Program-made: the position numbers and the translations under genes
DNA from: Candidatus Dadabacteria bacterium
GTDB lineage: Bacteria; Desulfobacterota_D; UBA1144; Nemesobacterales; Nemesobacteraceae
DNA: 64,000 nt
NCBI GenBank assembly: GCA_951812945.1
Contig: CATOTB010000001.1
Span: 488,198-552,197 of the forward strand
Direction of reading: 5' to 3'
Notes under the pieces: generated by a model
The model's database searches: none
What the model was told of the DNA's origin: nothing
Seen by the model: the letters and a program-made list of their open reading frames with translations, nothing else
Shown: piece after piece, positions 1 to 64,000 of the stretch
Numbering within the stretch: position 1 is the first letter of the stretch
How the letters are laid out: every line of letters starts with the position of its first letter

Positions 1-1832
1 GGCCAGTGGTTGCAACTGTGCTGACCAATATCGCCGCGTTTACTCCCCTTCTTCTTGCCACGGGGCTGATCGGGCAGTTCCTTTCCATAATTCCCAAGGT
101 TGCGATCTTCGCTCTTTGCTTCTCCCTTTTCGAAGCCCTGGTGATCATGCCATCTCACTGCGCCAGATGGCTTCCGGCCAACGGCAGAACGAGACCTCCT
201 GGCGGAAACGCGGCGCTTCTGCGCGTAAGAGGCCTGTATTTGCGGGGACTTCTGTTTGCGCTTAGAAACCGCTATGCGGTAATAGGATGTTTCACGGTTA
301 TTTTTGCCGTTTCGGTCTTTATCTTTGTCCGAATTCCCAACGTGATGTTCTACCTTCATGATATCGAGGAGGTAATGGTGAGGGTTGAGAATCCCCCCTC
401 ATCCAGCCTGGAGAATACAGCTGCTTCCGTAGCCCAGGTGGAGGAAGCGGTGCGTCACAGTGTTCCCCCTCATGTTCTGAGGAACACTTTATCCATGGTT
501 GGCATCGATATGTCTGATCCTGACACTCTGTTTTCCACGGGAGACCACCTGGCCACGGTTCTGGTTGAATACGAGGATTACTCTGCCAGGAAAGAAAACG
601 CGGTCGAACTCTCTGAGATTGCGGAAAACAGAGCAAGGGAAACGGTTACGGGAGCTAAACAGGTTGATTTCCTCAAGACGACGGGTCCTCCTACCGGGAA
701 AGCGGTGGACGTCAAAATAATCGGAGATGACATACCGGTGCTGATGGAAATAGCTTCACGGGTCCGGGAGTTTTTGAGTAGTCAGCCGGGGGTGAGTGCT
801 GCGACTAGTAATCTTGTTTACGGAAAGCCCGAGGCGAGAGTTGAGATAGACGAAAGAAAAGCCGGGGTGTTCGGTATTGACAAGTGGAGTGTGTCGCGGG
901 AAATCAAGGCTCTTGGAGACGGTCTCACCGTTGCGAAGACCAGAGTGGGCGAGGAAGAGGCCGAGATAAATCTGCGATACGGAAGGGGGGATTCCAGTGT
1001 TTTCTCGGTGAAATCGCACCAGATCCCGACTCCTCTCGGGGAGCGGGTTCCTATCGGCACTGTGGCGGAGATAACAGACTCCAAGACACCGCTTGAGATA
1101 AGAAGGGAGAAACTTCGAAGAACAGTCACCGTAACAGCCGAAGTCGATACTCACACGACCACTTCAAGAGAGGTAAACGCAAATCTTTCGCGTCACCTCG
1201 GCAGTCTTCTAGAGAGCTACCCGGGCTACTCGTTTCGGTTCGCGGGGGAGGAGGAGCAATATACTCAGGCTATAAGCGACATAAAAAAGGCGTCGCTTTT
1301 GGCTTTACTTCTTATTTATCTCATTCTCGCAAGCATACTGCGCTCCGTCTTTCAGCCCTTTATAATAATGAGTGTGCTGCCTTTTTGTGTTACGGGAGTA
1401 ATCATAGCGATTCTGCTGCGCGGCGAACCCATGACGCTTCCCGCCATAATAGGAATGGTTGCGCTTCTGGGAATAGTGGTGAACGACAGTTTGCTGCTGC
1501 TGAATTTTATCAACCGGAGGGCGAAAAAGATGCCGAGCAAGGTAGTAGCGGTAGTATTTTCCGCCAGGTATCGTTTCCGCCCGATTGTTCTCACCACGCT
1601 TACGACTTTCTCGGGGCTTTTCTCCCTGATGTTCGCCTACAAGGGCCAGGCAGGCATTCTCGCTCCGATGGCGGCTTCCCTGGGATTCGGACTTGTTTTT
1701 TCGACCTTCGTCATACTTTACCTCGTACCCTGTCTTTATCTGGTTCTTGACGATGTTGCCAAGCGGTTTCGATATTTCACCCATCTGAGAACATTGGGAC
1801 CGGGAGGAAGAGACTCCCTGCAGGTTAGTTAA
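1..1832 (+). CDS. RND/HAE1-family efflux transporter permease (AcrB-like), C-terminal ~610 aa; 5' end lies outside window
   Basis: ORF open to the window edge; many hydrophobic TM segments and an AcrB-like C-terminal half. Confidence 0.8.
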   Translation, partial: PVVATVLTNIAAFTPLLLATGLIGQFLSIIPKVAIFALCFSLFEALVIMPSHCARWLPANGRTRPPGGNAALLRVRGLYLRGLLFALRNRYAVIGCFTVIFAVSVFIFVRIPNVMFYLHDIEEVMVRVENPPSSSLENTAASVAQVEEAVRHSVPPHVLRNTLSMVGIDMSDPDTLFSTGDHLATVLVEYEDYSARKENAVELSEIAENRARETVTGAKQVDFLKTTGPPTGKAVDVKIIGDDIPVLMEIASRVREFLSSQPGVSAATSNLVYGKPEARVEIDERKAGVFGIDKWSVSREIKALGDGLTVAKTRVGEEEAEINLRYGRGDSSVFSVKSHQIPTPLGERVPIGTVAEITDSKTPLEIRREKLRRTVTVTAEVDTHTTTSREVNANLSRHLGSLLESYPGYSFRFAGEEEQYTQAISDIKKASLLALLLIYLILASILRSVFQPFIIMSVLPFCVTGVIIAILLRGEPMTLPAIIGMVALLGIVVNDSLLLLNFINRRAKKMPSKVVAVVFSARYRFRPIVLTTLTTFSGLFSLMFAYKGQAGILAPMAASLGFGLVFSTFVILYLVPCLYLVLDDVAKRFRYFTHLRTLGPGGRDSLQVS

Positions 1833-2001
1833 TGACTGATTACCCGGTACAATTACAGGAAGAGTTTCCAGAGGCTTAGCAACTGGAAATCGGGTGGGAA
1901 AAGGTTGATCAGGAACCGTTATGCCTGATATTAGTGCGGCCGTTAGGGTGGTTCCGTCGCAGCGACGAAATACCGTGTTTCTTCTCAAATCGATTTTTCT
2001 A

Positions 2002-2028
2002 TTGACTAACAGCGGGCAAGTGTATAGT
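2002..2028 (+). promoter_or_regulatory. putative sigma70-type promoter (TTGACT-N15-TATAGT) upstream of gap
   Basis: hexamers read directly; spacer is only 15 nt, so weak. Confidence 0.25.
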
Positions 2029-2066
2029 TTTTGCGAAGTTCAAAGTCAAGTTTCGGAGGTTTTGCG

Positions 2067-3074
2067 ATGTCCATCAGGGTTGGAATAAACGGGTTTGGAA
2101 GAATAGGAAGACACGTACTCAGAATCGGTCTTGACAGAGAAGACCTTGAGTTCGTGGGCATAAACGATATTACAGACACCGAGACCCTAGCTCATCTTTT
2201 CAAGTATGATTCGGTGTTTGGTCGTTACCCGGGAGATGTCGAATACGACGGCGGGGGAATAACCGTAGATGGAAAATTCATAAAGGTGTTTTCTGAGAGA
2301 AACCCTGCAAATATTCCCTGGGCCGACACGGGGGCGCAGGTTGTGGCGGAAGCAAGCGGCATTTTCAGAACCCGCGAGGCCGCGGCGGCGCATATGGGCG
2401 ATACCGTTAAGAAGGTCATAATTACCGCGCCCGCAAGCGGCAAGGTGGATTTCACCACGGTAATGGGCATAAACGATCATGACTACGAGCCAGGAAGCCA
2501 CGACGTGATTTCAAATGCGTCCTGTACGACCAACTGCTTTGGCATGCTGGTCAAGGTTCTTCACGAGAATTTCGCGATCAGGCGGGGAGAGATGACCACG
2601 ATACATTCCTACACGAACGATCAGAGAATACTTGACACTCCCCACAAGGATAAACGAAGGGCAAGAGCGGCCGCACTTTCCATTATCCCCACCAGCACGG
2701 GGGCGGCAAATGCCATACAGATCGTCTTTCCAGAACTCAAGGGGAAACTCTCTGCGGTCGCGGTAAGAGTTCCTACACCCAACGTATCGCTTGTGGATTT
2801 CACCTGCGAAGTGGAAAAAGGGACTTCTACGGAAGAAGTAAACGCTAAATTCAAGGAAGCGGCAGAGGGAAATCTCGGTGGCTACCTCGCTTATGTCGAG
2901 GACGAGATCGTTTCTTCCGATCTTGTGGGAGATACTCATTCCTGCTCTTTTGACTCCATGCTGACTTCGGTGGTGGAGGATAGCCTGGTCAAGGTCGTCG
3001 CCTGGTATGACAACGAGTACGGATACACTTCCAGGGTAGTTGATCTTATAGAACTTGTCGGGAGAGAGCTTTGA
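2067..3074 (+). CDS. gap: type I glyceraldehyde-3-phosphate dehydrogenase
   Basis: MSIRVGINGFGRIGR NAD-binding N-terminus and SNASCTTNC active-site motif; GGAGG RBS before ATG 2067 (track ORF starts further upstream at 2031). Confidence 0.92.
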   Translation: MSIRVGINGFGRIGRHVLRIGLDREDLEFVGINDITDTETLAHLFKYDSVFGRYPGDVEYDGGGITVDGKFIKVFSERNPANIPWADTGAQVVAEASGIFRTREAAAAHMGDTVKKVIITAPASGKVDFTTVMGINDHDYEPGSHDVISNASCTTNCFGMLVKVLHENFAIRRGEMTTIHSYTNDQRILDTPHKDKRRARAAALSIIPTSTGAANAIQIVFPELKGKLSAVAVRVPTPNVSLVDFTCEVEKGTSTEEVNAKFKEAAEGNLGGYLAYVEDEIVSSDLVGDTHSCSFDSMLTSVVEDSLVKVVAWYDNEYGYTSRVVDLIELVGREL

Positions 3075-4267
3075 AAAAAAAGCTTCTTGTAACTGATCTC
3101 CCGGGCTCGCAGTACGAAGGGAAAAGAGTCTTCGTAAGGGTTGATTTCAACGTTCCCGTAAACGGCGGGGAAATAACTGAAGATTACAGAATAAGGCGTA
3201 CTATTCCCACAATTGATTACCTTACAAGATGCGGGGCTAGGGTAATACTCGCTTCCCATATGGGAAGACCTAAGGGACGCAGGATAGAGCATCTTTCCAT
3301 GGCTCCTGTGGCTGCCAGGCTCAACGAGTTTCTGGGAACCAAGATTCATTTCCCGGGTGCTGTTGTAGGCAGGAAAGTCGAGAACACCTCAAAAAGACTC
3401 AAAAACGGCGAGGTAATGCTCCTTGAAAACCTAAGGTACCACAACGAGGAACAGGAAAATGATGCGGATTTCTCGAAAAAACTCGCATCTTTAGCCGATA
3501 TCTACGTGAACGAGGCTTTTGGCACCTCGCACAGGGCCCACGCTTCCACTTATGGAATGACTGCTCACTTCGATAAAAAACTCGCGGGCCTCATGGTGGG
3601 AAACGAAATGAAGTTTCTCAGTCGTCTGATAAGAAGACCCAAGAAACCCTATGTGGTCATTGTCGGGGGAATGAAGATAAAGGACAAAATAGGAGCTCTC
3701 AAGAACATAATCAAGAAGGCGGACAAAGTTCTTATAGGCGGCGGGGTGGCCTATACTTTCTTGGCGGCATGCGGGATGAGTGTCGGGAAATGTTCTGTGG
3801 AAAACGAGATGCTTTACTGGGCCCGGGACGCTCTTAACACCTACAAGGAGAAGATTCTTCTGCCCGTTGACCACGTGATGGCCGAGGCTGCCGGGGGCAA
3901 GAAAACACTTGCGGTTACGAGTTCAGAGATTCTCGATGACATGACGGCTTTTGACATAGGACCGAAGACGGTGGAGAAATTCACCTCTCATATAAAGGGA
4001 GAGGGTACAGTCTTCTGGAACGGTCCCATGGGATTTTTCGAGTTGGACGATTTCTCAAACGGCACAAGCGCTATCGCCAGATCGTTCGCACTTGCCACGT
4101 GGAGGGGAGCCATCACGGTTCTCGGAGGAGGGGACAGCGTGGCAGCGCTTAAAAAGTCCGGGGTCAAGTTTTCTGAAGCAACCCACGTTTCGACCGGGGG
4201 CGGTGCCTGTTTCGAGTTCCTCGGAGGATCCGACCTCCCGGGAATATCAATTCTCAGTGACAGCTAA
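3071..4267 (+). CDS. pgk: phosphoglycerate kinase
   Basis: PGK N-terminal motif RVDFNVP; TTG start overlaps the gap stop (TTGA). Confidence 0.92.
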
Positions 4268-4321
4268 GGTCTGATCAGGTATCTATTTCCGTAGAATCTG
4301 AAATTTTTCAGGGGTGAACTC

Positions 4322-5395
4322 ATGGCTATAAAGGAACTTAAGGGAATTGATAAGGTACAGGCGTTGTTGGGAGAGGATTCGGAATACCTGCTCGGCCACA
4401 AGTGTGCGACTATAAGCAAAAAAAGCCTTTATCTTCCAAGCCCGGATTACGTAGACGAGGTCTTCGTCCAGAACGACCGCTCGCCCGCGGTGATAAGAAA
4501 CCTGCAGACCATCCTTAACCACGGTCGTCTCGGGGGGACGGGATACGTATCCATCCTGCCGGTCGACCAAGGGATTGAGCATTCGGCTGGAGCCTCTTTT
4601 GCGGTGAATCCGCTCTATTTCGATCCTGAGAACATAGTTAAGCTTGCCATTGAGGGAGGGTGTAACGCCGTGGCCTCGACCGTGGGAGCGCTGGGTTCGG
4701 TTTCAAGAAAATACGCGCACAAAATCCCTTTCATAGCAAAAATCAACCACAATGAGCTGTTAAGCTATCCTAATACTTTCGATCAGATTCTTTTCGGGAA
4801 CGTAGACCAGGCTTTTCAGATGGGAGCAGTGGCAGTCGGGGCGACGATATATTTCGGCTCCGAGGAAAGTTCCCGCCAGATCGAGGAAATATCCGAGGTT
4901 TTCAGCCACGCCCATTCCCTGGGACTCGCGACCATACTCTGGGCTTATCTGAGGAACCCGGCTTTCAAGCAGGATGAGGCTGATTATCATGTGTCCGCTG
5001 ATCTCACGGGGCAGGCGAACCATCTCTCGGTAAGTGTAGGAGCCGATATAGTCAAGCAGAAGCTTCCGGAAAACAACGGCGGTTTCACGGCCCTCTCCTT
5101 CGGAAAGACCCACGAGCGCGTTTATTCGAAACTGACTTCCGATCACCCCATAGACCTTACCCGCTACCAGCTTGCCAACTGCTATATGGGAAGGATAGGG
5201 CTTATAAATTCTGGGGGTGCCTCAGGCTCGGACGATCTTGGAGACGCGGTGAGAACTGCCATTATAAACAAAAGGGCCGGAGGGATGGGGCTCATAAGCG
5301 GGAGAAAGTCTTTCCAGAAACCAATGAAGGAAGGCGTTGCGCTTCTGAAAAGCATTCAGAATATCTATCTGGAGAAAGAAATCACGATTGCCTGA
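4322..5395 (+). CDS. fbaB: class I fructose-bisphosphate aldolase (FbaB/DhnA-type)
   Basis: about 357 aa and similar across its length to DhnA-type class I aldolases; AGGGGTG RBS. Confidence 0.75.
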
Positions 5396-5405
5396 GCGCC
5401 CGGGC

Positions 5406-6455
5406 TTACTTGAAGTGACCTATTACTTCCCCTGCGAGCGTGTCGAATGAGTACTCAAGATCGGGGCTGAAATCCCTGATTATGAAGTGAGTGACTCCGG
5501 CTTCTATGTATTCCTCGAACCTTTTTATTGCGTCGCCGGCCGTTCCGTAAATTACGAAATCAGACAATATCTCCCGGGTATAGTATGTTTCTCCCATCTG
5601 CCGGAATCTGGTTAGCATGTCCTGGTCGTTGGGCATTATGCTTGTGTAGGAAAGCCCCTTGTACTTGGGATCTATTTTTAGGTCATACCCGGCTTCCTCT
5701 ATGACGTCCGGCCAGATTATTGCGTGCTTTATTCTGTCCAAGGTCTCGTAGGCCGCGTCCCTGTCTCTGGCGATGGACACGAAAATGTATATGCACTTTT
5801 CAAAGTTCTCCGGGGCAACGGGATTCTTGCTCATGGCTTTCTCTACTTCGCCGAGCTTGCTCGAAAAAACCCATGTGGGCATTGCGTTTGTCACCCAGCC
5901 GTTTCCAAGCGCGCCGGCGACCCCTAGAGCTTTCGGTCCGGTTGCGGCTATGTATACCGGAACTTCTCCGTTAACCGGGCTTATCCTTACCTCGGCTTCA
6001 CTAAGAGAGTAGAATTCTCCCTGAAAAGTCACCGTTTCCCCCGCCCATAACTGTCTCATAAGCGGTACGGATTCCCGCAGACGCGCAAGAGGCTTGTTCC
6101 AGCTTATACCGTAGTAGTCAAGATTCATTTTTTCCCCATATCCAAGACAGCTGAACGCTCTCCCCCCTGAGAGGTTGTCTATGGTCGCGAGTCTGTGAGC
6201 GAACATTGCGGGATGTGATCTGTGAGGATCCCCTATGGCTCCGAGCCGGATTCTGTCCGTTTTTACTGCCGCGGCCGTGATTACTGACCACACTTCCGGA
6301 GTCAGTTTTTTCGCCATAAACAGTATGTGGTCAGGAAACCATACGGCGTCGAAGCCGGCTGCCTCGCAGTTGACGGCGAAATCCACAAGTTCCGTAACCG
6401 GCTTGCCCGGAAGGGGTGCGGTAAGCCCGAAGCTTATTTTTTCACCCATTTTCAC
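5406..6455 (-). CDS. LLM-class (luciferase-like) flavin/F420-dependent oxidoreductase
   Basis: luciferase-like monooxygenase family pattern over the full length; overlaps the fbp stop by 4 nt. Confidence 0.7.
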
Positions 6456-7471
6456 TCCTCCTCAGGTTCTTTGGTGTCTTTTAAGAAGTTGAGAAACTTG
6501 CTTACCATGTTGTAGGAACCGATATATATGGGGGCTCTCTGGTGAAGTTCCGTAGGCTGAATGTCAAGCGTTCTTTCCGTTCCGCTTGACGAGGCTCCTC
6601 CTGCCTGTTCCACGATGAAGGCCATCGGATTGCACTCGTAGAGAAGCCTGAGTTTTCCGTTCGGAGAATCTGTGGTCTTCGGATAAATGAATATTCCTCC
6701 CTTGAGGAGGTTTCTGTGAATATCGGCGACCATGGATCCGACGTACCTGAGCGAGAGATTGGAGCTGTTTTCTCCGTCCCTGCAGTAGTCGAGATACTCC
6801 TTTACCCTCTTGGGAAATTTGGAATAATTGTAGTAGTTAACCGAGAAGATATTGCCGTGGCTAGGAATCTTTATGTTTGGATGGGAGAGGCAGAATTCTC
6901 CTATTGACGGATCAAGCGTAAACCCGTTTACTCCGTGGCCGGTAGTGTATACGAGCATGGTTGAAGAACCGTATATTATGTATCCTGCGGCCGTCTGGGC
7001 CTTGCCCGGCTGCAGGAAATCCTCCATGAGGCAAGGGGAGAACATCTTCGAAGTTCTTCTGTATACGGAGAATATGGTCCCCACTGACACGTTTACGTCT
7101 ATATTGGAGGACCCGTCAAGAGGATCCATAGCTATGACGTATTTTGAGGTCTTCGATTTCTCGTCTGAAAAAGCTATGAAATCCTCGTTTTCCTCAGACG
7201 CCACTCCAGCGCATTCACCGCCATGTTCAAGTGCAGTCAGAAACCTTTCGTTCGCGTAGGAATCGAGCTTTCTTACCTCTTCTCCTTGGATGTTTACCTG
7301 GCCCGTTTTGCCCAGGATCTCAGCGACAAGACCGGCTTTGTTCACTTCCCTGTGAACTATTTTCGCCGCAAACCCTATGTCTCGAAGCAGCCTTGAGAGC
7401 TCCCCGGTGGAATAGGGAAATTCATACTGATTTCTTATAATAAATTCGTCAAGAGTAGTTATCGAAACCAT
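6452..7471 (-). CDS. fbp: class 1 fructose-1,6-bisphosphatase
   Basis: FBPase class I motifs ([17 protein letters not shown]). Confidence 0.88.
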
Positions 7472-7671
7472 GTTGCGAGTTGTTCTAGAGAACGGCCGTG
7501 GACAAAAATCCTTCCTTTAAAAGTTTAACTGAATCGGTGGAGTTAATTAAGGGAATATTGATTAATGATGATCGGGGGAAATCACTTCGGCCTGAGAAGT
7601 CCACAGGCTTGCGGGGTCCTTAGGTGGTGTCGCGAAGAAGACAGCTGTAAATATCAAGAGGTCATCCCACC

Positions 7672-8208
7672 TCATTCAAAGTCTTGCTCTCGTTTTCCTT
7701 CCCGCAGTTCCCGCAGTTTTTCCAGGCTTTCGTCAAGGTTATCCGGCGCCTGTTCCCTGATAATGTTATATCCGGTAACAATTTTGGGAGCCAGAACGGA
7801 ATTCTTGATGAAAGGAGCATCCTCATCAACAAACTGCTTGACCCCGGTTACCAGGAGGTAGCAGAGCAGCAGACCGATTATGAATCCCAGCGCCCCGCCG
7901 AGGAGGTGGTTAAACCATCCCATTTTAATTTTTTCCAGCAGGTCCGTCAGGAAATGCGAGAGATAGTGTATAAGCATGTATGCGAGACATGCTACGATCA
8001 GAAATCCCAGGATGTCCGCGATTTTCGGTTCGGCGATAATGTTTTTTTCAAGCAGAATAGTGCCCAGAGGCTCATAGAAAAAAAAGCCCAGCGCTACTCC
8101 CCCTATTATGGCGGTCAGGGAGAAAACCTGCTTTATAAGGCCTGATCTGAGTCCTGCCCCGAAACAGACCAAGATCATGAATAAGAGTAGGATATCGAAC
8201 AGGTTCAA
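7672..8208 (-). CDS. cvpA: CvpA family membrane protein
   Basis: polytopic N-terminus typical of CvpA, about 178 aa. Confidence 0.75.
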   Translation of the reverse strand: MNLFDILLLFMILVCFGAGLRSGLIKQVFSLTAIIGGVALGFFFYEPLGTILLEKNIIAEPKIADILGFLIVACLAYMLIHYLSHFLTDLLEKIKMGWFNHLLGGALGFIIGLLLCYLLVTGVKQFVDEDAPFIKNSVLAPKIVTGYNIIREQAPDNLDESLEKLRELREGKREQDFE

Positions 8209-8338
8209 ATCGGTTTACCGTTACACTCTTGCGGACTGTATTACGAAAAATTTCATTTAAAAAAGGAAACTTACATCAGGTTAGGGGCAGTGTCCAGTCT
8301 TTGACTTGTCGGGTTCGTTCATATAGTCTAACCGTCCG

Positions 8339-9322
8339 ATGGAGTTCTCGGACATACTTGAGATAATTCACCCCAGCCTTGCGGAAACGGAAAGGAAAAT
8401 CGATGAATCCATAAAATCCGACGTTCCGCTGGTTTATGAGATAGCCAGGTATCTGCTTGGTGGGGGAGGAAAGAGAATCAGGCCTTCTTTGGTTCTTCTC
8501 TCAAGTGCGGCCTGCGGGCTTACCGATGGGAAAAACCGGATTGCGGCCGCCGCGGGCATTGAACTTTTCCATGCCGGCACGCTTTTTCACGACGACGTGG
8601 TCGACCAGGCGGAATTCAGAAGGGGAAACGCCTCTTCCAATATGGTCTGGGGAAACAAGCCCACCGTGCTCGTAGGGGATTTTATGCTGGCGCGGGGTCT
8701 TGAACTTATATACAGCTGCGGCAGCCTTGAACTCCTGAGAGTCATTTCCAGAGCCTCATCGCGTCTTGCCGAGGGACATGTGCTCGAGATCATGAGCGAA
8801 AGAAAGATGATTGAAATTTCAGAGGATTTCTGTTTTTCCGTAATTGATCACAAAACGGCGGCGCTCATTGAATGCTCGACCGAGACCGGAGCGCTTTTAG
8901 CTAATAGTTCGAACGGAGCGGTTAAAGCCCTTTCGCACTACGGCCACAACATAGGAATAGCGTTTCAGCTTATAGACGATGCGCTTGATTACTGCTCCGA
9001 GGAAAACAAATTCGGAAAAAAGACCGGCCAAGACCTAGCTGAACGCAAGATGACCCTTCCGCTTTACTATTCCATTGAAAATTCCCCGAAAGATGTAAGA
9101 CGCAAAGTGATCGAAACGCTTGATAAGGAAGATGACCTCGATAGTTCTGAAATAGCGGAAATAACGGAAGTTGTAAGCCACTACCGGGGAGTGGATATTA
9201 CCAAGCAGCGGGCAAAAGAGTTTGTAGTCGAGGCCAAAAAATCTCTGGATGCGATAGCGAAGAGCGATTATAAAGAATCCCTCGATAACCTTGCCGATTA
9301 CGTGGCTGAGAGAAATTTCTGA
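8339..9322 (+). CDS. ispB: polyprenyl diphosphate synthase (IspB/octaprenyl-type)
   Basis: two Asp-rich motifs (FHDDVVD, IDDALD) of trans-prenyltransferases. Confidence 0.85.
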   Translation: MEFSDILEIIHPSLAETERKIDESIKSDVPLVYEIARYLLGGGGKRIRPSLVLLSSAACGLTDGKNRIAAAAGIELFHAGTLFHDDVVDQAEFRRGNASSNMVWGNKPTVLVGDFMLARGLELIYSCGSLELLRVISRASSRLAEGHVLEIMSERKMIEISEDFCFSVIDHKTAALIECSTETGALLANSSNGAVKALSHYGHNIGIAFQLIDDALDYCSEENKFGKKTGQDLAERKMTLPLYYSIENSPKDVRRKVIETLDKEDDLDSSEIAEITEVVSHYRGVDITKQRAKEFVVEAKKSLDAIAKSDYKESLDNLADYVAERNF

Positions 9323-9771
9323 TAGTAACGGTCAAGCGCAAGACCCATGACATAGGCGTCTCCCCTTCCCCTGCCGTAGTAGTTCTTGCGTGTTCTTATG
9401 ATTTCGAACCCGAGTTTTTTATAAAGCTCGATCGCCGGGGCATTTGTCGTTCTTACTTCGAGAATGACGGAGAGGGCTCCCATTTTTTCGTAAAAATTAA
9501 ACGTGTCAGAGAGCAGTTCAATCGCTACTCCCTTTCTTCTGTGGCAGCGTGACACGGCGATTTTAAACACGTGAATTTCGTCGTAAATAAGAGTGGATAT
9601 TGAATAGCCTGCGACCTCTTCGTCTCTTCCGTTTATAGCGATATTGCAGAAAAACCCCGGCTTTTTAATGTAATCTGCGAGTATCTGTTTCGGCCACGGG
9701 GTAATAAAGGAATCGTTTTCGATTTCCACGATCTGGTTTATGTGCTTCGGTGAAACGGATTTTATAATCAT
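9298..9771 (-). CDS. rimI: ribosomal-protein-alanine N-acetyltransferase (GNAT)
   Basis: GNAT motif RRKGVAIELL; about 157 aa, RimI-like. Confidence 0.75.
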   Translation of the reverse strand: MIIKSVSPKHINQIVEIENDSFITPWPKQILADYIKKPGFFCNIAINGRDEEVAGYSISTLIYDEIHVFKIAVSRCHRRKGVAIELLSDTFNFYEKMGALSVILEVRTTNAPAIELYKKLGFEIIRTRKNYYGRGRGDAYVMGLALDRYYQKFLSAT

Positions 9772-9785
9772 TCTTCTTGTGCCGG

Positions 9786-10793
9786 CTAAGGCAAGCGAAG
9801 TTTTTCAAAGTAAAGGTCTAGCAGATTCGCGGCTCCGGTATAGGGATCCGTTTTCCCTTCCATCACTTTTTTCTCCACTTCGCCGAGCGTTTTTTTGACC
9901 GAAACGTTTTCGTAAAAACTGTCCTCAAGATTCTGGATCAGTACCTCGTGCAGGCGGTATTTCGCCTGCTTTCTTCTTTTTTCCGCAAAGTATCCGTTTT
10001 CTCTGCAGAGTTTTTCATACTCCGTGACGCATTGCCAGATTTCCTTTATTCCGTAGCCCGTGACGGATGAGCAGGCGTGAGCCTTGGGAATCCATCCGGA
10101 TTCTGGCGGTCTGTGAAATCTCAGCGCCTCTTCCATCTCCTGTTTCATAAGCTCCGCTTTTTTCTTGTTTCTTCCATCCGCTTTGGTTATCAATACGGCG
10201 TCAGCGCGCTCGATTATTCCCTTTTTTATTCCCTGGATGTCATCTCCCGCCCCGGTAATCATGAGCAGCATGAAGAAATCGACCATTGAGTGGCAGGTAA
10301 TTTCGGACTGTCCAACTCCCACCGTCTCTATAAAGATCGTGTCGAATCCCGCCGCCTCGCAGAGAATCACGGCATCGCTTGTCTTTTTTGCAACTCCTCC
10401 CAGGGAACCGGCTGACGGGGAAGGCCTTATGTAGACGTTTTCGTGCCGGGAAAGTTCCTGCATTCTGAGCTTGTCGCCGAGAACGCTTCCTCCGGTTTCG
10501 CTGCTTGTGGGGTCAATTGCGAGCACCGCTATCTTTTTTCCGCGCTCGTGCGCCAGATAGAGACCCAGAGATTCTATGAAGCTGCTCTTTCCGACTCCCG
10601 GTATGCCCGTAATTCCTACTCTTATGGATTTTCCGGACCGTGGCAGACACCACGTGATTATTTCCCGCGCAAGCTTCTTGTGCTCAGGCAGGGTGCTCTC
10701 GGCGAGGGTTATCGCCCTGCTCAGAACGGGTATTTCTCCCTTGGCTATGCCCCGGCGGTAGGTTTCCGCTTCTGTCTTTCTGCGCGACGTCAT
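9786..10793 (-). CDS. meaB: methylmalonyl-CoA mutase-associated GTPase MeaB/ArgK
   Basis: P-loop GIPGVGKSS and MeaB family pattern; start overlaps the mutB stop. Confidence 0.88.
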
Positions 10794-12922
10794 GTTCGGG
10801 TTTGTATAAGTGACAGGAGTATAGCTTCAGCCGCTTCGGACAGCACGGTTCCCGGACCGAATATCTGCGAGACTCCGGCTTTCCGGAGGTAATCGTAATC
10901 GCGTTTGGGGATAACCCCTCCCGCCACTACCATTATATCGTTGGCTCCCATCTCATCGAGTTTTTTTATCAGTTCGGGGATAAGGGTCTTGTGACCGGCA
11001 GCCAGGCTTGATATTCCGACTACGTGGACATCGTTTTCAACCGCCTGTCTTGCCGCCTCTTCCGGGGTCTGAAAGAGCGGGCCTATGTCAACGTCGAAAC
11101 CAAGGTCGGCAAAGCCAGTCGCTATTATCTTCGCCCCGCGGTCATGGCCGTCCTGCCCCATTTTCGCGACCAGTATTCTGGGTCTTCTTCCTTCCAGTGT
11201 GGCGAAGCGGTCGGCAAGTTCTCTTGCCTTGGCGAATCCGGCATCCTTCGAGATTTCCGAGGAGTATACTCCCGAAATCGTGCGCCACCCGGGCTGATAT
11301 CTTCCCCATACCTCTTCACACGCGTCTGATATTTCTCCTAGGGTCGCGTTTTCCCTCGCGGCCTCAACGGCTAGGGAAAGAAGGTTCCCTTCCCCTGTCC
11401 TGGCACATTCGGTAATTTTCTCAAGAGCGCGCTCCACTGCCCTGGAATCCCTTTCTTTCCTGAGTTTTTTTAGTCTTCTGATCTGATTCTGCCTCACCTT
11501 GCGGTTATCCACCTCAAGTATATCGAATTCTTCCTCTGCATCCGAACTGTATCTGTTGACTCCTACTATCACGTCTTTTCCCGAGTCTATTCTGGCCTGT
11601 TTTCGGGCTGCGGCCTCCTCGATTCTCATTTTCGGTAGGCCGGTTTCTATAGCTTTAGACATTCCGCCCAGTTCTTCTATTTCCATTATAAGTTCCCACG
11701 CTTTTCTCGCCAGATTGTGGGTCAGATATTCAACGTAGTAGGACCCCGCCCAGGGATCAATCAACCTGCATATATCGGTTTCTTTCTGAAGATAGAGCTG
11801 GGTGTTTCTAGCTATCCTGGCGGAGAAATCGGTGGGAAGGGCGATGGCTTCGTCAAGAGCGTTTGTGTGAAGCGACTGGGTGCCGCCGAGCACAGCGCTT
11901 AGGGCTTCAACGCAGGTTCTTGTCACGTTGTTAAACGGATCCTGTTCCGTAAGACTCCATCCCGAAGTCTGGCAGTGGGTTCTGAGCATAAGCGACCCTG
12001 GGTTCTTGGGCTTAAACTGATTGACGATTTTGGCCCATAACATTCTCGCAGCTCTCATCTTTGCGATTTCCATGAAGTGATCCATGCCTATTCCCCAGAA
12101 AAAAGAAATTCTGGGGGCAAAATCGTCGATACTGAGTCCCGCCTCAACGCCCGCTCTCAAATACTCAAGGCCGTCTGCGAGCGTGTAGGCAAGCTCTATG
12201 TCCGACGTGGCACCTGCTTCCTCCATGTGGTAACCGCTTACGCTTATCGAATTGAACTTCGGCATGTTCTTCGACGTGTATTCGAAAATGTCCGAGACTA
12301 TCTTCATCGAGAATTCGGGCGGATAGATGTAGGTGTTTCTTACCATGAACTCCTTGAGTATGTCGTTTTGGATCGTGCCGCTCAGTTTTTCCGGGCTCAC
12401 TCCCTGTCGCTCCGCGACGACTATATAGAAAGCCATGATCGGCAGAACCGCGCCGTTCATGGTCATGGAAACCGAGATTTCGTCAAGAGGTATTCGATCG
12501 AGAAGAATTTCCATGTCCAGTATCGAGTCTATTGCCACACCCGCCTTCCCGACATCTCCCGAAACTCTGGGGTGATCCGAGTCATACCCCCTGTGAGTCG
12601 GAAGATCGAAAGCTATGGAGAGTCCCTTCTGGCCAGCGGCCAGGTTTCTCCTGTAAAACGCGTTTGATTCCTCCGCGGTGGAGAACCCCGCATACTGTCT
12701 GATGGTCCAAGGTCTTGTGGTATACATGGTCGGGTAGGGCCCGCGAAGATAGGGTGGAATTCCAGGGACAAATCCCAGATGCTCGGAGTCGCTGAGATCG
12801 TCGTGGACATAAACCGTTTTTATGTCTATTTCTTCCGGTGATTCCCGTATTATATCTCCGGTTGCCTTGGCATTACCGCTCGAACCGGCTCCAAGCTTTA
12901 TTTTCGAAAAATCGGGTCTCAT
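10790..12922 (-). CDS. mutB: methylmalonyl-CoA mutase large (alpha) subunit with C-terminal B12-binding domain
   Basis: 710 aa; MCM catalytic TIM-barrel motifs plus a C-terminal cobalamin-binding Rossmann segment (DxHDRG). Confidence 0.9.
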
Positions 12923-14892
12923 GGCTCGACCTCGTCTGAGAGAAGAGGTTCCTGGTATCTCTCGAGCATGTCGAGGACATCGGAACCCGCGTGGATGAAG
13001 TCATCCGCCCCCGCCTGCGCAAGCTTCTCCCGCGTGCTTTGTCCGCCACCTGAAACAACAGCTTTTATTTCCGCTTTTCCGCTTTTGATTCTTCTTATCG
13101 CTTCTTTCCCTAGCTGCTCGTAATCTTTGTCGGAACCGCAGATCACTACCGCGAGCGGACTCTCGCGCAGAGCCGCTGCAACTCCTTCATCAACTCCCGG
13201 ATTTTCGGCTCCGTCAATTACTGCGAACCCTCCGCATCCGAAAAAATTCATCGAAAAAACCGATCTTGCGACTGTCTGCGGAGAATCGCTCAGATGAAGC
13301 AGGAAAACTTTCGGTGCCTCGCTCGTTTTTTCCGCGTGTTTTTCGCTTAGAAGCCTTATTTTCTCAAAACCTTGAGCTGCTCTTGATTCCGCAAGGGGCG
13401 CTACTTTAGGGGCCGAGCCATTCATCTTTTCTTCTATGGGTGGGGCTTTCCGGATGTGCGCCGACATCTTTTCCAGCAGGTTGGGAAACTCGTTTGTTCC
13501 GATGAGCGTTTTTTTCCTGCGTGAAATGTCGAGGAGTGTTTTTTTTCTGCTGTCCTCAATCGTCTTCTGTATGAACCCGCTTTTCAGGCACTCAAAGTAG
13601 CCGCCTTTTTTTTCTATTTTCTGGAACAGTTCTAGGGATTTCTGCGAAATGGACTGCGTCAGTTTTTCTATGTGATAGGAACCGCCCCCGGGATCGATCA
13701 CCGCGTCGAGATGGGACTCATTTTTTATCAGAAGCTGGATGTTTCTCGCCACTCTTCTTGAAAGTTCATCGGGTTCGCTGTAGTGGGCGTCAAAGGGTTC
13801 CACGGTCAGAGAACTTGCCCCCCCGATTACCGACGCCATGGCTTCAAGCGCCGTCCGCAGTATGTTTACGTGTGAGTCGTAAATGGTTTTGTTGAAGGTC
13901 GTGGTGCGGCAATGAATTCTCATTTTTGTAGATTCGAGGGAATCGGGTGAGAACTGTTGCGCGATGTTTGCCCAGAGCGCTCTTGCGGCGCGGAGCTTGG
14001 CGATTTCCGCAAAGTAGCTTGAGCCGGTGGAAAAGGAAAAAGCGAGGTGGCGGCAGGCACGGTCTGCGTCAACGCCCTTTTGGCGGAGCATGACCAGATA
14101 TTCGGCCGCGGCTGCAATCGTGAAAGCGAGTTCCTGGGTTATCGTTGCCCCTGAACTTTTAAACGTTGAACTTTTTACCGAAAACGCCGCGTAACCGGGC
14201 GCGGCATCGGATAGATATCCAATGGTTTCCGCGATCTTCTCCAGATTCTTTTCAAGCGCCGTTACTGAAGACCCGCCCGCAAGCAGCTGGGAGAGGGGGT
14301 CGAAAAACACGGCGCCGTCAAGTTCTCGGGTATCGATTCCTTTCTTGCTGCAGGCGGAAATGAAAAGCACGGAGACTTTTTCCGGATCTGCTCTTAAGGC
14401 AAAATTGAGGCTGGTCTGCAATGGGTCTATATCTTTTACAAGAGCTTCGATGACCTCGGGTTTCATTTCTGTTTCCGGGATGAAGGTGATTGAATCCACT
14501 CCACCCTTGATTGCCGCAAGCGCGTCGCGCGTCGCATCTTTCGGAGCGATAAGCTTTATCTCTTCTGTAAGAATCCAGCTGTTGTTTTTTTTGCCGGTTC
14601 CCCGGACAAACGGAAATTCTCCCGGAAGAGGATTTTTCCCCGTGAAAAAATCTCTTGCTTCTTCTTCGGTGTAGAAGGGTTCAACCGCTATACCGTCTTC
14701 AGTGGTCCATATAAGATCTTCGTAGGACCCCGGCTTTGCGATCTTTTTTTCAACTTCTTTTTTCCAGCTTTCCTTCGATATGCTTGGAAAATCATCGAAA
14801 AGAAGAGTCTGTGCGTGTTTTTTTTCCGTCTTACTCATAAAATCTGCGTTTTTCCTCTCAATCTCTTGGGTGAATAAGTATATAAGTCCCAT
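12919..14892 (-). CDS. mutA: methylmalonyl-CoA mutase small (beta) subunit
   Basis: 657 aa MCM-like protein directly upstream of mutB with a 4-nt overlap. Confidence 0.8.
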
Positions 14893-15210
14893 CTGTTTCT
14901 GCCAACATACTGAAACTGTTTAAGTTTCAATTTTTCCCGTCTGTTATAGTTTAAAAGCTACTTTTGCCAAATTTAAAAGATGACTTTGCCCAAGTCTGCC
15001 CCTTCGTAATTCCCCGTTATTATTGAGCTTTTCCTCGGATATCCCGCTGACCAAGGCCAAAAATGGAAGTAGCGATTATATGGCGATTTTGGCTTTTTTA
15101 TAGCGCTTAAGATATCAAATTGCCCAAGAATCCGAAGAAAAAACCCGAAAAAAGACAGCAATATCAAGGCATTAAGCAAAAATAACACGAGCGCTATACA
15201 ATCGCTAGTT

Positions 15211-15352
15211 TTGTTTTGAAGGGACATTTTGAAGGGACAAGAAAAATAAGCGATATCAGGGAGGTATGAAGGGACAAGGGACAATGAAGGGACAACCGCT
15301 GTTTTTAGGTAATTTAAGCAGTTACTTAATTTTTTTGGGAAATTGTCCCTTT
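15211..15352 (+). repeat. array of GAAGGGACA(A) motifs (4 full + 1 partial direct, 1 inverted)
   Basis: direct copies at 15218, 15231, 15268, 15287 with a partial at 15277 and an inverted TTGTCCCTT at 15343. Confidence 0.7.
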
Positions 15353-15382
15353 AAGTTGACAGACTTTATTTAACGCAATTCG

Positions 15383-16684
15383 GTGTTATCCCGATTGCAA
15401 GAACGGGGCACCCTCCATTGCGTCCAGCGTCAAGACGATAAAATTGTCCTGTGGCGCGAGAAGCAGACGCGCCTGGCACAGAACAGGAGGCTCCGAGTCT
15501 CTGTGGATGCCGCCGCTATCATACTCTCGTCAGATAGCATAAAAGTCGGCGAGAGGATAAAAGTTTCCAATAACATTCTCGACAGTGAAACCGATTGGGA
15601 AGTCGCGAGGAAGGAGGAAACTTGCGACGTATTTATCCAACTCGAGCTCGTTCCTTTGCCCGACATTTATCTATCGGACCCCAGCGATCTTGACCGCCTG
15701 ACAGGAGAACTCAGTTATTTCCAGACACCTAGAAATCTCCACTTAAACGAGAGCTCCTTTAAGCCGCCTACTGACTTCTCTCAGACACATCTGGAACCAA
15801 TACGAAACCTGTTTGCGCAAACCAAGAGCGTCGGGTCGGGAGATGAAAGCGTCTTCGTCTGCGAATTAAGCTACGAGGTCCCTGCCGAAAATTACTCGGG
15901 AGCTCAAGTCTGGCTGGTTTTGGGGAACACCGGAACTCCTCAGCGAGTTACGGACGAAGGGCTGGTTGTTGACAGGCTCTCGACAACGTCACGAAAAGCT
16001 CGGTTCAACCTTCCTTTGGAGATCGCTTCCTATACGGTGGTCGTGTACTCAGTCTCGGAGAATAAGGAATTGCTCGGGTTTCCTGTTTCCTTTCTGGTAA
16101 ACACTACTCCGGTTGCAAGTGCCGGCACTGACAGGAGCGTAGGGGCTGGAGCATTCGTAATGCTAAATGGCTCAGGATCTCACGATCCGGATGGTGACAA
16201 TCTCACCTATTTCTGGGAACAGCTGTCGGGAGCGCCCGTATCGATCTCAAACCCGACCTCGGAGCGGGCCAGTTTTACGGCTCCTTCGACGAGCTCCAGC
16301 CACATCTTGGAATTTCAGCTGACGGTGAGTGATGGGACGACAAGTGCGACTGATTCCGTTGTGATCAATGTAGGGAGATATGTTCCGCCGCTTCCGCCCC
16401 AAGAACAGTGGGAACGACTTGGGGCCCCCACTGGGTTTCAGCGTTATTTTGAAGGGAGTCTGAATCAATCTCAGAGATACACCTGGAATCTTGTTCCTAA
16501 TGCTAGAGCTTACAGAATTAGCTACGTGCACGAAGGAAGCCGACGACAGAGCGACGTGGGAGAACCGCCTGCCGCCTTTCTTCAATCTGTACCATTCACA
16601 GGAGTGAGAATCCAGGCTCTCGCGAACGCTTCCTGGCTGCTAGGAACTATTCCATATCTTAATTCCGAGTGGACTTATTTGTGA
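15383..16684 (+). CDS. PKD-domain-containing hypothetical protein (GTG start, no signal peptide; possibly a gene fragment)
   Basis: PKD-like segment (AGAFVMLNGSGSHDPDGDNLTYFWEQLSGAP...FTAP...LTVSDG); start codon and N-terminus uncertain. Confidence 0.5.
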   Translation: MLSRLQERGTLHCVQRQDDKIVLWREKQTRLAQNRRLRVSVDAAAIILSSDSIKVGERIKVSNNILDSETDWEVARKEETCDVFIQLELVPLPDIYLSDPSDLDRLTGELSYFQTPRNLHLNESSFKPPTDFSQTHLEPIRNLFAQTKSVGSGDESVFVCELSYEVPAENYSGAQVWLVLGNTGTPQRVTDEGLVVDRLSTTSRKARFNLPLEIASYTVVVYSVSENKELLGFPVSFLVNTTPVASAGTDRSVGAGAFVMLNGSGSHDPDGDNLTYFWEQLSGAPVSISNPTSERASFTAPSTSSSHILEFQLTVSDGTTSATDSVVINVGRYVPPLPPQEQWERLGAPTGFQRYFEGSLNQSQRYTWNLVPNARAYRISYVHEGSRRQSDVGEPPAAFLQSVPFTGVRIQALANASWLLGTIPYLNSEWTYL

Positions 16685-16806
16685 GAACAAGACGTAGAAA
16701 AAGCGCTGTTGGGACGAAATGATCTCAAAGAATTTTCAGCATTAATCGGCTTTTTTAGTTAACATAACACCCCAGATTTTGTGAATTTCGTGGCAATTTC
16801 ATGTTA

Positions 16807-16814
16807 TAAATTTG
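16807..16814. repeat. 8-bp direct repeat TAAATTTG (putative target-site duplication, left)
   Basis: identical 8-mer immediately outside both terminal IRs. Confidence 0.5.
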
Positions 16815-16845
16815 GGGAATTATAAAGGAAAGTTGACAAAACTTC
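16815..16845. repeat. terminal inverted repeat (left) of the IS1595-family element
   Basis: 31/31 match to the reverse complement of 21812-21842. Confidence 0.7.
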
Positions 16846-16854
16846 GTAACTCAC

Positions 16855-17025
16855 TCATTTGACTTCAACAATTTTTGGGTTGCCTTTGCTGTCTTTTTGG
16901 AGGGAAAATCGGCGTTCTAAATCCTCTTTTTTCGGCTTCTTCGGACGCTCATGCTTTACCGGTCCCATGCCGAGCAATAGCTTGGCAGCCTCGTCTACCT
17001 GGTCCCATTCATCTTTCTTGCTCAT
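16855..17025 (-). CDS. small hydrophilic Lys-rich protein, 56 aa (below the ORF-track cutoff)
   Basis: hand translation MSKKDEWDQVDEAAKLLLGMGPVKHERPKKPKKEDLERRFSLQKDSKGNPKIVEVK; third in a co-oriented run of tiny ORFs. Confidence 0.35.
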   Translation of the reverse strand: MSKKDEWDQVDEAAKLLLGMGPVKHERPKKPKKEDLERRFSLQKDSKGNPKIVEVK

Positions 17026-17034
17026 TTGGTCTAC

Positions 17035-17283
17035 CTAAACTACATAAGACATTATGATTCCTGCGATAATCCCGCCCGTAAGGAGAATTAGGGGCCATGC
17101 TATTCCTATCGCAAGCACTGCGAGCATGTACAAAACGAAGCCCACGCCGAAGACTACCATGAGGGTTTGCTCAAAGCCTTTGTTTTCACCCCGCTGTTGG
17201 CGTTCCCAGTCCCTTCGCTTGGCGTTCCGCTTCAGGAGTTTCTGTCGCTTCTCATGCTCTTCCCATGTAAGTTTGCTTGCCAT
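17035..17283 (-). CDS. 82-aa small membrane protein (basic N-terminus, C-terminal TM hairpin)
   Basis: ORF with a Lys/Arg-rich N-terminal 40 aa followed by two hydrophobic helices. Confidence 0.45.
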   Translation of the reverse strand: MASKLTWEEHEKRQKLLKRNAKRRDWERQQRGENKGFEQTLMVVFGVGFVLYMLAVLAIGIAWPLILLTGGIIAGIIMSYVV

Positions 17284-17286
17284 CGT

Positions 17287-17505
17287 CTAAATTTCGACTA
17301 TTTCTTCCAAGCCCTCTCTGTGTGCCTTAATCTGGTCTTCAAACTCTTGGTTTGTAACTCTGTCCAGTATTTGCCCAATCTGAATCTGTCCTTTTGCCAG
17401 TCCTTTAATGCCAGACTCAATTCTGTCAAAGCGTTTGGTGAACTTCTCATCCAGTTCGTTTATTGCATCTAATACTTTTTTGTTATCGTCGTGAATGATT
17501 GACAT
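17287..17505 (-). CDS. 72-aa small acidic coiled-coil protein
   Basis: ORF; TATAAT box about 35 nt upstream on the minus strand; spaced 4 nt from the next ORF. Confidence 0.45.
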   Translation of the reverse strand: MSIIHDDNKKVLDAINELDEKFTKRFDRIESGIKGLAKGQIQIGQILDRVTNQEFEDQIKAHREGLEEIVEI

Positions 17506-17666
17506 GGTATTCTTGTCTCTGACACAGTTCTCTTATCTGTAATTATAGCCGGCAAAATTGGAACTGTCTGAGATTTGTTCCCCCTATTTTGGTTTTTCAG
17601 ATACGGAAACCATACCTGATTTTGCCGGCAAATTCAAGGTGTTAGAACCATCATTCTACTTCTACC

Positions 17667-18152
17667 TTACCGACTGCAAGTCCCACCTAAAAGGCTATCG
17701 TAGAACGAACTGCGACGGCAGGAAAGTTCAGGGTAGTCATCTGCACTGAAACCCTCGAAAGCTACCGTCCTTCCAGAAGCTAGCGACCAAGTGGCAAAGT
17801 AATTTCTAGACGGAAAGTCCATTGAGAGTCCGACGTATTCGTCTCCATACTGGTCTCGGTAGCCTGCTAGCATCCATGTTCCACTGGTTGTCCTGTCGTC
17901 AAAAAAATCCGTCAAGTAGGCGGCAACTGTACCGTCTTCGCAGAAAGCAAGGGCTTCATATACATCTTCGTCGTCACTACAGCTCCATATACCACTTCCC
18001 TGGATGAGAATCGCTGTGAGTTGAGCAATATCAGCGAGAGTCTCTTCACTCTCTCCTCCAGTTATTTCAGAAAATCCATCTGGAAGGTTATCTCCTCCCC
18101 CGCAACTGGTAACAAACACTAATACCAAGAAAAGAGACAAAATCGTCCTCAT
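17667..18152 (-). CDS. acidic Cys-containing lipoprotein, hypothetical
   Basis: lipoprotein signal LVFVTSC at the N-terminus. Confidence 0.6.
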   Translation of the reverse strand: MRTILSLFLVLVFVTSCGGGDNLPDGFSEITGGESEETLADIAQLTAILIQGSGIWSCSDDEDVYEALAFCEDGTVAAYLTDFFDDRTTSGTWMLAGYRDQYGDEYVGLSMDFPSRNYFATWSLASGRTVAFEGFSADDYPELSCRRSSFYDSLLGGTCSR

Positions 18153-18305
18153 AACATCCTCCTAAGTTTGGATTTGACCTCGGCAAAAAAGGGTGCCGGG
18201 CCTTGCTTACAACCAAAGAGACTTTGGACGTTCTGCTTATTTCCCAGACGGGTATTGTATTCACAGAGACCCGACAGGGCGGGTTCTCTTCAGTTGTAAG
18301 CAATT

Positions 18306-18334
18306 TTGACTATATCACAGAAGGGCGGTATAAT
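18306..18334 (+). promoter_or_regulatory. near-consensus sigma70 promoter TTGACT-N17-TATAAT driving the S1 protease gene
   Basis: hexamers and 17-nt spacer read directly. Confidence 0.5.
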
Positions 18335-18402
18335 CTATGAAAGTTTTAATCTTGTGAAACACCCCCTGCCGAGTACATTCTCCAAATTTGGCAAGTAAAA
18401 AA

Positions 18403-19212
18403 ATGAAAAGACATCTAATTATCGCAATTTTGGCAGTAATTCTTGTGGGAATTTATGCAGTGTTGCTACACGGAGAGACAAAGACACAAGCACGTGAAAT
18501 CCCAACCTCAAATATTCTGAACAGGATTCTCCCAATAAGAGTTGAGGTTAAAGAAGAATCTACTTTTAGAATTAACGAGGGAACAGTTTTCACAATAGAG
18601 GTGGATGGAAGACAATACTTGATAACTGCGAAGCATGTAACCAACCATCAAGCGGTGGAAGTGATAGAGATTTGGAGAAATGGTGGATGGACAGCAGTAA
18701 AGGTAAAAACCGTAGGAGTAGGGAAAGGAAATGAGGACATTATTGTATTAGCCGCAGATGAGAGACTAACTACCACCTTTGAAATAGAAATAGGGAGTGG
18801 CGGGATAGTATTAGGTCAAAATGTAAAATTCTTGGGATTCCCTCTCGATATTGAAGTATATATGACCCAAGCTAAGGAATGGAGAGTGCCTGTCGTAAAA
18901 GGCGGTATCCTTACCACAATTGAATCTGAGAAAGGCTCGTCCTGGTTGCTGGTAGACGGGCATGGCAACAAAGGATTTAGCGGAGGACCTGTAATATTCA
19001 AGCCACGTGAAGAAAACACTAAAACATGGAGGATTGCTGGAGTAATAAGCAGGTTTGAACCAGAAATCTTGTCTGTGATAGATAGCACAGGGAGAAAGAT
19101 AGAAGGCTTAGGGGTTGTAGGAAACTCCGGCATTATGGTGGCAACAGGAATTGAAGCAGCTTTGAAGCTAATTAAAGCAAACCCCATAGGATATCTCGTT
19201 AAAGAAAAGTGA
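18403..19212 (+). CDS. membrane-anchored trypsin-like (S1/chymotrypsin-fold) serine peptidase
   Basis: N-terminal TM anchor; catalytic His context TAKHV and Ser motif GFSGGPV; the track ORF begins at an upstream TTG (18388) and ATG 18403 is more likely. Confidence 0.7.
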   Translation: MKRHLIIAILAVILVGIYAVLLHGETKTQAREIPTSNILNRILPIRVEVKEESTFRINEGTVFTIEVDGRQYLITAKHVTNHQAVEVIEIWRNGGWTAVKVKTVGVGKGNEDIIVLAADERLTTTFEIEIGSGGIVLGQNVKFLGFPLDIEVYMTQAKEWRVPVVKGGILTTIESEKGSSWLLVDGHGNKGFSGGPVIFKPREENTKTWRIAGVISRFEPEILSVIDSTGRKIEGLGVVGNSGIMVATGIEAALKLIKANPIGYLVKEK

Positions 19213-19250
19213 ACGAAAGCCTAACTTACTAATATGACTAAACAATCTAC

Positions 19251-19258
19251 CCCCCCCC
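19251..19258 (+). repeat. homopolymeric C tract (C8 by the coordinate grid) in the 5' region of the methyltransferase gene
   Basis: read directly; lies between an upstream ATG (19235) and the conserved MTase N-terminal region. Confidence 0.6.
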
Positions 19259-19310
19259 TAAATCTAACTGGAAAGACAAGACAGTTTTTACGGGAGACAA
19301 TCTCCCCATA

Positions 19311-20480
19311 ATGCGCAGGATGAATTCCGACTGCGTAGACCTGATTTACTTAGACCCCCCTTTCAACAGCAAAACAAACTATGCTGCACCTATTGGTAGT
19401 CATGCGGCCGGTGCCGAGTTTAAGGATACTTGGACTCTCTATGACATAGATATTGTCTGGCTTGATTTACTTGAAGCCAAGCATCCAGCACTCAATCGAG
19501 TTATTCACGCTACTTTGACCAAGAGTGATAAATCTTATCTGATTTACATGGCGATTAGGTTGCTGGAAATGAGGCGGATACTGAAACCGGCCGGAGGCAT
19601 TTATCTTCACTGTGACCCAACAATGAGTCACTATTTGAAGCTGGTAATGGATGCTATATTCGGAAGAGAGAATTTTAGAAATGAAATTATTTGGGCTTAC
19701 ACGGGGCCAGGGTCTCCCAATATGAGGCAGTTTAACCGCAAGCACGATGTGATCTTCTGGTACTCAAACGGTGAAGACTGGACATTTAATGGGGATGCTG
19801 TTCGAGTATTGCATAAAAAACCTATTGGGGCTGGAGGCACATCTACAAAATGGCTGAAAGAGAAAGAAGATTTGGCGGAAAAATACAAAGGCGGGAAGAT
19901 TCCCGAGACATGGTGGACGAGGTTTTCTCCTGTCGGAAGGATTAAGGGAGAACGCACTGGTTATCCCACACAGAAACCGAGAAAGTTGTTAAAGCGAATA
20001 ATTGAAGCTAGTAGTCCAAGAGGGGGCATTGTATTTGACCCATTCTGTGGTTGTGCTACGACCTGCATAGCCGCAGAGGAATTAAACCGGCAATGGATAG
20101 GAATTGATATCTCGCCCAAAGCGGCGGAACTTGTACAAACCAGAATACTGAATGAACTAGGTTTTGCTGGACGTGAACATCAGATAATTCACCGCCAGGA
20201 CATTCCACAGAGAACAGATTTAGGAGAGATTCCAAAGTACAACTGTAAGGAGAACAAGAACAGATTGTATGGAGAGCAAGGTGGGCATTGCAACGGATGC
20301 AGAGAACACTTCCAAATGCGTCATTTAGAAGTGGACCACATCATTGCTCGCTCACAGGGTGGCACAGACCACATTGAGAATTTGCAAATGCTCTGTGGAA
20401 ACTGCAATCAGATTAAAGGCAATCGTGGACACGAGTACCTGTTGGCAAGAATGGAAGGGAGAAAAGTACCCTACGCATGA
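19311..20480 (+). CDS. beta-class DNA methyltransferase (DPPF motif IV preceding FDPFCG motif I) fused to a C-terminal HNH endonuclease domain
   Basis: DLIYLDPPF, FDPFCGCATT, then HLEVDHIIARSQGGTDHIENLQMLCGNCN; the conserved N-terminal region extends upstream of ATG 19311 and is frame-linked to ATG 19235 only if the C tract changes length. Confidence 0.85.
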   Translation: MRRMNSDCVDLIYLDPPFNSKTNYAAPIGSHAAGAEFKDTWTLYDIDIVWLDLLEAKHPALNRVIHATLTKSDKSYLIYMAIRLLEMRRILKPAGGIYLHCDPTMSHYLKLVMDAIFGRENFRNEIIWAYTGPGSPNMRQFNRKHDVIFWYSNGEDWTFNGDAVRVLHKKPIGAGGTSTKWLKEKEDLAEKYKGGKIPETWWTRFSPVGRIKGERTGYPTQKPRKLLKRIIEASSPRGGIVFDPFCGCATTCIAAEELNRQWIGIDISPKAAELVQTRILNELGFAGREHQIIHRQDIPQRTDLGEIPKYNCKENKNRLYGEQGGHCNGCREHFQMRHLEVDHIIARSQGGTDHIENLQMLCGNCNQIKGNRGHEYLLARMEGRKVPYA

Positions 20481-20492
20481 CCAAACTACGAA

Positions 20493-20741
20493 TCAGTAAA
20501 AAAACTTTGCAGTTAAAATTCCAGAAATTACACCGATAGCTATAGCTGGCCATTTATCAAGAAAATAAGCTTTTAGACTGGGATATGCAGATGCCCTTTT
20601 TTCTAACCACCAAATTATAATCCAAACTATGCCAACGATACCAAGAACTTCCCGTGCCTCGATACTTGAAAAAACTTTTGAAAGGAGATACGCCGCTGCG
20701 AAAGAAACTAGGAACTGCCTGAATGTAGGGAGATGATTCAT
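20493..20741 (-). CDS. 82-aa small membrane protein, hypothetical
   Basis: ORF with 2-3 hydrophobic helices. Confidence 0.35.
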   Translation of the reverse strand: MNHLPTFRQFLVSFAAAYLLSKVFSSIEAREVLGIVGIVWIIIWWLEKRASAYPSLKAYFLDKWPAIAIGVISGILTAKFFY

Positions 20742-20764
20742 TTTCTGTTCACAAAAGCGGAGGT

Positions 20765-21697
20765 CTAAGAAGTCAGTTTTTCAAAGGTAATGGTCTTGCC
20801 CACCATAGCACCGAACAGGGCGTTCAGTCTATCTTCTGTATCAACCTTGCAACTTCCTTCGCTCAAACGAAAAGCGAACTCGTTGATATAGGCACGCATG
20901 TGCTTCTTACTCCAGTTGTGGTAAACGCCGTTGTATCCACGCTTCATGACCGCCCATACGCTTTCAATCCCGTTGGTAGAAGCCATGCCATTTACGAATT
21001 CTTTCGCTGAATGATTGACTGTTCCGTGTTCAAAATCCTTCCCGAGTAATCCGCTATAGCCTTTATGTTCATCCGTAAACACGATGGAACCCTTAACGAC
21101 ATTTTCGCTTATCTCTCTTTCGAGGGTTTCCGCGTCCCGTCTTTCAATAGGAATTGCCTTAGTCTTGCCGCCACGTTCTCTCATGCCGAGTACGCAGGTC
21201 TTTCCAACAGGTCCACGTCCGGCGTGAAGCTTCTTGGATTCGTGTTTGTTTTTTTCGAGACCTCCCAGAAAAGTTTCGTCTATTTCCACAACTCCCTTCA
21301 AGGCTTCCATATCGCTTCCGCAGGCAAGACGCAGACGGTGAAGCATGTACCAAGCAGTGGGTTGGGAAACAGCCAGTTCCTTGCTTAGCTGGAGACTGCT
21401 TATGCCCTTTCTGGCTGTCATTAGCAGATAAGCGGCGAATATCCACTTGCGAAGGTCAATCTTTCCATACTCAAGCGGAGTTCCGGTGCGAGCGGTGAAA
21501 TACTTGCGACAATTCCCGCACCAGTAACGTCCAGGGTGTTTGAATTGAGGGGTGATCTTCTCGGTGCTACCGCACCTTGTGCAGTGCCTCTTGTTACCCC
21601 ATCTCTGATTCTCAAGATACTTGATAGCATCTTCCTCAGTAGGATATTTCTGCATCAACTCGAACAAGCTGATTATCTTTGCATGTTTCTTTTTCAT
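20765..21697 (-). CDS. IS1595-family (ISXO2-like) transposase with N-terminal zinc ribbon
   Basis: CxxC...CxxC zinc ribbon (HCTRCGST...WCGNCRKYF) followed by a DDE ISXO2-like domain; 310 aa. Confidence 0.85.
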   Translation of the reverse strand: MKKKHAKIISLFELMQKYPTEEDAIKYLENQRWGNKRHCTRCGSTEKITPQFKHPGRYWCGNCRKYFTARTGTPLEYGKIDLRKWIFAAYLLMTARKGISSLQLSKELAVSQPTAWYMLHRLRLACGSDMEALKGVVEIDETFLGGLEKNKHESKKLHAGRGPVGKTCVLGMRERGGKTKAIPIERRDAETLEREISENVVKGSIVFTDEHKGYSGLLGKDFEHGTVNHSAKEFVNGMASTNGIESVWAVMKRGYNGVYHNWSKKHMRAYINEFAFRLSEGSCKVDTEDRLNALFGAMVGKTITFEKLTS

Positions 21698-21811
21698 GAT
21701 GGTATAAGATACCTGAAAAAGAAGGGTTTGTCAACTCTTGTTCCTGTTTTTTAGGAGAGTTCTCAGTGACTTAGATATTTCTTGATTCTAGCTTCGGAAA
21801 TGGGTTCAATA

Positions 21812-21842
21812 GAAGTTTTGTCAACTTTCCTTTATAATTCCC
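21812..21842. repeat. terminal inverted repeat (right) of the IS1595-family element
   Basis: exact reverse complement of 16815-16845. Confidence 0.7.
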
Positions 21843-21850
21843 TAAATTTG
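21843..21850. repeat. 8-bp direct repeat TAAATTTG (putative target-site duplication, right)
   Basis: identical to 16807-16814. Confidence 0.5.
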
Positions 21851-21868
21851 GCAAGATCATTTTACCCG

Positions 21869-22054
21869 TTATACTTGGCGATCCGAACTTCGCTCGTACC
21901 GCGCTGCCCCAACCATCTCATCTGCTTCAGAGTCAAGGACCTTGTTCAATACTTCCTCTACCGTATCGGTGACTATGGAGCTTAGGTGACCCCTAAGCTC
22001 CTCGTGGTTAATCTGAATTACCTTTTTGGGGCTCTTCGCTGTATAATCTCTCAT
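21869..22054 (-). pseudogene. N-terminal 61-codon fragment of an IS256-family transposase
   Basis: LNKVLDSEADEMVGAARYERSSDRQ matches the conserved IS256/mutator-type N-terminal region; reading frame decays after the stop. Confidence 0.55.
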
Positions 22055-22077
22055 GGCGGTGTTTCCTCCATGTTAAA

Positions 22078-22109
22078 TAAATTTAGGTAATTACCCCTAT
22101 AACTAGCCA
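22078..22109. repeat. 32-bp perfect inverted repeat, copy A (23 bp upstream of the IS256-like transposase fragment)
   Basis: TAAATTTAGGTAATTACCCCTATAACTAGCCA is the exact reverse complement of 22505-22536. Confidence 0.7.
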
Positions 22110-22444
22110 AAAGTAAAATGAGGGAGCGGTTGCTGGAGGACGGCACTGTCCTTGGTGTTTTTTGTATAATATTCGAGTGTTTTTGGATCTAATAGGGGGG
22201 GTGTATAGACTTAAGTTTACAAGTCCTCCAAACCCTGTATCGCTTCCTCGAACCCGCGGTGTAGTGCTTTAAATTCCAAGAGCCATCTTACCCCGGCGAC
22301 ATTTTTGCTTCTCGTGGAAGCAGGTAATTCATCGGACTGAATTCATGTTGGGGAGGTTTGAGAGTTCCATTTACTCGAGTGGAGCAGGGGAGGCTTATTA
22401 GGACCAACCGTTCTGTATCATCCTGAAATAACTTAGTATTTACC

Positions 22445-22474
22445 TTGACAAACAGTTAGACAGAAATATAGAAT
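22445..22474 (+). promoter_or_regulatory. putative promoter TTGACA-N18-TAGAAT inside the IR-bounded 395-bp segment, facing the 22571 ORF
   Basis: hexamers read directly. Confidence 0.3.
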
Positions 22475-22504
22475 TACCGTTAAGTACTATTATGATGGAG
22501 CAAG

Positions 22505-22536
22505 TGGCTAGTTATAGGGGTAATTACCTAAATTTA
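22505..22536. repeat. 32-bp perfect inverted repeat, copy B
   Basis: exact reverse complement of 22078-22109. Confidence 0.7.
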
Positions 22537-22570
22537 AGAGCACTATTTATCTAACCGGATTCATGAAGAA

Positions 22571-24004
22571 ATGCCGCCTCTTTTTTTAATTTGCGAAAAA
22601 TTTAAAGCGTTATCGATGTTGGGGGATAGAAACATAAGACTGTCGTTTGCTGCGCGATACTTACTAGCTACCTTTTTTTTGACTTCTTTACCGTATATTT
22701 CCATCGGTCAATCTACAAATGAGCTTGTGGGAAACTTGGGCTCCGCTCTTACGGTCGGACAGATAATAAATCAGGCGTCCGATGCGGCAGATGATTTGGT
22801 TACGGAGGGGTTTGATCGTTTTGATAGTTCGGTCTTGCTGGCAGCGACTGAAGCGAGAGCCACTGTAAATCAAGTGTCACTTCAACTCGCCGACTCAATC
22901 AATCTTTCGGTAGAGCAATTGGACTCGCAACAACGCAGAGTTATCTCAGATCTAGAGTCTTTGACGACGACAATTACCGAGGCAATAGCAAAAGACGTTG
23001 CGGACATAGTTACGCCTATTCAGGGTGACATCCGGTTACTATTATCTCGAAATCCTGGCTTCATACGTATTTCAGGAGGATTTGCCACACGACAAGATAA
23101 GTATCTTGAGTTCCAACTCAAAGGCACCGCTCTGTCTCAAGCGGACATTGATAACTTCCAAGTTAATTCTGTAGAGTCCAAACCGAATGTTGTTTCTAGC
23201 GATGACACGCACGTTAAGATACGCATCCCCCTTGATGAGCCACCAATCGCTGATCTTTTAGGCTCTGGCGACAGCTTCGATGAACTGATCGAGATTCCGA
23301 TAAGCTTCGTTTTGAAGGAATGTGGTTTGCTCGGTATGTTTTGTAATTATGATCGGAAATTTTCGCTACTTGGCTATGTATTTCCGGAAAACGTTGGAAC
23401 TGTAAAAGCTGTATTTGACGGATGGATCTCGACGGAAGAGCGGATGCAACGTAAGCTAGAGTTTATAAGCGATAAGGTGAGAACGAGGGTGCGTCTTCTT
23501 CCTCCTGAAGTTCGAGCTGGGGATCGGCGGGACATATGGTCCATGACTCCTCACGATGGGTGGAGAATTGATACCCGGTCGGCCGATTTCGATTTCGTTA
23601 AATTATATGGAGGATGCAGCAATTCGCGATGTTCCGCATCATGGGAAGAAAAAACAGAACACATACTCCGAGTTAAAGCAAGGACCTCGTCTGATAGGAG
23701 GGTCGGCGTAACCTGTAAGACATCGACAACCATTAAGTTTTCGCAATGGCGCACCAATACCAATCGCCATACCCATGAGACGGATGCCGTTGAGATTGTA
23801 GTCGATGGAACTACGCATCTTCCTTTGGATAAAACCATAGGTCTAACTAACGCGCGCCTTTCTCATCTAGTGATCCAATCGCCGTTGTTTCGACGAGGAG
23901 AGGAGAGGATACTCCGAGATGGCCAAAAAATTGGTGGACTGCGAGTAGAATACGACACTGCAACTCAAACCGTCTTTCTTCACAGCTCTATGAACATGAA
24001 CTAA
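22571..24004 (+). CDS. hypothetical 477-aa protein with N-terminal membrane anchor
   Basis: long ORF with no family I recognise; hydrophobic segment near the N-terminus. Confidence 0.45.
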   Translation: MPPLFLICEKFKALSMLGDRNIRLSFAARYLLATFFLTSLPYISIGQSTNELVGNLGSALTVGQIINQASDAADDLVTEGFDRFDSSVLLAATEARATVNQVSLQLADSINLSVEQLDSQQRRVISDLESLTTTITEAIAKDVADIVTPIQGDIRLLLSRNPGFIRISGGFATRQDKYLEFQLKGTALSQADIDNFQVNSVESKPNVVSSDDTHVKIRIPLDEPPIADLLGSGDSFDELIEIPISFVLKECGLLGMFCNYDRKFSLLGYVFPENVGTVKAVFDGWISTEERMQRKLEFISDKVRTRVRLLPPEVRAGDRRDIWSMTPHDGWRIDTRSADFDFVKLYGGCSNSRCSASWEEKTEHILRVKARTSSDRRVGVTCKTSTTIKFSQWRTNTNRHTHETDAVEIVVDGTTHLPLDKTIGLTNARLSHLVIQSPLFRRGEERILRDGQKIGGLRVEYDTATQTVFLHSSMNMN

Positions 24005-24100
24005 TGCGGTTTTATCGAACAGATCCTCTATATCTGTTGTCACAGAAGGGGTCCGGTCGGGGAATTGTTATTTGTTTTTTTCGACTTTAATATTAAGAAG

Positions 24101-24775
24101 GTGTCTGGAAAAGCGGTTGTCATGGTTTCGGGAGGCGTGGACAGCTCGACTCTCTGCTACAAGGCGGTACGGGAAGGTTACGAAGTCTTTCCTCTTACCT
24201 TTATATACGGACAGAAGCACGAGAAGGAGATCCGCTCCTCAGAGAATATATGCCGTCATCTGGGACTTGCCCCCAACATAATCGACCTTTCCTCAATAAG
24301 GACTCTTTTCGGCGCCTGCGCGCTTACCGATCGGGAAGTCGAGATTCCGAGAGTCTCCGCGACGGCGCGCAATTACGATACTCTTTCCGCCACAGTCGTT
24401 CCGAACCGAAACGCCATTTTCCTTTCTCTGGCGGTTGCCTATTCGCAGGGTATCGGTTGCGATACGGTGTTCTACGGCGCGCATCATTCCGACAAGGGAG
24501 TATATCCTGACTGCCGCATGGAGTTTGTTTCCGCTTTCGAGGAGGCTGAGAAACTTGCGACTGGTAACGAACGATTAACGATAGTTGCTCCATTTGTGGA
24601 TCTGGACAAATCAGGCATAGTCAGACTCGGTTCACGTCTCGGGGTTCCTTTCAAGGACACGTGGTCATGCTACGTGGGCTCCCGGATGCACTGCGGCACC
24701 TGCAGTTCCTGCAGAGAAAGAAAAAGGGCTTTTATCGAGGCGGACATAACCGACCCGACCGAATACGAGGCGTAA
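24101..24775 (+). CDS. queC: 7-cyano-7-deazaguanine synthase
   Basis: PP-loop SGGVDSS and C-terminal Zn motif CGTCSSCRER; the track ORF starts at TTG 24065, and GTG 24101 or ATG 24122 is more likely. Confidence 0.85.
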   Translation: MSGKAVVMVSGGVDSSTLCYKAVREGYEVFPLTFIYGQKHEKEIRSSENICRHLGLAPNIIDLSSIRTLFGACALTDREVEIPRVSATARNYDTLSATVVPNRNAIFLSLAVAYSQGIGCDTVFYGAHHSDKGVYPDCRMEFVSAFEEAEKLATGNERLTIVAPFVDLDKSGIVRLGSRLGVPFKDTWSCYVGSRMHCGTCSSCRERKRAFIEADITDPTEYEA

Positions 24776-24780
24776 TTGCG

Positions 24781-25422
24781 GTGAAGGTAAACGAGATCTT
24801 TTTTTCAATACAGGGTGAAGGGATCCATATCGGGCTGCCGACAGTTTTTCTCAGGCTCTTTGCCTGCGATCTCAGATGCAGTTGGTGCGATACCATGTAC
24901 GCCGTGGAGGGAACCGACTTTCGGGAAATGGGAACCAGTGAAGTGCTGAGCCAGATTCTTAAATACAGCTGCTCCCGGGTCTGCATAACCGGAGGGGAAC
25001 CGCTTATCCAGCGGGAAGCCGTGGAGGAGGTGACGGAGTTTCTGCTTGATAGGGATTTTGTGGTCGTGCTTGAAACAAGCGGGAACAAGAAACCTCCCCG
25101 GATTTTCTCCCATCCCAATTCGGTTGTGAGCATGGACTGCAAGTGCCCCGGTTCGGGCATGGCCTCCAGAATGGATTTTTCCCTCTATGATGCCTTGGAG
25201 GAGAAGGACCAGCTTAAGTTCGTAATAGCCGACGATGCGGATTACGAATACGCAAGGGATATTATAGGGGAGCGTTGCGTCAGAGCTTCAATCATATTCC
25301 AGCCCGTTTACGGCACAAAAGCGGACTGGATAGCGGAGAGAATTCTCCGCGACGGCATGGAAGACATAAGAGTGCTTCCGCAGCTTCACAAAATATTCTG
25401 GGGAGAAAAAAGAGGAGTCTGA
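24781..25422 (+). CDS. queE: 7-carboxy-7-deazaguanine synthase (radical SAM)
   Basis: VNEIFFSIQGEG and the CxxxC-containing radical-SAM motif CDLRCSWCDT; GTG start at 24781 (the track ORF at 24661 overlaps queC). Confidence 0.82.
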   Translation: MKVNEIFFSIQGEGIHIGLPTVFLRLFACDLRCSWCDTMYAVEGTDFREMGTSEVLSQILKYSCSRVCITGGEPLIQREAVEEVTEFLLDRDFVVVLETSGNKKPPRIFSHPNSVVSMDCKCPGSGMASRMDFSLYDALEEKDQLKFVIADDADYEYARDIIGERCVRASIIFQPVYGTKADWIAERILRDGMEDIRVLPQLHKIFWGEKRGV

Positions 25423-25437
25423 GACCTCTTGCCTCTT

Positions 25438-26793
25438 TCATCGTTTTAAAACTTTGCTTAGGAAACTTGTTGAGAGCAAAGCAAATGTTATTAAGAACAG
25501 ATTGAGCAAGGTGCTTTGAGAAGTATTGTTGATTGACGCTATAGCGCACCCACCATCATTCTCTTCTTCCATATCTAGATAAATTCCAGAACCAACAAGA
25601 AAGAAAGACGGTGTCGGACGGCGACCCCCAGTCGTATCCACTACTTGAATATAGCTTTCCTTAACCGATCTGCCCGGAACTACGCTTCTTTCGAGATAAT
25701 CACTGACTTCATCACCATCAATTCCAGGGTGATCCCAATGATATTTAACAAAACCGCTATTTCCATCTGCTAAATCTGCTAAATCGCCACTTCCTTTTGT
25801 CACCACCTTTTGAAAAGCAACAAGGATGTTTGATTCAATATCTCCTTCATCGTTATATGGGATTGGCATTGGGTCTTCCAGTGAAACGCTTAATCCATGA
25901 AGGTCAAAGTCTAATCCATTTAGAAATGCCACTCCGCTTGTCGGGTCCATAATGAAAGGATATATTGTGCCGTATTTAAAATCCCCCGAAGCAAAGCAGG
26001 AGACTGTTTCACCAATTCGCACAAGGATTTCTTGCTGCCCTTCCGGAGTATTGGGGTCAAAGCCGTCTCTTCTTATTTCGCCAATCGTAGCAACTGCCAA
26101 TTCCAGTGTCTTGTTGATAATGTTTTTCACATAGCTTTGAAGCAACTCTCTTTTCTTCTCTGGATTTGTCTCGTCTTCAACCTGCTTGGCGGTAGTGTCG
26201 AGTCTAAAATTGGAGCAGTCAGGTGATTGTACGAAAGAAGCGTCAGGCTCATGATGAAAACCTACTATGCTGGTTATAAACCCAATAGTTGTTATGTTCT
26301 GTTTGATCGCGCATGCTGTTCTTTCTTGGCCGCCCTCACTATACCTTACGCAAACTGGATCGGCGCTTTCTTGAAATTCAGGAACATTATCAAATAAATC
26401 GTTTAGCGGATTTTCAGCGGAAAGATTGAATTTATCACCAAACGATTCTGGATATCGACCATGATTTAATATTGTCTTTCTCGAACTGACAACGGTTATA
26501 GAGTAAATATTGTTGTGATTAAAAACTCCAGGTTTTCTTGTTGTTCGTGCGAAGATTGTGCGCTCTTTTCCCTTTGCGTGCGATGTTTCAAGGGACTCGT
26601 CCTTATAAATTTTATCAATATGCGTGGCTCTATGGAGAAGAAGCTTTTTTATCTTCGCCACATCATTGGCATCGGCAACATCTTCTGCAGTTATATCAAG
26701 GTTTGCTGAATGACTATAATGTTTATACTGATGAGCGGACGCATTGATGGTAAGTGCAAAAAGCAGAACTAAAAATATTCCATATGATTTCAT
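25438..26793 (-). CDS. secreted hypothetical protein with signal peptide and a C-terminal hydrophobic anchor plus basic tail
   Basis: N-terminal signal FLVLLFALTINASA; C-terminal LLNLFLITFALLSTSFLSKVLKR. Confidence 0.45.
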   Translation of the reverse strand: MKSYGIFLVLLFALTINASAHQYKHYSHSANLDITAEDVADANDVAKIKKLLLHRATHIDKIYKDESLETSHAKGKERTIFARTTRKPGVFNHNNIYSITVVSSRKTILNHGRYPESFGDKFNLSAENPLNDLFDNVPEFQESADPVCVRYSEGGQERTACAIKQNITTIGFITSIVGFHHEPDASFVQSPDCSNFRLDTTAKQVEDETNPEKKRELLQSYVKNIINKTLELAVATIGEIRRDGFDPNTPEGQQEILVRIGETVSCFASGDFKYGTIYPFIMDPTSGVAFLNGLDFDLHGLSVSLEDPMPIPYNDEGDIESNILVAFQKVVTKGSGDLADLADGNSGFVKYHWDHPGIDGDEVSDYLERSVVPGRSVKESYIQVVDTTGGRRPTPSFFLVGSGIYLDMEEENDGGCAIASINNTSQSTLLNLFLITFALLSTSFLSKVLKR

Positions 26794-27124
26794 GTGCGAT
26801 TCTCTCCTCTTAGGCTTCCCTTATACTTATGGAGAATTACCCCCTTAAGTCACGACAGGTTATCGGCGTTAACCGAACACCATGGACTGTAAAAGTACAA
26901 TACAACTGCGAAGCAGCTGTCTCAGAAAGACATCCTCAACATTTAAGACACCTTCGCGTAATTGAAACCGCTTTCTAACAGGTCGCCCATTGATAACAAC
27001 CGGTCAGTATAGTCTCAATTATACTTTCCCCATACTCCCAAGATCAACTGGAATTTTACAATCCTACCAAACTTTAATGTTTTTGTTGCTATTATGTTAG
27101 AATTCAGGGTATAAAGAATAGGCC

Positions 27125-28021
27125 ATGCAGGCGGGGCAAGAGCCGAGGAGAGAAACGATGGAAAAGCATGTTGAAGATTACAATTATGAGCCTTTTGCCG
27201 ATACCGAAGAGTATAGAAAGGTAAACGGCGATATAACGAGAAACTGGGTCCAGATAATGGTTGACAGAGGGGTTGAGAGTCTTGACAGGTTTCTTGACAT
27301 CGCTACCGGAGCGGGCACGATGGCGCAGCTTTTTTTCGATATGCTTCCTTCGAACCTCAAAGAGTCAGCAGTGTTCTGCCTTGACCAATCGGCCGGCGCT
27401 CTTAAGCTTGCCAAAAGCAGACTTGAAAAAGAGATTGATAAGCTGACTCTTATCAATTCGTCCATACAGGAACTTGATTTGCCTGCGAAAAGTCTCGACG
27501 TGGCTATATGGGGTAACGGTATCCACTACCTTGACGAAGAGGAACAGATTAAAAGCCTTAAGGCGATCAAGAAAGCGCTTAAGCCCGGGGGATGGTTCTT
27601 TTTCAACACAGCTTTTTACGAAGAGGCAAGACCCGCGGAGACCATACCTTTCTACAGGACCCAGGTAAGAAACGCCGTCCAGTTTCTCAAGAAAGAGGGG
27701 ATAAAGAGAGTAAAAGTCGAAAGAAAAGCCGAAGCCGCAAAGTTTCACCCGCGTTCCTACTACGAAGAACTCGTGAGCAATGTCGGATTTGATCTTGTCG
27801 ATGCCCAGGAGTTCGCCGCCGACCTTACGAAAGAAGCGTGGGAGTATATAAGCTCTTTCCAGCAGTATGCCTCCGGGGCCCTTCACGGCTATCCGGATGA
27901 GGCCGCTTCCGATGCTATGAAAAACGCGGTTGAGCCAGCCATCCTTCTCCACGGCGAAATAAATGAAGACGGCAACCATTTTGTTACCAGAAAATGGCTC
28001 TCGATAAGTGCGCGGGCGTAA
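27125..28021 (+). CDS. class I SAM-dependent methyltransferase
   Basis: SAM-binding motif I LDIATGAGT and a Rossmann-like pattern; start may be ATG 27158. Confidence 0.65.
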   Translation: MQAGQEPRRETMEKHVEDYNYEPFADTEEYRKVNGDITRNWVQIMVDRGVESLDRFLDIATGAGTMAQLFFDMLPSNLKESAVFCLDQSAGALKLAKSRLEKEIDKLTLINSSIQELDLPAKSLDVAIWGNGIHYLDEEEQIKSLKAIKKALKPGGWFFFNTAFYEEARPAETIPFYRTQVRNAVQFLKKEGIKRVKVERKAEAAKFHPRSYYEELVSNVGFDLVDAQEFAADLTKEAWEYISSFQQYASGALHGYPDEAASDAMKNAVEPAILLHGEINEDGNHFVTRKWLSISARA

Positions 28022-28039
28022 TTTTCCGCCGCAGGGATG

Positions 28040-28360
28040 TTATTCGGCCGGTACGCTGTTTTTCCTGAGAAAATCAAATGTGTAGAATCCGGTTTCGCAC
28101 CAGTTCTCGCCTACAAACCTTATAGCGTAATTCCCGACGTACTCTATCCTCTCCGGCGCCATGCCGCTTTTTCCGAGAGGAATCCGTTTTTTAAACGGAA
28201 GTTTCCCAGTCCTGCTTTTTTTTCTGAGCCTTCTGCAGGTGGCGCAGGGGCAGATTTCCCTGAGTTCTTCATAAAAGAATATGCTCTCTTCCCCGTCATC
28301 CCAGATGACCTGAAGAGCTTTTTCGGTAAATTCGTTTATTTCCTTAGGTTTTACGCTCAC
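28040..28360 (-). CDS. DUF971 family protein
   Basis: LRxxCPCAxC motif (LREICPCATC) characteristic of DUF971. Confidence 0.55.
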   Translation of the reverse strand: MSVKPKEINEFTEKALQVIWDDGEESIFFYEELREICPCATCRRLRKKSRTGKLPFKKRIPLGKSGMAPERIEYVGNYAIRFVGENWCETGFYTFDFLRKNSVPAE

Positions 28361-28447
28361 AAATGATATTCTACCTGTCCGCTGAACAGCAATCGATCTG
28401 AACAGATTTCATTGTGCTGACGCAAGCGGTTATAATCAAAACCTGAA

Positions 28448-29212
28448 ATGAGCGAGCAGGAACAGGACGCGCTCTCGGCGACAGTAAATTGGGTCCGGGA
28501 GGCCTCCCAGATAGTTTTTCTTACGGGAGTCGAGCTCTCCCTTGAGGTCGGGTTGCCGGACGTTTCAGATCTGAGCTTTAATCCGGACATAGGAAAATTT
28601 AAGAATCGCCCGGAGGTAAGAAGGGAGTACTGGGAAAAAATAAAGGACTTCTATCCCAGAATCTCCGAGGCACGACCCTCTCCGGCACACGAAGCGATCT
28701 ACGAGATGGAGTTTCTCTGCAACGTTGACTGCGTTCTGACCCAGGCGGCCGACGGTCTGCACAACAAAACCGGCAGCGAGAAGATAATAGAGATATACTC
28801 GACGATAAACTGGGTCCACTGCCACGAATGCGGAAACGATTACCGCACCGACGGGATTCTGCTTTCCCTTGAAGACAGCAAAACCGGCATTCCTAAATGC
28901 AAGGAATGTCAAAGCGACCAGATGAAGCCTCCGCTTTCTTTTCCGGGCCAGCCGCTTCCTCACTGGGAAATAAGAGAATCCTGGATGAGACTTCAGCACT
29001 GCGATCTTTTCATAGTCGTCGGAGCGAACCTGGAAATCGAACCCGTGGCGTCTTTCCCCTTTCAGGTTATGAACAAGGGAAACAAGGTCGTTATTATCGG
29101 AGAGAGAAAAACCCCGGCTGACGATTACGTAAGTGCCGTCATATACGGAAACCCAAGCCAAGTCATGCCTTACATAGTCGATAAGCTCAAAGAAACGCAA
29201 ACGATTTCCTGA
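28448..29212 (+). CDS. Sir2-family (sirtuin-like) protein with degenerate NAD-binding and catalytic motifs
   Basis: Zn-ribbon CHECG...CKEC, TQAADGLH and VVGANLEIEP resemble sirtuins, but GAGIS is replaced by GVELS and the HG catalytic dipeptide is absent. Confidence 0.55.
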   Translation: MSEQEQDALSATVNWVREASQIVFLTGVELSLEVGLPDVSDLSFNPDIGKFKNRPEVRREYWEKIKDFYPRISEARPSPAHEAIYEMEFLCNVDCVLTQAADGLHNKTGSEKIIEIYSTINWVHCHECGNDYRTDGILLSLEDSKTGIPKCKECQSDQMKPPLSFPGQPLPHWEIRESWMRLQHCDLFIVVGANLEIEPVASFPFQVMNKGNKVVIIGERKTPADDYVSAVIYGNPSQVMPYIVDKLKETQTIS

Positions 29213-29249
29213 ACCGCGGGGACCATGGGAAGGGAGCCAGAGAGCAGGT

Positions 29250-30743
29250 TTGTCTGTCGAGATAAAAATGGATGATAAAAGCGTCGCCCAGGAGATGGAA
29301 AGTTACGTTTCTAATCTCGACAGCGACATCTATACAATAAGCAATATTCCCGAGGAAGTTGTCGCCGTCATCTTCGCCTATGTAAGCAGAAGTCCTAAAA
29401 GCTTCAGGGAAAACATAGACACCGTAATAAGGGAGCAGGAGATGGGGAGGGACAGGGCGGAGAAGTTCCATGAGAAGTGGGTTCTTAACTACGGTCACGC
29501 TTCTGTTGCGGAGCACGCAACCGTGCACATGGGCGTTGAGAGGGTTTCAAGGCTTTTCTCATCCCTGCTTGAATGCGCGAATGAATTTCTCTCGTTCACT
29601 GAATATTCCCAGAGATACCAGAGACCGCGCAAAGGTGACAACTACATCCCGGAGGAGCTTGACTCACACCCGGTTCTTAAAAAGGAGTTCGAAGAGCTTT
29701 GCGATTTTCAGTACGACGTTTATTCAAGGCTTAACACAGAGCTTTTCGATTTCCTGAAAACAAAATTCCCCGTTCCCGAAGGCAAGCAGGAAAAGGCCCA
29801 CTTCAGGGCGCTTGAGAAAATAGCGTTTGAGGATGCCAGGTATGCCCTTAACCTCTCCACACTTACGAATCTCGGCATGACGGCAAACGCAAGAGCCATA
29901 GAGCAGACCATCTCTGCGCTTCTCTCAAGCCGCTATCTCGAGGCGAGAAAAAGGGCCGAGGAGATGAAAAGCGAGGTCAGGTTCTCTGTTCCAACGCTTG
30001 TAAAGTATGCTGACGAAAATCCCTACATAGTCAAAACGCGCGAGGCGCTTGCGGAATTCTCGCGTGATCTTGAAGACACCGGAAAAACCAAACCCGAAAA
30101 CGGCTCTTCCGTTGCTCTTTTTGACTACACTGGACGGGGAAGAGAAAATCCCCAGGCCGAGGCTCTAAGAGAGATCGCAAGAGGGCTTCTTTTCGAATTC
30201 TCTGGGCTTTCAGTCGGTGACATAGAGAGACATCTTTCCCAAAACACCCCGGAGCTTGAGAAAATTTTCTCAATCGCCGTCGAGGCACTTGGAAAGCACG
30301 ATAACCCGGCCGGGATATTCAGATCGGTTAATTACAATGCGGAGTTTGTCCTGAGCGAGGCGGCGTGGCATCAGCTGCTAAGGCACAGGAAAGTCAGCTG
30401 GACCGCGAAGGAACCTTCTGTTGAGGATGGCGTAACGGTTCCTCCTCACGTTACGGAATCGGGGACAGAGGAACTCCTGCTCGATGCCGTCGGACGAAGT
30501 GAGCATCTCTACGAAAAGCTCATCGACGCCGGTTCTCGCGATGTGGCGAGCTACGTTGTCACAAACGCTCATAACAGGAGGGTTTTGGGCAGCTTCGATC
30601 TCTGGGAACTATACCACCTGACGAACCTGCGGATGTCGGAGGGGGCGCAGTGGGATATACAGAAAGTCGTTGGGCAGCTTGCGCAGGAAATTGGCAAAGT
30701 GCATCCGGTCTTTGTCCGTTCCGCTTTGAAAAGGGTTGCTTAA
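29250..30743 (+). CDS. tandem-domain ThyX-like protein (FAD-dependent thymidylate synthase family)
   Basis: first half has ThyX-like GHASVAEHAT...SQRY; second half has an RHR-containing motif (LLRHRKVSWTAKEPS); 497 aa, twice typical ThyX length; TTG/ATG start ambiguous. Confidence 0.55.
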   Translation: MSVEIKMDDKSVAQEMESYVSNLDSDIYTISNIPEEVVAVIFAYVSRSPKSFRENIDTVIREQEMGRDRAEKFHEKWVLNYGHASVAEHATVHMGVERVSRLFSSLLECANEFLSFTEYSQRYQRPRKGDNYIPEELDSHPVLKKEFEELCDFQYDVYSRLNTELFDFLKTKFPVPEGKQEKAHFRALEKIAFEDARYALNLSTLTNLGMTANARAIEQTISALLSSRYLEARKRAEEMKSEVRFSVPTLVKYADENPYIVKTREALAEFSRDLEDTGKTKPENGSSVALFDYTGRGRENPQAEALREIARGLLFEFSGLSVGDIERHLSQNTPELEKIFSIAVEALGKHDNPAGIFRSVNYNAEFVLSEAAWHQLLRHRKVSWTAKEPSVEDGVTVPPHVTESGTEELLLDAVGRSEHLYEKLIDAGSRDVASYVVTNAHNRRVLGSFDLWELYHLTNLRMSEGAQWDIQKVVGQLAQEIGKVHPVFVRSALKRVA

Positions 30744-30761
30744 GAAAGAAAAAAGGATAGT

Positions 30762-30983
30762 TTGATGTCGCTTCAGCCTGTCAGAAGATGTGAAGAGTGT
30801 GGTTACGAAACCACGGCGAAAACGGATGTGTGCCTTTCCTGCGGAGAGAGTATGCGACGCAGGATGAAAGGTGGGATCAGAGGACTTCTTCGAAGCGTGA
30901 TACTCATAACGATTGCGATTTACATCCTTCTGTCCACGTTTAAGGTTTTCGGATTATCACTGGCGGTGGGGTGCTGTGGCTGA
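30762..30983 (+). CDS. small zinc-ribbon membrane protein
   Basis: CEECG...CLSCG followed by a TM helix. Confidence 0.4.
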   Translation: MMSLQPVRRCEECGYETTAKTDVCLSCGESMRRRMKGGIRGLLRSVILITIAIYILLSTFKVFGLSLAVGCCG

Positions 30984-31473
30984 TTCCAACCATGTCTCGA
31001 AGGTAAAAGAAGGAGCGGCCGCATGGAACAAGTGGCGGGAGGAAGAGCCCGATGTTATGCCGGATCTTGGCTGGGCGAATCTTAACGGGCTTAATCTTGA
31101 CGGTGCCGTGTTTGCGAAATCGGCTCTCAAGCTTGCCTTCTGCAAGGGGTCCAGTCTGGTGGGCGCAGATTTTTCCGAGGCGAACATGCGTGGAGTAAAC
31201 TTCGAAGGGTGCGATCTTCGCGGCGCGGTGTTCAGGGACGCTAATCTTGAAGGGGCCCACATGCTCGGTGCTGATCTTACGGGCGCCGATTTCACGGGAG
31301 CTAACCTCAAGCTTGCGAATCTCGACGGGGCGATTCTCAGGGATGCCGACCTTACGGGTGCGAAGAAATTGCGGGCTTCCCAGCTTTTCAGTGTCAGAGA
31401 TATTGAGAATCTTAAGGTTTCAGACAAAATCCTGGAGAAGGTAAAGGGCCAATCTCCGCATCTGTTTGAGTGA
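30978..31473 (+). CDS. pentapeptide-repeat protein
   Basis: tandem A(D/N)LxG pentapeptide units; probable GTG start at 30978 (the track ORF at 30913 overlaps the previous gene). Confidence 0.7.
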
Positions 31474-31510
31474 GACCTCCGCCACCTGACCGATTAATTT
31501 ACGTTTAAGA

Positions 31511-32662
31511 ATGAGCAGGAAAATCTACAGCGTATCGGAACTCAATTCCTCGATAAAACAAGCGATTGAGCTTGAGTTCGGCGGGGAGATAATATGGGTT
31601 GCGGGGGAGATCTCCGGTTTCAAGGGACATTACGCAAGCGGCCACTGGTATTTTTCCCTTAAGGATGAGCAGAGCCAGGTCTCCGCTGCCTGCTTCAGAA
31701 GGGATAACCAGCATATAAAATTCACGCCGGAGAATGGAATGGATGTCATATGCGGCGCGCGCGTTGGCGTTTACGAGAAAAACGGTGTTTACCAGCTTTA
31801 CGTAAGCACCATGGAGCCAAGAGGTATCGGCGCAGACGCGCTAGCGCTTGAAAAACTGAAGCAGAAGCTCTCAGAAGAAGGGCTTTTCGATATCTCGAAA
31901 AAACGCCCCCTCCCGTTTCTTTCCCGTAAAATAGGTGTGGTTACTTCCCCTTCAGGAGCTGCTGTAAGAGACGTAATAAAGGTCGTATACAGAAGGTCTC
32001 CCAACATTGAGGTGATTATTTCCCCTGCGAGCGTTCAGGGAGATGGTGCACCGGCTGAAATAGTCAGGGCCCTTGAGAGGCTCTACGCCATGGAAGATCT
32101 GGACCTTGTGATCGTAACCAGGGGAGGGGGGTCAAAAGAAGACTTAAAAGCTTTTAACGATGAAGGGGTCGCGAGAAAAATCGCCGCTTCCCCTTTTCCC
32201 GTGATCTCAGCCGTGGGCCACGAAGTGGACGTGACGATAGCCGATTTGGTATCCGACGTGAGGGCGGCTACTCCTTCAATGGCCGCCGAGCTTGCCGTAA
32301 GGGAAAAAAGAGAGATCCTAGAAGACCTCGCGCAGTTTCGCCGCCGCCTCGATTTCTCTCTCACAAGCCGTATTGACATGTTCTCCATGCAGCTTGACGG
32401 ACTCGCAAACAGCTTCAGACATCAGATGACATCGCGGATCGAGAATCTTGAACGGCGGATCGAGAATTACTCGGGAAAACTCACTTCTCTTAATCCCTTC
32501 GGTGTCCTGCAGAGGGGATACGCTATCGTATCAAAAGAAAAAAGCGGAGAGATAGTGCAGGATTCCCGGACCCTTGACCACAAAGAAAAACTCGTTTTAC
32601 GGCTTGGCAAAGGCAGGGCGTTTTGCAGCGTTGACGGTACTGAGAACGAACCGCAGGCCTGA
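31511..32662 (+). CDS. xseA: exodeoxyribonuclease VII large subunit
   Basis: XseA N-terminal OB-fold region and full-length pattern. Confidence 0.85.
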   Translation: MSRKIYSVSELNSSIKQAIELEFGGEIIWVAGEISGFKGHYASGHWYFSLKDEQSQVSAACFRRDNQHIKFTPENGMDVICGARVGVYEKNGVYQLYVSTMEPRGIGADALALEKLKQKLSEEGLFDISKKRPLPFLSRKIGVVTSPSGAAVRDVIKVVYRRSPNIEVIISPASVQGDGAPAEIVRALERLYAMEDLDLVIVTRGGGSKEDLKAFNDEGVARKIAASPFPVISAVGHEVDVTIADLVSDVRAATPSMAAELAVREKREILEDLAQFRRRLDFSLTSRIDMFSMQLDGLANSFRHQMTSRIENLERRIENYSGKLTSLNPFGVLQRGYAIVSKEKSGEIVQDSRTLDHKEKLVLRLGKGRAFCSVDGTENEPQA

Positions 32663-32665
32663 TCT

Positions 32666-33661
32666 TCAGGGGACGACCGAAAGACTTTTAAGCTCGACGA
32701 CGGATATGTTCTGCGCAAGCAAAAGGTCTCTTGTTCTCTCAGGCGGCGGGACATCCGTGAGTAGGAGCCTTAGTCTTCCCCCGAGGGCGTTTCTTAGGTT
32801 CTCGCCCGAGCCGTTTTCGCCTCCGAGCCTGTTAACGACATTTTCAATTTCCGCACCCGCAAGAAAAAGCATGACTGGCATTATCTCGGGGACATCCGCA
32901 AAAAAATCTTGAGTGTCCTCTGCTATGGCTCCCCTGGCCGCGGTCTGCAGGTTAAGCAGATTAGCGAATTTCGAAAAAGAACCGCTGCTGGGAAGGTAGG
33001 AAAACGTTTGGTCCTCGACAGAAACCGCCCCCAGTTCCTGTTCCGAGAGGCACAGGAGATCGAGTATGTCTCCATGGGAAAAGCTTCTGTTTTCAGCCAG
33101 TGCGCCCCCCGCATTGAATATTACAGCTGCGGAGTCCTTGTTTACCGAGCTTCCGAGTGCGTCTATTTCATCCTTAAGCTTTTTCCTGCTGAGAAAGCCG
33201 AACTTTACGACGTTTGAATAACTGACTGTTTTTTCCTCCACGGGGATTTTTTCGTTCACGCTGAGAAAGGCTTTTTCTATTTTCTCTCCGAGTATGGGGT
33301 CATCAGCGAGTTTCCGTGCGTCGTCTGTGCTTGCGGAAAGAAAAAAGCAATTTCCAGACGAGTTCTCAAGGACCGCTCTTGCTTCCTTTACGTTCCTTGC
33401 AGGCAGGGAGATTCCCCCTAGCGTAAATACCGCCAGTTCGAAAAAAAGACACGCCAGAGTGTTGGGTGAGAGAACGATTATCCTGCTTCCGGTGGAGAAT
33501 CCCGAATTCAGAAGAAAACAGGCTATGCTTTCGACTTCGGTCGCAAGGTCGGGCCAGGTGATCTGTTTCCAGCTCCACCCGTCTTTTTTCTGAAACAGCA
33601 GCCTTGAGCCGTTTTCCTTTGTTTTTTCCCTGAGGAAATTATGGAAGTTCCTTTCTTTCAT
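32666..33661 (-). CDS. AMP-dependent synthetase/ligase-like protein with degenerate core motifs
   Basis: N-terminal half resembles acyl-CoA synthetases, but the TSGTTGxPKG motif is not intact. Confidence 0.35.
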   Translation of the reverse strand: MKERNFHNFLREKTKENGSRLLFQKKDGWSWKQITWPDLATEVESIACFLLNSGFSTGSRIIVLSPNTLACLFFELAVFTLGGISLPARNVKEARAVLENSSGNCFFLSASTDDARKLADDPILGEKIEKAFLSVNEKIPVEEKTVSYSNVVKFGFLSRKKLKDEIDALGSSVNKDSAAVIFNAGGALAENRSFSHGDILDLLCLSEQELGAVSVEDQTFSYLPSSGSFSKFANLLNLQTAARGAIAEDTQDFFADVPEIMPVMLFLAGAEIENVVNRLGGENGSGENLRNALGGRLRLLLTDVPPPERTRDLLLAQNISVVELKSLSVVP

Positions 33662-33751
33662 ATTTCTTCTTCGAACCGCCTTTGCGGATTGTGATTCGGG
33701 TAAAATTAAAAACTATAATTTAACCGGTTTACGCGCTATGGTGACGAATTC

Positions 33752-35107
33752 ATGAAAAGGGAACTTGATTTTGAGAAGAAAAATTTCGCGGGGGCGCTTG
33801 AGATAGTAGGGATTCTTGTGGAAAAGGGACACAAAGCCTTTTTCGTGGGCGGCTGCGTGCGCGACGCACTGCTCGGCGTTGCGTGCAACGAAATTGATAT
33901 AGCCACAAGCGCGACTCCGGAGCAGGTGCAGCAGGCGTTTGCGAAGACCGTGGCCGTGGGGGAGAGCTTCGGCGTGGTGCTGGTGATAAAAGGAGACATG
34001 AAATTCGAGGTTGCCACTTTCAGGAGGGAATCAAAATACGGCGACGGAAGACACCCAGAAAGTGTCGATTACACCAAAAGCCCGGAAGAAGATGTCCGGA
34101 GAAGAGATTTTACGATAAATGGTATGCTCTACGATCCGGTTTCGGGGGAGCTTTACGATTATGTGGAAGGTCTTGCGGATCTTGAGCGTGGGCTCGTGAG
34201 GACCATAGGAGATCCCGAGACGAGGTTCGGCGAGGACAGGTTGAGAATGATGAGGGCGGTGCGATTCACGTCCTGTCTCGGTTTTGAGCTTGACGGGGCG
34301 GCGCTTTCGGCTATCCGCGATGCGGCTTCCGGGATATCCGTTGTAAGCGGGGAGAGGATACGCGAAGAGCTCATTAAGATACTCACCCGCCGGAATCCGG
34401 GGGACGGACTCAGGCTTCTTAGCTCCTGTGGCCTTCTTGAGCATTTTCTCCCGGAAGTCGAATGTATGCATGGAGTGCAGCAGCCTCCTCAGTTCCATCC
34501 CGAGGGCGATGTATTTCAGCACACCTGTCTTGTAATGGACATGCTCTATGGCAACACCGATGGTCGCTACTCAGATGAGCTTGCGGTTGCCGCGCTTCTC
34601 CATGACGTGGGTAAGCCGCCCACTTACAGCGAATCCGACAGGATAAGGTTCAACGGACACGACAGGGTGGGGGCCAGGATGTCGGAGGACATATGCAGGA
34701 GGCTCAGGTTCTCCAAAAAGCAGATAAAGAGAATTTCCGAGCTTATCCTGGAGCATCTTAAGTTCAAGGATGTTTTCAATATGAGAGAAAGCACCCTGAA
34801 GAAATTTCTTTCCCTTCCGTATTTTGAGGAGCATATGCAGATGCATCTTGCAGACTGCATGGCCAGTCATGGAAAAACCGATGCCTACGATTTCATCAGG
34901 GAAAAGATGGAAGAGTACGGACGGGAGGAAATAAAACCCATTCCGCTTCTCGGCGGACAGGATCTTATAGACCTTGGCTATTCTCCCGGCCCTGCTTTTT
35001 CGGAAATGCTGGGGCAGGTGGAAGAACTGCAGCTTGAGAACCGACTTTCCTCAAAGGAAGAAGCTATAGAATTTGTTTTGAAAAATTACACAGATAAGCG
35101 CGATTAG
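33752..35107 (+). CDS. cca: CCA-adding tRNA nucleotidyltransferase with C-terminal HD domain
   Basis: GGCVRDALLG...DIDIATSATPEQ head domain; HD motif LLHDVGK. Confidence 0.85.
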   Translation: MKRELDFEKKNFAGALEIVGILVEKGHKAFFVGGCVRDALLGVACNEIDIATSATPEQVQQAFAKTVAVGESFGVVLVIKGDMKFEVATFRRESKYGDGRHPESVDYTKSPEEDVRRRDFTINGMLYDPVSGELYDYVEGLADLERGLVRTIGDPETRFGEDRLRMMRAVRFTSCLGFELDGAALSAIRDAASGISVVSGERIREELIKILTRRNPGDGLRLLSSCGLLEHFLPEVECMHGVQQPPQFHPEGDVFQHTCLVMDMLYGNTDGRYSDELAVAALLHDVGKPPTYSESDRIRFNGHDRVGARMSEDICRRLRFSKKQIKRISELILEHLKFKDVFNMRESTLKKFLSLPYFEEHMQMHLADCMASHGKTDAYDFIREKMEEYGREEIKPIPLLGGQDLIDLGYSPGPAFSEMLGQVEELQLENRLSSKEEAIEFVLKNYTDKRD

Positions 35108-35218
35108 CGGCTATCGTTTGAATTTCGCTTAAAATCTGGGTTGTTTCTGTTGTTCATGCCGGATATTTCTGAAAAGCATGTTCCACTATTCCCTTATGCT
35201 CTGAAATTATCTAATGCT

Positions 35219-36439
35219 TTAACCCTCTTGAATCGCTGTGGAGTAGATGTCGATGTCTTTTGAGCTCATACCTAAGCGGCGCGCTGTGCCCAGCCAGTTT
35301 TTCAGGGGAGCCGATATTTCATCGATTATTGCCTCGGACTCTTTTTTCTTCAGGGCGAAAAACGGCGCTGCCTCGCGCGCCAGATTGAGGTCGGCTTCGG
35401 GTCCCTGCTCTGAAATCCAGGTTGCAAGTTCCCGGGCTTTTTCCACAAGTGGCACGGGATTCAGGTCGTAGGCGGGTGACAGGCGCCACCTGCCGTTGCC
35501 GTTGTAAAGAAATCCGTGATTACGGAGGTGATCGTCAAGATTACTGATAAGCACATTAAAGACGATCCGTCGCCAGAGTTCGTGCAGGTCTTCCGTCGGC
35601 GAGCTTGAATGCATGCGTATGATCTCCGCGATGTCGGTATAAGTTGCTTCATCTCCGTCGTTTAGTCCTAGAAGGCTCATGGCTGACAGAAACGGAATAC
35701 GCCGGTTGCCCGTTCGGTCGAAGCGCCGGATCAGTGCCACCGGTCGGCCGGCGACATCCACCAGTTCTGCATCGGCCACACTCAGTCCTGCCTCGCGTGC
35801 CAGAGTCATCGCCAGTACTTCCCCGTGCGGTATGCTTCGGTCGTCATCGGGTTTTGGAAACTTGGCGATTGCCAACGTGCCGTCTGTGTTCTCTACTGCG
35901 GATTTTGGACGCGCACCGCCAAGCGGTGAGCCCTCGTTCAAAAGCAGTTTAAGGTCTTCTGAAGTTTCGGTATTCGTCTGAACTGCATCAGCCGCGTTGA
36001 TAAGCGCTGGCAGTTGAATCAGGGGCGGTACGCGGGAACTGCCTATGTGATGATCAAAAGAGTTTTCGCCCTCGCGTCTGAAACGTAGCGCGCCGATGCG
36101 CGTGTGATCCGTGACCGCGAGCAAATAATCGAGTTCCGAAAGGGTTCGCTTCCCTCCGGCCTTGGCAAACGCCCGCTTGATAAGTTGTCGACCCCATCGG
36201 TCGGGTGCCGCATCGCGGAGGGCTCCCGGCAGCGCGGATTTATCTGAAGAGGTATAAAATGGTACTCCCTGCAGCGGCAAATTCTCCGGATCAATTGCAA
36301 AGGCATCGGTGTCACCGAGCCATTCAGCTGCATATTCGAACACAGAGCTTCGGCTGCGGTGCTTGTCGACATAGCGGAACCGTCCGACCATTCGGGTACC
36401 GCCTGGGCGGTCAATATGGATCTCAATTGCATTTTTCAT
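35219..36439 (-). CDS. hipA: HipA-family serine/threonine kinase toxin
   Basis: HipA N- and C-domains across the full length; GC-rich relative to surroundings. Confidence 0.8.
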   Translation of the reverse strand: MKNAIEIHIDRPGGTRMVGRFRYVDKHRSRSSVFEYAAEWLGDTDAFAIDPENLPLQGVPFYTSSDKSALPGALRDAAPDRWGRQLIKRAFAKAGGKRTLSELDYLLAVTDHTRIGALRFRREGENSFDHHIGSSRVPPLIQLPALINAADAVQTNTETSEDLKLLLNEGSPLGGARPKSAVENTDGTLAIAKFPKPDDDRSIPHGEVLAMTLAREAGLSVADAELVDVAGRPVALIRRFDRTGNRRIPFLSAMSLLGLNDGDEATYTDIAEIIRMHSSSPTEDLHELWRRIVFNVLISNLDDHLRNHGFLYNGNGRWRLSPAYDLNPVPLVEKARELATWISEQGPEADLNLAREAAPFFALKKKESEAIIDEISAPLKNWLGTARRLGMSSKDIDIYSTAIQEG

Positions 36440-36777
36440 CAGGGAATCCTTTTGCTTCTGCGTCTTCGGGACATGATTTTCTTAGGCAAACGGTCCTCGT
36501 CAAGATCGAGACCCAGAGCGTCATTGGTGCGGTCGGCGACTTGGACTAAACCTTCGGCAAGACCGAGGATAGCCAGAACCGTCGCGTATATTCCCATCGA
36601 GACCGTAGGGTCACCCTTTTCGACCTTGTAAAGAGTAGCGCGACTTATAAAGGCGCGTTCTGCCATTGAAACAGTTGAAATGCGACGCTTTTTGCGCGCA
36701 ATGGCTATATCCGCGCCGAGTTTGACTAAAGCTTGTCGAGCTGCCCGCGGAAGCGTTTGTGGTGCTTGTGATTTCAT
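36439..36777 (-). CDS. hipB: HipB-like XRE-family HTH antitoxin
   Basis: HTH_XRE (ISTVSMAERAFISRATLYKVEKG); 1-nt junction with hipA. Confidence 0.75.
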   Translation of the reverse strand: MKSQAPQTLPRAARQALVKLGADIAIARKKRRISTVSMAERAFISRATLYKVEKGDPTVSMGIYATVLAILGLAEGLVQVADRTNDALGLDLDEDRLPKKIMSRRRRSKRIP

Positions 36778-36778
36778 T

Positions 36779-36825
36779 GTCTTATATTATTACCAATTAA
36801 GCTTTGTTTGTCTATTATATAAGAC
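36779..36825. promoter_or_regulatory. 9-bp perfect inverted repeat GTCTTATAT-N29-ATATAAGAC upstream of hipB (candidate operator)
   Basis: palindrome arms read directly. Confidence 0.3.
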
Positions 36826-37004
36826 AATAAATTAAAAAGAGAGGTTATGAATACGCCGATAAGTCTGTGATTGGAGTCGGAAAGATTCTTTGGGAGATAC
36901 GTCTTACGGGTGGTCTACGCAAGAGGTGCGACTGGTACGTGAAGGAGGAATCCCCAAATAGCGGGTTTCCCCCGTGCTGTGCCGGGGACGCAACGGCAGG
37001 TAAT

Positions 37005-37047
37005 AAAAAACGGGGAACAACGTATCGTTGCGCTGTTCCCCGTTTTT
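37005..37047. terminator. bidirectional intrinsic terminator (9-bp GC-rich stem CGGGGAACA/TGTTCCCCG flanked by A6 and T5)
   Basis: hairpin plus U-tract on both strands, just downstream of atpE. Confidence 0.6.
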
Positions 37048-37059
37048 ATCGTGTACGCG

Positions 37060-37386
37060 TCAGATTTTTCCCTGGAGCAGAAACGCTATGAGCAGGGCGT
37101 AGATTACCAGAGACTCGATCAGGGCGAGACCGATAATCATTGGCGTCTGAATCTTCGCCGAAGCTCCGGGGTTTCTGGCTATGCCGTCAACAGCGGAAGC
37201 CGTGGCGAGCCCTTGGCCTACGCCCGCTACGCCTGCGGCTATGCCTATGCCTACTCCGGCACCGATGCCAAGTCCCATCTTCGCCAGTTCTCCTAAGCCC
37301 CCCTCAGTCGCGGCAAACGCATCGGGAACGAAAGCCCCAAACGAAGCCAGCACCGCCAGACCTATAAAAGAAAACAACCTTTTCAT
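37060..37386 (-). CDS. atpE: F0F1 ATP synthase subunit c with an N-terminal signal-like extension
   Basis: c-ring Gly-rich helix [13 protein letters not shown] and the conserved carboxylate helix; about 35-aa N-terminal extension. Confidence 0.88.
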
Positions 37387-37407
37387 TTCTTACCTCCTAG
37401 ATTTATG

Positions 37408-38097
37408 TCAGTGTTCATGCGCTTCGGCAAGCGCGATATATATGGTCGAAAGTATAGTGAATATAAAAGCCTGCAAAAAAGATACGAAAATACCTAGTCC
37501 CACGAAAGCCATGGGAATCAGTATATGTGTGAGGTTGGTAAACACCCCAAGCACCATGTGGTCGCCCGTTATGTTCATGAAAAGCCTGAGGGACAGCGAC
37601 AGTGGCCTTACGAGATGGCTTATTATCTCGATGATCAGCATAAGGGGCGCGAGGAAAATTACCGGGCCCAGAAAATGCTTGATGTAACCCAACCCGTGCT
37701 CCCTTATTCCGTAGTAGTTGTACATGACGAATATGAGAAGCGAGCACGCTACCGTGGTGTTAAGATTTCCGGTCGGCGGAAGAAAGCCCGGGACCATTCC
37801 CAGCAGGTTCGCAAACAGTATGAAGAAAAACGACCCGGCCAGAAGCGGGAAGTACTTCTTCGCCTTTTCTCGGGATCCGAAAACGTTTTCGATCGTGTTG
37901 AAAAGAAACTCAAGTCCCACAAGCTCGTAGAAAATGTTCATCGACGGCTTATCTTCGGGGATTACGGATTCTTCTTTCGAATAATGACTTTTTATCCTCA
38001 GGCCCGTAAAAAGTATGAACAGAAGTACGAGTACTCCGCCCAGAATATGGTCGTATTGTATGAGACCGGCCAGGGAAAACCAGCTGAAATGTTCCAT
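37408..38097 (-). CDS. atpB: F0F1 ATP synthase subunit a
   Basis: subunit-a pattern with a conserved Arg-containing helix (LSLSLRLF). Confidence 0.88.
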   Translation of the reverse strand: MEHFSWFSLAGLIQYDHILGGVLVLLFILFTGLRIKSHYSKEESVIPEDKPSMNIFYELVGLEFLFNTIENVFGSREKAKKYFPLLAGSFFFILFANLLGMVPGFLPPTGNLNTTVACSLLIFVMYNYYGIREHGLGYIKHFLGPVIFLAPLMLIIEIISHLVRPLSLSLRLFMNITGDHMVLGVFTNLTHILIPMAFVGLGIFVSFLQAFIFTILSTIYIALAEAHEH

Positions 38098-38099
38098 GT

Positions 38100-38441
38100 C
38101 TAGCCCTTCAAACCTTTACCTATTATTACTATCACCACGGAAGTTAAGCCTATCATTAAACCATATATATTTAGTTTTGCAAATATGAGCAAAACTGCTA
38201 TTATCGCAAGCAACGCGAGCATTTTCATAACCAGTATGAATATGGAAAATGCGAAGGAATACCTTCTTTCCGCGAGCGCTTTTACGACGAATTTTATAGC
38301 AACGTAATCCAGCAGAAAAAGCACTCCTGCGACCGCTATGGCCACCGCGATCTCTCTTTCCCCGATGGCGATGTTCACGGCGAAAAGAAGCGCCGTTACG
38401 GCCAAAGACAGTTTCTCAACTCCGAGACTAAGATTTTTCAT
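38100..38441 (-). CDS. atpI: ATP synthase protein I-like small membrane protein
   Basis: small polytopic protein immediately upstream of atpB. Confidence 0.55.
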   Translation of the reverse strand: MKNLSLGVEKLSLAVTALLFAVNIAIGEREIAVAIAVAGVLFLLDYVAIKFVVKALAERRYSFAFSIFILVMKMLALLAIIAVLLIFAKLNIYGLMIGLTSVVIVIIGKGLKG

Positions 38442-38658
38442 CGTTGCCGTTTTCTCTTTTCTGTCTGAGTTTCAGGGTCCGTAAAAGCAGGGTCAGCCCC
38501 GCTATCACTCCACACACAAGACCTAGCAGGGTAAAGAAAGGGAAAGCGGTGTCAAGTTTTCCGTCAATATAGCTGCCGAGGAAAAGCCCTGCTATGACGG
38601 AAAAAGCGAACTCAACTCCGATTACAATGAAAAAAACCCAGTTAGGATTTCCGATTTC
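38428..38658 (-). CDS. AtpZ/AtpR-like (ATPase_gene1 family) small membrane protein; no canonical start codon found in frame
   Basis: hand translation ...GNPNWVFFIVIGVEFAFSVIAGLFLGSYIDGKLDTAFPFFTLLGLVCGVIAGL...; stop at 38428-38430 overlaps the atpI start; the frame is open from the hemL stop, so the coding region is shorter than this span. Confidence 0.4.
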   Translation of the reverse strand, partial: EIGNPNWVFFIVIGVEFAFSVIAGLFLGSYIDGKLDTAFPFFTLLGLVCGVIAGLTLLLRTLKLRQKRENGNDEKS

Positions 38659-39970
38659 ACTCTCCCTGGGAAATTTCCCGAAGCGACGCGTGGATGGCTT
38701 GGAGCGTCTGGTCTATCTGTTTTTTCGTGTGCGCGGCCGAAACGAATACGCTTTCGAACTGAGACGGGGGAAACATGACTCCGTTTTGAAGAAGGTTTCT
38801 GAAGAACCTTGCGTATTTTTCCGTATCGCATCCAAGTGCCCCGGCGTAATCCGTGACCCTCTCTGCGGTGAAAAACACGGTGAACATTGAACCTACCGAG
38901 TTTACGGTGACGGCAATGCCGAGCTCGGCTACTATCTCCCGTATTCCGGATACCAAAATGTCGGTCAGGCTCTCCATCCGCCTGTAGGTTCTTGCGTTGA
39001 GCTCTTTTATGGTTGCAAGCCCCGCCGCCATGGCAAGTGGATTTCCCGAAAGGGTCCCCGCTTGGTACATGGGACCTTCAGGGGAAACCATCCCCATTAT
39101 TTCCCCGCTCGCTCCATACGCTCCCACCGGAAGCCCTCCTCCTATGATTTTCCCGAGGCAGGTTATGTCCGGGGTTACGCCGAACAGAGCTTGTGCGCCT
39201 CCCCTGGCGAGACGAAACCCTGTTATGACTTCGTCAAATATGAGAACTGCTCCGTGTTTTCTGCATGTCGACTGCAGTCGCTTGAGAAAGTTTTTCTCCG
39301 GGGTTACCACTCCCATGTTTCCCGCCACGGGTTCGATTATCACCCCGGCGATTTTCCGGGGGTACTTGGCGAAGAGCTTTTTGACGGAATCTATGTCGTT
39401 ATACCGAGCGAGAAGGGTTCTGTTCACAAACGATTTCGGAACCCCGGCGCTGCTGGGATTCCCGAAAGTCGTGGCTCCGGAACCGGATTTCACGAGCAGA
39501 AAATCCGAATGCCCGTGGTAGCATCCCTCGAATTTGACTATGTATTCTCTTCCGGTGATCGCTCTTGCGAGTCTTATGGCGCTCATCGTGGCCTCGGTCC
39601 CGGAGTTGGTCAGGCGAACCTTCTCAATCGAGGGAAAGCTTCTGGTTATCAGTGCGGCGAGGTCTGTTTCCAGCTCGCACGGGGCGCCGTAACTGGTTCC
39701 AAGCGGGAGCCTTTCCTCAACGGCGCTTACAACCGAAGGGTGTGAGTGGCCCAGGATCAGCGGACCCCATGAGGCCACGTAGTCGATGAACTTGTTGCCG
39801 TCCGCGTCATACACGTAAGAACCTTCGGCCCTTGATATGAAAAGCGGTGAGCCCCCCACGGCCGCAAAAGATCTCACGGGGCTGTTTACCCCGCCTACAA
39901 GAACGTTTTTCGCTCTGCGAAAAAGTTTCTCTGAATTGCTGGTATTCATAGAAAAATGGTTAGGCCTCAA
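38657..39970 (-). CDS. hemL: glutamate-1-semialdehyde 2,1-aminomutase
   Basis: class III aminotransferase pattern with N-terminal RSFAAVGG and a PLP-lysine region. Confidence 0.92.
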   Translation of the reverse strand: MRPNHFSMNTSNSEKLFRRAKNVLVGGVNSPVRSFAAVGGSPLFISRAEGSYVYDADGNKFIDYVASWGPLILGHSHPSVVSAVEERLPLGTSYGAPCELETDLAALITRSFPSIEKVRLTNSGTEATMSAIRLARAITGREYIVKFEGCYHGHSDFLLVKSGSGATTFGNPSSAGVPKSFVNRTLLARYNDIDSVKKLFAKYPRKIAGVIIEPVAGNMGVVTPEKNFLKRLQSTCRKHGAVLIFDEVITGFRLARGGAQALFGVTPDITCLGKIIGGGLPVGAYGASGEIMGMVSPEGPMYQAGTLSGNPLAMAAGLATIKELNARTYRRMESLTDILVSGIREIVAELGIAVTVNSVGSMFTVFFTAERVTDYAGALGCDTEKYARFFRNLLQNGVMFPPSQFESVFVSAAHTKKQIDQTLQAIHASLREISQGE

Positions 39971-39985
39971 CCACAGATGGAGCTT

Positions 39986-40801
39986 TTATTCTTCCGGTTC
40001 CGACAGGCTTTTCAGGTGTTTTTTCGCCTCGGCGGCTTCGGGTGACTCTGGGTATGCTTCAATCAGCGATTCGAAAAAAAGACTTGCTTCGTTCGGTTTT
40101 CCTATTTCCATAAGCGCAAGTCCCTGGTTGAGTTGGCAAAGCGGGATTTTGGGGCTGGCGGGCCAGGTTTCGATTATGTTCTGGTATTCGAGTATGGCCT
40201 CTTCGTAAAGCTTTTCTCTGAAGTAGGAATCTGCGATGAGAAACATTGCGTCTGAGGCTTCATCGCTTCTGGGAGCGTTGGCCAGGTGTTTTCTCAGCAG
40301 GGTTCTTGCGGCCTTCCAATTCCCGTCGGCAAACTCCTTTAGTCCCAGGTTGTAATTCTCCTTGGGGTTTTTCTCCGTGGGGGAGGATTTCATTTCGGTT
40401 TTCCCGCTCGGAGTCTGCGAAGCCTCGCCGGGAGCCGTGGCGGGCGGCGTCTTCGGTCCGGAAACCGCGTCTTCGGCTCCGGAGTCTGCGCTTATCGACA
40501 GCTTGTCTTCTATGCTTTTGAAGCGCTCCTCGATCCGCGCGTGCATTTCGCCTAATATCTGCTCAAGTTCCAGAAGCTTGTTTTCGAGTTCGAAAGTCTT
40601 TTCGTTAAGGTCCAGTATGTTGTCTTCTTTTTTGACTTCCGCCTTCAGCCAGTCGATATCCTTCTGAGTCTTTTTTAGGGTTGACTCGATTTCTCTTTGC
40701 CTGGAGTAAAGGAAATCCGTGTCACCTTCCGATGCTACACACCCGTACATGAACATGGAGCCGAATAACACTGCAGCGGCGGCCAGATATTTTTTTCTCA
40801 T
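39986..40801 (-). CDS. cpoB: Tol-Pal system protein CpoB/YbgF (coiled coil + TPR)
   Basis: signal peptide, coiled-coil, C-terminal TPR; ATG at 40801 overlaps the pal stop (ATGA); the track ORF is extended upstream. Confidence 0.7.
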   Translation of the reverse strand: MRKKYLAAAAVLFGSMFMYGCVASEGDTDFLYSRQREIESTLKKTQKDIDWLKAEVKKEDNILDLNEKTFELENKLLELEQILGEMHARIEERFKSIEDKLSISADSGAEDAVSGPKTPPATAPGEASQTPSGKTEMKSSPTEKNPKENYNLGLKEFADGNWKAARTLLRKHLANAPRSDEASDAMFLIADSYFREKLYEEAILEYQNIIETWPASPKIPLCQLNQGLALMEIGKPNEASLFFESLIEAYPESPEAAEAKKHLKSLSEPEE

Positions 40802-41568
40802 TGGTTTTCTGAAGAACCCTTGTCTGAGAGAGCCATGAAGTGTCCACGCCTGTTGCGGCTGTATGCCTCTTCCGACGTTCCCTCCTGCCATATTTCGGTT
40901 TCTCCCTTGCTGATGGAATGCAGCATTTCAGGGGACACCCCTTTTCCGATCATGTATTTTTTGACTTCATCCGCCCTTTTCTTTCCAAGGGAGAGGTTGT
41001 ATTCCTCGGTCCCGCGGATGTCGCAGAAACCGAAGACGAGAATGAATTTGATCTTGTCCCCGTTTTTTTCAAAGATGCTTATGTTGCGGTCGACTATCTC
41101 CATTGCCTCTTTCGATATCTCCGCGCTGTCGAATTCGAAAAAGACGTCCGAAGTGGGAAGGTTAATGAGATTTTCCTTGGAAAACGCATCGCTGAGCAGG
41201 GATTTCCGTATTTCCTGGGCCTCTTCGTCAAAACCCTCCATGAAGGTATCTTCCCTGGCGGCACCGATTGCCTGTGTGGCCTTTAGTTCCGCCTGAGAAA
41301 GAACCTTATCCGCTTCCTCAATCTCTCCCTCGCTTATAAGATTTTCCGCCAGGTCGAAAAGCTTTTGTGCCTCTTCATACTCCCAGGTGTTTTCGGCGCC
41401 CTCCGCGCGAGCCTCCTCAAGCTTTTGTGAAATCGCGAGAACCCTTTCCTGAATTTCTGCTGAAGGTTCCGCAGGCGGCGGAGGCGGAGTCTTCTTTGCG
41501 CACCCTGAAATGTGCAGAGCACCCACAATCAACAGGACAAAAGCGACCGCCGGAACTATTTTTTTCAT
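40798..41568 (-). CDS. pal: peptidoglycan-associated lipoprotein (OmpA-like)
   Basis: lipobox LHISGC; C-terminal OmpA-like domain (NLSLGKKRADEVKKYM). Confidence 0.8.
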   Translation of the reverse strand: MKKIVPAVAFVLLIVGALHISGCAKKTPPPPPAEPSAEIQERVLAISQKLEEARAEGAENTWEYEEAQKLFDLAENLISEGEIEEADKVLSQAELKATQAIGAAREDTFMEGFDEEAQEIRKSLLSDAFSKENLINLPTSDVFFEFDSAEISKEAMEIVDRNISIFEKNGDKIKFILVFGFCDIRGTEEYNLSLGKKRADEVKKYMIGKGVSPEMLHSISKGETEIWQEGTSEEAYSRNRRGHFMALSDKGSSENQ

Positions 41569-41710
41569 GTGTAGAGATTCAGTCTATTTTAAAAGGCGCC
41601 GATACGTTGCGGCAGGTAAACTTAAGGACGGGATTACTCTAGCACAAGGGCAATGTTTTTTCAATTCTCCCGAAACATTTTGTGCTCGGGATAAGAAAAG
41701 GAGTTTCTAA

Positions 41711-42286
41711 GTGAACGACGCGTCTTCGGTTTCCGGGATTTTCTGGAACGACTCCCCGGTGGTGATCATAACCAGCAGGCGGGAAGATGAGATAAACGGT
41801 CAGGTAGCCGTAACGCTTGTTACCTCTTCCATAGTCCATACCGTCCCCCGGCTCCTTGTCGGGATATGGAAAGGAAATCACACCCACGGATTCATAATGA
41901 AAAGCAGAAATCTTGTGGTTCACCTTCTCAGGAGAGACCAGATCGCCCTTGTGCGAAATTTCGGCTTTTATTCCGGCAGGGACAGAGAAAAGTTCCCCGG
42001 CATAGACCACTTTGAGGGTAAAAACGGCTGCCCGGTCCTAAGGGACGTGCATTCGTACGTCGAGTGTTCCGTGCTTAACGCCATGGACGGAGGGGACATG
42101 ACGGCTTTTCTTGTAAGCGCCGATTACGGGGAGATAGTGAGGGGAGGGGGGTGGATGACGCTTGCGGACTTCTACGCCTTGGCTCCCGAGGAATGGGTGA
42201 TGGAGTACGGACAGAAACTGATGGAGTCTGTTAGTTTCTCAATGCCGATAATCCATAAAATAAGCCACGAGCCGTTTGAGCCTTAA
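41711..42286 (+). CDS. flavin reductase-like (FMN-binding split-barrel) protein
   Basis: family pattern; GTG start with AAAAGGAG RBS. Confidence 0.65.
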   Translation: MNDASSVSGIFWNDSPVVIITSRREDEINGQVAVTLVTSSIVHTVPRLLVGIWKGNHTHGFIMKSRNLVVHLLRRDQIALVRNFGFYSGRDREKFPGIDHFEGKNGCPVLRDVHSYVECSVLNAMDGGDMTAFLVSADYGEIVRGGGWMTLADFYALAPEEWVMEYGQKLMESVSFSMPIIHKISHEPFEP

Positions 42287-42304
42287 GCGGCCGCTATTTT
42301 CCCT

Positions 42305-42703
42305 TCAGCGGATTATTATGGTCGCGGAGGCCGAATTTCTCTCCGCGTGTTTTCTGAGTCTGCCTCGAAGTTCTTTTTTGAACCAGTTCCTAGTGAAGGG
42401 AACAAGAAGGGAAAAGCCGAGAATATCCGTAAGCAGTCCCGGAGTGAGAAGCACCACACCTCCCACGAGTATTAAGAGACCGTTTATGAGGTTTTCCGTG
42501 GGCGCTCTTCCGTGGGCGAGTTCTGCCCTTATCGCGTTGACGGTTCGGGTTCCCTGGCTTCTTGCGAGCGCCGCTCCCAGCACTCCCGTTGTTATTACTA
42601 TAAGTATGGTCGGCCAGAGTCCTATCAGGTTTCCGAGCTTTATTAGCAGCGCAAGCTCGATGAGCGGAACCACGGTGAACAGAATTAACAGTCTTACAAA
42701 CAT
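42305..42703 (-). CDS. fxsA: FxsA family membrane protein
   Basis: FxsA-like N-terminal TM pair and conserved core. Confidence 0.7.
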   Translation of the reverse strand: MFVRLLILFTVVPLIELALLIKLGNLIGLWPTILIVITTGVLGAALARSQGTRTVNAIRAELAHGRAPTENLINGLLILVGGVVLLTPGLLTDILGFSLLVPFTRNWFKKELRGRLRKHAERNSASATIIIR

Positions 42704-42771
42704 TTGAAGTCGCCTCGGATAATCCCGGTTATCTGTACGGTATAATAATATATCCGGGGGGAAATGCCGAA

Positions 42772-43518
42772 TTGCCGATGGGAAAGCTGCTTTCGCGAAG
42801 AAGAATTCTCATATCTTTTCTCCTCATTCTGTGTCTGGGGGCGGGGGGATGCCGCCTCTTCAGATTCCTCGAGGTAAAGGGCCAGCTTGGGAACTTCAGC
42901 GAGAATTTCAGCGTGAGCGACCACGACGCCCTGAGACTCATCTTCAAAAACCCCGTCTTGCTCTCAGAAGACATGGAGTGGCTCATGGTCTACTCGCCGC
43001 CCGTAAAAAACCGTATTTCCGAGGAAGCGGAGCTTTGGACCTATCACCTGGTGAAGAGGTATCCGGGCAGAAAAAGCGAAAGCGGAAATTTTGACCTGCC
43101 TTTGGGAATGAAATTTTGTCGCGGAAAGCTCTGCGAGGTCGCTTTTCCCGACCGTTTTACCAAGTATATAAACAAGGAAGTTTTGGGGAAGGTGATGAGC
43201 TCGGTGGGCGGCGCCGAAGTGAAAAAGCTCGCAAAAACCAGCACAGCGGCCGTAAAATCCCTTGAACCCAAGGAAATCCCCAACTTCTCTGAAGTTATCG
43301 AGATCCTCGGCCGCCCGTACGCGAAGCTTAACGAGGACGGCGGCAGGGTCTTTGTCTACAAGTACAGGCTGCGGGAAAAGACCCCCGAGGGGAAATACAT
43401 CGTGTTCAGGCTTCTGCTGAGCTTTAACGAAAAAACGGACAAGTTAAAAAAGCTGGTGCTTCCTCTTAGAAGTGTGAAGCTTGCGATGAACTTCGAGCCG
43501 GACGTGGCGCGAAGATGA
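42772..43518 (+). CDS. hypothetical lipoprotein
   Basis: lipobox LGAGGC; 4-nt overlap with ispE. Confidence 0.5.
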   Translation: MPMGKLLSRRRILISFLLILCLGAGGCRLFRFLEVKGQLGNFSENFSVSDHDALRLIFKNPVLLSEDMEWLMVYSPPVKNRISEEAELWTYHLVKRYPGRKSESGNFDLPLGMKFCRGKLCEVAFPDRFTKYINKEVLGKVMSSVGGAEVKKLAKTSTAAVKSLEPKEIPNFSEVIEILGRPYAKLNEDGGRVFVYKYRLREKTPEGKYIVFRLLLSFNEKTDKLKKLVLPLRSVKLAMNFEPDVARR

Positions 43519-44381
43519 GTTTTGTCAAGCTTCTCTCCCCGGCGAAGGTAAACCTGTTTCTCAGGATTCTCAGAAAGCGCCCCGATGGATATCATGAGCT
43601 TCAGTCCATCCTGCAGCCCGTAAGCCTCTTTGACGAAATAAGCCTTTCGGTAGAATCGGGAGAGGGGGTAAGTCTTTCTCCTTCGGGAAGGGATATGCCT
43701 TCTGGAAAGGATAATCTTGCCGCGGCCGCCTGTCACCTTTATCTTGGGGCCGCCGCGATGCGAAAAAAGGTTTCGATAGGAATAAAAAAGGACATTCCCC
43801 TCGGTGCGGGACTCGGCGGAGGAAGCTCAAACGCCGCAGCTGTTCTCGTGGGCCTTAACAAGGTTCTTGGGAAATTTACCGACGGCCAACTGCTGCGGAT
43901 GGCCGCATCCCTCGGAGCCGACGTCCCGTTCTTTATAAGATGCACAGCTTCGTTTGTCGAGGGGGTGGGAGAGAGGGTGACCGTGCTTTCTGATTTTCCG
44001 CTCTTTCACTACGTTATCCTCTTCCCCCGTAAGAGCCTGTCGACCCGGGAAGTCTATACCAGGTGGGAGGAGCACCCAGACCGGCCGCCCGAAAGAGTCA
44101 ATCCCGCTTTTCTTGTGGAGCGGTTCCGCAGCGGCTTTCCTATTGAAAATGGCCTCGAGGAATCCGTTTTCGAGATTTCCCCCGATATTCTGTCCTTCAG
44201 AGAGATTTTCCGGTCGCTCGGAGCTCGCTCCGTGCTCGTGTCAGGAAGCGGATCATCGGTTTTTTCCGTTTTCCGCAAACAGGAGGAAGCCGAGGAAATC
44301 TACGAATACCTGAGAACCTCTGCCGAATTTGACGTTTTTTTGGCCCAGGGAATAAGTGGCTGGCATTTTCTTGCGGACTGA
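43515..44381 (+). CDS. ispE: 4-diphosphocytidyl-2-C-methyl-D-erythritol kinase
   Basis: GHMP kinase motif PLGAGLGGGSSNAAA and N-terminal KVNLFL. Confidence 0.88.
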   Translation: MSFVKLLSPAKVNLFLRILRKRPDGYHELQSILQPVSLFDEISLSVESGEGVSLSPSGRDMPSGKDNLAAAACHLYLGAAAMRKKVSIGIKKDIPLGAGLGGGSSNAAAVLVGLNKVLGKFTDGQLLRMAASLGADVPFFIRCTASFVEGVGERVTVLSDFPLFHYVILFPRKSLSTREVYTRWEEHPDRPPERVNPAFLVERFRSGFPIENGLEESVFEISPDILSFREIFRSLGARSVLVSGSGSSVFSVFRKQEEAEEIYEYLRTSAEFDVFLAQGISGWHFLAD

Positions 44382-44575
44382 ATCTTCTAAACTGACTTGC
44401 TCGTCGACAACCCGCGCTCCCGCTTTTGATGCTTTGTCGTTGTTAACCGTTTTATATTTTCCTGAAATGATTTAACTACCTGTTCTGCTTGCAAAAATAA
44501 GGCAGTGGGAGTAAAATGGCTAAGAGTAAGGAAAAACTGCCCGGAACCGGAAAGCTGTCCTGATTTAAAATAGTT

Positions 44576-45916
44576 TTGAAAATGAAAATAGCACGCTTGG
44601 GAAAACTGAGGAATCACCTTGGGGACAAGGGGAGTTATGTGATACGTATTGGAAAGGTGGTTACTAGAGCCTTGAATATATCGCGTGTTTTCATTGTGGC
44701 TGCAGGGCTTTTGCTGGGACTTCTGCTTATGGGAGGGCCTGCGGAGGTCAACACCCAGGAAACCAATGTCGAAGGTGACCTCAGGTTGGTGGACATGACT
44801 ACCGGTAATGTAGTGAGCCTTGTTATTGCTGTTGCGCCCTCGGGCAGGCTTGAAATGTTTGATGATGAAGATGGCGATGGTACCGGGGAATGGAAGGCAA
44901 TATGCGATGATTATCTGGGAGTGCTGGGAACACAAGAAAAAGGAAACCTTCGGGTAATCGGCAGGCAGGAGGCCGAGGTCGCATGCCGCCAGCTGGGCTA
45001 CTCGGGAGGTACCCCCATAACTGGGCTGACGTTGCCGGATGATATGGATTACCTGCTTGACAACCTTGAATGTGCGGGCTCTGAAGCAAGAATCTTCGGG
45101 GAGGGCAAATGCAGACACCAGCCGCGCGGAGAGCATGATTGCGAGAGCCAGAGAGCTTTTGGCGTCACATGTGAAGCTGCCACCTCAAATGACGATGCCG
45201 TAGGCAGGCTTGCAATCACGGGCGAAACTAAGGTGAGGCAGACACTTACCGCGGATCACACGGGTATTACCGACGAAGATGGCAAGCCGACTGAGGAGAC
45301 TTCTTTCAGCTATCAGTGGATCAGGGTTGATAATTACTGGAATGAAATCGAGATTCCCGGCGCGACGTCCTCCACCTATGTTCTTCAGGATGATGATGAG
45401 GAAAACTGGATCAAAGTGAAGCTTATCTTCACGGACGATGCTGGGAATGCGGAGGAGGTCTTCAGCTTTGAAGAGGGGCCTGTTTACACTGACAAGCCTG
45501 ACGGTTCCCTCCGGTTAAGGCCACTTAGGCTTAGTTATGATCTTGATGATGGTGCTACGCTCTCCGTGGACTCGGATCAATTCACTGGTATGGTCGAGAT
45601 ATTTGATGAGCCGGGCAGGAAATGGAAGGGAGTATGCGATGATGGGGCGGAGGATGAAAACCTGGGGTGGGGCACGGAAGAAGCGCAAGTAGCATGTCGC
45701 CAGCTGGGCTATTCGGGGGGAATTCCGATCACCGAGATAGATGGGACCACTTCTCCGCCGACCTATTTTCTGCTTGACGGGGTAGAATGCGACGGAACGG
45801 AGGAAAAGCTGCTTGATTGTGAACACGCGGAACGTGGAATTCACGATTGCACTTCACTGGAATATGCAGGTGTTTTTTGTGACGATCCGGATAGCAATGA
45901 CGACTCTTCAAGATAA
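44576..45916 (+). CDS. secreted/membrane-anchored protein with two SRCR (scavenger receptor cysteine-rich) domains
   Basis: two copies of the pattern GRLE(M/I)FD...W(K/G)..CDD.....EA.VACRQLGYSGG......ECxGxE..L..C.H...HDC; start codon ambiguous (internal TTG/GTG candidates precede a signal-like segment). Confidence 0.65.
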   Translation: MKMKIARLGKLRNHLGDKGSYVIRIGKVVTRALNISRVFIVAAGLLLGLLLMGGPAEVNTQETNVEGDLRLVDMTTGNVVSLVIAVAPSGRLEMFDDEDGDGTGEWKAICDDYLGVLGTQEKGNLRVIGRQEAEVACRQLGYSGGTPITGLTLPDDMDYLLDNLECAGSEARIFGEGKCRHQPRGEHDCESQRAFGVTCEAATSNDDAVGRLAITGETKVRQTLTADHTGITDEDGKPTEETSFSYQWIRVDNYWNEIEIPGATSSTYVLQDDDEENWIKVKLIFTDDAGNAEEVFSFEEGPVYTDKPDGSLRLRPLRLSYDLDDGATLSVDSDQFTGMVEIFDEPGRKWKGVCDDGAEDENLGWGTEEAQVACRQLGYSGGIPITEIDGTTSPPTYFLLDGVECDGTEEKLLDCEHAERGIHDCTSLEYAGVFCDDPDSNDDSSR

Positions 45917-46157
45917 CGGCGGAAGTCAACTAGAAAGCTTCCTGTGAGCCGGTTTCCAGCTTTTATTTTAATAATTTAGCCAGTTAAATCCCTCTACAGA
46001 ACTCAGGTATGTGGATGGCCCTCGCTTCTTCTGTGATAAGCTCGTCTCAGAAGCGGACTGCAGAAGCTGGGCAGCGTTTTAAATTGATTGATATCCACGG
46101 TTCTGGTTTTTGCTTTAACAGTTACGCGAATGTGGTAACATAAAACTTCTTTCCGAC

Positions 46158-46231
46158 TGGGGCGTCGTCTAAAGGCAGGACACCGGGTTTTGGTCCCGGT
46201 AGTGGGGGTTCGAGTCCTCCCGCCCCAGCCA
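46158..46231 (+). tRNA. tRNA-Gln (anticodon UUG), 3' CCA encoded
   Basis: hand-folded cloverleaf: 7-bp acceptor stem TGGGGCG/CGCCCCA, 5-bp anticodon stem CCGGG/CCCGG with loop TTTTGGT, T-loop GGTTCGAGTCC. Confidence 0.8.
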
Positions 46232-46252
46232 AAAAAGACGGTTCTAGCGCCC

Positions 46253-48379
46253 GTGCCAAAGAATTCTCTTAAAGGACTTAACTCTTCCCAGATAGATGCC
46301 GTGAGCCACGGAGAAGGTTCTCTGCTGGTGCTTGCGGGTCCAGGCTCGGGGAAAACCAGAGTCATAGCCCACCGAATCGCCTACCTGCTGAACGATCTTT
46401 CTGTTCCTCCCGGAAATATTCTGGCCGTTACTTTTACCAACAAGGCAGCCGCTGAGATGAAGAAAAGAGCGGGAGAACTGGCGGGCGATCGGACAAGCGG
46501 TATCTGGATCGGCACCTTCCACTCGATCTGTCTTCGAATTCTCAAAATAGAGGCGGATTTTCTTGAGGGCTACACGAAGGATTTTGTCGTCTACGACCAG
46601 AACGATCAGCTCGGTCTCATAAAAAGCTGCATGAAGGAACTTGACTACGGGGAGAGCCTTTTTTCGCCCAAGGGCGTGCTTTCCGAATTTGACGCCGTTG
46701 AGAACCGAGGAGAGGTGTTTTTCAAGGATGATTTTTACGGCCGCGCTCTTAGGGAACTTTATGATTTCTGCAAAAGCGAGCTCATAAAGCGAAACGCCAT
46801 GACTTTTAACGATCTGCTTCGCCTTGCGAATAAACTTCTTTCTGAAAACGAGGAAGTCCGCTCCCGCTACCAGGACAGGTTCTCTCACATACTTGTCGAC
46901 GAGTATCAGGACACGAACGTTGCTCAGTACAGCTTCGTAAAAACCCTCTCCCAGCGTCACCGAAGCCTTTTCGTGGTGGGCGATGACAGCCAGTCGATTT
47001 ACGGGTGGAGAGGGGCCGACATAAACAATATCTTGAACTTCGAGAGAGATTTTTCGGGGGCCAGGGTTGTTAAGCTTGAGCGCAACTATCGCTCGACGTC
47101 CACCATACTTGGCATAGCGAACTCGGTGGCAAGTAAAAACCTCGGTAGAAAGGAGAAAAATCTCTGGACCGAGAACTCAGAGGGAGAAAAAGCCGTGGTT
47201 TTCAGGGCTGGCGACAATGCGGATGAGGCGCGGTTTTTGGCGGAGCGGATTTCTCATCTGGTCGAGTCCGGGGGTTTTTCCTGGGGCGATGTGGGGGTTT
47301 TTTACAGGGCTAACTTTCAGTCAAGGGTAATTGAGGAGGGACTAAGAGCCGGGAGAATCCCCTACAGGATAGTATCGGGAGTCGGCTTTTATCAGAGGGC
47401 CGAAATAAAGGACATAGTTGCCTACCTGCGGCTGATTCAGAACTCGAGGGACGACGTAAGTTTTGAGAGAATAGTAAATGTTCCGCCGAGAAAAATAGGG
47501 GGAGCCACGCTTCAGAAATTGCGCGGAGTTTCGGAAGTGGGCGGATTCCCTCTTCTCGAAGCGATTGAATACTGCCAGGAGCAGAAGCTTCTCTCAAGCC
47601 GTGCGCTCGGCGCGCTCTCCCGGTTTCTTGACATCGTAAAGGAGCTTCGCTCGGCGGCGGAAAGCCAGCCTGCGGCTGGGGTTATCAAGAGGCTTGTTGA
47701 GCGCACCGGTTATCTGGATTACCTCGGGGAGGATCACCAAAGGGCGGAAAACGTGAAAGAACTCTTAAAAGCGGCTGAGGGCTTGGGGGATATGATCCTT
47801 TCTGATTTTCTCGACCTCGTGCTGCTCGCTACGGACGAGGACAGGGAGGACTCTGGAGAGGAAAAAGTTTCCCTGATGACAATTCACGCGGCCAAGGGGC
47901 TTGAGTTCCCCGTGGTGTTTGTGGTCGGGATAAACGAAGATTTGCTTCCCCACTATAGATCCGCAGGCACTCTTGAAGGACTTGAGGAAGAGAGAAGGCT
48001 TTTCTATGTAGCGATTACCCGCGCCAAGCGCCTGCTTTACCTCAGTTACGCTTCCCAAAAGACTGCTTCGAGTGGCGCATACAGTAGTGCTCGCGGGTCG
48101 GTTTTTCTGGATGACCTACCGCCGGAGCATGTAGTCTACGAATCCCGCAGGAAAGAAATTTCCGATAGGGGCTCCGACCGCTCTGCCGGTTCGTCCCCAC
48201 CCCCGCAAGAGTTTTGGGACGAAGGTAAAAGCTTAAAACCCGGCCAGAGGGTTACACACCACATCTTCGGTCCCGGGGTCATTAAACGGATTGAGGGTAA
48301 GGGAAATGAGGTAGTGGTCACGGTTGATTTTTTCGGCGCTGGCGTGAAAAAAATCGTTGCGAGTTATTTTACCGCCTAG
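46253..48379 (+). CDS. UvrD/PcrA/Rep-family ATP-dependent DNA helicase
   Basis: Walker A GPGSGKT, UvrD motifs throughout, C-terminal Tudor-like tail; start moved to GTG 46253 because the track ORF overlaps the tRNA. Confidence 0.88.
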   Translation: MPKNSLKGLNSSQIDAVSHGEGSLLVLAGPGSGKTRVIAHRIAYLLNDLSVPPGNILAVTFTNKAAAEMKKRAGELAGDRTSGIWIGTFHSICLRILKIEADFLEGYTKDFVVYDQNDQLGLIKSCMKELDYGESLFSPKGVLSEFDAVENRGEVFFKDDFYGRALRELYDFCKSELIKRNAMTFNDLLRLANKLLSENEEVRSRYQDRFSHILVDEYQDTNVAQYSFVKTLSQRHRSLFVVGDDSQSIYGWRGADINNILNFERDFSGARVVKLERNYRSTSTILGIANSVASKNLGRKEKNLWTENSEGEKAVVFRAGDNADEARFLAERISHLVESGGFSWGDVGVFYRANFQSRVIEEGLRAGRIPYRIVSGVGFYQRAEIKDIVAYLRLIQNSRDDVSFERIVNVPPRKIGGATLQKLRGVSEVGGFPLLEAIEYCQEQKLLSSRALGALSRFLDIVKELRSAAESQPAAGVIKRLVERTGYLDYLGEDHQRAENVKELLKAAEGLGDMILSDFLDLVLLATDEDREDSGEEKVSLMTIHAAKGLEFPVVFVVGINEDLLPHYRSAGTLEGLEEERRLFYVAITRAKRLLYLSYASQKTASSGAYSSARGSVFLDDLPPEHVVYESRRKEISDRGSDRSAGSSPPPQEFWDEGKSLKPGQRVTHHIFGPGVIKRIEGKGNEVVVTVDFFGAGVKKIVASYFTA

Positions 48380-49851
48380 GAGAGGCAGCTCACGACGAGG
48401 TTTTTGGCCCACTCGGGAGAATCCGCCGCGTAGCTCTCACACCCGGGCTGATCCGAGAAGGGATTCTCGAAGATCCTTCTTACTTTTTCTATCTCCGAAT
48501 AGTCTCCCTGTTCCAGAGCCTCCCTTATTGCGGTCTCCGTTATATGGTTTCTCAAGACGTACCTTGGATTGACGGAATCCATGCGCTTCTTTCTCTCGGG
48601 ATCAGGAAGCGAATTTTCCCTGAGTTCCCCGGCGTACTCACGGAACCACTGCTGCCATCGCTCTGAAGTTTCTGAGAGCTCCAAGAGCCACGGGTTTTCC
48701 CCGAAAGAACCGTCGCGCCTTACATCCGAGATGTTTCGAAGGAAGATATGGTAGTCTGTTTTGAATTCGGCGAGCACCCCTAGAGTCTTTTCGATGAACC
48801 GCAGGGATTCCTTTTTTTCCTTTTCAAAACCGAACTTGCGCAGCATGAGTTCTCTGTAGCTCTCGGAGAACGCCTTGTTGTAGGTCTCAATCGCGTTTAT
48901 GGCCTGTTCTTCGCCCGCAAGGCCGTCGAGGCATTTTGTGAATTTCTCAAGGTTCCACCGCGCGATTGCGGGCTGGTTTCCGTAGCTGTACCTGCCGAAA
49001 TGATCCGAGTGGTTTGAGACGTGATCCCTGTCGAACGTCTCGAGGAATCCGTACGGTCCGTAATCAATGGTAAGGCCCGTTACGGACATGTTGTCGGTGT
49101 TCATTACGCCGTGGGTGAAGCCGAAAGCCTGCCACTTTGCGATCGTGGAAGCCGTTTTTTCGGCCATTGCGGACAAAAAGAGCCCGTAGCCTTCCTCTGC
49201 TTGGCGGGGAATCTCGGGGTAATGGCGGGCGATTACGTAATCCGCAAGCGCCCGGACGTTTTCCGGTTCCCCCCGGTGATAAAAGCCTTCAAAAGAACCG
49301 AAACGCACGTGAGTTTCCGCGACCCGCAACATCATCGCGGCGGGTTCCCTGGTTTCCCTCTCGATTTTCTCCGTGCTTCCCACCACGCAGAGCGCCCTTG
49401 TGGACGGAATTCCCAGATGATGGAGAGCTTCGCTCCCGAGATACTCTCTTATGGAAGATCTGAGCGTTGCTCTTCCGTCAAAGCCTCTTGAAAATCTTGT
49501 GGTTCCGCACCCCTTGAGGTGAAGATCCCATCTGCGGTTGCGCTCGTCGATTATCTGCCCGAGCAGAAGCGCCCTTCCGTCTCCAAGGTGAGGGTTATAG
49601 ACCCCGAACTGCCACCCGGCGTAGTACATTGCGAGGGGGTCTGCGCCCGCAAGGGGTTTTTTTCCGCAGAGATACTCGGCCAGAAGGGGGTTTTGTTTTT
49701 CGCCGGAGTCTATGCCGAGTTCGTCGGCTAGGTTTTCATTGAACGCAACCACATGGGGGCTTTCAAAGGGGACAGGGTCTTTTTTCTGGTAGAACTCTGA
49801 CGGCAATTCCGCGTAAGCGTTTTCAAAGCGAAGGTTCGTTATTTTCCTCAT
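48376..49851 (-). CDS. selO: protein adenylyltransferase SelO (YdiU/UPF0061)
   Basis: full-length SelO family pattern, 491 aa. Confidence 0.82.
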   Translation of the reverse strand: MRKITNLRFENAYAELPSEFYQKKDPVPFESPHVVAFNENLADELGIDSGEKQNPLLAEYLCGKKPLAGADPLAMYYAGWQFGVYNPHLGDGRALLLGQIIDERNRRWDLHLKGCGTTRFSRGFDGRATLRSSIREYLGSEALHHLGIPSTRALCVVGSTEKIERETREPAAMMLRVAETHVRFGSFEGFYHRGEPENVRALADYVIARHYPEIPRQAEEGYGLFLSAMAEKTASTIAKWQAFGFTHGVMNTDNMSVTGLTIDYGPYGFLETFDRDHVSNHSDHFGRYSYGNQPAIARWNLEKFTKCLDGLAGEEQAINAIETYNKAFSESYRELMLRKFGFEKEKKESLRFIEKTLGVLAEFKTDYHIFLRNISDVRRDGSFGENPWLLELSETSERWQQWFREYAGELRENSLPDPERKKRMDSVNPRYVLRNHITETAIREALEQGDYSEIEKVRRIFENPFSDQPGCESYAADSPEWAKNLVVSCLS

Positions 49852-49978
49852 GTCGGGGCGTCTTCTGCCGCTTCGTTACCAAATTACGGAGGATTGAGGA
49901 ACTGGGGAAATCCTCGCACCCAGCCGTGGAATACCCGCCGGTCCCTGTAAATGAAGTATAATGTTTTCTGGAGAGAGT

Positions 49979-50263
49979 ATGAAATACAGAAAAAACAAGA
50001 TAAAAACCGAACATTCGATAATAAAGGGACTTCGCCGTTTTCTTGAAGATAATGTCTCGGGCCTTGACCACGTGACGGGAATTATTCCCGGGGAAATAAA
50101 GGTGGGTCGCGCCACGGGGGAGAATCTCGCGGTGAGCTACAAGTACAACACCCTAAGCGGGGCCAAGCTCATAGCGAGAAGCGGAACCTCGGTGCAGGAG
50201 GTATTCATTATCACTAAAAACCCCGAGGAACTGAAAACGGTTATAGAGCTTTCAGGCAAATGA
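49979..50263 (+). CDS. small hypothetical protein
   Basis: ORF with GGAGAG RBS before ATG 49979. Confidence 0.35.
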   Translation: MKYRKNKIKTEHSIIKGLRRFLEDNVSGLDHVTGIIPGEIKVGRATGENLAVSYKYNTLSGAKLIARSGTSVQEVFIITKNPEELKTVIELSGK

Positions 50264-53200
50264 GCTTTCCCTGAGGGTCACCGCTCCTTGACCGAGCAGA
50301 CCTTCAACGTTTTCTATAAGCTTATTCCCTAAGTCAACCTTGCAGTTTCCGACCCTCAAAACGGCCTCTGAGCGGTCGGTTTTAATGTTTATTATCACGG
50401 TTGAGTTTCCTGGGAACTTCTCAAGAATTTCTCTCAGGCTGAGTATGTTCTGCTCGCTTGCGGATTCACGCGCGATACTTATGCAGACGGCAGAGTTCGT
50501 TCTGGCTTCTTTTAGCGAAGAAATGTCGCTTGCGAGAAGACGCACCTTTTCATCCGAGACCTCCACCCTTCCTTTTACCACTACCGGCTCGACCTTCTGC
50601 TCCAGAAGCACTCGCGATCTCTGCAGGGCGTCATTAAAAACGATTGCTTCTGTGAACCCGTTTAGATCTTCGAGGGTCAGATAGCCGATAAAGCTGGTTC
50701 CTTTCCTGGTGTTTTTGATTTCGATCGATCTCACCACCCCGGCAATTCTCACCTCAGAACCGTCTTTTGCCTGCTTTATGGATTCGGTGTCGTGAAGAGG
50801 GCTGTATTTTTCAAGCTCCAAAGAGTATTTTTGAAGCGGGTGGGAGGATATGAAGAACCCGAGCACGTCAAGCTCGTTCTCAAGCCTGATGCGGTCGTCC
50901 CACGGTTCGCTTTCCTCAAGCGTCGGAGCGGACACGGAATTTGGGAGGTCAAACAGCATTCCCTGCCCGTTTGTCGGCGTGTGATGTTTTATGGAGTTAT
51001 ACTCGAGCAGAGACTCGCGGGAAGCAAACAACCGCGCCCTGCTCGGTTCGAGGGAATCGAAAGCGCCCCCCATCACCAGGCTTTCAAACGCCTTTTTGTT
51101 AAGATTTTTTGAATTCACTCTGGCGCAGAAGTCGGTAACGGATTCGAACACCCCGTCTTTTTCCCTGGTTCTGACTATTTCCTCTATCAGGCTGTTGCCG
51201 ACGTATTTGATCGCCGTGAACCCGAACAGTATTTTCCCTTCTGAAACCGTGAATCCCGAGCAGCTGCGGTTTATGTCCGGCTGCAGCACGTCGATTCCGA
51301 GCCTTCTGCACTCGGTTATGCCGGAGATTACCTTGTCCATGTTATGTGCCTCGACGGACATGAAGGCCGCCATGAATTCCGCCGGGTAGTGCGACTTGAG
51401 GTAGGCCGTCTGGTAGGTGATCATGGCGTAGGCGGCGCTGTGACTTTTGTTAAAGGAGTATTCGGCGAACTTTTCCATAGTGTCGAAAAGCTCGGCGGCT
51501 TTTTTGGGCTCGATGTCTTTTTTCTCCGCTCCCGTGAGAAACCTTTTGCGCTGGGCTCTCATTTCGCTTGATTTTTTCTTGCCCATTGCCCTCCGGAGAA
51601 GGTCCGCTTCCCCCATGGTGAAACCCGCAAGCTCGCTTGCCGTCTGCATTATCTGCTCCTGGTAAACGAAAAGGCCGTAGGTCTCCCCAAGTATTTCCCG
51701 AAGCGCCGGGTGCGGGAAATCTACCTTTCTCCCGTTTTTTCTCTTGGTGAACTCATCCACCATGCCGCTGTCGAGGGGACCGGGACGGTAAAGCGCCAGA
51801 GCGGCCGTTATATCTTCGAAGTCCGCGGGGCGGAGTTTCGCGAGAAGGTCTTTCATCCCCGCGGATTCAACCTGGAATATTCCCATAGTCGCGCCTTCGC
51901 TCAGCAGGCTGTAGACCTTCGGGTCGTCAAGGGAAATTCTGTCCAGGTCGAATTCTTTTTCGTTCTTTTTCTGGTTTTCCCGAACGTACTTCACCGCCTT
52001 GTCGAGAATGGTAAGGGTCTTTAGGCCCAGGAAATCGAATTTCACGTAACCCAATTTCTCTATGGAGCTCATGTCGAACTGGGTTACGACCTCGTTTTTA
52101 CTTCCCCTGTAAAGGGGTATGTAGTCGGCCAACGGTTCGTTCGATATCACTACGCCCGCGGCGTGAGTCGAGGAATGGCGCACCATGTTCTCAAGCGATC
52201 TCGCAAGTTCCACCACTTCGGCGAGCTGCTTGTTCTCGGAAATACGCTCCTTTATTTCTTTTACCTTGCTCACGGCCTCCTCTATGCTGAACACCTTTCC
52301 CCGGAAAGAGGGAATCATTTTCGAGAGGCGGTCGACTTCCGCATACGGAAGTCCCAGGACTCTTCCCACGTCCTTTATCACGGCTTTTGAGGACATGGTT
52401 CCGAAGGTTCCTATCTGCGCCACCTTTTCCGCACCGTATTTCTCCGTCACGTATCTTATAACTTCGTCCCGGTGCTCCCCGCAGAAATCAACGTCTATGT
52501 CGGGCATGCTTATCCTTTCCGGATTCAGGAACCTCTCGAAAATAAGGTTGTGTCTTATTGGATCAAGCGCCGTTATGCCGAGGGCGTATGCGACCAGGCT
52601 CCCGGCGGCGCTTCCCCGCCCCGGTCCCACGGGGATATCGTTTTTCCTGGCGTGGAATATAAAGTCGGAGACCACCAGGAAATACGCGGAAAACCCCATC
52701 TTGCAGATGGTGTCAAGTTCGGAGTTAAGACGCTCCCGGTAGGCCTTGTGGTCCTCTTCTGGTATTTCGTTTTCCCGGAGTATTCTCTCGAGATTTTTGC
52801 CCGAAATCTCCCGCATGAATTCGTCGAGAGATTTTCCCTTCGGAGGGACGTATTCGGGAAATCTGTACCCGTCGCTTTTGAATTCGAAGTCGCAGCGCTC
52901 AGAAATTCTCACCGCCTCTTCAAGGGCATCCTCAAAGCCCTCCATGTCACGGGCCATCTCATCCCTGGTCTTAACGAAGAAGTCGTCGCTTTGGAACCTC
53001 ATTCTTTTCTGATCCGCCACCATGCTCCCTGTCTGGATGCACAGAAGCGCGTCGTGCGACTTGTAATCCTCCCTGGTGAGAAAATGACAGTCGTTGGTAG
53101 CGGCGAGCTTTATGCCGAGGCGCTCACCGATCCTGCGAAGCCCCCTGTTGATCCTGCGCTGCTCCTCAAGGGCGATTGCCTGGACTTCAAGATAGTAGCG

Positions 53201-53701
53201 GTCCCCGAATATCTCCTTGTAGATCGACGCGATTTTTGTCTGTTCCTTTAAGTCTTTTTTGAAAATTGCCTGGGAAAGTTCGCTGCTCATGCACCCGGAG
53301 AGGACTATGAGTCCCTCGTTGTGCTCAGAGAGCATCTCGTGATCCACGCGCGGGCGGCGGTAAAATCCCTCGAAGTATCCCTTAGTTACGAGCCTTGAGA
53401 GATTCCTGTACCCCTGCTCGTTCATGCAGAGCACCGTGAGGTGATAATTCTTCCCGTCAGAGGGTTTCTCAAGCTTAAGAGTGGGGGTTACGTAGAGCTC
53501 GCATCCTATTATGGGCTTTACGCCTCGGGCCTTGGCTTTTTCGAAAAACTCATACGCGCCGAAGAGGTTTCCGTGGTCAGTACAGGCAACGGCGGGCATG
53601 GAGTGGCGCTCGGCTCTTTCGATCAGTTCGTCGAACTTTATCGAACCGTCAAGGAGCGAATACTGCGAGTGTAGATGTAGGTGAACGAAGGAGTCTGCCA
53701 T
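50252..53701 (-). CDS. dnaE: DNA polymerase III alpha subunit
   Basis: 1149 aa; N-terminal PHP domain (HLHLHSQYSLLDG), polymerase core, OB domain. Confidence 0.93.
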   Translation of the reverse strand: MADSFVHLHLHSQYSLLDGSIKFDELIERAERHSMPAVACTDHGNLFGAYEFFEKAKARGVKPIIGCELYVTPTLKLEKPSDGKNYHLTVLCMNEQGYRNLSRLVTKGYFEGFYRRPRVDHEMLSEHNEGLIVLSGCMSSELSQAIFKKDLKEQTKIASIYKEIFGDRYYLEVQAIALEEQRRINRGLRRIGERLGIKLAATNDCHFLTREDYKSHDALLCIQTGSMVADQKRMRFQSDDFFVKTRDEMARDMEGFEDALEEAVRISERCDFEFKSDGYRFPEYVPPKGKSLDEFMREISGKNLERILRENEIPEEDHKAYRERLNSELDTICKMGFSAYFLVVSDFIFHARKNDIPVGPGRGSAAGSLVAYALGITALDPIRHNLIFERFLNPERISMPDIDVDFCGEHRDEVIRYVTEKYGAEKVAQIGTFGTMSSKAVIKDVGRVLGLPYAEVDRLSKMIPSFRGKVFSIEEAVSKVKEIKERISENKQLAEVVELARSLENMVRHSSTHAAGVVISNEPLADYIPLYRGSKNEVVTQFDMSSIEKLGYVKFDFLGLKTLTILDKAVKYVRENQKKNEKEFDLDRISLDDPKVYSLLSEGATMGIFQVESAGMKDLLAKLRPADFEDITAALALYRPGPLDSGMVDEFTKRKNGRKVDFPHPALREILGETYGLFVYQEQIMQTASELAGFTMGEADLLRRAMGKKKSSEMRAQRKRFLTGAEKKDIEPKKAAELFDTMEKFAEYSFNKSHSAAYAMITYQTAYLKSHYPAEFMAAFMSVEAHNMDKVISGITECRRLGIDVLQPDINRSCSGFTVSEGKILFGFTAIKYVGNSLIEEIVRTREKDGVFESVTDFCARVNSKNLNKKAFESLVMGGAFDSLEPSRARLFASRESLLEYNSIKHHTPTNGQGMLFDLPNSVSAPTLEESEPWDDRIRLENELDVLGFFISSHPLQKYSLELEKYSPLHDTESIKQAKDGSEVRIAGVVRSIEIKNTRKGTSFIGYLTLEDLNGFTEAIVFNDALQRSRVLLEQKVEPVVVKGRVEVSDEKVRLLASDISSLKEARTNSAVCISIARESASEQNILSLREILEKFPGNSTVIINIKTDRSEAVLRVGNCKVDLGNKLIENVEGLLGQGAVTLRESSFA

Positions 53702-53836
53702 TGCGGGTTTACAACATTAAATTATACATTTTCCTTCGGTTTCATCCAGTGGTGGAAGAAAATGACAACCGGGCTTTAATCAAGTAAATTAGAGAGTCCG
53801 GTTACGGACAAAACGGGTGGTTAAATCTTTTACGTC

Positions 53837-55373
53837 ATGCACGAGGAAACGGAGTTCAAGCTCTCCCTTTCGCCCGCAGTGGCGAATCGGATTTTGCGTT
53901 ACAAGGGACTCAGGCCCCACCGCAAGGGCCGCCGTGTAAAGCACCGTTTAGTAAGCACCTACTTCGATACTCCCCGCCACGCGCTAAGAAAATCCGAGAT
54001 AGTGCTTAGGGTGCGCGATAACGGCAAGGGCAGGGAACAGACTGTAAAGGCGCCGTTCCAGGGTCCCGCGGGCCTTCAGAATTTCCGTGAATGGACCGTG
54101 GCGGTAAACGGTGACTGTCCGAATCTTTGTGCCGTGGACGACCCTGCGCTCGCGCGCAAGCTCTCCCGCGGGCGTTACGAAAAGCGCCTAAGCCCTCTGT
54201 TCACCACTGACTTTGAGCGCGAAGCAGTTCGCATAAGGGTCCGGGGCACCGAATTCGAGCTTGCGGTTGATCAAGGGATCATTCGCGCCGAAACGCGCGG
54301 GGGGGACAGTTGAGGAACCCATATGCGAAGCGGAATTCGAACTGCTCTCAGGGGACCCGGCGCGGATGTTCGATGTGGCTCTTGAACTCTGCGAGGCTTA
54401 TGACATACGCCTCGGCCACCTTACCAAGGCGCAAAGGGGCTACGCACTCACGAGACCGGCGCTCCGTCCCAGACCCTGCAAGGCCCCGAAGGTTGTGCTC
54501 ACGGAGGAGATGAGCGTAGGAAAGGCGTTTAACTTCATCATTGCCGGCGCGCTTGAGCACATGTTTGCAAACGAGACCCCGACCCTGGAGGGAAGGGCGG
54601 AGGGGGTCCACCAGACGAGGGTGGCCATGAGGCGCGTGCGCGCGGCGCTTCGGGCTTTCAAGAGAATACTTCCGTACGACAAGCGAAAGGCGTTTAACGG
54701 AGAGTTCCGCTGGTTCCAGCAACGACTGGCCCCGGCCCGCGACTGGCAGGTCTTTTTGAGCGAAACGCTTCCAAAGATAGCCGCTGCCGCTCCCGAGCAG
54801 GAAGAAGCGATAAAGCGCCTTCGGCGCATCGCGCGCGCCGAGCGCCGCCGCGCCGTGGGAGACGCTGCCGCTTACCTTGATAGCCGCCGCTACGCCCGGC
54901 TGCTTCTTCAGTTCGAGCGATGGATCGCGTCTGTGGAGAAGGAGGTCGGCTCAAAGACTTTCGACGAGCCCGTAAAGCCGTTTGCAAGAAGCGTCCTCAG
55001 GAGAACGTGGCGCTATTTCCTTGAGGATACGAGGCCTCTTTCACGCCTTCCTGACGAGGATCTTCACGAAATAAGAAAACGGGGGAAAAAGGCCCGCTAC
55101 GCAACGCAGTTTTTCAACTCGCTCTGGACCGGTTCCCGGGTTCCGCCCTTCATGAAGCTCATGGGACGCTTCCAGGACAGCCTTGGAAAGACAAATGACG
55201 CGATAGTGGCGCGGCACATCCTGGCGGCGGTTAAGCCGGGGAGGCTCGATCCCTCGGTAATCCATCTTGCGCAGGAGTGGTCCCAGGCCCGGGTGAGAAA
55301 ATGCCTTCGCACGGCGCAGCCGCAGTGGAGGCGCCTCGGGAGAGTTGCGCCGTTTTGGGAGGCGGCGGAGTGA
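53837..55373 (+). CDS. CYTH-CHAD domain protein interrupted by a frameshift in a G7 tract (two ORFs: 53837-54313 and 54261-55373)
   Basis: the CYTH domain continues across the frame change (…AVDQGIIRAETRGG | TVEEPICEAEFELLSGD…); CHAD domain in the second ORF. Confidence 0.6.
54299..54305 (+). repeat. homopolymeric G7 tract at the CYTH-CHAD frameshift site
   Basis: read directly. Confidence 0.7.
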
Positions 55374-55461
55374 GTCCCGCTTTTCACGTGGAGAAGAATT
55401 ATGTAAACTCACGGATTGTGGGTGTTAAGACGCTGTATGTTGTTTCCCCAGGAGGTTACAG

Positions 55462-57621
55462 ATGGCTTCTTCTATAACGGACATCTCGAGCAAGAGGGCC
55501 CCTGCCGGTTTTTCCAAAAAGGAAAAATATCTTAACAGGGAGCTTTCTTGGCTTGACTTTAACCTTAGGGTTCTTGAGACGGCGGCAGACAAGAAGGTTC
55601 CGCTTCTTGAGAGGGTGCGCTTTCTCTCCATCTCCGCTAGCAACCTCGATGAGTTCTACATGGTCAGGGTGGCGGGTCTTGCGGGACAGGTTATGGAGGG
55701 AGTTACAGATCGCAGCAAAGACGGCCTTACTGCGTCGCAGCAGCTTGAAGCGATAAGGGAGAAGGTGCACTTCCTGCTTGACAGCCAGTACGAGTGCGAA
55801 AAGGACTTGTTTTCCCTCTGCAAGAAGGCCAAGATCAAGATCGTAACTCCCGAGAAACTCGACCGCTCGGGCGCCAGATGGCTTTCCGAGTGGTTCTCTA
55901 AAAAGCTTTTTCCGGTGCTTACCCCGCTTGCCATAGACCCAGCGCATCCGTTTCCCTTCATACAGAGTGGGAGCCTTGTGTGCGCCGTGCAGCTGAGCCG
56001 CGCCGAGGACGGAAAGCGCATGAAGGGTCTCATAATTCTGCCTTCTCAGGTTGAGCGCTTCATAAGGGTTCCGGGAGGAAAAAAAACCCAATTTGTCCCG
56101 ATCGAGAAGGTCATCGAGCACAACATGAAATCCCTTTTCCCGGGTTTTGAAGTGGATGACAACGGGATCTTCCAGATCACCCGAGACAGCCTTCTTGAGA
56201 TAGACGAAGACGCGGAAGATCTGGTCGAGACGTTTGAAACTGCCCTTAAGCAGCAACGCAGGGGAGGGTCAGTGATCAGGGTTGACGTCAACGCGGACAT
56301 GCCGGATGCGATCGTCAACTTCATAATGGACAAGCTTGAGGCCAGTGACGCGCATTTTTTCAGAATCAAGGGGATGCTCGGGCTTGAAAGCGTGAAACAG
56401 ATAATACTCGATGAGCGAAGCGACCTTCTTTACAAGCGCATGAGTATCCGCTACCCCGAGCGGGTCAGAGAATTCGGAGGCGACGTGATAGCCGCCATAC
56501 GGCAGAAGGATTTCGTCGTTCACCATCCCTACGAGAGTTTCGACGTCGTCGTTGAGTTCCTCAAGCAGGCAGCCGAGGATCCGGCGGTCGTTGCGATCAA
56601 GCAGACGCTTTACCGCACCTCGGAAGACTCTCCGATAGTGAAAAGGCTCATAGAAGCTGCTGAGGCCGGAAAATCCGTAACTGCCATGGTGGAGCTCAAG
56701 GCCCGTTTCGATGAGGAGGCCAACATCCGCTGGGCGCAACGCCTCGAGGATGCGGGAGTCCAGGTTGTGTTCGGATTCATTGACCTTAAAACACACGCCA
56801 AGGTATCGCTGGTAGTGAGAAGGGAAGGTTCTGACATCCGTACCTACACCCACTATGGCACCGGCAACTATCACCCCGTAAACGCCAAGATATACACAGA
56901 CCTCAGCTACTTCACAGCCGACGAGGCGCTCGGCCGCGACGCCGCCAAGCTTTTTAACTACATGACCGGCTATGCCACTCCGAAGAAGATGGAGAGGATA
57001 TTTTTCTCTCCCGTCACGATGCGCCCGAAGGTGCTTGAGCTTATAAGGGACGAGATAGACCATGCGAAGGCCGGCCGCCCCGCGGTGATATGGGCCAAGA
57101 TGAATTCCCTTGTGGACAGCAAGATAATAGACGCGCTTTACGCGGCGAGTTGCGCGGGGGTAAGAATTGAGCTTTTCGTTCGGGGAATATGCTGCCTGAG
57201 GCCCGGGGTGCCGGGGCTCTCCGAGAATATCAGGGTAAAGAGCATTGTGGGGCGTTTCCTTGAGCACAGCAGGGTTATCTGCTTTGGCGCCGGGGAGGGG
57301 CTTCCTTCTAATGCCTGCAAGGTCCTCATCTCGTCTGCGGACTGGATGCCCCGTAATCTTGACCGCAGGGTGGAGTCGCTTGTTCCAATTGAAAACGCCA
57401 CGGTGAAAAAGCAGCTTGTCGAGCAGGTGATGGTTGCTAACCTAAATGATGTCGCGAACAGCTGGGAGATGCTCCCTGATGGTTCTTTCCGCAAGCTAAA
57501 AAGCGATTCGGACAGTTTTTCGGCTCATAAATACTTTATGACCAACCCCAGTCTTTCAGGAAGAGGCAAAGCGCTTGCCAAATCCCGGCCGCAAATGCCG
57601 GCTGAGTTTGTGCAGGAATAA
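55462..57621 (+). CDS. ppk: polyphosphate kinase 1
   Basis: 719 aa; PPK1 N, head and two PLD-like C-terminal domains. Confidence 0.93.
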   Translation: MASSITDISSKRAPAGFSKKEKYLNRELSWLDFNLRVLETAADKKVPLLERVRFLSISASNLDEFYMVRVAGLAGQVMEGVTDRSKDGLTASQQLEAIREKVHFLLDSQYECEKDLFSLCKKAKIKIVTPEKLDRSGARWLSEWFSKKLFPVLTPLAIDPAHPFPFIQSGSLVCAVQLSRAEDGKRMKGLIILPSQVERFIRVPGGKKTQFVPIEKVIEHNMKSLFPGFEVDDNGIFQITRDSLLEIDEDAEDLVETFETALKQQRRGGSVIRVDVNADMPDAIVNFIMDKLEASDAHFFRIKGMLGLESVKQIILDERSDLLYKRMSIRYPERVREFGGDVIAAIRQKDFVVHHPYESFDVVVEFLKQAAEDPAVVAIKQTLYRTSEDSPIVKRLIEAAEAGKSVTAMVELKARFDEEANIRWAQRLEDAGVQVVFGFIDLKTHAKVSLVVRREGSDIRTYTHYGTGNYHPVNAKIYTDLSYFTADEALGRDAAKLFNYMTGYATPKKMERIFFSPVTMRPKVLELIRDEIDHAKAGRPAVIWAKMNSLVDSKIIDALYAASCAGVRIELFVRGICCLRPGVPGLSENIRVKSIVGRFLEHSRVICFGAGEGLPSNACKVLISSADWMPRNLDRRVESLVPIENATVKKQLVEQVMVANLNDVANSWEMLPDGSFRKLKSDSDSFSAHKYFMTNPSLSGRGKALAKSRPQMPAEFVQE

Positions 57622-57625
57622 CTCT

Positions 57626-59154
57626 ATGACAGAAATTTCTTCCTCCGCCGCGCCCTTCGGCAAGGTCGGAACCGCGGCCGTAATAGACGTAGGATCAAAC
57701 TCCATACGTCTTGTGATCTACAAGGGCCCGAGGCGCGCCCCGCTTCCAATACTTGATGAGAAGGTTTCCTGCGGCTTGGGGCGCGGGATGGACTCTCGGG
57801 GCAGGATGTCTCCGCAGAGCATGGATCTCGCCCTGCGAACTGTAAGCCGCTTTGTCGATATCGCGCGCTCGATGAAGGTTTCCGGAATAAAGGCGGTTGC
57901 CACCGCCGCGGTGAGAAACGCCTCAAACGGCTCCGACTTCAAAGAGGCTGTTGAGCAGCAATGCGGGATTTCACTTCGGGTGCTCTCTGGCATGGACGAG
58001 GCAAGGCTTTCCGCGCTCGGTACTCTCTGCGCCATTCCTGACGCTGACGGCGTAATGGGGGATATAGGCGGCGGAAGCCTTGAGTTGGTAGAGATTTGCG
58101 AAGGGGAATTAGGAAACCACGCCACGTTACCGCTTGGCACGATCCCGCTTCTTGAAAGCGGCCTGAGTCCCGTAAAGGCCCGAAAGAAACTGATTGTCCC
58201 CCTCCTTGACGAGCTTTCCTGGCTTGAGAACGCGAAAAAGAAAACCTTCTACGCCGTCGGGGGTTCGTGGCGAGCTCTTGCTAAAAAACACATGGAATCT
58301 GAGGATTATCCGCTTCGCATAGTTCACGGCTACAGTCTTTCGAGATCCAAGGCGGTTGAGATGTCCGGGAGATAGCCGAGATGTCTTCGGGTTCGCTTCA
58401 GGATCTCTGGACCCTGGGGCGAAACAGGGTGGAGTCCGCTCCCTACGCCGCCACGCTTATGAAGAGTCTTCTGAAAAAAACGGGCGTTAACAACCTCATG
58501 TTTTGCACGTACGGGCTTCGGGAGGGATGTATATACGACGATCTTTCCCCGGAGCAGAGTTCTCTGGATCCGCTGGTTGTCATGTGCGAGGAAATCGCCC
58601 TTAAGATGGGAAGGTCCGTTGAGGACGGCAAGGCTTTCTGCAAGTGGATAGAGGCGGCAATTCCAGATAAATACGCCGGAGACTCGAGGCTTAGGCTCGC
58701 CGCATGCCATCTCTCGGACATAGGAATTTCCGAGCATCCGGAATACCGGGCGGAGCAGGTGTTTTTAAGGATACTGCGGATGCCGCTTGTGGGAATCACT
58801 CATCCGGAGAGGGTGAAGGTGGCTCTCTCGGTATCTTCAAGACACGCGGCAATAGGAAACCTGATTCGCCGCTGGGAAGTTTCCGGGTTTCTTTCCAATG
58901 ATGATGTGGAGGAAGCCAGGGTTACGGGGCTTGCTCTTCGTCTGGCTTACACGGTCTCGGGAGGGGTGGCGCGGATTCTTGAGAGTACCAGGCTTGAGAG
59001 AGCCGGGAAAAAGCTTGCTTTGCATATGCCTGGCCAGATTCCTCACCCGGAAACCGTCGGTCGCCGTCTGGGGGCCCTTGCAAAGGCCGTCGGATGCGAT
59101 TATGAGACGATTGCGCGGGATCAAGCTAATGAAACCGCTGGGTGGGGAACTTAG
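57626..59154 (+). CDS. ppx: Ppx/GppA-family exopolyphosphatase, split into two ORFs by a frameshift near 58345-58395 (57626-58375 and 58381-59154)
   Basis: N-terminal actin-like Ppx-GppA domain (VIDVGSNSIRLVIY) in ORF 1; the continuation (…GLREGCIYDDL) and HD-like region in ORF 2 are in another frame. Confidence 0.65.
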
Positions 59155-59203
59155 ATTCGTGTAGAATTCCCTCTGACTTTTAGCTGTTTGCTGGTCGGAT
59201 CTG

Positions 59204-60106
59204 ATGAATTTACTTGACGCAATAGACAACCTGAATATCTGGAAGCAAGGGGACAAAAGAGCTCCTCACAAGCCTCTACTTCTTCTATATGCGCTCGCTG
59301 AACAAGTCCGAAATCCAGACGCTAGGTTTGAGTTTTTTCGTATAGAAGAAAATATTGATCAGTTATTAAATGATTTTTACAAATCATTTCCCGGACGCAG
59401 ACACCATGTAAATGATCCTTTCTGGCGCCTTCGCGGGGATGGAATCTGGAAAGTAGAATCCGACGGAATAATAAGGGAAACCAGTTCAGGAGGTGCTTAT
59501 GTAAGCGATTTAAGGAAATACAATGCTACGGGTTCGTTTTCTAAAGGGGTTGTTCAAGAGATAAGAAATAATCCTGAAGTTGCTTTGCAGGCCGCACGGA
59601 AACTGCTTAATGAACATTTTCCCGAATCATTGCATCAAGATATACTGGAGACTGTAGGATTAGATTACAAGACAATTTCTGCTAAAGAATACATTTCTAA
59701 AAAAACTAAAAGAGACAGTACATTTCGGCAGAAGGTTCTTCACGCCTACGGTTACAGTTGTGCGGTGTGCGGGTTTAATCTGCGCATGAAAACTCTTCCT
59801 GTCGGACTGGAAGCGGCGCATATCAAGTGGCATCAGCATGGAGGACCAGATGCTGAAAACAACGGACTGGCACTATGCGCCACGCACCACAAGTTGCTTG
59901 ACTCGGGGGTGCTGGCACTCTCTGACAATTACCAAATCATTCTTTCAGAGTGGATATTTGATCCCGACCGAAAAAACAGTTTTATACGGGAGCATCATAA
60001 CCGTGAAATCAGATTGCCTAGGAACAGCAACCATTTGCCCAAAATGGATTATATCCGCTGGCACAGAAAAGAAGTGTTTAAAGAACCCGAACTAGTTTTG
60101 ATTTAG
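59204..60106 (+). CDS. McrA-like HNH endonuclease with an uncharacterised N-terminal domain (candidate modification-dependent restriction enzyme)
   Basis: C-terminal HNH: CAVCGF...LEAAHIKWHQHGGPDAENNGLALCATHHKLLDSG; N-terminal domain with KAPHKPLLLLYAL; AT-rich. Confidence 0.65.
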   Translation: MNLLDAIDNLNIWKQGDKRAPHKPLLLLYALAEQVRNPDARFEFFRIEENIDQLLNDFYKSFPGRRHHVNDPFWRLRGDGIWKVESDGIIRETSSGGAYVSDLRKYNATGSFSKGVVQEIRNNPEVALQAARKLLNEHFPESLHQDILETVGLDYKTISAKEYISKKTKRDSTFRQKVLHAYGYSCAVCGFNLRMKTLPVGLEAAHIKWHQHGGPDAENNGLALCATHHKLLDSGVLALSDNYQIILSEWIFDPDRKNSFIREHHNREIRLPRNSNHLPKMDYIRWHRKEVFKEPELVLI

Positions 60107-60539
60107 TAGTACTAAGTGAAATAAATTCTCAAATCTGATTGCGAGATGCGGCAATACGAAGAAAAAGCCTTTTTTGATTCTTGAGATACTGCCAAGATAA
60201 AGTGATAGCAACAATCTGTATGGAACTTTCAACGTCGCAACAATCTCTGGGCATGCCAAGTCTTAATCGTGCATGGTTGCTTGGAATCTTGGCCAACATC
60301 TCTTCATGAGATCGTTGCCGATGTACTGTGATAAAAGGAATTTGAATTGTTCGGTATGTACTTCTTTAAGCTTATTACCAAACGAATGATCAAGGCATGT
60401 GTAGGCAGTTCCTCAAAACACCGAAAAGAACTGACAAAGGAGATGCCGCTTGGAAACAAATGGGTGGTTTAGGGCGGCATTACAGTTGTTGCCACCATGC
60501 TGGAGAGAACCCTGACGAGGCAAACACAGGAGTATTGCG

Positions 60540-61586
60540 ATGAATCGAACGAAAGTATTTCTTGATTCCAACATCTTAATCCAAGCGGGGAAACCACCGG
60601 GTGGGCCGGTCCTCGAACGGTTGAAGCATTTGGTTAATGCCGGTCTTGTAACTGTGCTGACCACGGATCTGACCTGCCGGGAGGTTGCGAAGAAGCATAC
60701 TGAAAACGACTACAATGTCATAAAAGAAGTTGGACAACCTCATTTCCGCAATATAGTTAAGGACATACTGGGCACCAAGTTTCCCAAAATCACTAAAAGC
60801 AAACTGAAAACCAAACTTGCCAAGTCATACAGGCAATCCACCGAGGCTATGCTCACTGAGCTCAACTGCAGAATGCTGAAAATTGACGATATTAAACCTT
60901 CCAAAGTGTTATTTTCTTACACTAACGGAGAGGGGTTCTTTGCTGGAGAGGCAAAAAAGGAACAATTTCCCGACGCTTTTATCTTCGAGTGTCTCAAGGC
61001 CGAAGCGTCAGGGGAAGAATCGATTATAGTTGTCTCGAATGACCGTGATTTCAAAAAACCGGTCGAGGATGAGGCTCACATCTCGCTCGTGAAATCCTTG
61101 CCCGAACTCTTTGAAAGGATGGGTCTTAAAATTGACGCACCCGACATGGAGGGTTTCCTTGAGTGTCATGAGGGTAAGTTGTTTGAAGCGGTCAACGAAG
61201 AGTTGAATTGCTGGGGATTCGTTGGAGATGTTCCAGACTCCGAGATTGAAGAGACAACAGTAACTGATGTGAGAGTAATTAAACTCGCAAGTTTCGGGTC
61301 GACTGAGAAAAGAGGCTCAATTCTGATAGTCGGTCGTCTCCATGTGAGAGCGGAGATTTCATATGCCCATCCGGACTGGGATACCGCAATGTACAGCGAC
61401 GACGATATCCTTGTCTGGATTAATGATGAGCGCGTGAGTGGCGAGACTGAAGTCGGCTTCAATGTGGATGTGTCGATGTCGGTAGCGGTGGATAAAAACG
61501 ACAATCCCAAGAGCATTGAAGAACTGCGTTTCCTAAACGGCGACTTTCAGCATATCGAGCTCCACAGTGATCATTATCACGATTAG
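60540..61586 (+). CDS. PIN-like nuclease domain protein with C-terminal domain of unknown function
   Basis: PIN signature acidic residues (VFLDSNILI ... IVVSNDRDF); GGAG RBS. Confidence 0.55.
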   Translation: MNRTKVFLDSNILIQAGKPPGGPVLERLKHLVNAGLVTVLTTDLTCREVAKKHTENDYNVIKEVGQPHFRNIVKDILGTKFPKITKSKLKTKLAKSYRQSTEAMLTELNCRMLKIDDIKPSKVLFSYTNGEGFFAGEAKKEQFPDAFIFECLKAEASGEESIIVVSNDRDFKKPVEDEAHISLVKSLPELFERMGLKIDAPDMEGFLECHEGKLFEAVNEELNCWGFVGDVPDSEIEETTVTDVRVIKLASFGSTEKRGSILIVGRLHVRAEISYAHPDWDTAMYSDDDILVWINDERVSGETEVGFNVDVSMSVAVDKNDNPKSIEELRFLNGDFQHIELHSDHYHD

Positions 61587-61642
61587 CGGAAACGCAGTCT
61601 GGGAAAAACAATGTCTTGCGTCAATCAACATGACTCAAGTTT

Positions 61643-62293
61643 ATGAACAGGGTAAAATCCTCTGGATTCCAGGTTGAGGTATGGATTAACATGTTGCCCG
61701 ACTTTCCTAAGATAAAGAAAGACATCCATAAGAAATTGCTTATCCCATATGCCAAGCACAAGAGGGCATCACGTCTGGGGATTTTGAACCAAATGACCTT
61801 AATAAAAGTGCATGAAGGCAATAATAGTCGGATCCTCAGAAGCGACAAAACTCAAGATACGGCGAGACCGAATGATATTTCAGGAAGCTTTTCATATGAA
61901 CTTTCCGATATAAAAGATATGACGATAGAAGATGTTTTTAGGAATATAGACGATGCAACGGAAGAGCTTACTATTAAACTGATTGATCATGTCGTGAATA
62001 AAGTCGAAACCGTCTGCGAAGAAACGGGCAACGTACTAAATCTTAACAACAAGAAATTTACCGCCGTTCACTACCTTGAACTTCTTGAAAAACTTGAAAT
62101 AAGATTCGATTGTAACGGAGATCCGATTTTGCCGGATGCTCTTGTGGGTGCTTCACTTGATCCAAAGGCTATAAAAGAAGAGATGCAAAAAACACAAAAG
62201 GATGAAACGCTTCGAAAAAGATTTGCCGAAATCATAAGCAAGAAAAGAGAAGAGCATAATGCTAGAGAGGGTAATAGAGAACTGGTTAGATAA
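61643..62293 (+). CDS. hypothetical protein (probable start ATG 61691)
   Basis: ORF overlapping the downstream gene by 35 nt; no family I recognise. Confidence 0.4.
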   Translation: MNRVKSSGFQVEVWINMLPDFPKIKKDIHKKLLIPYAKHKRASRLGILNQMTLIKVHEGNNSRILRSDKTQDTARPNDISGSFSYELSDIKDMTIEDVFRNIDDATEELTIKLIDHVVNKVETVCEETGNVLNLNNKKFTAVHYLELLEKLEIRFDCNGDPILPDALVGASLDPKAIKEEMQKTQKDETLRKRFAEIISKKREEHNAREGNRELVR

Positions 62294-63926
62294 CGTGACG
62301 GAAAGATCGTTTGAGAACTCTTTTTGTCACATGCTTGCTTACCGAGGCTACACCGTTTTACACAAGACCAGGCATACCGGACTGGAAATGGGCAAGGATG
62401 TAATTGCCGTAGCGGAAGACGGCGTCCCTTGTGTTTTTCAGTTGAAAACCGCGGTGAACGGAACCATAAAACAGCGATACTGGACTGATAACATACAGAA
62501 TCAAGTTATTACGATGATCAATACCAAACCGATCCATCCAGCTTTGAAAGACTATAGCCACCACAGATCTTATTTTGTTACGAACGGAAAAATAGAAGAA
62601 GAGGTAACGCGGCAGATAGATGATTTAAACAGAAGGTTTGAAGCTCAGGGATGTGGACATAAAAAATTGGAAGTAATTGTCAAAGGTCAGTTGTCGGCAT
62701 GGGCAAAAGAACTGGAAACGGACTTGTGGCCGTCGGAACTGACAGACGTTCGGCTGCTTCTTGAACTCTTTCTTGAAGATGGAAAAGATGTTCTTGATAA
62801 AGCAAAGCTGTCCCGGCTTCTTGAGGCCTGCGTTAATTTTGAAAGCCATCCGAATAAAAAGGAGTCGAAAAGAGCAGTCTCGAGTTTAGCCCTCTTAAAC
62901 GCTGTTGCCGTAAGCAACTATTCGAACTCGAAGAACTACGTTGCCGAGATTGAAGCATGGGTGATCTACATGTCTTATTTATTTGCTTATGCTGAAAAAT
63001 GGAAAATTGGAAAGAAAATCTGGTCTGAAGAATTTAACATTGCGAAGAATTATATTGGTCAGCTTCTGGGAGAGCTTTATAAGGAAGTAAAATCCTCCAA
63101 ATTTTATATCGAGGGTGACCCAAGCACAGAACCATTTCTTATTTACCCTATACGGATTACATACTTGATTTCTCTTATGAGCATTTTCTCTTTATGGGCT
63201 GAATGTGAAAATTTTGACGACAATGAAGAAATAAATGAGTTCTGCAGGGAGTTCTGTTTAAAAAACAAAGACTATATGCTTTTGTGGGGAGAGGCCGCTG
63301 TACCTCAGTACTTATCATTCTACTGGTATTACAGCAAAATTGACGCAACCATCTCACCCTCTAATTTCTTATTAGGTGCTATTGGACAAATTATTGCGTT
63401 AAACAAGCCCAAGAACTTGCCAAAACAAGAAAATGTTTTCAGGGGAAACGAACACTTGTACCTTCCGCAAAACGATGGGATAGCGAACGCTTATTACAAT
63501 TCTAATGAATTATTGCCATATCTGCTCGGAATAAACGATGAACCGATTGAGGATCATTTTTTAGAACGCTCCCAAACTTTATGGGCTTTAATTGAGATTT
63601 ACGTCCGCTTGAATTTTCAAAGACCGGTATTCATGTTCTGGAAAGATGCAACATACATTAGCGAGGTTGAATTCAAGCCCAAATACAAATGGCATTTCTT
63701 TAGATGGAAAAATGATGAGGGAGAAGTGGTAGAAGAACAGAAAAATGGGCAAAAATGGCCTGAATTAAGAAAGCAAGTTCAAGAAATTGATTACAGGAAT
63801 ATTCCAGAAAAATTCAAGAAAGAACCTATATTGTTTTTGTTGTTTTTATGTGTATATCCCCATCGCATCTCTACTTCAATTGTGAAATGGCTTGATAGCG
63901 AAATCCGTGAACAAGAAACTGATTAG
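62259..63926 (+). CDS. protein with N-terminal Mrr-like PD-(D/E)xK nuclease domain and about 450-aa C-terminal region of unknown function
   Basis: FENSFCHMLAYRGYTVLHKTRHTGLEMGKDVIAVAEDGVPCVFQLK fits the Mrr_cat pattern (D...D/E-x-K as GKDVIA...FQLK); remainder has no family I recognise. Confidence 0.5.
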   Translation: MLERVIENWLDNVTERSFENSFCHMLAYRGYTVLHKTRHTGLEMGKDVIAVAEDGVPCVFQLKTAVNGTIKQRYWTDNIQNQVITMINTKPIHPALKDYSHHRSYFVTNGKIEEEVTRQIDDLNRRFEAQGCGHKKLEVIVKGQLSAWAKELETDLWPSELTDVRLLLELFLEDGKDVLDKAKLSRLLEACVNFESHPNKKESKRAVSSLALLNAVAVSNYSNSKNYVAEIEAWVIYMSYLFAYAEKWKIGKKIWSEEFNIAKNYIGQLLGELYKEVKSSKFYIEGDPSTEPFLIYPIRITYLISLMSIFSLWAECENFDDNEEINEFCREFCLKNKDYMLLWGEAAVPQYLSFYWYYSKIDATISPSNFLLGAIGQIIALNKPKNLPKQENVFRGNEHLYLPQNDGIANAYYNSNELLPYLLGINDEPIEDHFLERSQTLWALIEIYVRLNFQRPVFMFWKDATYISEVEFKPKYKWHFFRWKNDEGEVVEEQKNGQKWPELRKQVQEIDYRNIPEKFKKEPILFLLFLCVYPHRISTSIVKWLDSEIREQETD

Positions 63927-64000
63927 GGCGGACATTGCGGATATTTCAGAAGGTTATGGGGCAGAGCAATGCCAGTCAGATTTTCTCGTTGTATTTTCGT

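What the first reader, a model, noticed from the sequence alone, without database searches (positions are those of the whole stretch)
15211..15352. Array of GAAGGGACA(A) motifs (four full and one partial direct, one inverted) in a 490-bp AT-rich gene-free region
Seen directly: full direct copies start at 15218, 15231, 15268 and 15287, with a partial copy (AGGGACAA) at 15277, plus an inverted copy TTGTCCCTT at 15343. They lie between the mutA operon start and the PKD-domain ORF. Spacing is irregular (13, 37 and 19 nt), so this is not CRISPR. It looks like a cluster of binding sites for a DNA-binding protein (regulator array, iteron-like or nucleoid-protein sites). It marks the left boundary of the accessory region. 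No ORF-track ORF here looks real.
Basis: seen in the sequence. Interest (0 to 1): 0.55.

Follow-up and report, generated by a model that had tools for sequence, protein, structure and literature searches.

The report
Orphan satellite-type replication origin repeats
The repeat cluster is real and most likely the leftover replication origin (protein-binding "iterons") of a small phage-satellite-like mobile element whose helicase gene has been lost, so it is a recognisable relic rather than a new kind of system.

Summary
AAGGGACA occurs five times direct (15219, 15232, 15269, 15276, 15287) and once inverted (15344) within 134 nt. This is the densest 8-mer cluster in the 64-kb window. Only two other copies exist in the window.

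The array lies 273 nt inside a 9.1-kb insertion (14945-24032) that is absent from a 97.6%-identical relative. The "PKD ORF" is a phage tail-like gene truncated at 15443, so 14945-15442 is a separate 498-nt module.

The same 9-mer, in the same layout, lies immediately 3' of a conserved gene in six unrelated contigs. The layout is a few copies, a short AT-rich or palindromic centre, then four to six inverted copies, including the exact 17-mer GAAGGGACAAGGGACAA. Three of the six contigs were found by protein homology, not by motif. The gene encodes an RSF1010-RepA-type helicase with an extra C-terminal winged-helix-like domain. It sits in small integrase-bearing islands. This is the rep-ori arrangement described for SaPIs and PICIs.

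The window contains no such helicase and no integrase. Best reading: an orphan, probably inactive, iteron origin. Novelty is low to moderate.

The parts
14945..24032 (.). 9.1-kb insertion relative to close relatives. It is flanked by TCTGT at 14940-14944 and 24033-24037, and its ends read TATAG...CTATA.
   Evidence: blastn against L120 (97.6% identity), L121 and L123. Junction sequences were read directly.
14945..15442 (.). 498-nt non-coding module (39.6% GC) that holds the array. It has no homology to the tail-like gene that follows or to the empty site.
   Evidence: Homology to intact tail-like genes (L124, L125) starts sharply at 15443. No match in annotated phages or plasmids.
15218..15226 (+). 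Iteron copy 1, GAAGGGACA. It is part of a 13-nt tandem TTTTGAAGGGACA x2.
15231..15239 (+). Iteron copy 2, GAAGGGACA.
15268..15284 (+). Overlapping double iteron GAAGGGACAAGGGACAA (copies 3 and 4). The 17-mer is identical to the centre-adjacent element of the arrays in L166, L218 and L226.
15286..15294 (+). Iteron copy 5, GAAGGGACA.
15296..15342 (.). AT-rich centre (47 nt, 29.8% GC) between the direct set and the inverted copy. It is the candidate melting region.
   Evidence: The analogy is to the AT-rich centre of SaPI and PICI origins (PMC9371898; PMC6092414).
15343..15351 (-). Single inverted iteron (TTGTCCCTT on the + strand). It corresponds to the helicase-proximal side of the family layout.
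   Evidence: The nhmmer orientation agrees.
15443..16684 (+). 5'-truncated phage tail-like gene with a PKD domain. Intact homologues are 573-584 aa.
   Evidence: The homologue in L125 sits in a phage contig with ERF, YqaJ and a methylase.
14951..15128 (+). Three 22-nt repeats TTAAAAGnTnACTTTGCCmAAn at 14951, 14973 and 15107, next to the left junction. Their role is unknown.

Best explanation
The array is an iteron-type replication origin of the kind carried by small integrative, phage-satellite-like islands. In those islands the origin sits directly after the gene for a self-loading initiator-helicase. Here that protein is an RSF1010-RepA-type hexameric helicase with an added C-terminal winged-helix-like DNA-binding domain.

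Inferred mechanism in intact elements, by analogy with SaPI Rep and PICI Pri-Rep: the C-terminal domain binds the GAAGGGACA repeats on both sides of the centre. The AT-rich or palindromic centre melts, and helicase hexamers load there.

In this window only the cis element survives. It has five distal iterons (15218-15294), an AT-rich centre (15296-15342) and one proximal inverted iteron (15343-15351). The helicase gene, which should lie to the right on the minus strand, is gone. A truncated phage tail-like gene is fused there at 15443. The array is therefore most likely an orphan relic inside a decayed 9.1-kb mobile-DNA insertion. It would be inactive unless a matching helicase is supplied in trans.

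Shown here: the motif, the layout, the gene-array association elsewhere, the insertion and the truncation. Inferred: binding, origin function and inactivity.
For: (1) The array is real and unique in the window.

(2) It lies in DNA that is absent from relatives at 97.6% and about 87% identity. It sits next to phage-derived and IS-derived genes.

(3) The motif search found L166, L218 and L226. In each, the array begins 0-80 nt after the stop codon of mutually homologous AAA_25 proteins (36-49% identity).

(4) A motif-independent test retrieved homologues by protein search. L237 has 2+5 copies and L238 has 3+5 copies of AGGGACA within about 170 nt after the gene, and 0-1 copies elsewhere in 6-10 kb. 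L229 has GGACA variants in the same layout. L232-L236 and L239 have the same layout built from GCAGACA or ACAGACA.

(5) The exact 17-mer double iteron is shared with L166, L218 and L226. A profile of the six family arrays hits window 15214-15284 on the minus strand with E=0.0015. This is the best hit in the window plus four control loci.

(6) The gene is a RepA-type helicase: PDB 1g8y at E=4e-18 and Foldseek target-normalised TM 0.86-0.88 to RepA. It has about 100 extra C-terminal residues modelled as helix-helix-helix-beta-hairpin at pLDDT above 90.

(7) The islands carry integrase, an HTH_17/AlpA-like gene, sometimes a primase domain, and HNH or capsid genes.

(8) Published SaPI and Gram-negative PICI origins are two sets of short iterons in opposite orientation. 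They flank an AT-rich region immediately downstream of rep (PMC9371898; PMC6092414).
Against: No helicase of this family is present in the window. No remnant of its 3' end was found either: tblastn, C-terminal-domain HMM and full-length HMM were all negative. There is no integrase in the insertion.

Only one inverted copy is present, whereas SaPI origins are described with at least two on each side. The centre (47 nt) is longer than in the family (9-25 nt) and lacks their CTAAAG core.

The profile E-value (0.0015) is modest and rests on a short repeated motif. The same 8-mer also forms unrelated minisatellites in many genomes. In some viral contigs it forms arrays inside other replication genes. 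The motif alone is therefore not diagnostic.

Origin function of the family arrays is inferred by analogy and was not demonstrated.
Confidence: 0.6

Rival explanations
1. Operator or enhancer array for a transcription factor that controls the downstream (truncated) PKD/tail-like gene or a divergent transcript.
For: The array lies upstream of an ORF. A TTGACA hexamer follows the inverted copy at 15356-15361. Short direct repeats with 11-13 nt spacing suit response-regulator-type binding.
Against: The downstream gene is a 5'-truncated fragment fused at 15443, so the array is not its native upstream region. The promoter scan found no sigma-70-like site on the + strand here; its only site is on the minus strand near mutA. 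In six other loci the same array follows a helicase gene regardless of what lies downstream, which may be HNH, a sigma-like gene, a capsid gene or an unknown gene.
Confidence: 0.12
2. Origin iterons of a different initiator type. This would be a phage replisome-organiser or HTH_36 initiator, as in lambda, where the ori lies inside gene O.
For: GAAGGGACA arrays with 11-12 nt period lie inside replisome-organiser-like genes in L136, L173, L181, L203 and L211. They also lie inside an HTH_36 gene upstream of DnaB in L205, L150 and L164. The insertion contains phage-derived genes.
Against: Those arrays are all-direct tandems inside coding sequence. The window array is non-coding, with stop codons in the GAA-GGG-ACA frame. 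It has an inverted copy across an AT-rich centre. It shares the 17-mer double iteron specifically with the RepA-type family.
Confidence: 0.1
3. Arm-type binding sites for a tyrosine integrase (or transposase subterminal sites) near the left attachment junction of the inserted element.
For: The array is within 273-407 nt of the left junction. The junctions share TCTGT(T), which is compatible with an att core or a 5-bp target duplication. Arm-type sites are short repeats in mixed orientation.
Against: There is no integrase or transposase other than IS1595/IS256 remnants. There is no copy of the motif, even with one mismatch, near the right end at 23.5-24.0 kb. In the family islands the array is next to the helicase gene, not next to the integrase or the island ends.
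Confidence: 0.06
4. A small RNA that sequesters a GGA-binding protein (CsrA/Rsm-type sponge), or another structured RNA.
For: Each repeat contains GGA. Several copies are clustered.
Against: No Rfam match was found even at E up to 10. The single-strand fold is no better than shuffles (z=-0.02). There is no terminator-like site.
Confidence: 0.03
5. Slippage-generated minisatellite with no function.
For: AAGGGAC(A) heptamer and octamer tandems are common in many bacterial genomes.
Against: The copies here are not head-to-tail: the spacings are 13, 37, 8 and 10-11 nt. One copy is inverted 57 nt away. The flanks of the copies are conserved as (T/A)TGAAGGGACAA. The layout matches a gene-linked element elsewhere.
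Confidence: 0.04

Closest known systems
SaPI / PICI replication origins (rep-ori modules of phage-inducible chromosomal islands)
   Same: Short iterons lie in two oppositely oriented sets around an AT-rich centre. They are placed immediately downstream of the gene for a self-loading initiator-helicase with a C-terminal winged-helix domain. The islands carry an integrase and an AlpA-like gene (PMC9371898; PMC6092414). The family found here shows the same arrangement.
   Different: According to PMC9371898, SaPI Reps belong to a different helicase clade (AAA+, pre-sensor II insert). The helicase here is RSF1010-RepA/DnaB-like. The iterons are 9 nt rather than 5-6 nt. In the window itself the rep gene and integrase are missing and only one iteron remains on one side.
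IncQ plasmid RSF1010 replication system (RepA helicase, RepC initiator, oriV iterons)
   Same: The helicase core is homologous (27% identity, PDB 1g8y). The origin is iteron-based.
   Different: In IncQ plasmids, from my own knowledge, the iterons are about 20-22 bp direct repeats bound by a separate protein, RepC, and RepA has no DNA-binding C-terminal domain. In the tblastn against plasmids, only residues 42-299 of the family protein matched the IncQ RepA helicase. Here the helicase carries its own extra C-terminal domain, and the iterons are 9 nt in inverted sets.
Satellite phage P4 alpha protein with ori/crr
   Same: From my own knowledge, P4 alpha is a primase-helicase whose C-terminal domain binds octamer repeats (TGTTCACC) present in direct and inverted orientation at ori and crr. 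P4 is an integrase-bearing satellite. PMC6092414 notes that P4 replication depends on alpha and its cognate ori.
   Different: The helicase family and the iteron sequence differ. P4 needs two separated sites (ori and crr). No sequence homology was tested or found here.
Archaeal plasmid pRN1 origin downstream of orf904
   Same: The origin lies in the sequence directly downstream of the primase-helicase gene (PMC4234260 abstract).
   Different: pRN1 is archaeal, its helicase is superfamily 3 (PMC2777425 abstract), and its origin architecture differs.

Membership tests
Iteron origin of RepA-type-helicase integrative islands (PICI/SaPI-like rep-ori module) | Iteron sequence matches that of family members. 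| tested here: met
   The exact 9-mer GAAGGGACA and the exact 17-mer GAAGGGACAAGGGACAA are shared with L166, L218 and L226. The family profile hits 15214-15284 (minus strand) at E=0.0015.
Iteron origin of RepA-type-helicase integrative islands (PICI/SaPI-like rep-ori module) | Two iteron sets in opposite orientation flank an AT-rich or palindromic centre, with at least two iterons per side in SaPIs. | tested here: inconclusive
   Five direct copies, a 47-nt centre at 29.8% GC, and only one inverted copy. L166 and L229 also have only one exact copy on the proximal side.
Iteron origin of RepA-type-helicase integrative islands (PICI/SaPI-like rep-ori module) | Located immediately 3' of the cognate initiator-helicase gene. 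| tested here: not met
   No family helicase or C-terminal remnant is present anywhere in the 64-kb window. A truncated tail-like gene is fused 91 nt from the proximal iteron.
Iteron origin of RepA-type-helicase integrative islands (PICI/SaPI-like rep-ori module) | Resides in an integrated island with an integrase and an AlpA-like gene. | tested here: not met
   The array lies in a 9.1-kb insertion with phage and IS remnants. No integrase or AlpA-like gene was found.
Iteron origin of RepA-type-helicase integrative islands (PICI/SaPI-like rep-ori module) | Bound by the helicase C-terminal domain and supports replication. | not testable with these tools
   This needs EMSA or footprinting and a plasmid-maintenance assay.
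CRISPR array | Regularly spaced repeats of about 24-48 nt with unique spacers of similar length. | tested here: not met
   The repeats are 9-12 nt, with spacings of 13, 37, 8 and 10-11 nt and one inverted copy.
Integrase arm-type sites of an attL/attR | An integrase with an arm-binding domain in the element, and matching sites on the other arm. | tested here: not met
   No integrase was found. No motif copy (up to 1 mismatch) lies near the right end.
CsrA/Rsm-sequestering sRNA | GGA motifs in hairpin loops of a discrete transcript with a promoter and a terminator. | tested here: not met
   No Rfam hit. Fold z=-0.02. No terminator-like site.

The most novel reading that the evidence does not exclude
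The orphan origin is kept because it works in trans. When a satellite or phage encoding a matching RepA-WH helicase enters the cell, the chromosomal iterons could do one of two things. They could titrate the initiator, acting as a decoy that interferes with the invader. Alternatively, they could fire and amplify the adjacent accessory genes (methylase-HNH, protease, secreted proteins) for packaging or dosage.
Probability: 0.05. Interest if true: 0.7.

Novelty: new member of a known kind. Interest (0 to 1): 0.3.

Why it matters
For the window itself, the result turns an unexplained repeat cluster into a dated scar. It shows that the mutA-queC gap is an insertion hot spot that once held a replicating satellite-like element, later fused to a phage tail-gene fragment.

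More generally, the follow-up defines a testable protein-DNA pair. RepA-type helicases with a C-terminal DNA-binding domain are linked to 9-nt GAAGGGACA iterons, and a sister group uses GCAGACA. These occur in small integrase-bearing islands of uncultured bacteria.

The pair could be used to annotate origins and satellites in metagenomes. It could also be used to study how initiator specificity switches. None of this overturns current understanding.

Tried and rejected
- **Rfam scans.** The region was scanned at E up to 10 and the whole window at gathering scores. Only a chance IMES-5 hit and one tRNA-Gln were found.
- **Single-strand folding of the array.** No better than shuffles.
- **Exact-protein lookup of MutB.** Not on record.
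- **Genome-collection scan for three spaced AAGGGACA copies.** More than 119 hits, mostly 7-18-nt minisatellites in many phyla. None lies next to the helicase family.
- **Viral scan for two GAAGGGACA copies.** The 88 hits are roughly what my own rough estimate of chance predicts. It was useful only after filtering for three or more copies.
- **All-against-all clustering of ORFs near motif arrays.** No single family was shared by most loci. It did reveal the replication-gene link.
- **Protein-pattern scan of viral contigs with the helicase alignment.** Only L166 was recovered.
- **Search for a helicase remnant right of the array.** An apparent 'RLDAG...GI.P' resemblance in one frame was not supported by tblastn, the C-terminal-domain HMM or the full-length HMM.
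- **Small-ORF reading MKGQGTMKGQP... from 15266.** Rejected because GGAGG is only 1 nt from the ATG and there are no homologues.
- **Minus-strand 103-aa ORF.** No Pfam or PHROG match.
- **Tn7-like ends (5-bp duplication, 22-nt repeats).** Rejected: no TGT...ACA termini, no repeats at the right end and no Tns genes.
- **Homology between the 477-aa and 451-aa unknown proteins.** None.
- **Homology between other genes of the insertion and genes of the family islands.** Only a generic HNH match.
- **blastn of the 498-nt module against annotated phages and plasmids.** No match.
- **Single-sequence AF2 model of the C-terminal domain.** Poor (pLDDT 69), and its Foldseek search was meaningless. The winged-helix call therefore rests only on the secondary-structure order in the high-confidence full-length model.
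- **Literature search for AAGGGACA together with iteron.** No papers.

Full report
**1. The observation.**
Reading 14700-15900 and exact pattern searches confirm the repeats.
- GAAGGGACA is at 15218, 15231, 15268 and 15286.
- One inverted copy, TTGTCCCTT, is at 15343-15351.
- Four exact 9-mers were found against 0.69 expected, and none of 100 shuffles reached four.
- The 8-mer occurs six times in 134 nt and only twice elsewhere in 64 kb.
- No other 8-mer in the window exceeds three copies per 140 nt.
- The conserved unit is 12 nt, (T/A)TGAAGGGACA(A/T). The first two copies form a perfect 13-nt tandem.
- The region is 37.6% GC, against 49.6% for the window.

**2. Context.**
- The left neighbours are mutA, mutB and meaB on the minus strand. 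MutA homologues are 639 aa, so the start is probably 14838.
- I fetched syntenic contigs of close relatives through MutA homologues. Against L120, which is 97.6% identical in nucleotides, the window aligns up to 14944 and again from 24032. L121 (about 87% identical) has the same empty site.
- The window therefore carries a 9.1-kb insertion between mutA and queC. Both junctions carry TCTGT, and the insert ends read TATAG...CTATA. This could be a 5-bp target duplication or a short recombination core. I could not decide which.
- A third relative, L123, has a different insertion at the same place.
- The insertion encodes a PKD-domain ORF, small proteins and lipoprotein-like proteins. It also encodes a trypsin-like peptidase, an N6/N4 methylase-HNH fusion and an IS1595 transposase. 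An IS256-like transposase fragment and a 477-aa secreted-looking protein complete it. It has no integrase and no replication protein.

**3. The PKD ORF is a truncated phage gene.**
- Its homologues P0126 and P0134 are 573-584 aa. P0121 extends far upstream of the window ORF.
- Nucleotide and translated alignments to L124 and L125 begin abruptly at window 15443.
- L125 is a phage-like contig with ERF, YqaJ, a methylase and a homing endonuclease.
- The stretch 14945-15442 is therefore a separate 498-nt module joined to a tail-like gene fragment. The array is not that gene's native upstream region.

**4. What the array resembles.**
- A scan of GTDB genomes for three spaced copies mostly returned minisatellites, so the motif alone is not diagnostic.
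- Among viral contigs with two copies, those with three or more irregular copies were linked to replication genes. Some arrays lie inside replisome-organiser-like or HTH_36 genes upstream of DnaB. Others lie directly after primase-helicase genes.
- L166 showed direct similarity to the window array, including the 18-mer GAAGGGACAAGGGACAAT.
- A metagenome scan for GAAGGGACA followed within 31 nt by GAAGGGACAAGGGACAA added L218 and L226.
- In all three loci the array starts within about 80 nt of the stop codon of an AAA_25 protein. The three proteins are 36-49% identical to each other, including their C-terminal ends.

**5. A test that does not depend on the motif.**
- I searched with the protein alignment and fetched contigs for six homologues.
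- L237 carries two GAAGGGACA copies after the gene, then a small palindrome, then five inverted copies.
- L238 carries three copies, an AT-rich centre and five inverted copies.
- L229 shows GGACA variants in the same layout.
- L232-L236 and L239 show the same layout built from GCAGACA or ACAGACA.
- The 7-mer AGGGACA occurs 5-8 times within 300 nt of the gene end, and 0-1 times in the rest of each 4-14-kb locus.
- The elements are small islands. Their order is integrase, small genes including HTH_17/AlpA-like, sometimes a primase domain, the helicase, the array, then HNH or capsid genes.

**6. The protein.**
- P0257 residues 44-310 match the RSF1010 RepA helicase (PDB 1g8y, E=4e-18).
- An AlphaFold model built with 65 homologues has mean pLDDT 92. 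Its best Foldseek hits are RepA structures, with target-normalised TM 0.86-0.88.
- Residues about 320-403 are extra. They are modelled with pLDDT above 90 as three helices followed by a beta-hairpin.
- I read that order as winged-helix-like. This is an inference, because a separate model of the domain was poor and its fold search was meaningless.
- In annotated plasmids only IncQ RepA matches, and only over the helicase core.

**7. Comparison with the window.**
- Read on the minus strand, the window array has one copy (15351-15344), a 47-nt centre at 29.8% GC, then five inverted copies at offsets 58-126. L166 has one copy, then six at offsets 33-98.
- A profile of the six family arrays gives its best hit at window 15214-15284 on the minus strand (E=0.0015). 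That places the five copies on the helicase-distal side.
- The helicase gene should therefore lie to the right of 15352 on the minus strand. Nothing of it remains.

**8. Interpretation.**
- Published SaPI origins consist of six to twelve short iterons immediately downstream of rep. They are split by an AT-rich region and point in opposite directions. They are bound by the winged-helix C-terminal domain of a self-loading helicase (PMC9371898).
- Gram-negative PICIs likewise have two iteron sets flanking an AT-rich region, and their rep-ori fragment replicates a plasmid (PMC6092414).
- The family found here has the same arrangement with a different, RepA-type helicase.
- I conclude that the window array is most likely an origin of this type that has lost its initiator. 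I rate this at about 0.6.
- Binding, melting and present inactivity are inferred, not shown.
- The main weaknesses are the missing helicase and integrase, the single proximal iteron, the longer centre and the modest profile score.

**9. Rivals.**
I considered and ranked lower five alternatives:
- a transcription-factor operator array;
- an origin for a replisome-organiser-type initiator;
- integrase arm sites;
- a CsrA-type sRNA;
- a plain minisatellite.
The Rival explanations section gives the evidence for and against each.

**10. Novelty.**
- The kind of element, an iteron origin downstream of a satellite rep gene, is known.
- The specific pairing of RepA-type helicases bearing a C-terminal DNA-binding domain with GAAGGGACA iterons was not found in the paper library. 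It appears undescribed, but it fits the known paradigm.
- The feature in this window is a relic. I score interest at 0.3.

Noticed in passing
window 25419-27072: A second indel relative to L120. About 1.65 kb replaces about 46 nt and carries a 451-aa protein with a signal peptide (25438-26793, minus strand) and no Pfam match.
   Followed up: partly
window 20765-21697 and 21869-22054: An intact IS1595-family transposase gene, and next to it a 61-aa fragment resembling the N-terminus of an IS256-type transposase. Both lie inside the 9.1-kb insertion.
   Followed up: partly
window 19311-20480: A fusion of an N6/N4 DNA methylase with a C-terminal HNH nuclease. It gives a strong PHROG methyltransferase match.
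   Followed up: partly
window 14951-14994 and 15107-15128: Three 22-nt repeats, TTAAAAGnTnACTTTGCCmAAn. The first two are tandem and start 7 nt inside the left junction of the insertion. Their role is unknown; they could be end-binding sites of the former element.
   Followed up: no
window 17548-17632: Inverted repeat GCCGGCAAAAT ... ATTTTGCCGGC in an intergenic gap of the insertion.
   Followed up: no
L123 6343-9890 (relative of the window): The same mutA-queC gap holds a different insertion (SRCR-domain and Cache-domain proteins). It is flanked by a partial duplicate of the mutA 5' region, which suggests a recurrent insertion hot spot.
   Followed up: partly
L120 15105-16325: The 97.6%-identical relative has a TnpB/OrfB_IS605 gene between meaB and the GNAT gene. 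The window lacks it.
   Followed up: no
L136, L173, L181, L203, L211; L150, L164, L205 (viral contigs): Tandem GAAGGGACA arrays (period 11-12 nt, or 22-nt palindromic units) lie inside genes resembling phage replisome organisers or HTH_36 initiators upstream of DnaB. Apparently different initiators use the same 9-mer.
   Followed up: partly
L232-L236, L239 versus L166, L218, L226, L229, L237, L238: The iteron sequence switches between GCAGACA and GAAGGGACA among homologous helicase islands. The switch tracks differences in the segment preceding the conserved KAM-RI helix of the C-terminal domain. There are too few independent cases to test.
   Followed up: partly
window 15441-15449 versus 15340-15348: The tail-gene fragment begins with ATTGTCC, the same 7 nt as the inverted iteron ATTGTCCCTT. 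The fusion might therefore have arisen by microhomology with a lost iteron copy. This is speculative.
   Followed up: no
window 14838-14892: The longest mutA ORF (657 aa) extends 18 codons beyond the start used by all close homologues (639 aa). The real intergenic region is therefore about 54 nt longer than the ORF map suggests.
   Followed up: partly

Follow-up and report, generated by a model that had tools for sequence, protein, structure and literature searches.

The question raised by this locus is whether a 5-kb segment, bounded by two identical repeats and containing a single transposase gene among eight open reading frames, moves as one unit and, if so, how its other genes relate to that mobility. 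The window, that is, the whole stretch of DNA analyzed here, is 64 kb long, and the unit bounded by the repeats spans 5,028 bp of it (16815–21842). The 31-bp terminal inverted repeats at the transposase-distal end (GGGAATTATAAAGGAAAGTTGACAAAACTTC, 16815–16845, plus strand) and at the transposase-proximal end (21812–21842, minus strand, the exact reverse complement) are identical at 31 of 31 positions, and the 8-bp sequence TAAATTTG directly abuts both outer edges, its unstranded left and right copies occupying 16807–16814 and 21843–21850, all as a first-pass annotation had described. A scan of the window for GGGAATTATAAAGGAAAGTTGACAAAACTTC that allowed up to three mismatches returned two matches, both terminal, and 100 shuffles of the sequence yielded none. 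There is no internal copy of the terminal repeat, the best ungapped internal match (18/31, at 21722) being a subterminal TTGACA motif that adjoins the transposase-proximal end; this agrees with the suggestion that the entire 5,028 bp is the mobile unit, made on the grounds that no second repeat lies near the 3′ end of the transposase gene. Neither a second copy of the element nor a second transposase was detected in the 64-kb window. We consider it very likely that 16815–21842 is one intact IS1595-family transporter IS (tIS). The exact transposase is recorded on one contig only (937 kb) and one copy of the 5,028-bp unit was seen, so that the case for the mobility of this particular unit comes from a single insertion.

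Because the AAATTT at the junctions is palindromic, a repeat search gives 38-nt arms with 97% complementarity, such that the ends could also be read as a 38-bp inverted repeat with one mismatch and no target duplication, an alternative that the first-pass annotation itself had raised. Uninterrupted targets decide the matter. Six LXNJ01 metagenome contigs (L044, L046, L047, L048, L053, and L060) carry a single TAAATTTG between the same flanks, reading ...TTTCATGTTATAAATTTGGCAAGATCATTTT..., and align end to end with window positions 16741–16814 joined to 21851–21873; the contigs come from a related metagenome and show further copies of the target repeat, which need not be the same locus minus the element. 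No empty allele of the window locus itself was detected. Given that all six carry one TAAATTTG, the 8 bp represent a true target duplication, as originally proposed, and the 38-bp repeat without duplication was rejected; the duplications in relatives, for example, CAAAGAAG and TAAAGTAA, are non-palindromic, and we assign this reading a practically negligible probability. The insertion is clean and apparently recent. It lies in the final ~30 bp of a short repeat in the genome, where TAAATTTG is duplicated; that a repeat end served as the target had escaped the earlier reading, as had the conserved backbone of the lineage described below.

The sole transposase between the ends is a full-length, 310-aa IS1595-family DDE transposase (20765–21697, minus strand) that reads inward, with 114 nt between its start codon and the right repeat, in agreement with the ISXO2/IS1595-type gene about 115 bp from that end noted before. 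Pfam searches identified DDE_Tnp_IS1595 (PF12762, 4.5e-41) and Zn_ribbon_IS1595 (PF12760, 1.8e-09), and the NCBIfam model transpos_IS1595 (NF033547) matched at 2.9e-56, scoring 190.7 bits where the cutoff is 75. The protein is 95% identical to P0001; plasmid-borne matches are less than 45% identical and are labeled just 'IS1595 family transposase'. In a 17-homolog alignment, with identity down to 38%, the Zn-ribbon cysteines, D140, D209, E245, and K252 are invariant, and the three acidic residues together with K252, seven residues downstream, would form the catalytic set. A promoter-like site for the transposase (TTGACA-17-TATCTT, 10/12 matches, 21706–21734, minus strand) takes its −35 element from the TTGACA motif of the repeat, which recurs subterminally at 21725–21738. 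By analogy with the family, the transposase is presumably active: the zinc-ribbon/DDE protein would recognize both 31-bp repeats, and the whole 5,028-bp segment would have been inserted via an 8-bp staggered cut. Directly downstream of the transposase gene lies an 82-aa hydrophobic ORF (20493–20741, minus strand) that, among the relatives compared, is unique to this element.

On other contigs, the same ends bound elements with 76–95%-identical transposases, which confirms that the repeat is an IS1595 end and not a chromosomal repeat; GGGAATTATAAAGGAAAGTTGACAAAACTTC itself forms the ends of L001–L005, and in more distant relatives the ends have a GGGAATTATA-type tip. Relatives with these ends, from metagenomes and metagenome-assembled genomes (MAGs), range from 1.4 to 7.7 kb and carry varied cargo. 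Most of them (at least 14) have their own 8-bp duplications, such as CAAATTTA in L001, CAAAGAAG in L002 and L003, and TAAAGTAA in L066, and including at least 10 MAG elements; in L004 and L005, the ends are intact and the 8-bp duplication is absent. The cargo-bearing relatives are demonstrably mobile, in keeping with the premise that IS1595 units can carry cargo: 8-bp duplications of their own flank those of 2.3–7.7 kb, and a 2,286-bp unit comprising a transposase and a methyltransferase (MTase)-HNH gene is present in at least six copies in one MAG, with identical 8-bp flanks read for four.

Siguier, Gagnevin, and Chandler are said to have delineated, in 2009, a passenger-carrying ISNwi1-type subgroup of IS1595, which we take to be the best-fitting subgroup for the window element. 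Its tip, GGGAATTAT, presumably fits the ISNwi1 end consensus ggnnatTAT, and its size of 5.0 kb (up to 7.7 kb in relatives) presumably exceeds the range of that subgroup. The element shares with the ISNwi1-type tIS a single zinc-ribbon plus ISXO2-like DDE transposase, short inverted repeats, 8-bp duplications, and non-transposition genes inside. The tIS are an accepted class within the IS1595 family (10.1101/2021.05.26.445724), and the 5-kb element is a further representative of this already described class, not a new kind of element, and leaves the current picture of transposons unchanged. As in composite transposons and in MITEs/MICs, IS-type inverted repeats bound non-transposase DNA here, but a composite transposon needs two IS copies, whereas the window holds one transposase and two repeats with no flanking IS pair, so that this assignment was rejected; MITEs/MICs are devoid of a transposase, which this element has. 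Furuta, Abe, and Kobayashi (2010; PMC2853133) described transposon-like units that carry restriction-modification (RM) genes between inverted repeats and are flanked by 8-bp duplications; one of these, from N. gonorrhoeae, combines 26-bp inverted repeats and an 8-bp duplication with a Type IIG homolog, an S subunit, and a transposase-like COG3677 gene. The window element is similar in that RM-type genes reside in a short inverted-repeat unit that is flanked by an 8-bp duplication and also encodes a transposase-like COG3677 protein, and its relative L024 carries the same type of pair (N6_Mtase and Methylase_S) as cargo; it differs in encoding a beta-class MTase with a C-terminal HNH domain, not a gamma-class Type IIG enzyme, and in its extra non-RM cargo. 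The locus appears to be a clean example of an insertion sequence moving a conflict-type gene package as a single unit, and, across the comparative set, methyltransferase-nuclease fusions and other restriction-type genes recur between IS1595-type ends. The relatives come mostly from uncultured bacteria known from MAGs and metagenome contigs alone, and the set is useful for annotating mobile defense genes; the compact system (a transposase, two 31-bp ends, and an 8-bp duplication) suits the study of cargo size and gene content in relation to IS1595 transposition.

The closest lineage has a backbone that consists of the repeat ends, the transposase, a small protein, s56, adjoining the distal end, and a regulatory region with an sRNA-Xcc1-like RNA, to which a methyltransferase-nuclease fusion is usually added; a small membrane protein is also found near the distal end. 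Between these parts are variable slots, which in the window hold the 82-aa hydrophobic ORF, the serine protease, and a short lipoprotein. Given that s56, the MTase-nuclease, and the structured RNA region recur in the lineage, not all internal genes are arbitrary cargo; we found no description of such a conserved non-transposase backbone (s56, sRNA-like region, and recurrent MTase-nuclease) in the literature. Conceivably, the MTase-HNH, s56, and the RNA are not passengers but working parts of a distinct multi-gene transposon, in which the HNH domain could cut the second strand, s56 could control transposition or act as an end-binding protein, and methylation could mark either the element or its target. 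Along these lines, s56 occupies the identical terminal position in every close relative, its homolog in L073 directly follows a frameshifted IS1595 transposase, read-through has joined fragments of IS1595 transposases to s56-like tails in two database proteins, and an MTase-nuclease is present in six of the seven distinct close elements. However, L002 lacks any MTase, many duplication-bearing relatives have neither the MTase nor s56, including 1,411-bp transposase-only copies at several sites in one MAG, and an s56 homolog is also found without a nearby IS1595 transposase. Furthermore, the MTases are 31–42% identical where the transposases are 85–95% identical and vary in orientation and in the nuclease domain (HNH versus a weak Mrr_cat match), and therefore appear to have been repeatedly replaced. 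We accordingly regard the working-parts interpretation as unlikely. The proposal that the window element, L001–L005, and L066–L069 make up a distinct multi-gene IS1595-derived transposon, with the MTase-nuclease, s56, and an sRNA-Xcc1-like switch serving its life cycle, strikes us as rather doubtful; if it were true, the respective roles might be addiction or self-marking, end binding or transposition control, and RNA-level regulation, with a restriction-like enzyme repeatedly recruited and swapped as a cassette.

The variation of the cargo slots among relatives, along with the nested ISs inside L001 and L005, implies that these elements are remodeled after insertion, such that a short IS might have gained its cargo in place, or the unit might stem from a one-ended event with a fortuitous distal repeat. 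Yet, in the window, the two 31-bp ends match each other exactly and interrupt a single contiguous target, of which 8 bp are cleanly duplicated; no internal copy of the repeat is present between them, and the distal end carries the lineage-specific s56 and flanking sequence 78–84% identical to that in L003, L005, and L066, which ties it to the lineage of the transposase end. We deem accretion very unlikely.

The cargo matches the original gene list, a methyltransferase-HNH fusion, a membrane-anchored S1 protease, a lipoprotein, and tiny ORFs: Pfam matches and translations agree, and four small ORFs are present. [quoted passage not shown] It is most likely a single-chain restriction-modification-like enzyme that probably methylates adenine, given that its motif IV is DPPF. 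It may function as a defense or addiction module that helps the element to be retained; both the enzymatic activity of the cargo and any benefit to the host are presumed. Like the Type IIG/IIC enzymes of the MmeI and BpuSI types, it unites nuclease and methyltransferase in a single polypeptide, but those enzymes have an N-terminal PD-(D/E)XK domain and a gamma-class MTase, whereas here a beta-class MTase is followed by an HNH domain of ~60 aa. No solved structure in the PDB spans both the MTase and HNH domains, and no characterized two-domain homolog was found there. Homologs reside inside the tIS of L003–L006, L029, L031, and L066–L069; others, with 66–68% identity, occur without IS1595 ends, and hence the fusion is not specific to IS1595 elements.

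Upstream of the fusion gene, on the same strand, is a gene for a membrane-anchored, trypsin-like serine protease (18388–19212, plus strand; Trypsin_2, 1.1e-06; likely start ATG at 18403), with an N-terminal hydrophobic helix and, in the translation, the His (TAKHV), Asp (DIIVL), and Ser (GFSGGP) residues. It shows weak PADLOC matches to the protease domains of LmuA, RT-Protease_XI, and HamA, and no homolog was detected among the relatives compared. The predicted 161-aa lipoprotein (17667–18152, minus strand; MRTILSLFLVLVFVTSCGGG...) has a signal peptide and the lipobox LVFVTSC; this call and that of the membrane anchor come from reading the sequences by eye. The proteins in the same slot of L066 (259 aa) and L005 (311 aa) share the signal peptide and lipobox and contain an HExxHxxGxxH motif, which is absent from the 161-aa protein. 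The last gene before the distal end encodes s56, a basic, 56-aa orphan protein (16855–17025, minus strand) that is conserved in all close relatives: ORFs in this position are 58–67% identical in L001–L004, and homologs are found there in L005 and L066–L070. The family comprises 59 representative clusters among 1.84 billion proteins, with no match in Pfam, NCBIfam, or PADLOC and no fold match in the PDB; an AF2 model (pLDDT 75) predicts a helix and a beta-hairpin. Next to s56 is an 82-aa protein, basic at its N-terminus and hydrophobic in its C-terminal half (17035–17283, minus strand), which has same-position homologs in L005 (4.7e-24) and L001 (7.5e-07), and beyond it a 72-aa ORF (17287–17505, minus strand) with a weak PHROG match (0.003) as its only family match and no homolog among the relatives compared.

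The conserved central non-coding region (18153–18360), 82% identical to those of L066 and L005, contains an sRNA-Xcc1-like structured RNA (18187–18275, minus strand; Rfam RF02221), which matches the full model (1–87) with 39.7 bits and an E value of 5e-06 in a 181-nt search. Both this score and that of L066 (34.4 bits) are below the gathering threshold of 53, which indicates resemblance, not membership. sRNA-Xcc1 was reported from integron cassettes and, according to the title of Chen et al. 2011, occurs in transposons and plasmids. The window RNA resembles it in the full-length model match, which takes in the AAUACAAUACCCG...GGG loop, closing stem, and ACCCUUUU tail, as well as in its setting, a mobile element in which a small gene follows immediately downstream; the fold displays compensatory changes. 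It differs in that the downstream gene encodes a lipoprotein as opposed to symE, and in the conservation of a competing stem, an inverted repeat with 19-bp arms (18203–18221 and 18285–18303, minus strand) that overlaps the sRNA-like fold and is mutually exclusive with it. This stem has a minus-strand fold z of −3.4, with 98.5% of cells paired, and three compensatory pairs over three distinct sequences. Another conserved non-coding block (17579–17665, minus strand) is 74–88% identical to sequences in the equivalent position in L001, L002, L005, and L066 and lies just upstream of a promoter-like CAGACA-17-TATAAT (17570–17542, minus strand) that precedes the three small distal ORFs. A promoter-like TTGACT-17-TATAAT (18306–18334, plus strand; 11/12 matches) lies upstream of the protease and MTase-HNH genes and overlaps a block conserved in L001, where it precedes a different gene.

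The 5,028-bp unit under study is delimited by a 31-bp terminal repeat, GGGAATTATAAAGGAAAGTTGACAAAACTTC, at positions 16815–16845 and its perfect reverse complement at 21812–21842, with TAAATTTG adjoining each end (16807–16814 and 21843–21850), exactly as claimed in the first-pass annotation. At up to three mismatches, this 31-bp sequence has just two matches in the window and none in 100 shuffled sequences. A single transposase with no second repeat copy near its 3' end had also been claimed, and this was borne out: no internal copy of the terminal repeat was found, the best ungapped match being 18/31, at 21722. The latter match is a subterminal TTGACA motif that doubles as the −35 element of a promoter-like site preceding the transposase. 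The tip of the element, GGGAATTAT, fits the ends of the ISNwi1 subgroup, its possible affiliation. The G+C content within the element is 0.42–0.49 vs 0.50–0.55 for the genes at 10–14.5 kb. The interpretation of the 5 kb as an IS1595 transporter element, that is, an insertion sequence (IS) with passenger genes between its two ends, is supported. A direct repeat at 18377–18395 and 21837–21855, considered as a relic end with its target, was rejected and is taken as chance in a promoter region because the sequence upstream has no similarity to the terminal repeat.

For the empty-site scan of metagenome contigs, we used a query consisting of the left flank and the first base common to the occupied and empty alleles. 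An uninterrupted target, ...TTCGTGGCAATTTCATGTTATAAATTTGGCAAGATCATTTTTCCCGTTATA, was detected in six contigs of assembly LXNJ01 (L044, L046, L047, L048, L053 and L060), where the sequence aligns gap-free to window positions 16741–16814 joined to 21851–21873 and contains TAAATTTG once; the window junction without the 5 kb would read ...GTGGCAATTTCATGTTATAAATTTGGCAAGATCATTTTACCCGTTATACTTGGCG.... This comparison settles two points, namely, that the two ends of the element landed in a single contiguous target, the outcome predicted if the whole 5 kb inserted in one event, and that the 8 bp were already in the target and were duplicated on insertion. The 8-bp duplication proposed in the first-pass annotation thus stands, and the alternative offered there, a 38-bp imperfect repeat without a duplication, is wrong because the 8 bp, present once in each uninterrupted target, pre-existed the insertion. 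The targeted sequence is the terminal part of a short dispersed repeat; the repeat stops at ...CCGTTATA, and the flanks beyond this point diverge. At least six copies of this repeat (16741–16814 plus 21851–21873), all ending at ...CCGTTATA, are present in the LXNJ01 contigs. The six uninterrupted targets are other copies of the repeat and not necessarily the window locus in its unoccupied state. One of these contigs, L048, also matches window positions 23586–24028 at 94%, and therefore, the LXNJ01 assembly includes a related organism. Upstream of the target repeat copies in LXNJ01 lie the apparent 3' terminus of an ORF that is itself repeated and a terminator-like run.

All the cargo genes listed in the first-pass annotation (a methyltransferase-HNH fusion, an S1 protease, a lipoprotein and tiny ORFs) were recovered. 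The transposase (20765–21697, − strand) matches Pfam DDE_Tnp_IS1595 (4.5e-41) and Zn_ribbon_IS1595 (1.8e-09) and scores 190.7 bits against NCBIfam transpos_IS1595 (cutoff 75). The four zinc-ribbon cysteines along with D140, D209, E245 and K252, which we infer to be catalytic, are invariant in an alignment of 17 homologues extending down to 38% identity, and the transposase looks functional. The 389-aa protein that fuses a beta-class DNA methyltransferase (MTase) to HNH (19311–20480, +; N6_N4_Mtase 1.2e-47, HNH 1.4e-13) contains the DPPF and FDPFCGCATT motifs and an intact HNH domain, CxxC...DH...N...CxxCN. The Trypsin_2 protease (18388–19212, +; 1.1e-06) carries a hydrophobic helix at its N-terminus, and its His, Asp and Ser motifs are recognisable in the sequence; it is weakly similar to the protease domains of the LmuA, RT-Protease_XI and HamA models, a likeness that hints at a conflict function and proves nothing. 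The remaining genes are a predicted 161-aa lipoprotein (17667–18152, −) with a signal peptide and a lipobox, and small ORFs at 20493–20741, 17287–17505, 17035–17283 and 16855–17025, all on the − strand.

The element is one of a family whose members share their ends, differ in cargo and exist in more than one copy. Transposase homologues at 76–95% identity were identified in metagenome contigs, and the elements that encode them are bounded by the same end sequence. These include elements of 6.2 kb (L001, duplication CAAATTTA, with a nested IS), 6.3 kb (L002, duplication CAAAGAAG), 2.9 kb (L003, duplication CAAAGAAG) and 7,660 bp (L066–L069, duplication TAAAGTAA). The identical 8-bp duplications occur within unrelated flanks, CAAATTTA in the window (in the transposase orientation) and L001, and CAAAGAAG in L002 and L003; such sharing among independent elements suggests a real target-sequence preference. 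In two further relatives, the 3.0-kb element of L004 (7552–10511), from the same sample as L003 but at a different locus, and that of L005 (9909–15689), the ends are intact and there is no target duplication. Inside the L005 element are also 53 bp that repeat its left flank in inverted orientation (9852–9904 vs 15256–15308) and a nested IS30-like gene (HTH_38 and rve). These features point to rearrangement after insertion.

A scan of one genome per species yielded 36 loci, nearly all in metagenome-assembled genomes (MAGs) of uncultured bacteria; the elements there that have GGGAATTATA-type tips, with 8-bp duplications of their own, are 1.4, 2.1–2.3, 3.3–4.3 and 5.8 kb long. In MAG OZ251221.1, a 2,286-bp unit consisting of the transposase and MTase-HNH is present in six or more copies (identical 8-bp flanks were read for four of these), and a 1,411-bp form that lacks MTase-HNH is present in five or more. 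Units of this family that bear cargo therefore do transpose, and the transposase alone suffices for some family members. The 1,411-bp elements were considered as deletion derivatives of the 2,286-bp form, but this was rejected, given that the two forms (L006–L015 and L017) have only the transposase (96%) and the ends in common. The repeat pattern had no match in viral contigs, nor did the element in a megablast search of plasmids; the plasmid matches from tblastn were all below 45% identity and labelled 'IS1595 family transposase', with no subgroup name.

Nuclease-linked DNA methyltransferases are the dominant cargo across the family. The N6_N4_Mtase and HNH combination is found in the window, L003/L004, L005, the L006 type and L066–L069; L029 and L031 encode full-length homologues of the window MTase-HNH, identified outside the domain scan. 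L001 encodes an N6_N4_Mtase with a weak Mrr_cat match, L024 (10906–13732) a 628-aa N6_Mtase protein and a Type I S subunit, and L030 (10906–13008) a 700-aa N6_Mtase protein. Further cargo includes an SNase-like protein and a Cas2-like protein of 84 aa, along with many unknowns. The Cas2-like protein (PF09827, 1.1e-05; 11107–11361, −) is the sole cargo of a 1,825-bp IS1595 element present at two loci of one MAG (L022/L023). Among the compared elements, the closest MTase-HNH homologue is that of L029, a predicted 4-kb transporter IS of a Caldilineaceae MAG that also encloses a tRNA gene (11877–11950, 43 bits). Between close relatives, the transposases are 85–95% identical vs 31–42% for the MTases, and MTase orientation and nuclease domain vary as well; this difference in divergence points to repeated replacement of the MTase rather than its descent together with the transposase. 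The MTase-HNH architecture itself is very common, being present in 120 of the 120 best matches (60–73% identity). The possibility that its homologues always lie inside IS1595 ends was rejected because L063 and L064 have no such ends. No PDB chain spans both the MTase and HNH domains, and a literature search found no paper characterising the fusion.

By analogy with the IS1595 family, the DDE transposase would bind the terminal repeats, whose TTGACA motif recurs subterminally at the transposase promoter, and would make 8-bp staggered cuts in the target. The MTase-HNH protein is probably a single-chain restriction-modification (RM)-like module that would protect the DNA it methylates and damage unmethylated DNA, favouring retention of the element. 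This kind of element is already known, since comparable RM units have been described by Furuta et al. 2010 (PMC2853133), who refer to the IS1595 paper on RM and solitary M genes with ISs on their flanks and report a unit from Neisseria that has inverted repeats of 26 bp and a duplication of 8 bp and encodes a Type IIG homologue, a transposase-like protein of COG3677 and an S subunit. The transporter ISs of L024 and L030 resemble this Neisseria unit.

Several features of the closest lineage are worth a note, namely, the terminal 56-aa protein, the recurrent MTase-nuclease and an sRNA-like region. Comparison of the window with L005 and L066 in the transposase orientation revealed a backbone of conserved blocks interrupted by variable slots. 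The blocks are the proximal end with the transposase; a portion of the MTase gene; a central block of 267 bp (18094–18360, 82% identity to L066), which combines non-coding sequence (18153–18360) with the end of the lipoprotein gene that encodes the signal peptide; another non-coding block (17579–17665); an 82-aa membrane ORF; and the 56-aa ORF (16855–17025, −) with the distal end. In the lipoprotein slot, the same signal peptide and lipobox are joined to differing mature domains (L066 6534–7313, L005 12799–13734, window 17667–18152): L066 and L005 encode metzincin-type HExxHxxGxxH metallopeptidase-like proteins, and the window protein is shorter, without this motif. Two genes are found only in the window, the serine protease and the 82-aa ORF that follows the transposase. 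No family match was obtained for the basic 56-aa protein, whose own family is small: a word search gave 8 clusters, and a profile search of 1.84 billion proteins gave 59 representatives. In the databases, two members of this family are fused by read-through to fragments of IS1595 transposases. One homologue directly follows a frameshifted IS1595 transposase, at locus L073, where clear element ends were not found, and another has no IS1595 transposase neighbour. The AlphaFold model of this protein (pLDDT 75) consists of a helix, a basic linker and a beta-hairpin, and a fold search against the PDB gave no match with E below 2.

Within the central block, the Rfam model sRNA-Xcc1 (RF02221) matches 18187–18275 (−) over its whole length. 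The score, 39.7 bits, falls short of the gathering score (53), and the region is not listed in a default gathering-threshold search; the E value of 5e-06 in the 181-nt search corresponds to roughly 2e-03 at window scale. For L066, the score is 34.4 bits. The 3' end of the Xcc1-like RNA is ACCCUUUU, 35 nt upstream of the lipoprotein start codon. A conserved 19-bp stem (18303–18285 with 18221–18203) is mutually exclusive with the Xcc1-like fold; across three distinct sequences, too few to choose between the folds, 98.5% of cells are paired in the stem, with three compensatory pairs, vs 91.7% and two in the Xcc1-like fold. Some compensatory changes are seen for both folds in L005 and L066. The region may act as a leader, with a terminator-like fold and the long stem as its two alternative states. 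sRNA-Xcc1 was originally identified in an integron cassette; in Xanthomonas cassettes it precedes symE, and it is present in phage and island contexts too. The location of the window RNA in a mobile element therefore fits, although its score is below the membership threshold.

The stretch at 21.8–22.6 kb, beside the element, is a pile of mobile-element debris. A 61-aa N-terminal fragment of an IS256/Mutator-type transposase (21869–22054, −; Pfam 6.6e-04) sits between the target repeat and a MITE-like element; it was rejected as a disrupted target, as the left flank contains no continuation of the ORF and the true target repeat ends at 21873. The 443-bp MITE-like element (22086–22528) is bounded by 24-bp inverted repeats, GGTAATTACCCCTATAACTAGCCA, which are perfect and have a tip of the IS1595 type; on either side of it lies the palindrome TAAATTTA (whole stretch 22078–22536). 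The same 24-mer occurs once in L016 (7486–7509), 2.5 kb upstream of an IS1595 transposase.

Follow-up and report, generated by a model that had tools for sequence, protein, structure and literature searches.

A cytosine tract in the leader of a transposon-borne methyltransferase-HNH gene of Candidatus Dadabacteria as a putative phase-variation switch

Introduction

A gene of Candidatus Dadabacteria that encodes a DNA methyltransferase fused to an HNH domain raises the question of whether its 5' end holds a switch: the conserved N-terminus of the product is encoded upstream of the first in-frame ATG, and between that segment and a further upstream ATG, set in another frame, lies a run of cytosines. 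A sequence-only reading of the locus had taken the run for a likely phase-variable ON/OFF switch on a mobile element, sequenced in the OFF position. To our knowledge, nearly all phase-variable DNA methyltransferases described so far come from host-adapted pathogens that can be cultivated. Here the whole 64,000-nucleotide stretch of DNA (hereafter the window) was analysed together with relatives of the gene from other genomes. The host is a chromosome of Candidatus Dadabacteria, with a DnaE that shares 91% identity with that of a named Dadabacteria MAG; there are also strains at 97-99% identity. Judged from sequence and from the comparison with relatives, the tract, which is nine cytosines long, is probably a slipped-strand ON/OFF switch, i.e. 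a contingency locus, sequenced in a putatively OFF state.

Results

Tract, start codons and reading frames

Counting by script gave nine cytosines at 19250-19258 on the plus strand, where eight (19251-19258) had been read, and located the upstream ATG at 19234-19236 instead of 19235. Upstream, it is the TAA at 19239-19241 that closes the methyltransferase frame, and not a TGA at 19236-19238 as had been thought; the frame is open from 19242, and no ATG, GTG or TTG occurs in it between 19242 and the ATG at 19311, leaving the conserved N-terminal segment (19266-19310) devoid of a start codon of its own. With nine or twelve cytosines, the frame of ATG 19234 yields a leader peptide of 25-26 codons, and in the C9 state its stop (TAA 19309-19311) shares bases with the ATG at 19311-19313 as TAATG. 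The stop immediately after the tract that the earlier description had assigned to the sequenced state belongs to C8, since with eight or eleven cytosines this frame ends directly past the tract as an 8-9-codon peptide. With seven, ten or thirteen, a single ORF of 414-416 codons results, MTKQSTPP(P)KSNWKDKTVFTGDNLPIM..., also written as MTKQSTPP(P)KSNWKDKTVFTGDNLPIMRRMNS..., so the frame arithmetic agrees with the proposal that 7 or 10 C would fuse the upstream ATG to the full methyltransferase. The tract, the upstream ATG and their frame relation are thus as the sequence-only reading had them, with the count, the coordinates (off by one) and the account of the OFF frame corrected. The features are listed in Table 1.

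Table 1. Features of the methyltransferase-HNH locus and of the element that carries it (coordinates of the window)
Feature	Position	Strand	Remark
Left 8-bp target-site duplication TAAATTTG	16807-16814		identical octamer flanks both element ends
Left terminal inverted repeat (GGGAATTATAAAGGAAAGTTGACAAAACTTC)	16815-16845	+	resembles terminus GGGACTTATATATAATACTTGACAA of the L083 cassette
Three small cargo ORFs	17035-18152 (17035-17283, 17287-17505, 17667-18152)	-	from ORF list
Trypsin-like peptidase cargo gene	18403-19212	+	Pfam Trypsin_2; start picked from translation
Upstream ATG	19234-19236	+	would start full-length methyltransferase-HNH at C7, C10 or C13
25-codon leader ORF of C9 state (MTKQSTPPLNLTGKTRQFLRETISP*)	19234-19311	+	first stop at codon 25
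Open methyltransferase-HNH frame	19242-20480	+	N6_N4_Mtase 19335-20135, HNH 20289-20426
C9 homopolymer, putative slippage tract	19250-19258	+	script count
ORF of public annotation, P0001, 389 aa	19311-20480	+	lacks conserved strand 1 and helix 1
IS1595-family DDE transposase	20765-21697	-	Pfam DDE_Tnp_IS1595 (4.5e-41) and Zn_ribbon_IS1595
Right terminal inverted repeat	21812-21842	-	paired with left arm
Right 8-bp target-site duplication TAAATTTG	21843-21850		same octamer as left

The repeat unit of one nucleotide is not a multiple of three, and the tract sits between a start codon and the functional domains, where its length toggles the frame. In the field, a mononucleotide tract counts operationally as phase-variable from nine units upwards (REBASE survey, PMC5909438), a length that C9 reaches. 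It is the longest G/C homopolymer and the sole C or G run of at least nine in the window, the runners-up being one C7, at 13818, and two G7, at 22195 and 54299. Shuffled sequences contained such runs at a mean of 0.81 per 64 kb, with at least one in 47 of 100 shuffles, and a C9 run somewhere in 64 kb is therefore not significant by itself; the chance of finding it in the gap of about 30 unconstrained nucleotides from the start codon to the conserved N-terminus was estimated from the shuffles at about 2e-4. A role of the tract as a promoter spacer for ATG 19311 was also considered and rejected, as the scan called no sigma-70-like site near it; the arrangement ATGACT-N19-TAAATC is weak by eye, and a transcript begun there would still carry no start for the conserved N-terminus. 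Comparing the two ATGs by their Shine-Dalgarno sequences was uninformative, the motif being absent from most genes of the window.

The methyltransferase-HNH protein and its N-terminus

Pfam assigns the protein a beta-class N6_N4 DNA methyltransferase domain (PF01555, 1.5e-47) followed by a C-terminal HNH domain (PF01844, 1.5e-13), and from sequence this beta-class enzyme is probably an N6-adenine methyltransferase. PADLOC and NCBIfam models group the methyltransferase part with Type II and Type III enzymes and liken the HNH part to those of IscB and Cas9. The structural neighbours of the AlphaFold model are M.BceJIV, M.RsrI, CcrM and M.MboIIA, none of them a solved structure of such a methyltransferase-HNH fusion. 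The DPPF motif, the FxGxG-like DPFCGCAT, the DH...N...N motif of the HNH domain and four cysteines are shared without exception by 49 homologues and by the window protein; the ORF downstream of ATG 19311 is intact, with 389 codons free of stops and all invariant columns of the 49-sequence alignment kept. The protein is the only member of its cluster, with no second copy in the protein collection and its next homologue 73% identical, and exact-protein look-ups of it and of the upstream peptidase returned no record. Phage and plasmid collections contained no close DNA relatives; the protein matches found there are methyltransferase-only and at most 45% identical, except for Geobacillus virus E3 (28% identity over 96% of the query).

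That conserved sequence lies upstream of ATG 19311, as had been claimed, was borne out by the homologues: about 100 of the 120 best start 29-53 residues ahead of DPPF and encode NW.NKTIWTGDNLPIM, translating an N-terminus of the form NW.(N/D)KT(I/V)(W/F)TGDNLPIM. In the translation from 19242, residues T17, D19 and L21 are invariant in the 49-sequence alignment, the AF2 model shows residues 14-17 as a strand and 20-25 as a helix (pLDDT about 90), the alignment with EcoP15I Mod begins at residue 14, and ATG 19311 corresponds to residue 24. Because homologues, invariant residues and model all include the segment upstream, a product begun at ATG 19311 would be short of a conserved core element, and we infer that it is inactive.

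These observations bear on the idea that protein is made despite the frameshift, by termination-reinitiation at TAATG (giving the 389-aa product), by slippage of RNA polymerase or of the ribosome along the C run, or by weak initiation at ATC 19245, with tract length tuning expression. ATG 19311 is indeed the start chosen by gene callers for the public annotation, but its product would lack the three invariant residues, a core strand and most of a helix. The stop of the C9-frame leader does overlap this ATG, although the overlap follows from conserved Ile-Met codons and is absent in other relatives. As to slippage, a -1 slip on CCC codons would be expected to re-pair perfectly, yet relatives in the OFF state need shifts in both directions and no single slippage mechanism supplies both. 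Shine-Dalgarno motifs are rare in the genome, hence initiation signals are uninformative, which leaves some room for such a bypass; we nonetheless hold it to be very improbable.

The element that carries the gene

The gene is cargo of an IS1595-type element of 5,028 bp (16815-21842), and the claim that it sits on a mobile element was thereby confirmed. The transposase scores 190.7 bits against NCBIfam transpos_IS1595 (cut-off 75), the inverted-repeat arms of 38 nt are 97% complementary (16808-16845 against 21812-21849), and a perfect 8-bp target-site duplication flanks the element; transposase, terminal inverted repeats and duplication together are those of the IS1595 family, for which 8-bp direct repeats have been reported (PMC12561309). 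Given the perfect duplication and the 97% repeats, the insertion appears to be recent. Apart from the methyltransferase-HNH gene, the cargo includes three small ORFs with no match in Pfam, NCBIfam or PADLOC, and the peptidase gene, which ends 22 nt before the methyltransferase start codon and matches weakly, in PADLOC, the protease domains of LmuA, HamA and RT-protease.

Leader repeats across relatives

To compare the leader across the family, one genome per species was scanned, which gave 80 loci (L001-L080) unselected for repeats, nearly all from sponge-symbiont MAGs (Poribacteria, Dehalococcoidia, Acidobacteriota, Alpha- and Gammaproteobacteria, Rhodothermales, Acidimicrobiia and others). 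A simple repeat was defined as a G/C run of at least 8, an A/T run of at least 10, or a unit of 2-9 spanning at least 20 nt. Eight of the 23 simple repeats fell within the 110-nt leader, which makes up 1.7% of the sequence (binomial P=3e-9), and the (GCGACCG)20 array of L019 is a ninth leader repeat beyond these eight. Control scans gave a leader repeat at one of 80 loci in JGI metagenomes, which hold mostly distant, non-sponge relatives and served as control only, and at none of 80 loci in viral contigs. By this sequence comparison, the recurrence of repeats at the leader position is highly non-random.

The list of repeats was widened by homologues whose annotation begins at an internal Met (Table 2). 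The leader repeats comprise C or G runs of 9-15 and units of 4, 7 and 8 nt, all of frame-shifting length. Since both poly-C, which encodes proline, and poly-G, which encodes glycine, occur, the feature is kept at the nucleotide rather than the protein level. The closest repeat-bearing relative of each repeat-bearing gene is about equalled or surpassed in similarity by some repeat-less relative; this scatter among repeat-less relatives implies that the repeats arose independently. The OFF state prevails among tract-bearing relatives, at about two thirds. The notion that every N-terminally truncated annotation marks a frameshift was discarded, because P0028 (L081) and P0043 (L168) just use a TTG start.

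Table 2. Leader repeats of the window gene and its relatives, with the state of the reading frame
Locus	Repeat	State	Remark
Window	C9	OFF	
L007	C9	OFF	
L008	G12	OFF	
L042	G9	OFF	
L013	C14	ON	
L068	C15	OFF	
L083-L085, L087	C10	OFF	
L086	C9	OFF	
L169	C9	OFF	
L133	C9	in frame	
L012	C9 + C11	in frame with distant ATG	
L170	(GCAA)14	OFF	Illumina scaffold
L019	(GCGACCG)20	OFF	
L001	(GCCAGCCC)7	probably ON	
L082	(AGCCCGAC)3		ON/OFF state ambiguous

Homopolymer indels are the typical residual error of long reads, and C9 could accordingly be a miscall in a long-read metagenome assembly, the true tract being C10 (or C7) and the gene intact and ON. A single +1 change restores the methyltransferase frame, related records bear metaMDBG-style long-read contig names, some at 4-15x coverage, and the window has a second G/C-run frameshift, at position 54299 in a gene that is fused in homologues. 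Against this, none of the 38 A/T runs of at least seven in the window breaks a gene, and the frame would be restored by +1 in the window, L068 and L083 but by -1 in L007, L008, L042 and L169, which excludes miscalling in one direction; as a general account of the family, one-directional miscalling was rejected on this ground and because repeats of 4, 7 and 8 nt also occur. OFF states are found with 4-nt and 7-nt repeats as well, including on the Illumina scaffold, and at 1560x coverage in L087, and the allelic gaps of 3-4 nt between tracts of C11, C14 and C15 described below are larger than typical miscalls. We regard a consensus error, the foremost rival explanation, as unlikely, and even with C9 miscalled the tract would qualify as a contingency repeat. 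Both G/C-run lesions of the window, C9 and G7, may equally reflect real instability of G/C tracts.

Tract-length polymorphism among near-identical copies

Tract length also varies between copies of family members that are otherwise nearly the same, at loci other than that of the window. Within one cluster, otherwise identical proteins begin MGIHPPPQFQ... (P0129), MGIHPPPPQFQ... (P0118) and MEGTGRRGLKWAFTPPPPQFQ... (P0130). The corresponding tracts are C11 in three assemblies (L172-L174) and C15 in L171, with 0-1 substitutions over about 1.4 kb, and C14 for P0118 as implied from the protein; reads may be common to the three C11 assemblies, and more than one sequencing platform contributed to the data. 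With C15, the frame of L171 moves to an alternative upstream start. In a second case, two strain contigs from one sample with the same insertion site and about 10 SNPs carry C10 and C9. The three copies of the L083 cassette, on the other hand, all have C10, so the comparison of lengths that had been suggested as a check revealed differences between near-identical copies of two relatives and uniformity in this one.

An explanation by irreversible decay would take the gene for selfish transposon cargo that its host has inactivated, and the tract for an accidental proline-coding run in a neutral leader hit by an indel. In favour of this, the gene is IS cargo with no partner restriction gene, the majority of tract-bearing relatives are OFF, about 6 of the 80 relatives (L007, L015, L025, L056, L076 and L080) have further frameshifts or truncations, and L007 combines its C9 frameshift with a second lesion. 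The window gene, however, retains an intact downstream ORF with all invariant catalytic residues on an element whose perfect duplication and 97% inverted repeats indicate a recent insertion, and long tracts also occur in ON alleles (C14 in L013; L171-L174). Nor does a neutral leader account for repeated G/C runs of 9-15 nt and arrays of up to 20 units, exclusively frame-shifting, within 1.7% of the sequence. We therefore consider decay improbable. For the phase-variable switch that had been proposed, the comparison provides strong support in the independent repeats at the same leader site, the occurrence of both frame states and the length differences between copies, while the details of the OFF frame were amended as given above.

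Discussion

Proposed switch

In the mechanism that we favour, C9 would be a hypermutable simple-sequence repeat placed in the gene's only unconstrained part, which extends from the start codon to where conservation begins, on a 5-kb IS1595-type element recently inserted in the Dadabacteria chromosome. Slipped-strand mispairing during replication would alter the tract length. At C7, C10 or C13, ATG 19234 would be joined to the full-length methyltransferase-HNH (ON), and at C9 or C12 and at C8 or C11 only the longer and the shorter leader peptide, respectively, would be made (OFF). The methyltransferase-HNH family of the gene extends over the phyla of sponge symbionts, and leader repeats have arisen in it repeatedly. 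Slippage and reversibility at the window locus, the activity of the enzyme and any benefit are inferred; the switch might serve to hedge bets on methylation or restriction, or to silence a costly selfish gene.

Comparison with known systems

By analogy, the locus most likely works like phase-variable methyltransferases, with Cj0031 of Campylobacter jejuni as its closest analogue, and is a member of neither the Cj0031 nor the Type III mod family. The Type IIG enzyme Cj0031 fuses restriction and modification and is phase-variable, with a poly-G tract inside its gene (PMC4889913). Both genes join a nuclease and a methyltransferase in one polypeptide and hold, within the ORF, a G/C homopolymer of length around 9 that toggles, or in the window gene would toggle, the frame and with it both activities. 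What defines enzymes of Type IIG/IIL (Cj0031, MmeI-like) is one polypeptide in which an N-terminal PD-(D/E)XK nuclease is combined with a gamma-class N6-adenine methyltransferase and a TRD; Cj0031 is of the gamma class with an N-terminal nuclease of the PD-(D/E)XK type, whereas the window gene combines a beta-class PF01555 domain with a C-terminal HNH (PF01844). Switching, recognition motif and phage restriction have been measured for Cj0031, while the window gene is known from its sequence, and Cj0031, unlike the window gene, does not ride on a transposon.

Phase-variable Type III mod genes include modH of H. pylori, with a G-tract, and modA of Haemophilus and Neisseria, with AGCC/AGTC repeats (REBASE survey, PMC5909438). 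The two groups have in common beta-class methyltransferases homologous to Mod, simple-sequence repeats with units of 1, 4, 5 and other lengths inside the ORF, and many independent origins. A phasevarion is defined by an active methyltransferase with a defined motif, whose switching alters gene expression globally; of this, the window sequence shows the catalytic motifs DPPF and DPFCGCAT. The window protein resembles Mod models and EcoP15I Mod, but its gene has as neighbours the peptidase and the IS1595 transposase and no res, and an HNH domain is fused to it in place of the target-recognition architecture of Mod. Its repeat moreover lies within roughly the first 10 codons, and the hosts of the family are uncultivated sponge symbionts instead of host-adapted pathogens.

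In the classical contingency loci of Haemophilus and Neisseria, tetranucleotide or homopolymer repeats stand just past alternative start codons of genes with surface or LPS functions, in pathogens with small genomes. The window repeat is likewise directly 3' of an ATG, but the gene encodes a predicted DNA-modifying and DNA-cutting enzyme on a transposon of a marine symbiont. Between L171 and L172, start codons in two frames make two of the three tract phases ON, which recalls contingency loci with multiple ATGs.

Mobility of the gene family

Passenger-carrying or transposase-less derivatives of IS1595-family insertion sequences are known, e.g. ISApl4 (PMC12561309). The window element shares with the family the DDE_Tnp_IS1595 transposase, terminal inverted repeats that begin with GGG and 8-bp A/T-rich direct repeats, and differs in its 5 kb with four or five passenger ORFs from the plain insertion sequences of about 0.7-1 kb. 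A 1.48-kb cassette with the inverted repeat GGGACTTATATATAATACTTGACAA occurs in three identical copies, L083, L084 and L085, each flanked by a different 8-bp duplication; in contrast to an IS1595 insertion sequence, the cassette has no transposase and its sole cargo is the methyltransferase-HNH gene. IS1595 transposases lie next to the gene in L081 and L168, and L171 is within an IS1-like element. This mobility matches the published enrichment of restriction-modification genes in sponge symbionts and their lateral transfer among them (PMC8163846).

As a broader and more tentative proposition, which we put forward with less than even confidence, methyltransferase-HNH genes may form a pool of small IS-borne cassettes (IS1595-type, IS1-like and transposase-less mini-elements) that circulates among unrelated phyla in sponge microbiomes and repeatedly gains frame-shifting leader repeats. 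The genes might then represent a mobile, community-shared and stochastically switched module for DNA modification and cleavage, and a first sign of phase variation of the restriction-modification kind as a general strategy of uncultivated marine animal symbionts, beyond the host-adapted pathogens.

Novelty and meaning

The limited set of literature searched contained no earlier account of the methyltransferase-HNH fusion, of repeat switching in such genes, or of phase variation in sponge symbionts or on IS1595 elements. The distribution of the repeats suggests that the contingency logic known from pathogens operates in sponge symbionts too, among Dadabacteria, Poribacteria, Chloroflexota, Acidobacteriota, Proteobacteria and others. 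The type of switch is most likely a well-known one, for which the gene family and the habitat are new. If confirmed, it would offer a testable case of stochastic epigenetic or defence heterogeneity in symbiont populations under heavy phage exposure, would account for the many methyltransferase-HNH genes that pipelines annotate as N-terminally truncated, and would be a warning that what looks like homopolymer 'errors' in long-read MAGs may be real biology. Taken by itself, the window is of modest practical value, and the family-wide pattern is of greater interest than the single locus.

Elsewhere in the window, a CYTH-CHAD gene is split by the G7 run at 54299-54305; each of its homologues is one protein of about 500-520 aa.

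Probable mobile carriers of the methyltransferase-HNH gene in relatives

In three loci of a single metagenome (L083, L084 and L085; ERZ24894576), the methyltransferase-HNH gene lies in a 1.48-kb transposase-less cassette, of which each locus has one copy (1275-2757) identical to the other two. The cassette has the inverted repeat GGGACTTATATATAATACTTGACAA and 8-bp duplications (GCCGAAAC, ATCTCAAT and AAAAAGAA). Since methyltransferase-HNH is its sole gene, the unit resembles an insertion cassette that is mobile, presumably with an IS1595 transposase acting on it in trans. A different element, with an IS1-like transposase and inverted repeats of 35 nt (GGTAGTGAGTCAGTTTGAATTTCGG...), carries the gene in locus L171 (665-3220), where start codons in two frames are found upstream of the C tract.

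In the window, the trypsin-like peptidase (18403-19212) co-transported with the gene on the IS1595-type element weakly matches the protease domains of LmuA, HamA and RT-protease, all of them defence proteins; the whole cargo of this element may be defence-related. About 230 bp past its right end lies a MITE-like element of approximately 459 bp (22078-22536). Its terminal inverted repeats (TAAATTTAGGTAATTACCCCTATAACTAGCCA) match perfectly over 32 nt, and it holds a G7 run at 22195.

Repeats within and beside the methyltransferase-HNH loci

Long G runs internal to the methyltransferase coding sequence form a second class of tract, and they are in frame in all four records that carry them (L016, L018, L072 and L036). 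Three of the four are located around 375-425 nt 3' of the catalytic DPPF motif, in a predicted loop. The leader of the gene in another relative, a MAG (L082, 1409-1440), displays an 8-nt repeat, (AGCCCGAC)x3.5, preceded by ATGAAAAAAGGATAG; the lengths of this repeat and of an A-run would together set the frame.

Long repeats are also found beside the methyltransferase-HNH loci of four relatives (L068, L070, L063 and L040), a hint that contingency genes based on repeats are a more general feature of sponge symbionts. Among them is a repeat that breaks up a large methyltransferase-like gene of the gamma class (motif DFACGTGALL), leaving one ORF of 514 aa and one of 423 aa. Another falls where the signal peptide of a secreted repeat protein ends, and one lies directly 5' of a PhyH-like gene.

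In four further loci (L045, L058, L075 and L077), methyltransferase-HNH paralogues stand in tandem, three or four to an array, approximately 1.25-1.5 kb apart and with identical N-terminal sequences. Such arrays could be a sign that specificity has diversified or recombined.

Positions of repeats and split ORFs
Feature	Record	Position	Location
C13 (G13 on minus strand)	L068	5819	adjoins methyltransferase-HNH locus
C9	L070	4858	adjoins methyltransferase-HNH locus
(CTGACCA)9	L063	6528	adjoins methyltransferase-HNH locus
C12	L040	2106	adjoins methyltransferase-HNH locus
G13	L016	780	within methyltransferase coding region
G15	L018	1736	within methyltransferase coding region
G9	L072	3450	within methyltransferase coding region
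G9	L036	3833	within methyltransferase coding region
CYTH ORF	window	53837-54313	adjoins ppk
CHAD ORF	window	54261-55373	adjoins ppk
G7 run	window	54299-54305	frameshift site between CYTH and CHAD ORFs

A CYTH-CHAD gene split at a G7 run

The CYTH and CHAD ORFs of the window are halves of a single gene, in which the reading frame shifts at the G7 tract. Homologues are fused proteins of 500-520 aa, and a G6 tract would yield a 511-aa CYTH-CHAD protein. The G7 is either a consensus error or a second unstable G/C tract.

Follow-up and report, generated by a model that had tools for sequence, protein, structure and literature searches.

A gene for a DNA methyltransferase (MTase) fused to an HNH nuclease lies inside a 5,028-bp insertion sequence (IS) of the IS1595 family, at positions 16815 to 21842 of the window, meaning the whole 64-kb stretch of DNA that was analyzed. 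The element is bounded by 31-bp terminal inverted repeats (IRs). The left, transposase-distal repeat (16815-16845, + strand), GGGAATTATAAAGGAAAGTTGACAAAACTTC, is complementary at 31 of 31 positions to the right, transposase-proximal repeat (21812-21842, - strand), and related ISs begin with GGGAATTATA, as it does. The identical 8-mer TAAATTTG is located just outside both ends (16807-16814 and 21843-21850). It fits a direct repeat, and thus a target-site duplication (TSD), at 8 of 8 positions, whereas a reading as an extension of the IRs fits 6 of 8; a length of 8 bp is also that of the TSD in five of six copies of a related multicopy IS. The element occurs in a single copy within the window, and its insertion, to judge from the perfect IRs and TSD, was recent. 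The proposal in the earlier note that the gene is IS cargo is thereby given exact borders.

The intact transposase gene (20765-21697, - strand; 310 aa) encodes a Zn_ribbon_IS1595 domain (PF12760, E = 1.8e-9) and a DDE_Tnp_IS1595 domain (PF12762, E = 4.5e-41), and its product scores 190.7 bits against the NCBIfam model transpos_IS1595 (NF033547), for which the cutoff is 75. This domain pair, the IRs, the 8-bp TSD and the location of passenger genes inside the IRs are shared with passenger-bearing IS1595 elements of the ISNwi1 type. Ends of the type found here, GGGAATTAT, presumably fit the ISNwi1 consensus ggnnatTAT, and 5,028 bp would be at or above the size range of that type. IS1595 elements with passenger genes were treated by Siguier, Gagnevin & Chandler 2009 (cited in PMC2853133).

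Several other passengers are present. Three small ORFs without Pfam matches occupy 16855-17505 on the - strand, and encode 56 aa (16855-17025), 82 aa (17035-17283, hydrophobic by eye) and 72 aa (17287-17505). Because homologues of the first two (77% and 52% identical, respectively) are found at the same end of the IS at locus L006, these two ORFs belong to a shared IS backbone. The closest IS relative, L006, sits in a Thermodesulfobacteriota MAG. A 161-aa ORF with a lipoprotein-like N-terminus (…FVTSCGG, by eye; 17667-18152, - strand) and an 82-aa hydrophobic ORF between the fusion and the transposase (20493-20741, - strand) match nothing in Pfam or PADLOC. The intergenic region at 18192-18358 is 82% identical in nucleotide sequence to positions 12602-12770 of L006, whereas the flanks of the two regions are unrelated. 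The best match to a sigma-70-like promoter, TTGACT-17-TATAAT (18306-18334, + strand), agrees with the consensus at 11 of 12 positions and is a consensus match only.

A trypsin-like serine protease of 274 aa (18388-19212, + strand; Trypsin_2, E = 1.1e-6) is encoded upstream of the fusion. The two genes share a strand, are separated by a 98-bp gap and have the promoter-like site upstream in common, and the protease weakly matches, in PADLOC, the protease parts of the defense proteins LmuA, HamA and RT-protease. Protease and fusion might on these grounds act jointly as a two-gene defense system. However, the protease is absent from every other MTase-HNH locus (more than 40 loci), and in the L006 IS the conserved promoter region directly abuts the fusion gene. 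A partnership is thus very improbable, and it was rejected because the protease is missing at all other loci. Among the neighbors of the fusion, Pfam and PADLOC searches for a restriction endonuclease (REase) or S-subunit gene found none, as the earlier note had said of REase and specificity genes.

The fusion ORF as called (19311-20480, + strand) encodes 389 aa, and its layout is defined by the ORF list, Pfam and homologue alignments. An MTase domain spans aa 9-275 and includes a variable target-recognition region at approximately aa 150-215; a conserved linker (aa 283-326) and the HNH domain (aa 327-372) follow. The MTase domain matches N6_N4_Mtase (PF01555) with an E-value of 1.2e-47 and 163.1 bits against a cutoff of 26.7, over profile positions 1-219 of 221. 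Because motif IV (DPPF, aa 15-18) precedes motif I (FDPFCGCATT, aa 242-250), with the variable region between them, the MTase half is of the beta class, and the Pfam match agrees with this assignment, which had been proposed before from the motif order.

The closest solved sequences and folds to the MTase half are M.BceJIV, RsrI, CcrM and MboIIA, all of them beta-class N6-adenine MTases. These enzymes share with the fusion a DPPY/F-type motif IV and the order of motifs, but they have no nuclease domain and are only about 20% identical to the fusion MTase. N4-cytosine enzymes (8s9m, PvuII) match this half as well. The motif is DPPF instead of SPPY/F and the best matches are N6-adenine enzymes, so N6-adenine is favored, and the fusion probably methylates this base. 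An AlphaFold model (pLDDT 67.6 overall, and 40-58 in the HNH region) was used solely for the beta-class MTase fold, since its HNH part is too weak for domain geometry.

The HNH domain (20289-20426, + strand) has the arrangement CxxC … DH … N … CxxCN. It matches the Pfam family HNH (PF01844; E = 1.4e-13, 51.2 bits against a threshold of 21.4), and the C-terminus also matches HNH_5 (44.6 bits against 27.5). The domain aligns residue for residue with the HNH domain of Cas9 (8d2k, E = 8e-7), and it can be aligned with the HNH of group II intron maturases as well. Both CxxC pairs (C327/C330 and C362/C365), D342-H343, N357 and N366 are present, which is the set of two zinc ligand pairs, DH, N and N that marks the subtype found in Cas9, IscB and group II intron maturases. 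From these residues, the domain is predicted to be a catalytically intact nuclease of the Cas9/IscB type. Loss of the catalytic His or Asn, which the earlier note had named as a possible refutation, is seen neither in the Cas9 alignment nor in those of homologues. The term "orphan", applied earlier to the MTase, fits poorly, since the enzyme is covalently joined to an intact nuclease; an orphan regulatory MTase has no cognate nuclease.

Unlike Cas9, IscB and group II introns, the fusion is accompanied by no RuvC, PLMP, RT or guide-RNA components. The idea of an RNA-guided enzyme, suggested by the matches to IscB and Cas9 HNH domains, was rejected because the protein lacks RuvC and PLMP and a search of the element against Rfam detected no known RNA family. 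Within PADLOC, the fusion is matched by the models MTase_II, MTase_III and oMTase only, and not by REase_MTase_IIG.

The ORF at 19311-20480 is real, but position 19311, which the earlier note gave as its start, is an internal Met. The N-terminus typical of the family, NWKDKTVFTGDNLPIM, is encoded in frame 5' of 19311 without a start codon, and the ATG at 19234 is in frame only if a tract of nine C residues (C9, 19250-19258, + strand) were C10, so the gene is frameshifted in its 5' part as sequenced. Translation of this leader (19234-19310, + strand) with C10 gives MTKQSTPPPKSNWKDKTVFTGDNLPIMRRMNS… and reaches the conserved N-terminus, whereas with C9 it meets a stop after 25 codons. This frameshift was missed in the earlier note.

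The C9 tract is the sole run of at least eight G or C residues in the window, and the leader is homologous to those at L204, L206 and L208. At the common leader position, the tract is in frame in L208 (C9) and L202 (C24), and out of frame in the window (C9), in L206 and L207 (C10, identical in two samples) and in L204 (C12). Thus both ON and OFF lengths occur among close relatives of the fusion, with the caveat that homopolymer lengths in assemblies can be miscalled. The tract probably turns the fusion gene on and off, as a putative slipped-strand switch, and we infer that the window copy represents the OFF, N-truncated state.

Alternatively, the window copy could be dead cargo, in which C9 is a fixed mutation or an assembly error and not a switch. 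The full-length frame is broken, no obvious ribosome-binding site precedes the internal ATG by eye, and other IS-borne copies are frameshifted, namely L030, where the shift is at a C8 within the codons for DPPF, and L143, where it is at a G-run. Yet no stop interrupts the remainder of the 389-codon frame, no conserved residue has been lost at 59-73% identity to relatives, the break coincides with the very tract whose length varies among relatives and which is in frame in some of them, and the perfect IRs and TSD suggest that the insertion is young. We consider dead cargo possible but rather doubtful. It concerns the window copy only and is compatible with the explanations offered below for the family as a whole.

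A homopolymer within the 5' coding region that sets the frame and gives ON and OFF alleles is also the arrangement of phasevarions (Type III mod genes and Type IIG genes with homopolymers). Phasevarions are known mainly from host-adapted pathogens such as Haemophilus, Neisseria, Helicobacter and Campylobacter. In contrast, the hosts of the fusion are uncultured environmental or symbiont MAGs, its gene resides on an IS, and the length variation is known between relatives. The poly-C switch would extend phase-variable restriction-modification (R-M) beyond host-adapted pathogens.

The fusion represents a large and widespread family and is not a one-off, a point that the earlier note missed. Searches with the linker and HNH region retrieve 745 representative clusters at E-values of at most 1e-10, and both domains are present in 120 of the 120 best full-length matches. 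DPPF, FDPFCGCATT, both CxxC pairs, D342-H343, N357 and N366 do not vary among 31 sequences whose identity reaches down to 42%, nor do the same motifs of both active sites among 54 closer homologues. In contrast to these motifs, aa 150-215 are hypervariable across the family, with large insertions in L006 and L030, as would be expected if these enzymes evolve new specificities. The architecture is widespread in uncultured bacteria, and appears to be uncharacterized so far: full-text literature searches found no description of the family or its IS linkage, nor of MTase-HNH as a recurrent IS1595 passenger.

In cultured phages and plasmids, tblastn detects the MTase part only, at 46% identity or less, and full-length coverage is seen solely in Geobacillus virus E3 (28%). 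In IMG/VR, the HNH domain is covered in 1 of 80 loci kept. A phage or plasmid origin was rejected, because the matches are mostly to MTases alone and the fusion is not a typical gene of either.

The conservation of the HNH domain bears on the idea that the protein is an epigenetic regulator of the phasevarion type, or a methylase that protects mobile DNA, with the HNH domain as a DNA-binding or nicking accessory. The beta-class MTases that come nearest to the fusion among characterized proteins (M.BceJIV, CcrM and the YhdJ-like PRK11524) are solitary or regulatory, and a 5' homopolymer switch is a classic signature of phasevarion mod genes. The alignment to CcrM extends up to aa 329, so the linker and HNH would stand in the place of the C-terminal DNA-binding domain of CcrM. 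However, a module that merely bound DNA would hardly be expected to keep all of its HNH catalytic residues and zinc ligands invariant over deep divergence. Moreover, at L032, a sibling IS with its cargo in the equivalent slot, the same beta-class MTase scaffold has, in place of the HNH domain, a C-terminal Mrr_cat PD-(D/E)XK nuclease, which is a different nuclease fold and not a different binding domain. Since the exchange is for a non-homologous nuclease, it speaks for selection on nuclease activity in these proteins. CcrM and Dam keep a stable chromosomal position throughout a lineage, but the fusion does not: in different genomes it is found in unrelated contexts, in many cases on an IS. 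On this evidence we regard a regulatory or protective role as unlikely.

IR-bounded IS1595 elements that hold the fusion were found in six different assemblies (the window, an L007-type element, L205, L208, L030 and L006), and a transposase adjoins the fusion at L206, L209, L136, L143 and L156. Thus the transposable location, described as unusual in the earlier note, is the opposite: IS carriage is the rule for the fusion's clade. One IS of 2,286 bp comprises only the transposase and MTase-HNH genes, and a single MAG contains six copies of it that are 98-100% identical. All six copies, at different sites, have the identical, intact fusion ORF, and five are flanked by perfect TSDs. A 3,593-bp IS at L205 likewise has a TSD. 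Because of these six insertions and that at L205, it is clear that relatives of the window element transpose as a unit that includes the MTase-HNH cargo. The fusion is a habitual passenger of one IS1595 clade, which is characterized by GGGAATTAT ends and 8-bp TSDs. The six copies are uninformative about purifying selection, since their fusion ORFs are 100% identical; what differs is the transposase half in two of the copies, which are mosaic.

Some associations with ISs represent adjacency and not carriage, because at L143 and L156 an IS end falls between the transposase and the fusion gene. The transposase is at most 1.4 kb from the fusion in 6 of 13 loci of the clade at 59% identity or higher, and about half of that clade are solitary fusions with no IS nearby. 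At L001-L005 and L042, a search for GGGAATTAT-type ends or for flanking IRs of at least 14 bp found only chance-level repeats, so these copies are not recognizably IS-borne. When neighbors were clustered across 42 fusion loci, the IS1595 transposase was the only recurrent one. A universal pairing of close homologues with a separate REase gene, which the earlier note had named as another possible refutation, is not seen; the homologues are solitary in this respect. The flanking genes differ at every locus, whereas a free-standing homing endonuclease is expected to have a fixed insertion target.

The recurrent transposase raises the possibility that the HNH domain acts for the IS and not against invaders. 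In one version of this explanation, the nuclease would cut empty or excised sites or sister DNA, repair would restore or spread the IS, and the methylase would shield other sites, such that the enzyme would be a functional analogue of TnpB and IscB in IS200/605 elements, guided by protein instead of RNA. Besides the neighbor clustering, the multiplication of a minimal transposase-fusion IS to six copies and the HNH subtype, shared with IscB, Cas9 and group II introns, speak for such a role. Additionally, the homologue at L001 adjoins an IS200/605-type Y1 transposase, a place usually taken by tnpB or iscB.

However, a cargo-less sibling IS is present in five copies in the same genome as the six-copy fusion IS, and hence the fusion is dispensable for transposition. 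The TSDs of the window IS and related ISs are AT-rich 8-mers of differing sequence, and they offer no shared site that a site-specific enzyme could recognize. Target-recognition regions vary widely among IS-borne copies, whereas the IS ends are similar. The solitary half of the clade, the lack of a known RNA family in the element, and the ordinary Type IIG R-M enzymes that sibling ISs hold in the same slot also count against it. An enzyme that serves the transposon in this manner is quite unlikely.

In a related version, the fusion would be an accessory that benefits IS1595 elements, and perhaps IS200/605 elements as at L001, as a protein-guided counterpart of TnpB or IscB with no part in host defense. 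It would nick or cut unmethylated DNA that is free of the transposon or newly replicated, and thereby bias repair, copy number or retention to the advantage of the IS, with the methylase marking "self" and the poly-C tract timing the activity. We judge this version to be improbable.

The explanation that we favor, with a probability of roughly 55%, takes the fusion to be an R-M-like module in a single polypeptide, phase-variable and carried along by ISs. It would be a self-contained enzyme composed of a beta-class MTase, a variable middle that sets the target and a C-terminal HNH nuclease. The methylase would mark the host's copies of the target site, and the HNH domain would cut or nick copies of this site that lack the methyl mark, in the manner of Type IIG/IIC enzymes. 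Beta-class MTases are commonly dimeric, as is established for CcrM, RsrI and MboIIA. An MTase dimer could bring two HNH domains together and so allow a double-strand cut. Through slippage in the poly-C tract, the enzyme as a whole would be turned on and off, and self-damage would be limited. By providing defense against phages or plasmids, the fusion may make the IS useful to its host and costly to lose.

Known Type IIG/IIC enzymes (MmeI-like, or BcgI-like with an S subunit) resemble the fusion in several ways. They combine nuclease and MTase in one chain, and in the fusion the two predicted active sites both appear intact. They likewise have a variable specificity region and no separate REase, are often mobile and are sometimes phase-variable. 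Bona fide Type IIG members ride sibling ISs of the fusion's clade: those at L025 and L031 have a Type IIG REase-MTase as cargo (PADLOC REase_MTase_IIG, 1e-98), together with a Type II S subunit at L025. In contrast, the fusion is not a member of the known Type IIG sequence families, which have an N-terminal PD-(D/E)XK nuclease followed by a gamma-class N6_Mtase (PF02384). The fusion reverses this order, and uses a beta-class PF01555 domain and an HNH nuclease.

An R-M role also has a cost, in that an uncontrolled nuclease-methylase would risk cutting the host at every switch to ON. HNH domains of the Cas9/IscB subtype, moreover, usually have mobile-element functions and often only nick. The frameshifted window copy, which may be dead, and the absence of a nearby IS in about half of the clade are observations that run against an IS-borne, phase-variable R-M module.

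Mobile R-M units that resemble transposons have been described (Furuta, Abe & Kobayashi 2010, PMC2853133; Takahashi et al. 2011, PMC3031569), including R-M genes bounded by IRs with short target duplications and R-M genes linked to transposases. Most of these published units are R-M systems of the conventional multi-gene kind, and in many of them no transposase lies inside the unit, whereas in the case of the fusion a defined clade of autonomous ISs repeatedly carries one-gene enzymes. If the favored explanation holds, the combination of a beta-class MTase with a C-terminal HNH domain is a new one-protein R-M architecture. Elements of 2.3-2.6 kb including the transposase, such as the 2,286-bp IS and the 2,639-bp IS at L208, would then be among the smallest autonomous mobile units with a complete self/non-self system. 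These small ISs could serve as a clean model for the capture of cargo by ISs and for the co-evolution of defense or addiction genes with them. Its naturally diversified specificities might also make the family useful as a source of compact site-specific nickases or cutters. With regard to element ends, L205 and L209 each have an extra right IR (IR-R) past the gene.

The MTase-HNH gene in the window (19311-20480, + strand; an ORF call of 389 aa) encodes an N6_N4 DNA methyltransferase (Pfam N6_N4_Mtase, aa 9-275, E 1.2e-47) joined to a C-terminal HNH nuclease domain (HNH, aa 327-372, E 1.4e-13; HNH_5, 1.3e-11). The motif order is that of the beta class, with DPPF (aa 15-18) preceding FDPFCGCATT (aa 242-250), and the closest solved proteins in sequence and fold are the beta-class N6-adenine methyltransferases M.BceJIV, RsrI, CcrM and MboIIA. 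The top NCBIfam match, YhdJ-like PRK11524, scores under its cutoff. The HNH domain matches a Cas9 HNH (8d2k, E 8e-7) and a group II intron maturase HNH residue by residue, and both CxxC pairs, D342-H343, N357 and N366 are present in the alignment. Pfam domains, motif order and the Cas9 alignment thus bear out an earlier note, which had described a beta-class methyltransferase fused to HNH; both domains are intact. On the best-supported reading, with a probability of roughly 0.55, the gene encodes an R-M-like enzyme in one polypeptide, which travels on ISNwi1-like IS1595 elements and is under the control of a hypermutable tract. The HNH domain would cut DNA without the mark of its own methyltransferase, such cutting would restrict invaders, punish loss of the IS, or both, and slippage of the tract would switch expression.

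Both domains occur in all 120 best database matches (60-73% identity, 380-490 aa), few of which are named, as 'DNA methyltransferase' or 'hypothetical protein'. Used by itself, the family-specific linker and HNH region retrieves 745 representative clusters (E<=1e-10). Two alignments, one of 31 sequences with identity as low as 42% and one of 54, show no variation in the catalytic residues of either domain; aa ~150-215 are hypervariable, with large insertions in some members. Judged from sequence, such a combination would be expected of enzymes whose chemistry stays fixed as their DNA specificity diversifies. Cultured phages and plasmids, as well as IMG/VR, rarely contain the fusion. At three metagenome loci (L126, L129 and L145), a second methyltransferase-like tblastn match directly adjoins the MTase-HNH gene and may be a tandem paralogue or an extra methylase.

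The window gene is a passenger of a complete IS1595-family element of 5,028 bp (16815-21842). A 38-nt inverted repeat at 16808 and 21849 resolves into perfect 31-bp terminal IRs (GGGAATTATAAAGGAAAGTTGACAAAACTTC, 16815-16845 and 21812-21842), and the perfect 8-bp direct repeat TAAATTTG borders both ends. Together with an intact transposase near one end (20765-21697; Zn-ribbon and DDE), these repeats confirm the proposed IS cargo and give its exact boundaries. The absence of an adjacent REase or specificity gene, also proposed earlier, holds in a Pfam and PADLOC scan, which found neither among the neighbours. A trypsin-like protease (18388-19212) is a passenger upstream of MTase-HNH, and the remaining neighbours are one lipoprotein-like ORF and four small ORFs without Pfam or PADLOC matches. 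The sole recurring neighbour of MTase-HNH at 42 loci is the transposase, and it is very improbable that protease and fusion work as a pair.

The protease has weak PADLOC matches (1e-9 to 1e-6) to protease modules of LmuA, HamA and RT-protease (UG/DRT class XI), and among all loci examined it is found only in the window IS. Two small ORFs of 56 aa and 82 aa at the transposase-distal end (16855-17283) are shared with the related element L006 (15206-15649) at 77% and 52% identity. The 82-aa product is hydrophobic, neither has family matches, and they may represent an uncharacterised backbone function of the larger ISs.

Carriage on IS1595 elements is recurrent. Relatives of the window transposase were examined at 36 genomic loci, and MTase-HNH genes lie beside several of them. 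A 2,286-bp IS containing only transposase and MTase-HNH occurs in one MAG as six copies that are 98-100% identical; five have perfect 8-bp TSDs, all six encode the identical intact fusion, and the same MAG has five copies of a 1.41-kb cargo-less sibling. Convergent IS1595 transposases directly follow the genes of P0002 (73%) and P0005 (71%), which are among the closest relatives of the window protein. The P0005 contig is one complete IS of 2,639 bp, P0016 lies inside a 3,593-bp IS with TSD TAAACTAT, and P0025 adjoins a transposase and is flanked by two IR-R copies. L030 and L006 are additional IR-bounded elements with the fusion; L006 has roughly 80% nucleotide identity to the window inside the IS only, which marks it as a separate insertion of a related IS. 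In an independent metagenome sample, the transposase adjoins 3 of 33 fused loci despite short contigs. Within the clade at >=59% identity, the transposase lies <=1.4 kb away at 6 of 13 loci, and roughly half of the clade members stand alone, without detectable IS ends. That the protein is a nuclease serving the transposon is quite unlikely. L143 and L156 represent adjacency, not carriage, because an IS end falls between transposase and fusion gene.

Several loci have further peculiarities. Two of the six copies of the 2,286-bp IS, L012 and L016, differ from the others (compared with L007, 9986-10912) in the transposase half alone, by 23 synonymous and 14-15 non-synonymous codons, with an identical cargo half; presumably they are mosaics formed by recombination with the cargo-less sibling of the same genome. 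In the P0016 and P0025 loci (L205, 3632-7224; L209, 5369-7774), the MTase-HNH cassette has its own copy of the IS right end behind it, and a second right end, degenerate or intact, separates cassette from transposase. The arrangement resembles a trace left by gene capture through a more distal IR-R. The surroundings of P0025 (L209, 1-10388) are defence-island-like, with an OLD-family TOPRIM/AAA protein and UvrD helicase (Gabija-like), an AbiJ/Abi_C protein and more transposases. In L156, a ~13-nt direct repeat (CCTTTGAGGGCGG, at about 5880 and about 7230) lies on both sides of MTase-HNH, just outside an adjacent IS end; the gene may have been inserted separately from the IS, duplicating its target. 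In a single case (L001, 8001-9954), a homologue with 68% identity has an IS200/605-type Y1 transposase (PF01797) 270 bp downstream and occupies the usual place of tnpB or iscB.

The conserved N-terminus of the family (NWKDKTVFTGDNLPIM) is encoded in frame upstream of 19311, where there is no start codon. It is separated from an ATG at 19234 by a C9 tract (19250-19258), the sole G/C run of >=8 in the window. Predicted translation from this ATG would yield MTKQSTPPPKSNWKDK… with C10, and with the C9 present reaches a stop after 25 codons. The tract is polymorphic: homologous leaders are out of frame with C10 (L206 and L207, identical in two samples) and C12 (L204), and in frame with C9 (L208) and C24 (L202). 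The L005 leader has an 8-nt tandem repeat, and L030 has a frameshifting C8 inside the DPPF codons. About a fifth of database homologues, counted by eye, are annotated from internal MRGMNS or MNS methionines, like the window ORF. Slipped-strand phase variation has a known signature in mod and R-M genes, which the leader tract appears to match. In any single copy, assembly error or decay is a possible cause of the frame state. It is possible, if somewhat doubtful, that the window copy is simply dead, which is compatible with an R-M-like enzyme at the family level.

Other cargo of this IS clade (ends GGGAATTATA…, 8-bp TSDs, 1.4-5.8 kb) includes Type IIG REase-MTase fusions. These are full-length in L025 (10906-13732; IS of 4.05 kb) and L031 (10906-13008; 3.58 kb), both with 8-bp TSDs, and degraded into pieces in L038 (3923-5569; about 3.45 kb). 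A Type II S subunit is next in L025, a BcgI-like layout. Toxin-antitoxin-type passengers are HicA and SocA/Panacea genes. A roughly 2.5-kb element (L032, 7126-9609) carries a 503-aa beta-class methyltransferase on the MTase-HNH scaffold, with a C-terminal Mrr_cat PD-(D/E)XK nuclease domain (GVDG…VVEVKGG) in place of HNH. Because an unrelated nuclease fold takes the HNH position, the comparison argues that nuclease activity, not DNA binding alone, would be the selected property. It further suggests that the cargo slot typically holds compact R-M or addiction modules. That the protein acts chiefly as an epigenetic or protective methylase, with HNH as an accessory, is unlikely.

The proposed R-M-like enzyme would work by analogy with Type IIG/IIC enzymes, whereas in sequence it belongs to none of their families: it has another class of methyltransferase, another order of domains and another nuclease fold, and PADLOC matches the window protein to methyltransferase models alone. 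Phase-variable R-M genes are already known. So are IR-bounded mobile R-M units (PMC2853133, PMC3031569) and, as cited in PMC2853133, IS1595 elements with passenger genes (Siguier et al. 2009). Our literature search found no description of the fusion family, its habitual IS1595 carriage or its poly-C leader.

A MITE-like element of 443 bp (22086-22528) lies close to the window IS, and its perfect terminal IRs of 24 bp (GGTAATTACCCCTATAACTAGCCA) are related to those of the IS. TAAATTTA lies on both sides (22078-22085 and 22529-22536), nearly the same target as that of the 5-kb IS (TAAATTTG). The element has no transposase and is therefore probably mobilised in trans. Squeezed between it and the IS right end is an IS256/Mutator-type transposase reduced to an N-terminal fragment of 61 aa (21869-22054, - strand; Pfam 6.6e-4), which makes this a small mobile-element graveyard. 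A solo IS-end-like sequence (GGAAATTGTCCCTTTAAGTTGACA, 15338-15365) in left-end orientation lies just upstream of a PKD-domain ORF (15383-16684), and the window yielded no right end to pair with it. G+C is 0.41-0.47 in 15000-27000 and 59000-64000 and 0.50-0.55 elsewhere, except for the 1-kb bins at 24-25 kb (0.51) and 9-10 kb (0.45). Because of its low G+C and its mobile-element content, the stretch 15000-27000, which contains the IS, the MITE, the IS256 fragment and several ORFs without matches, may be a horizontally acquired island.
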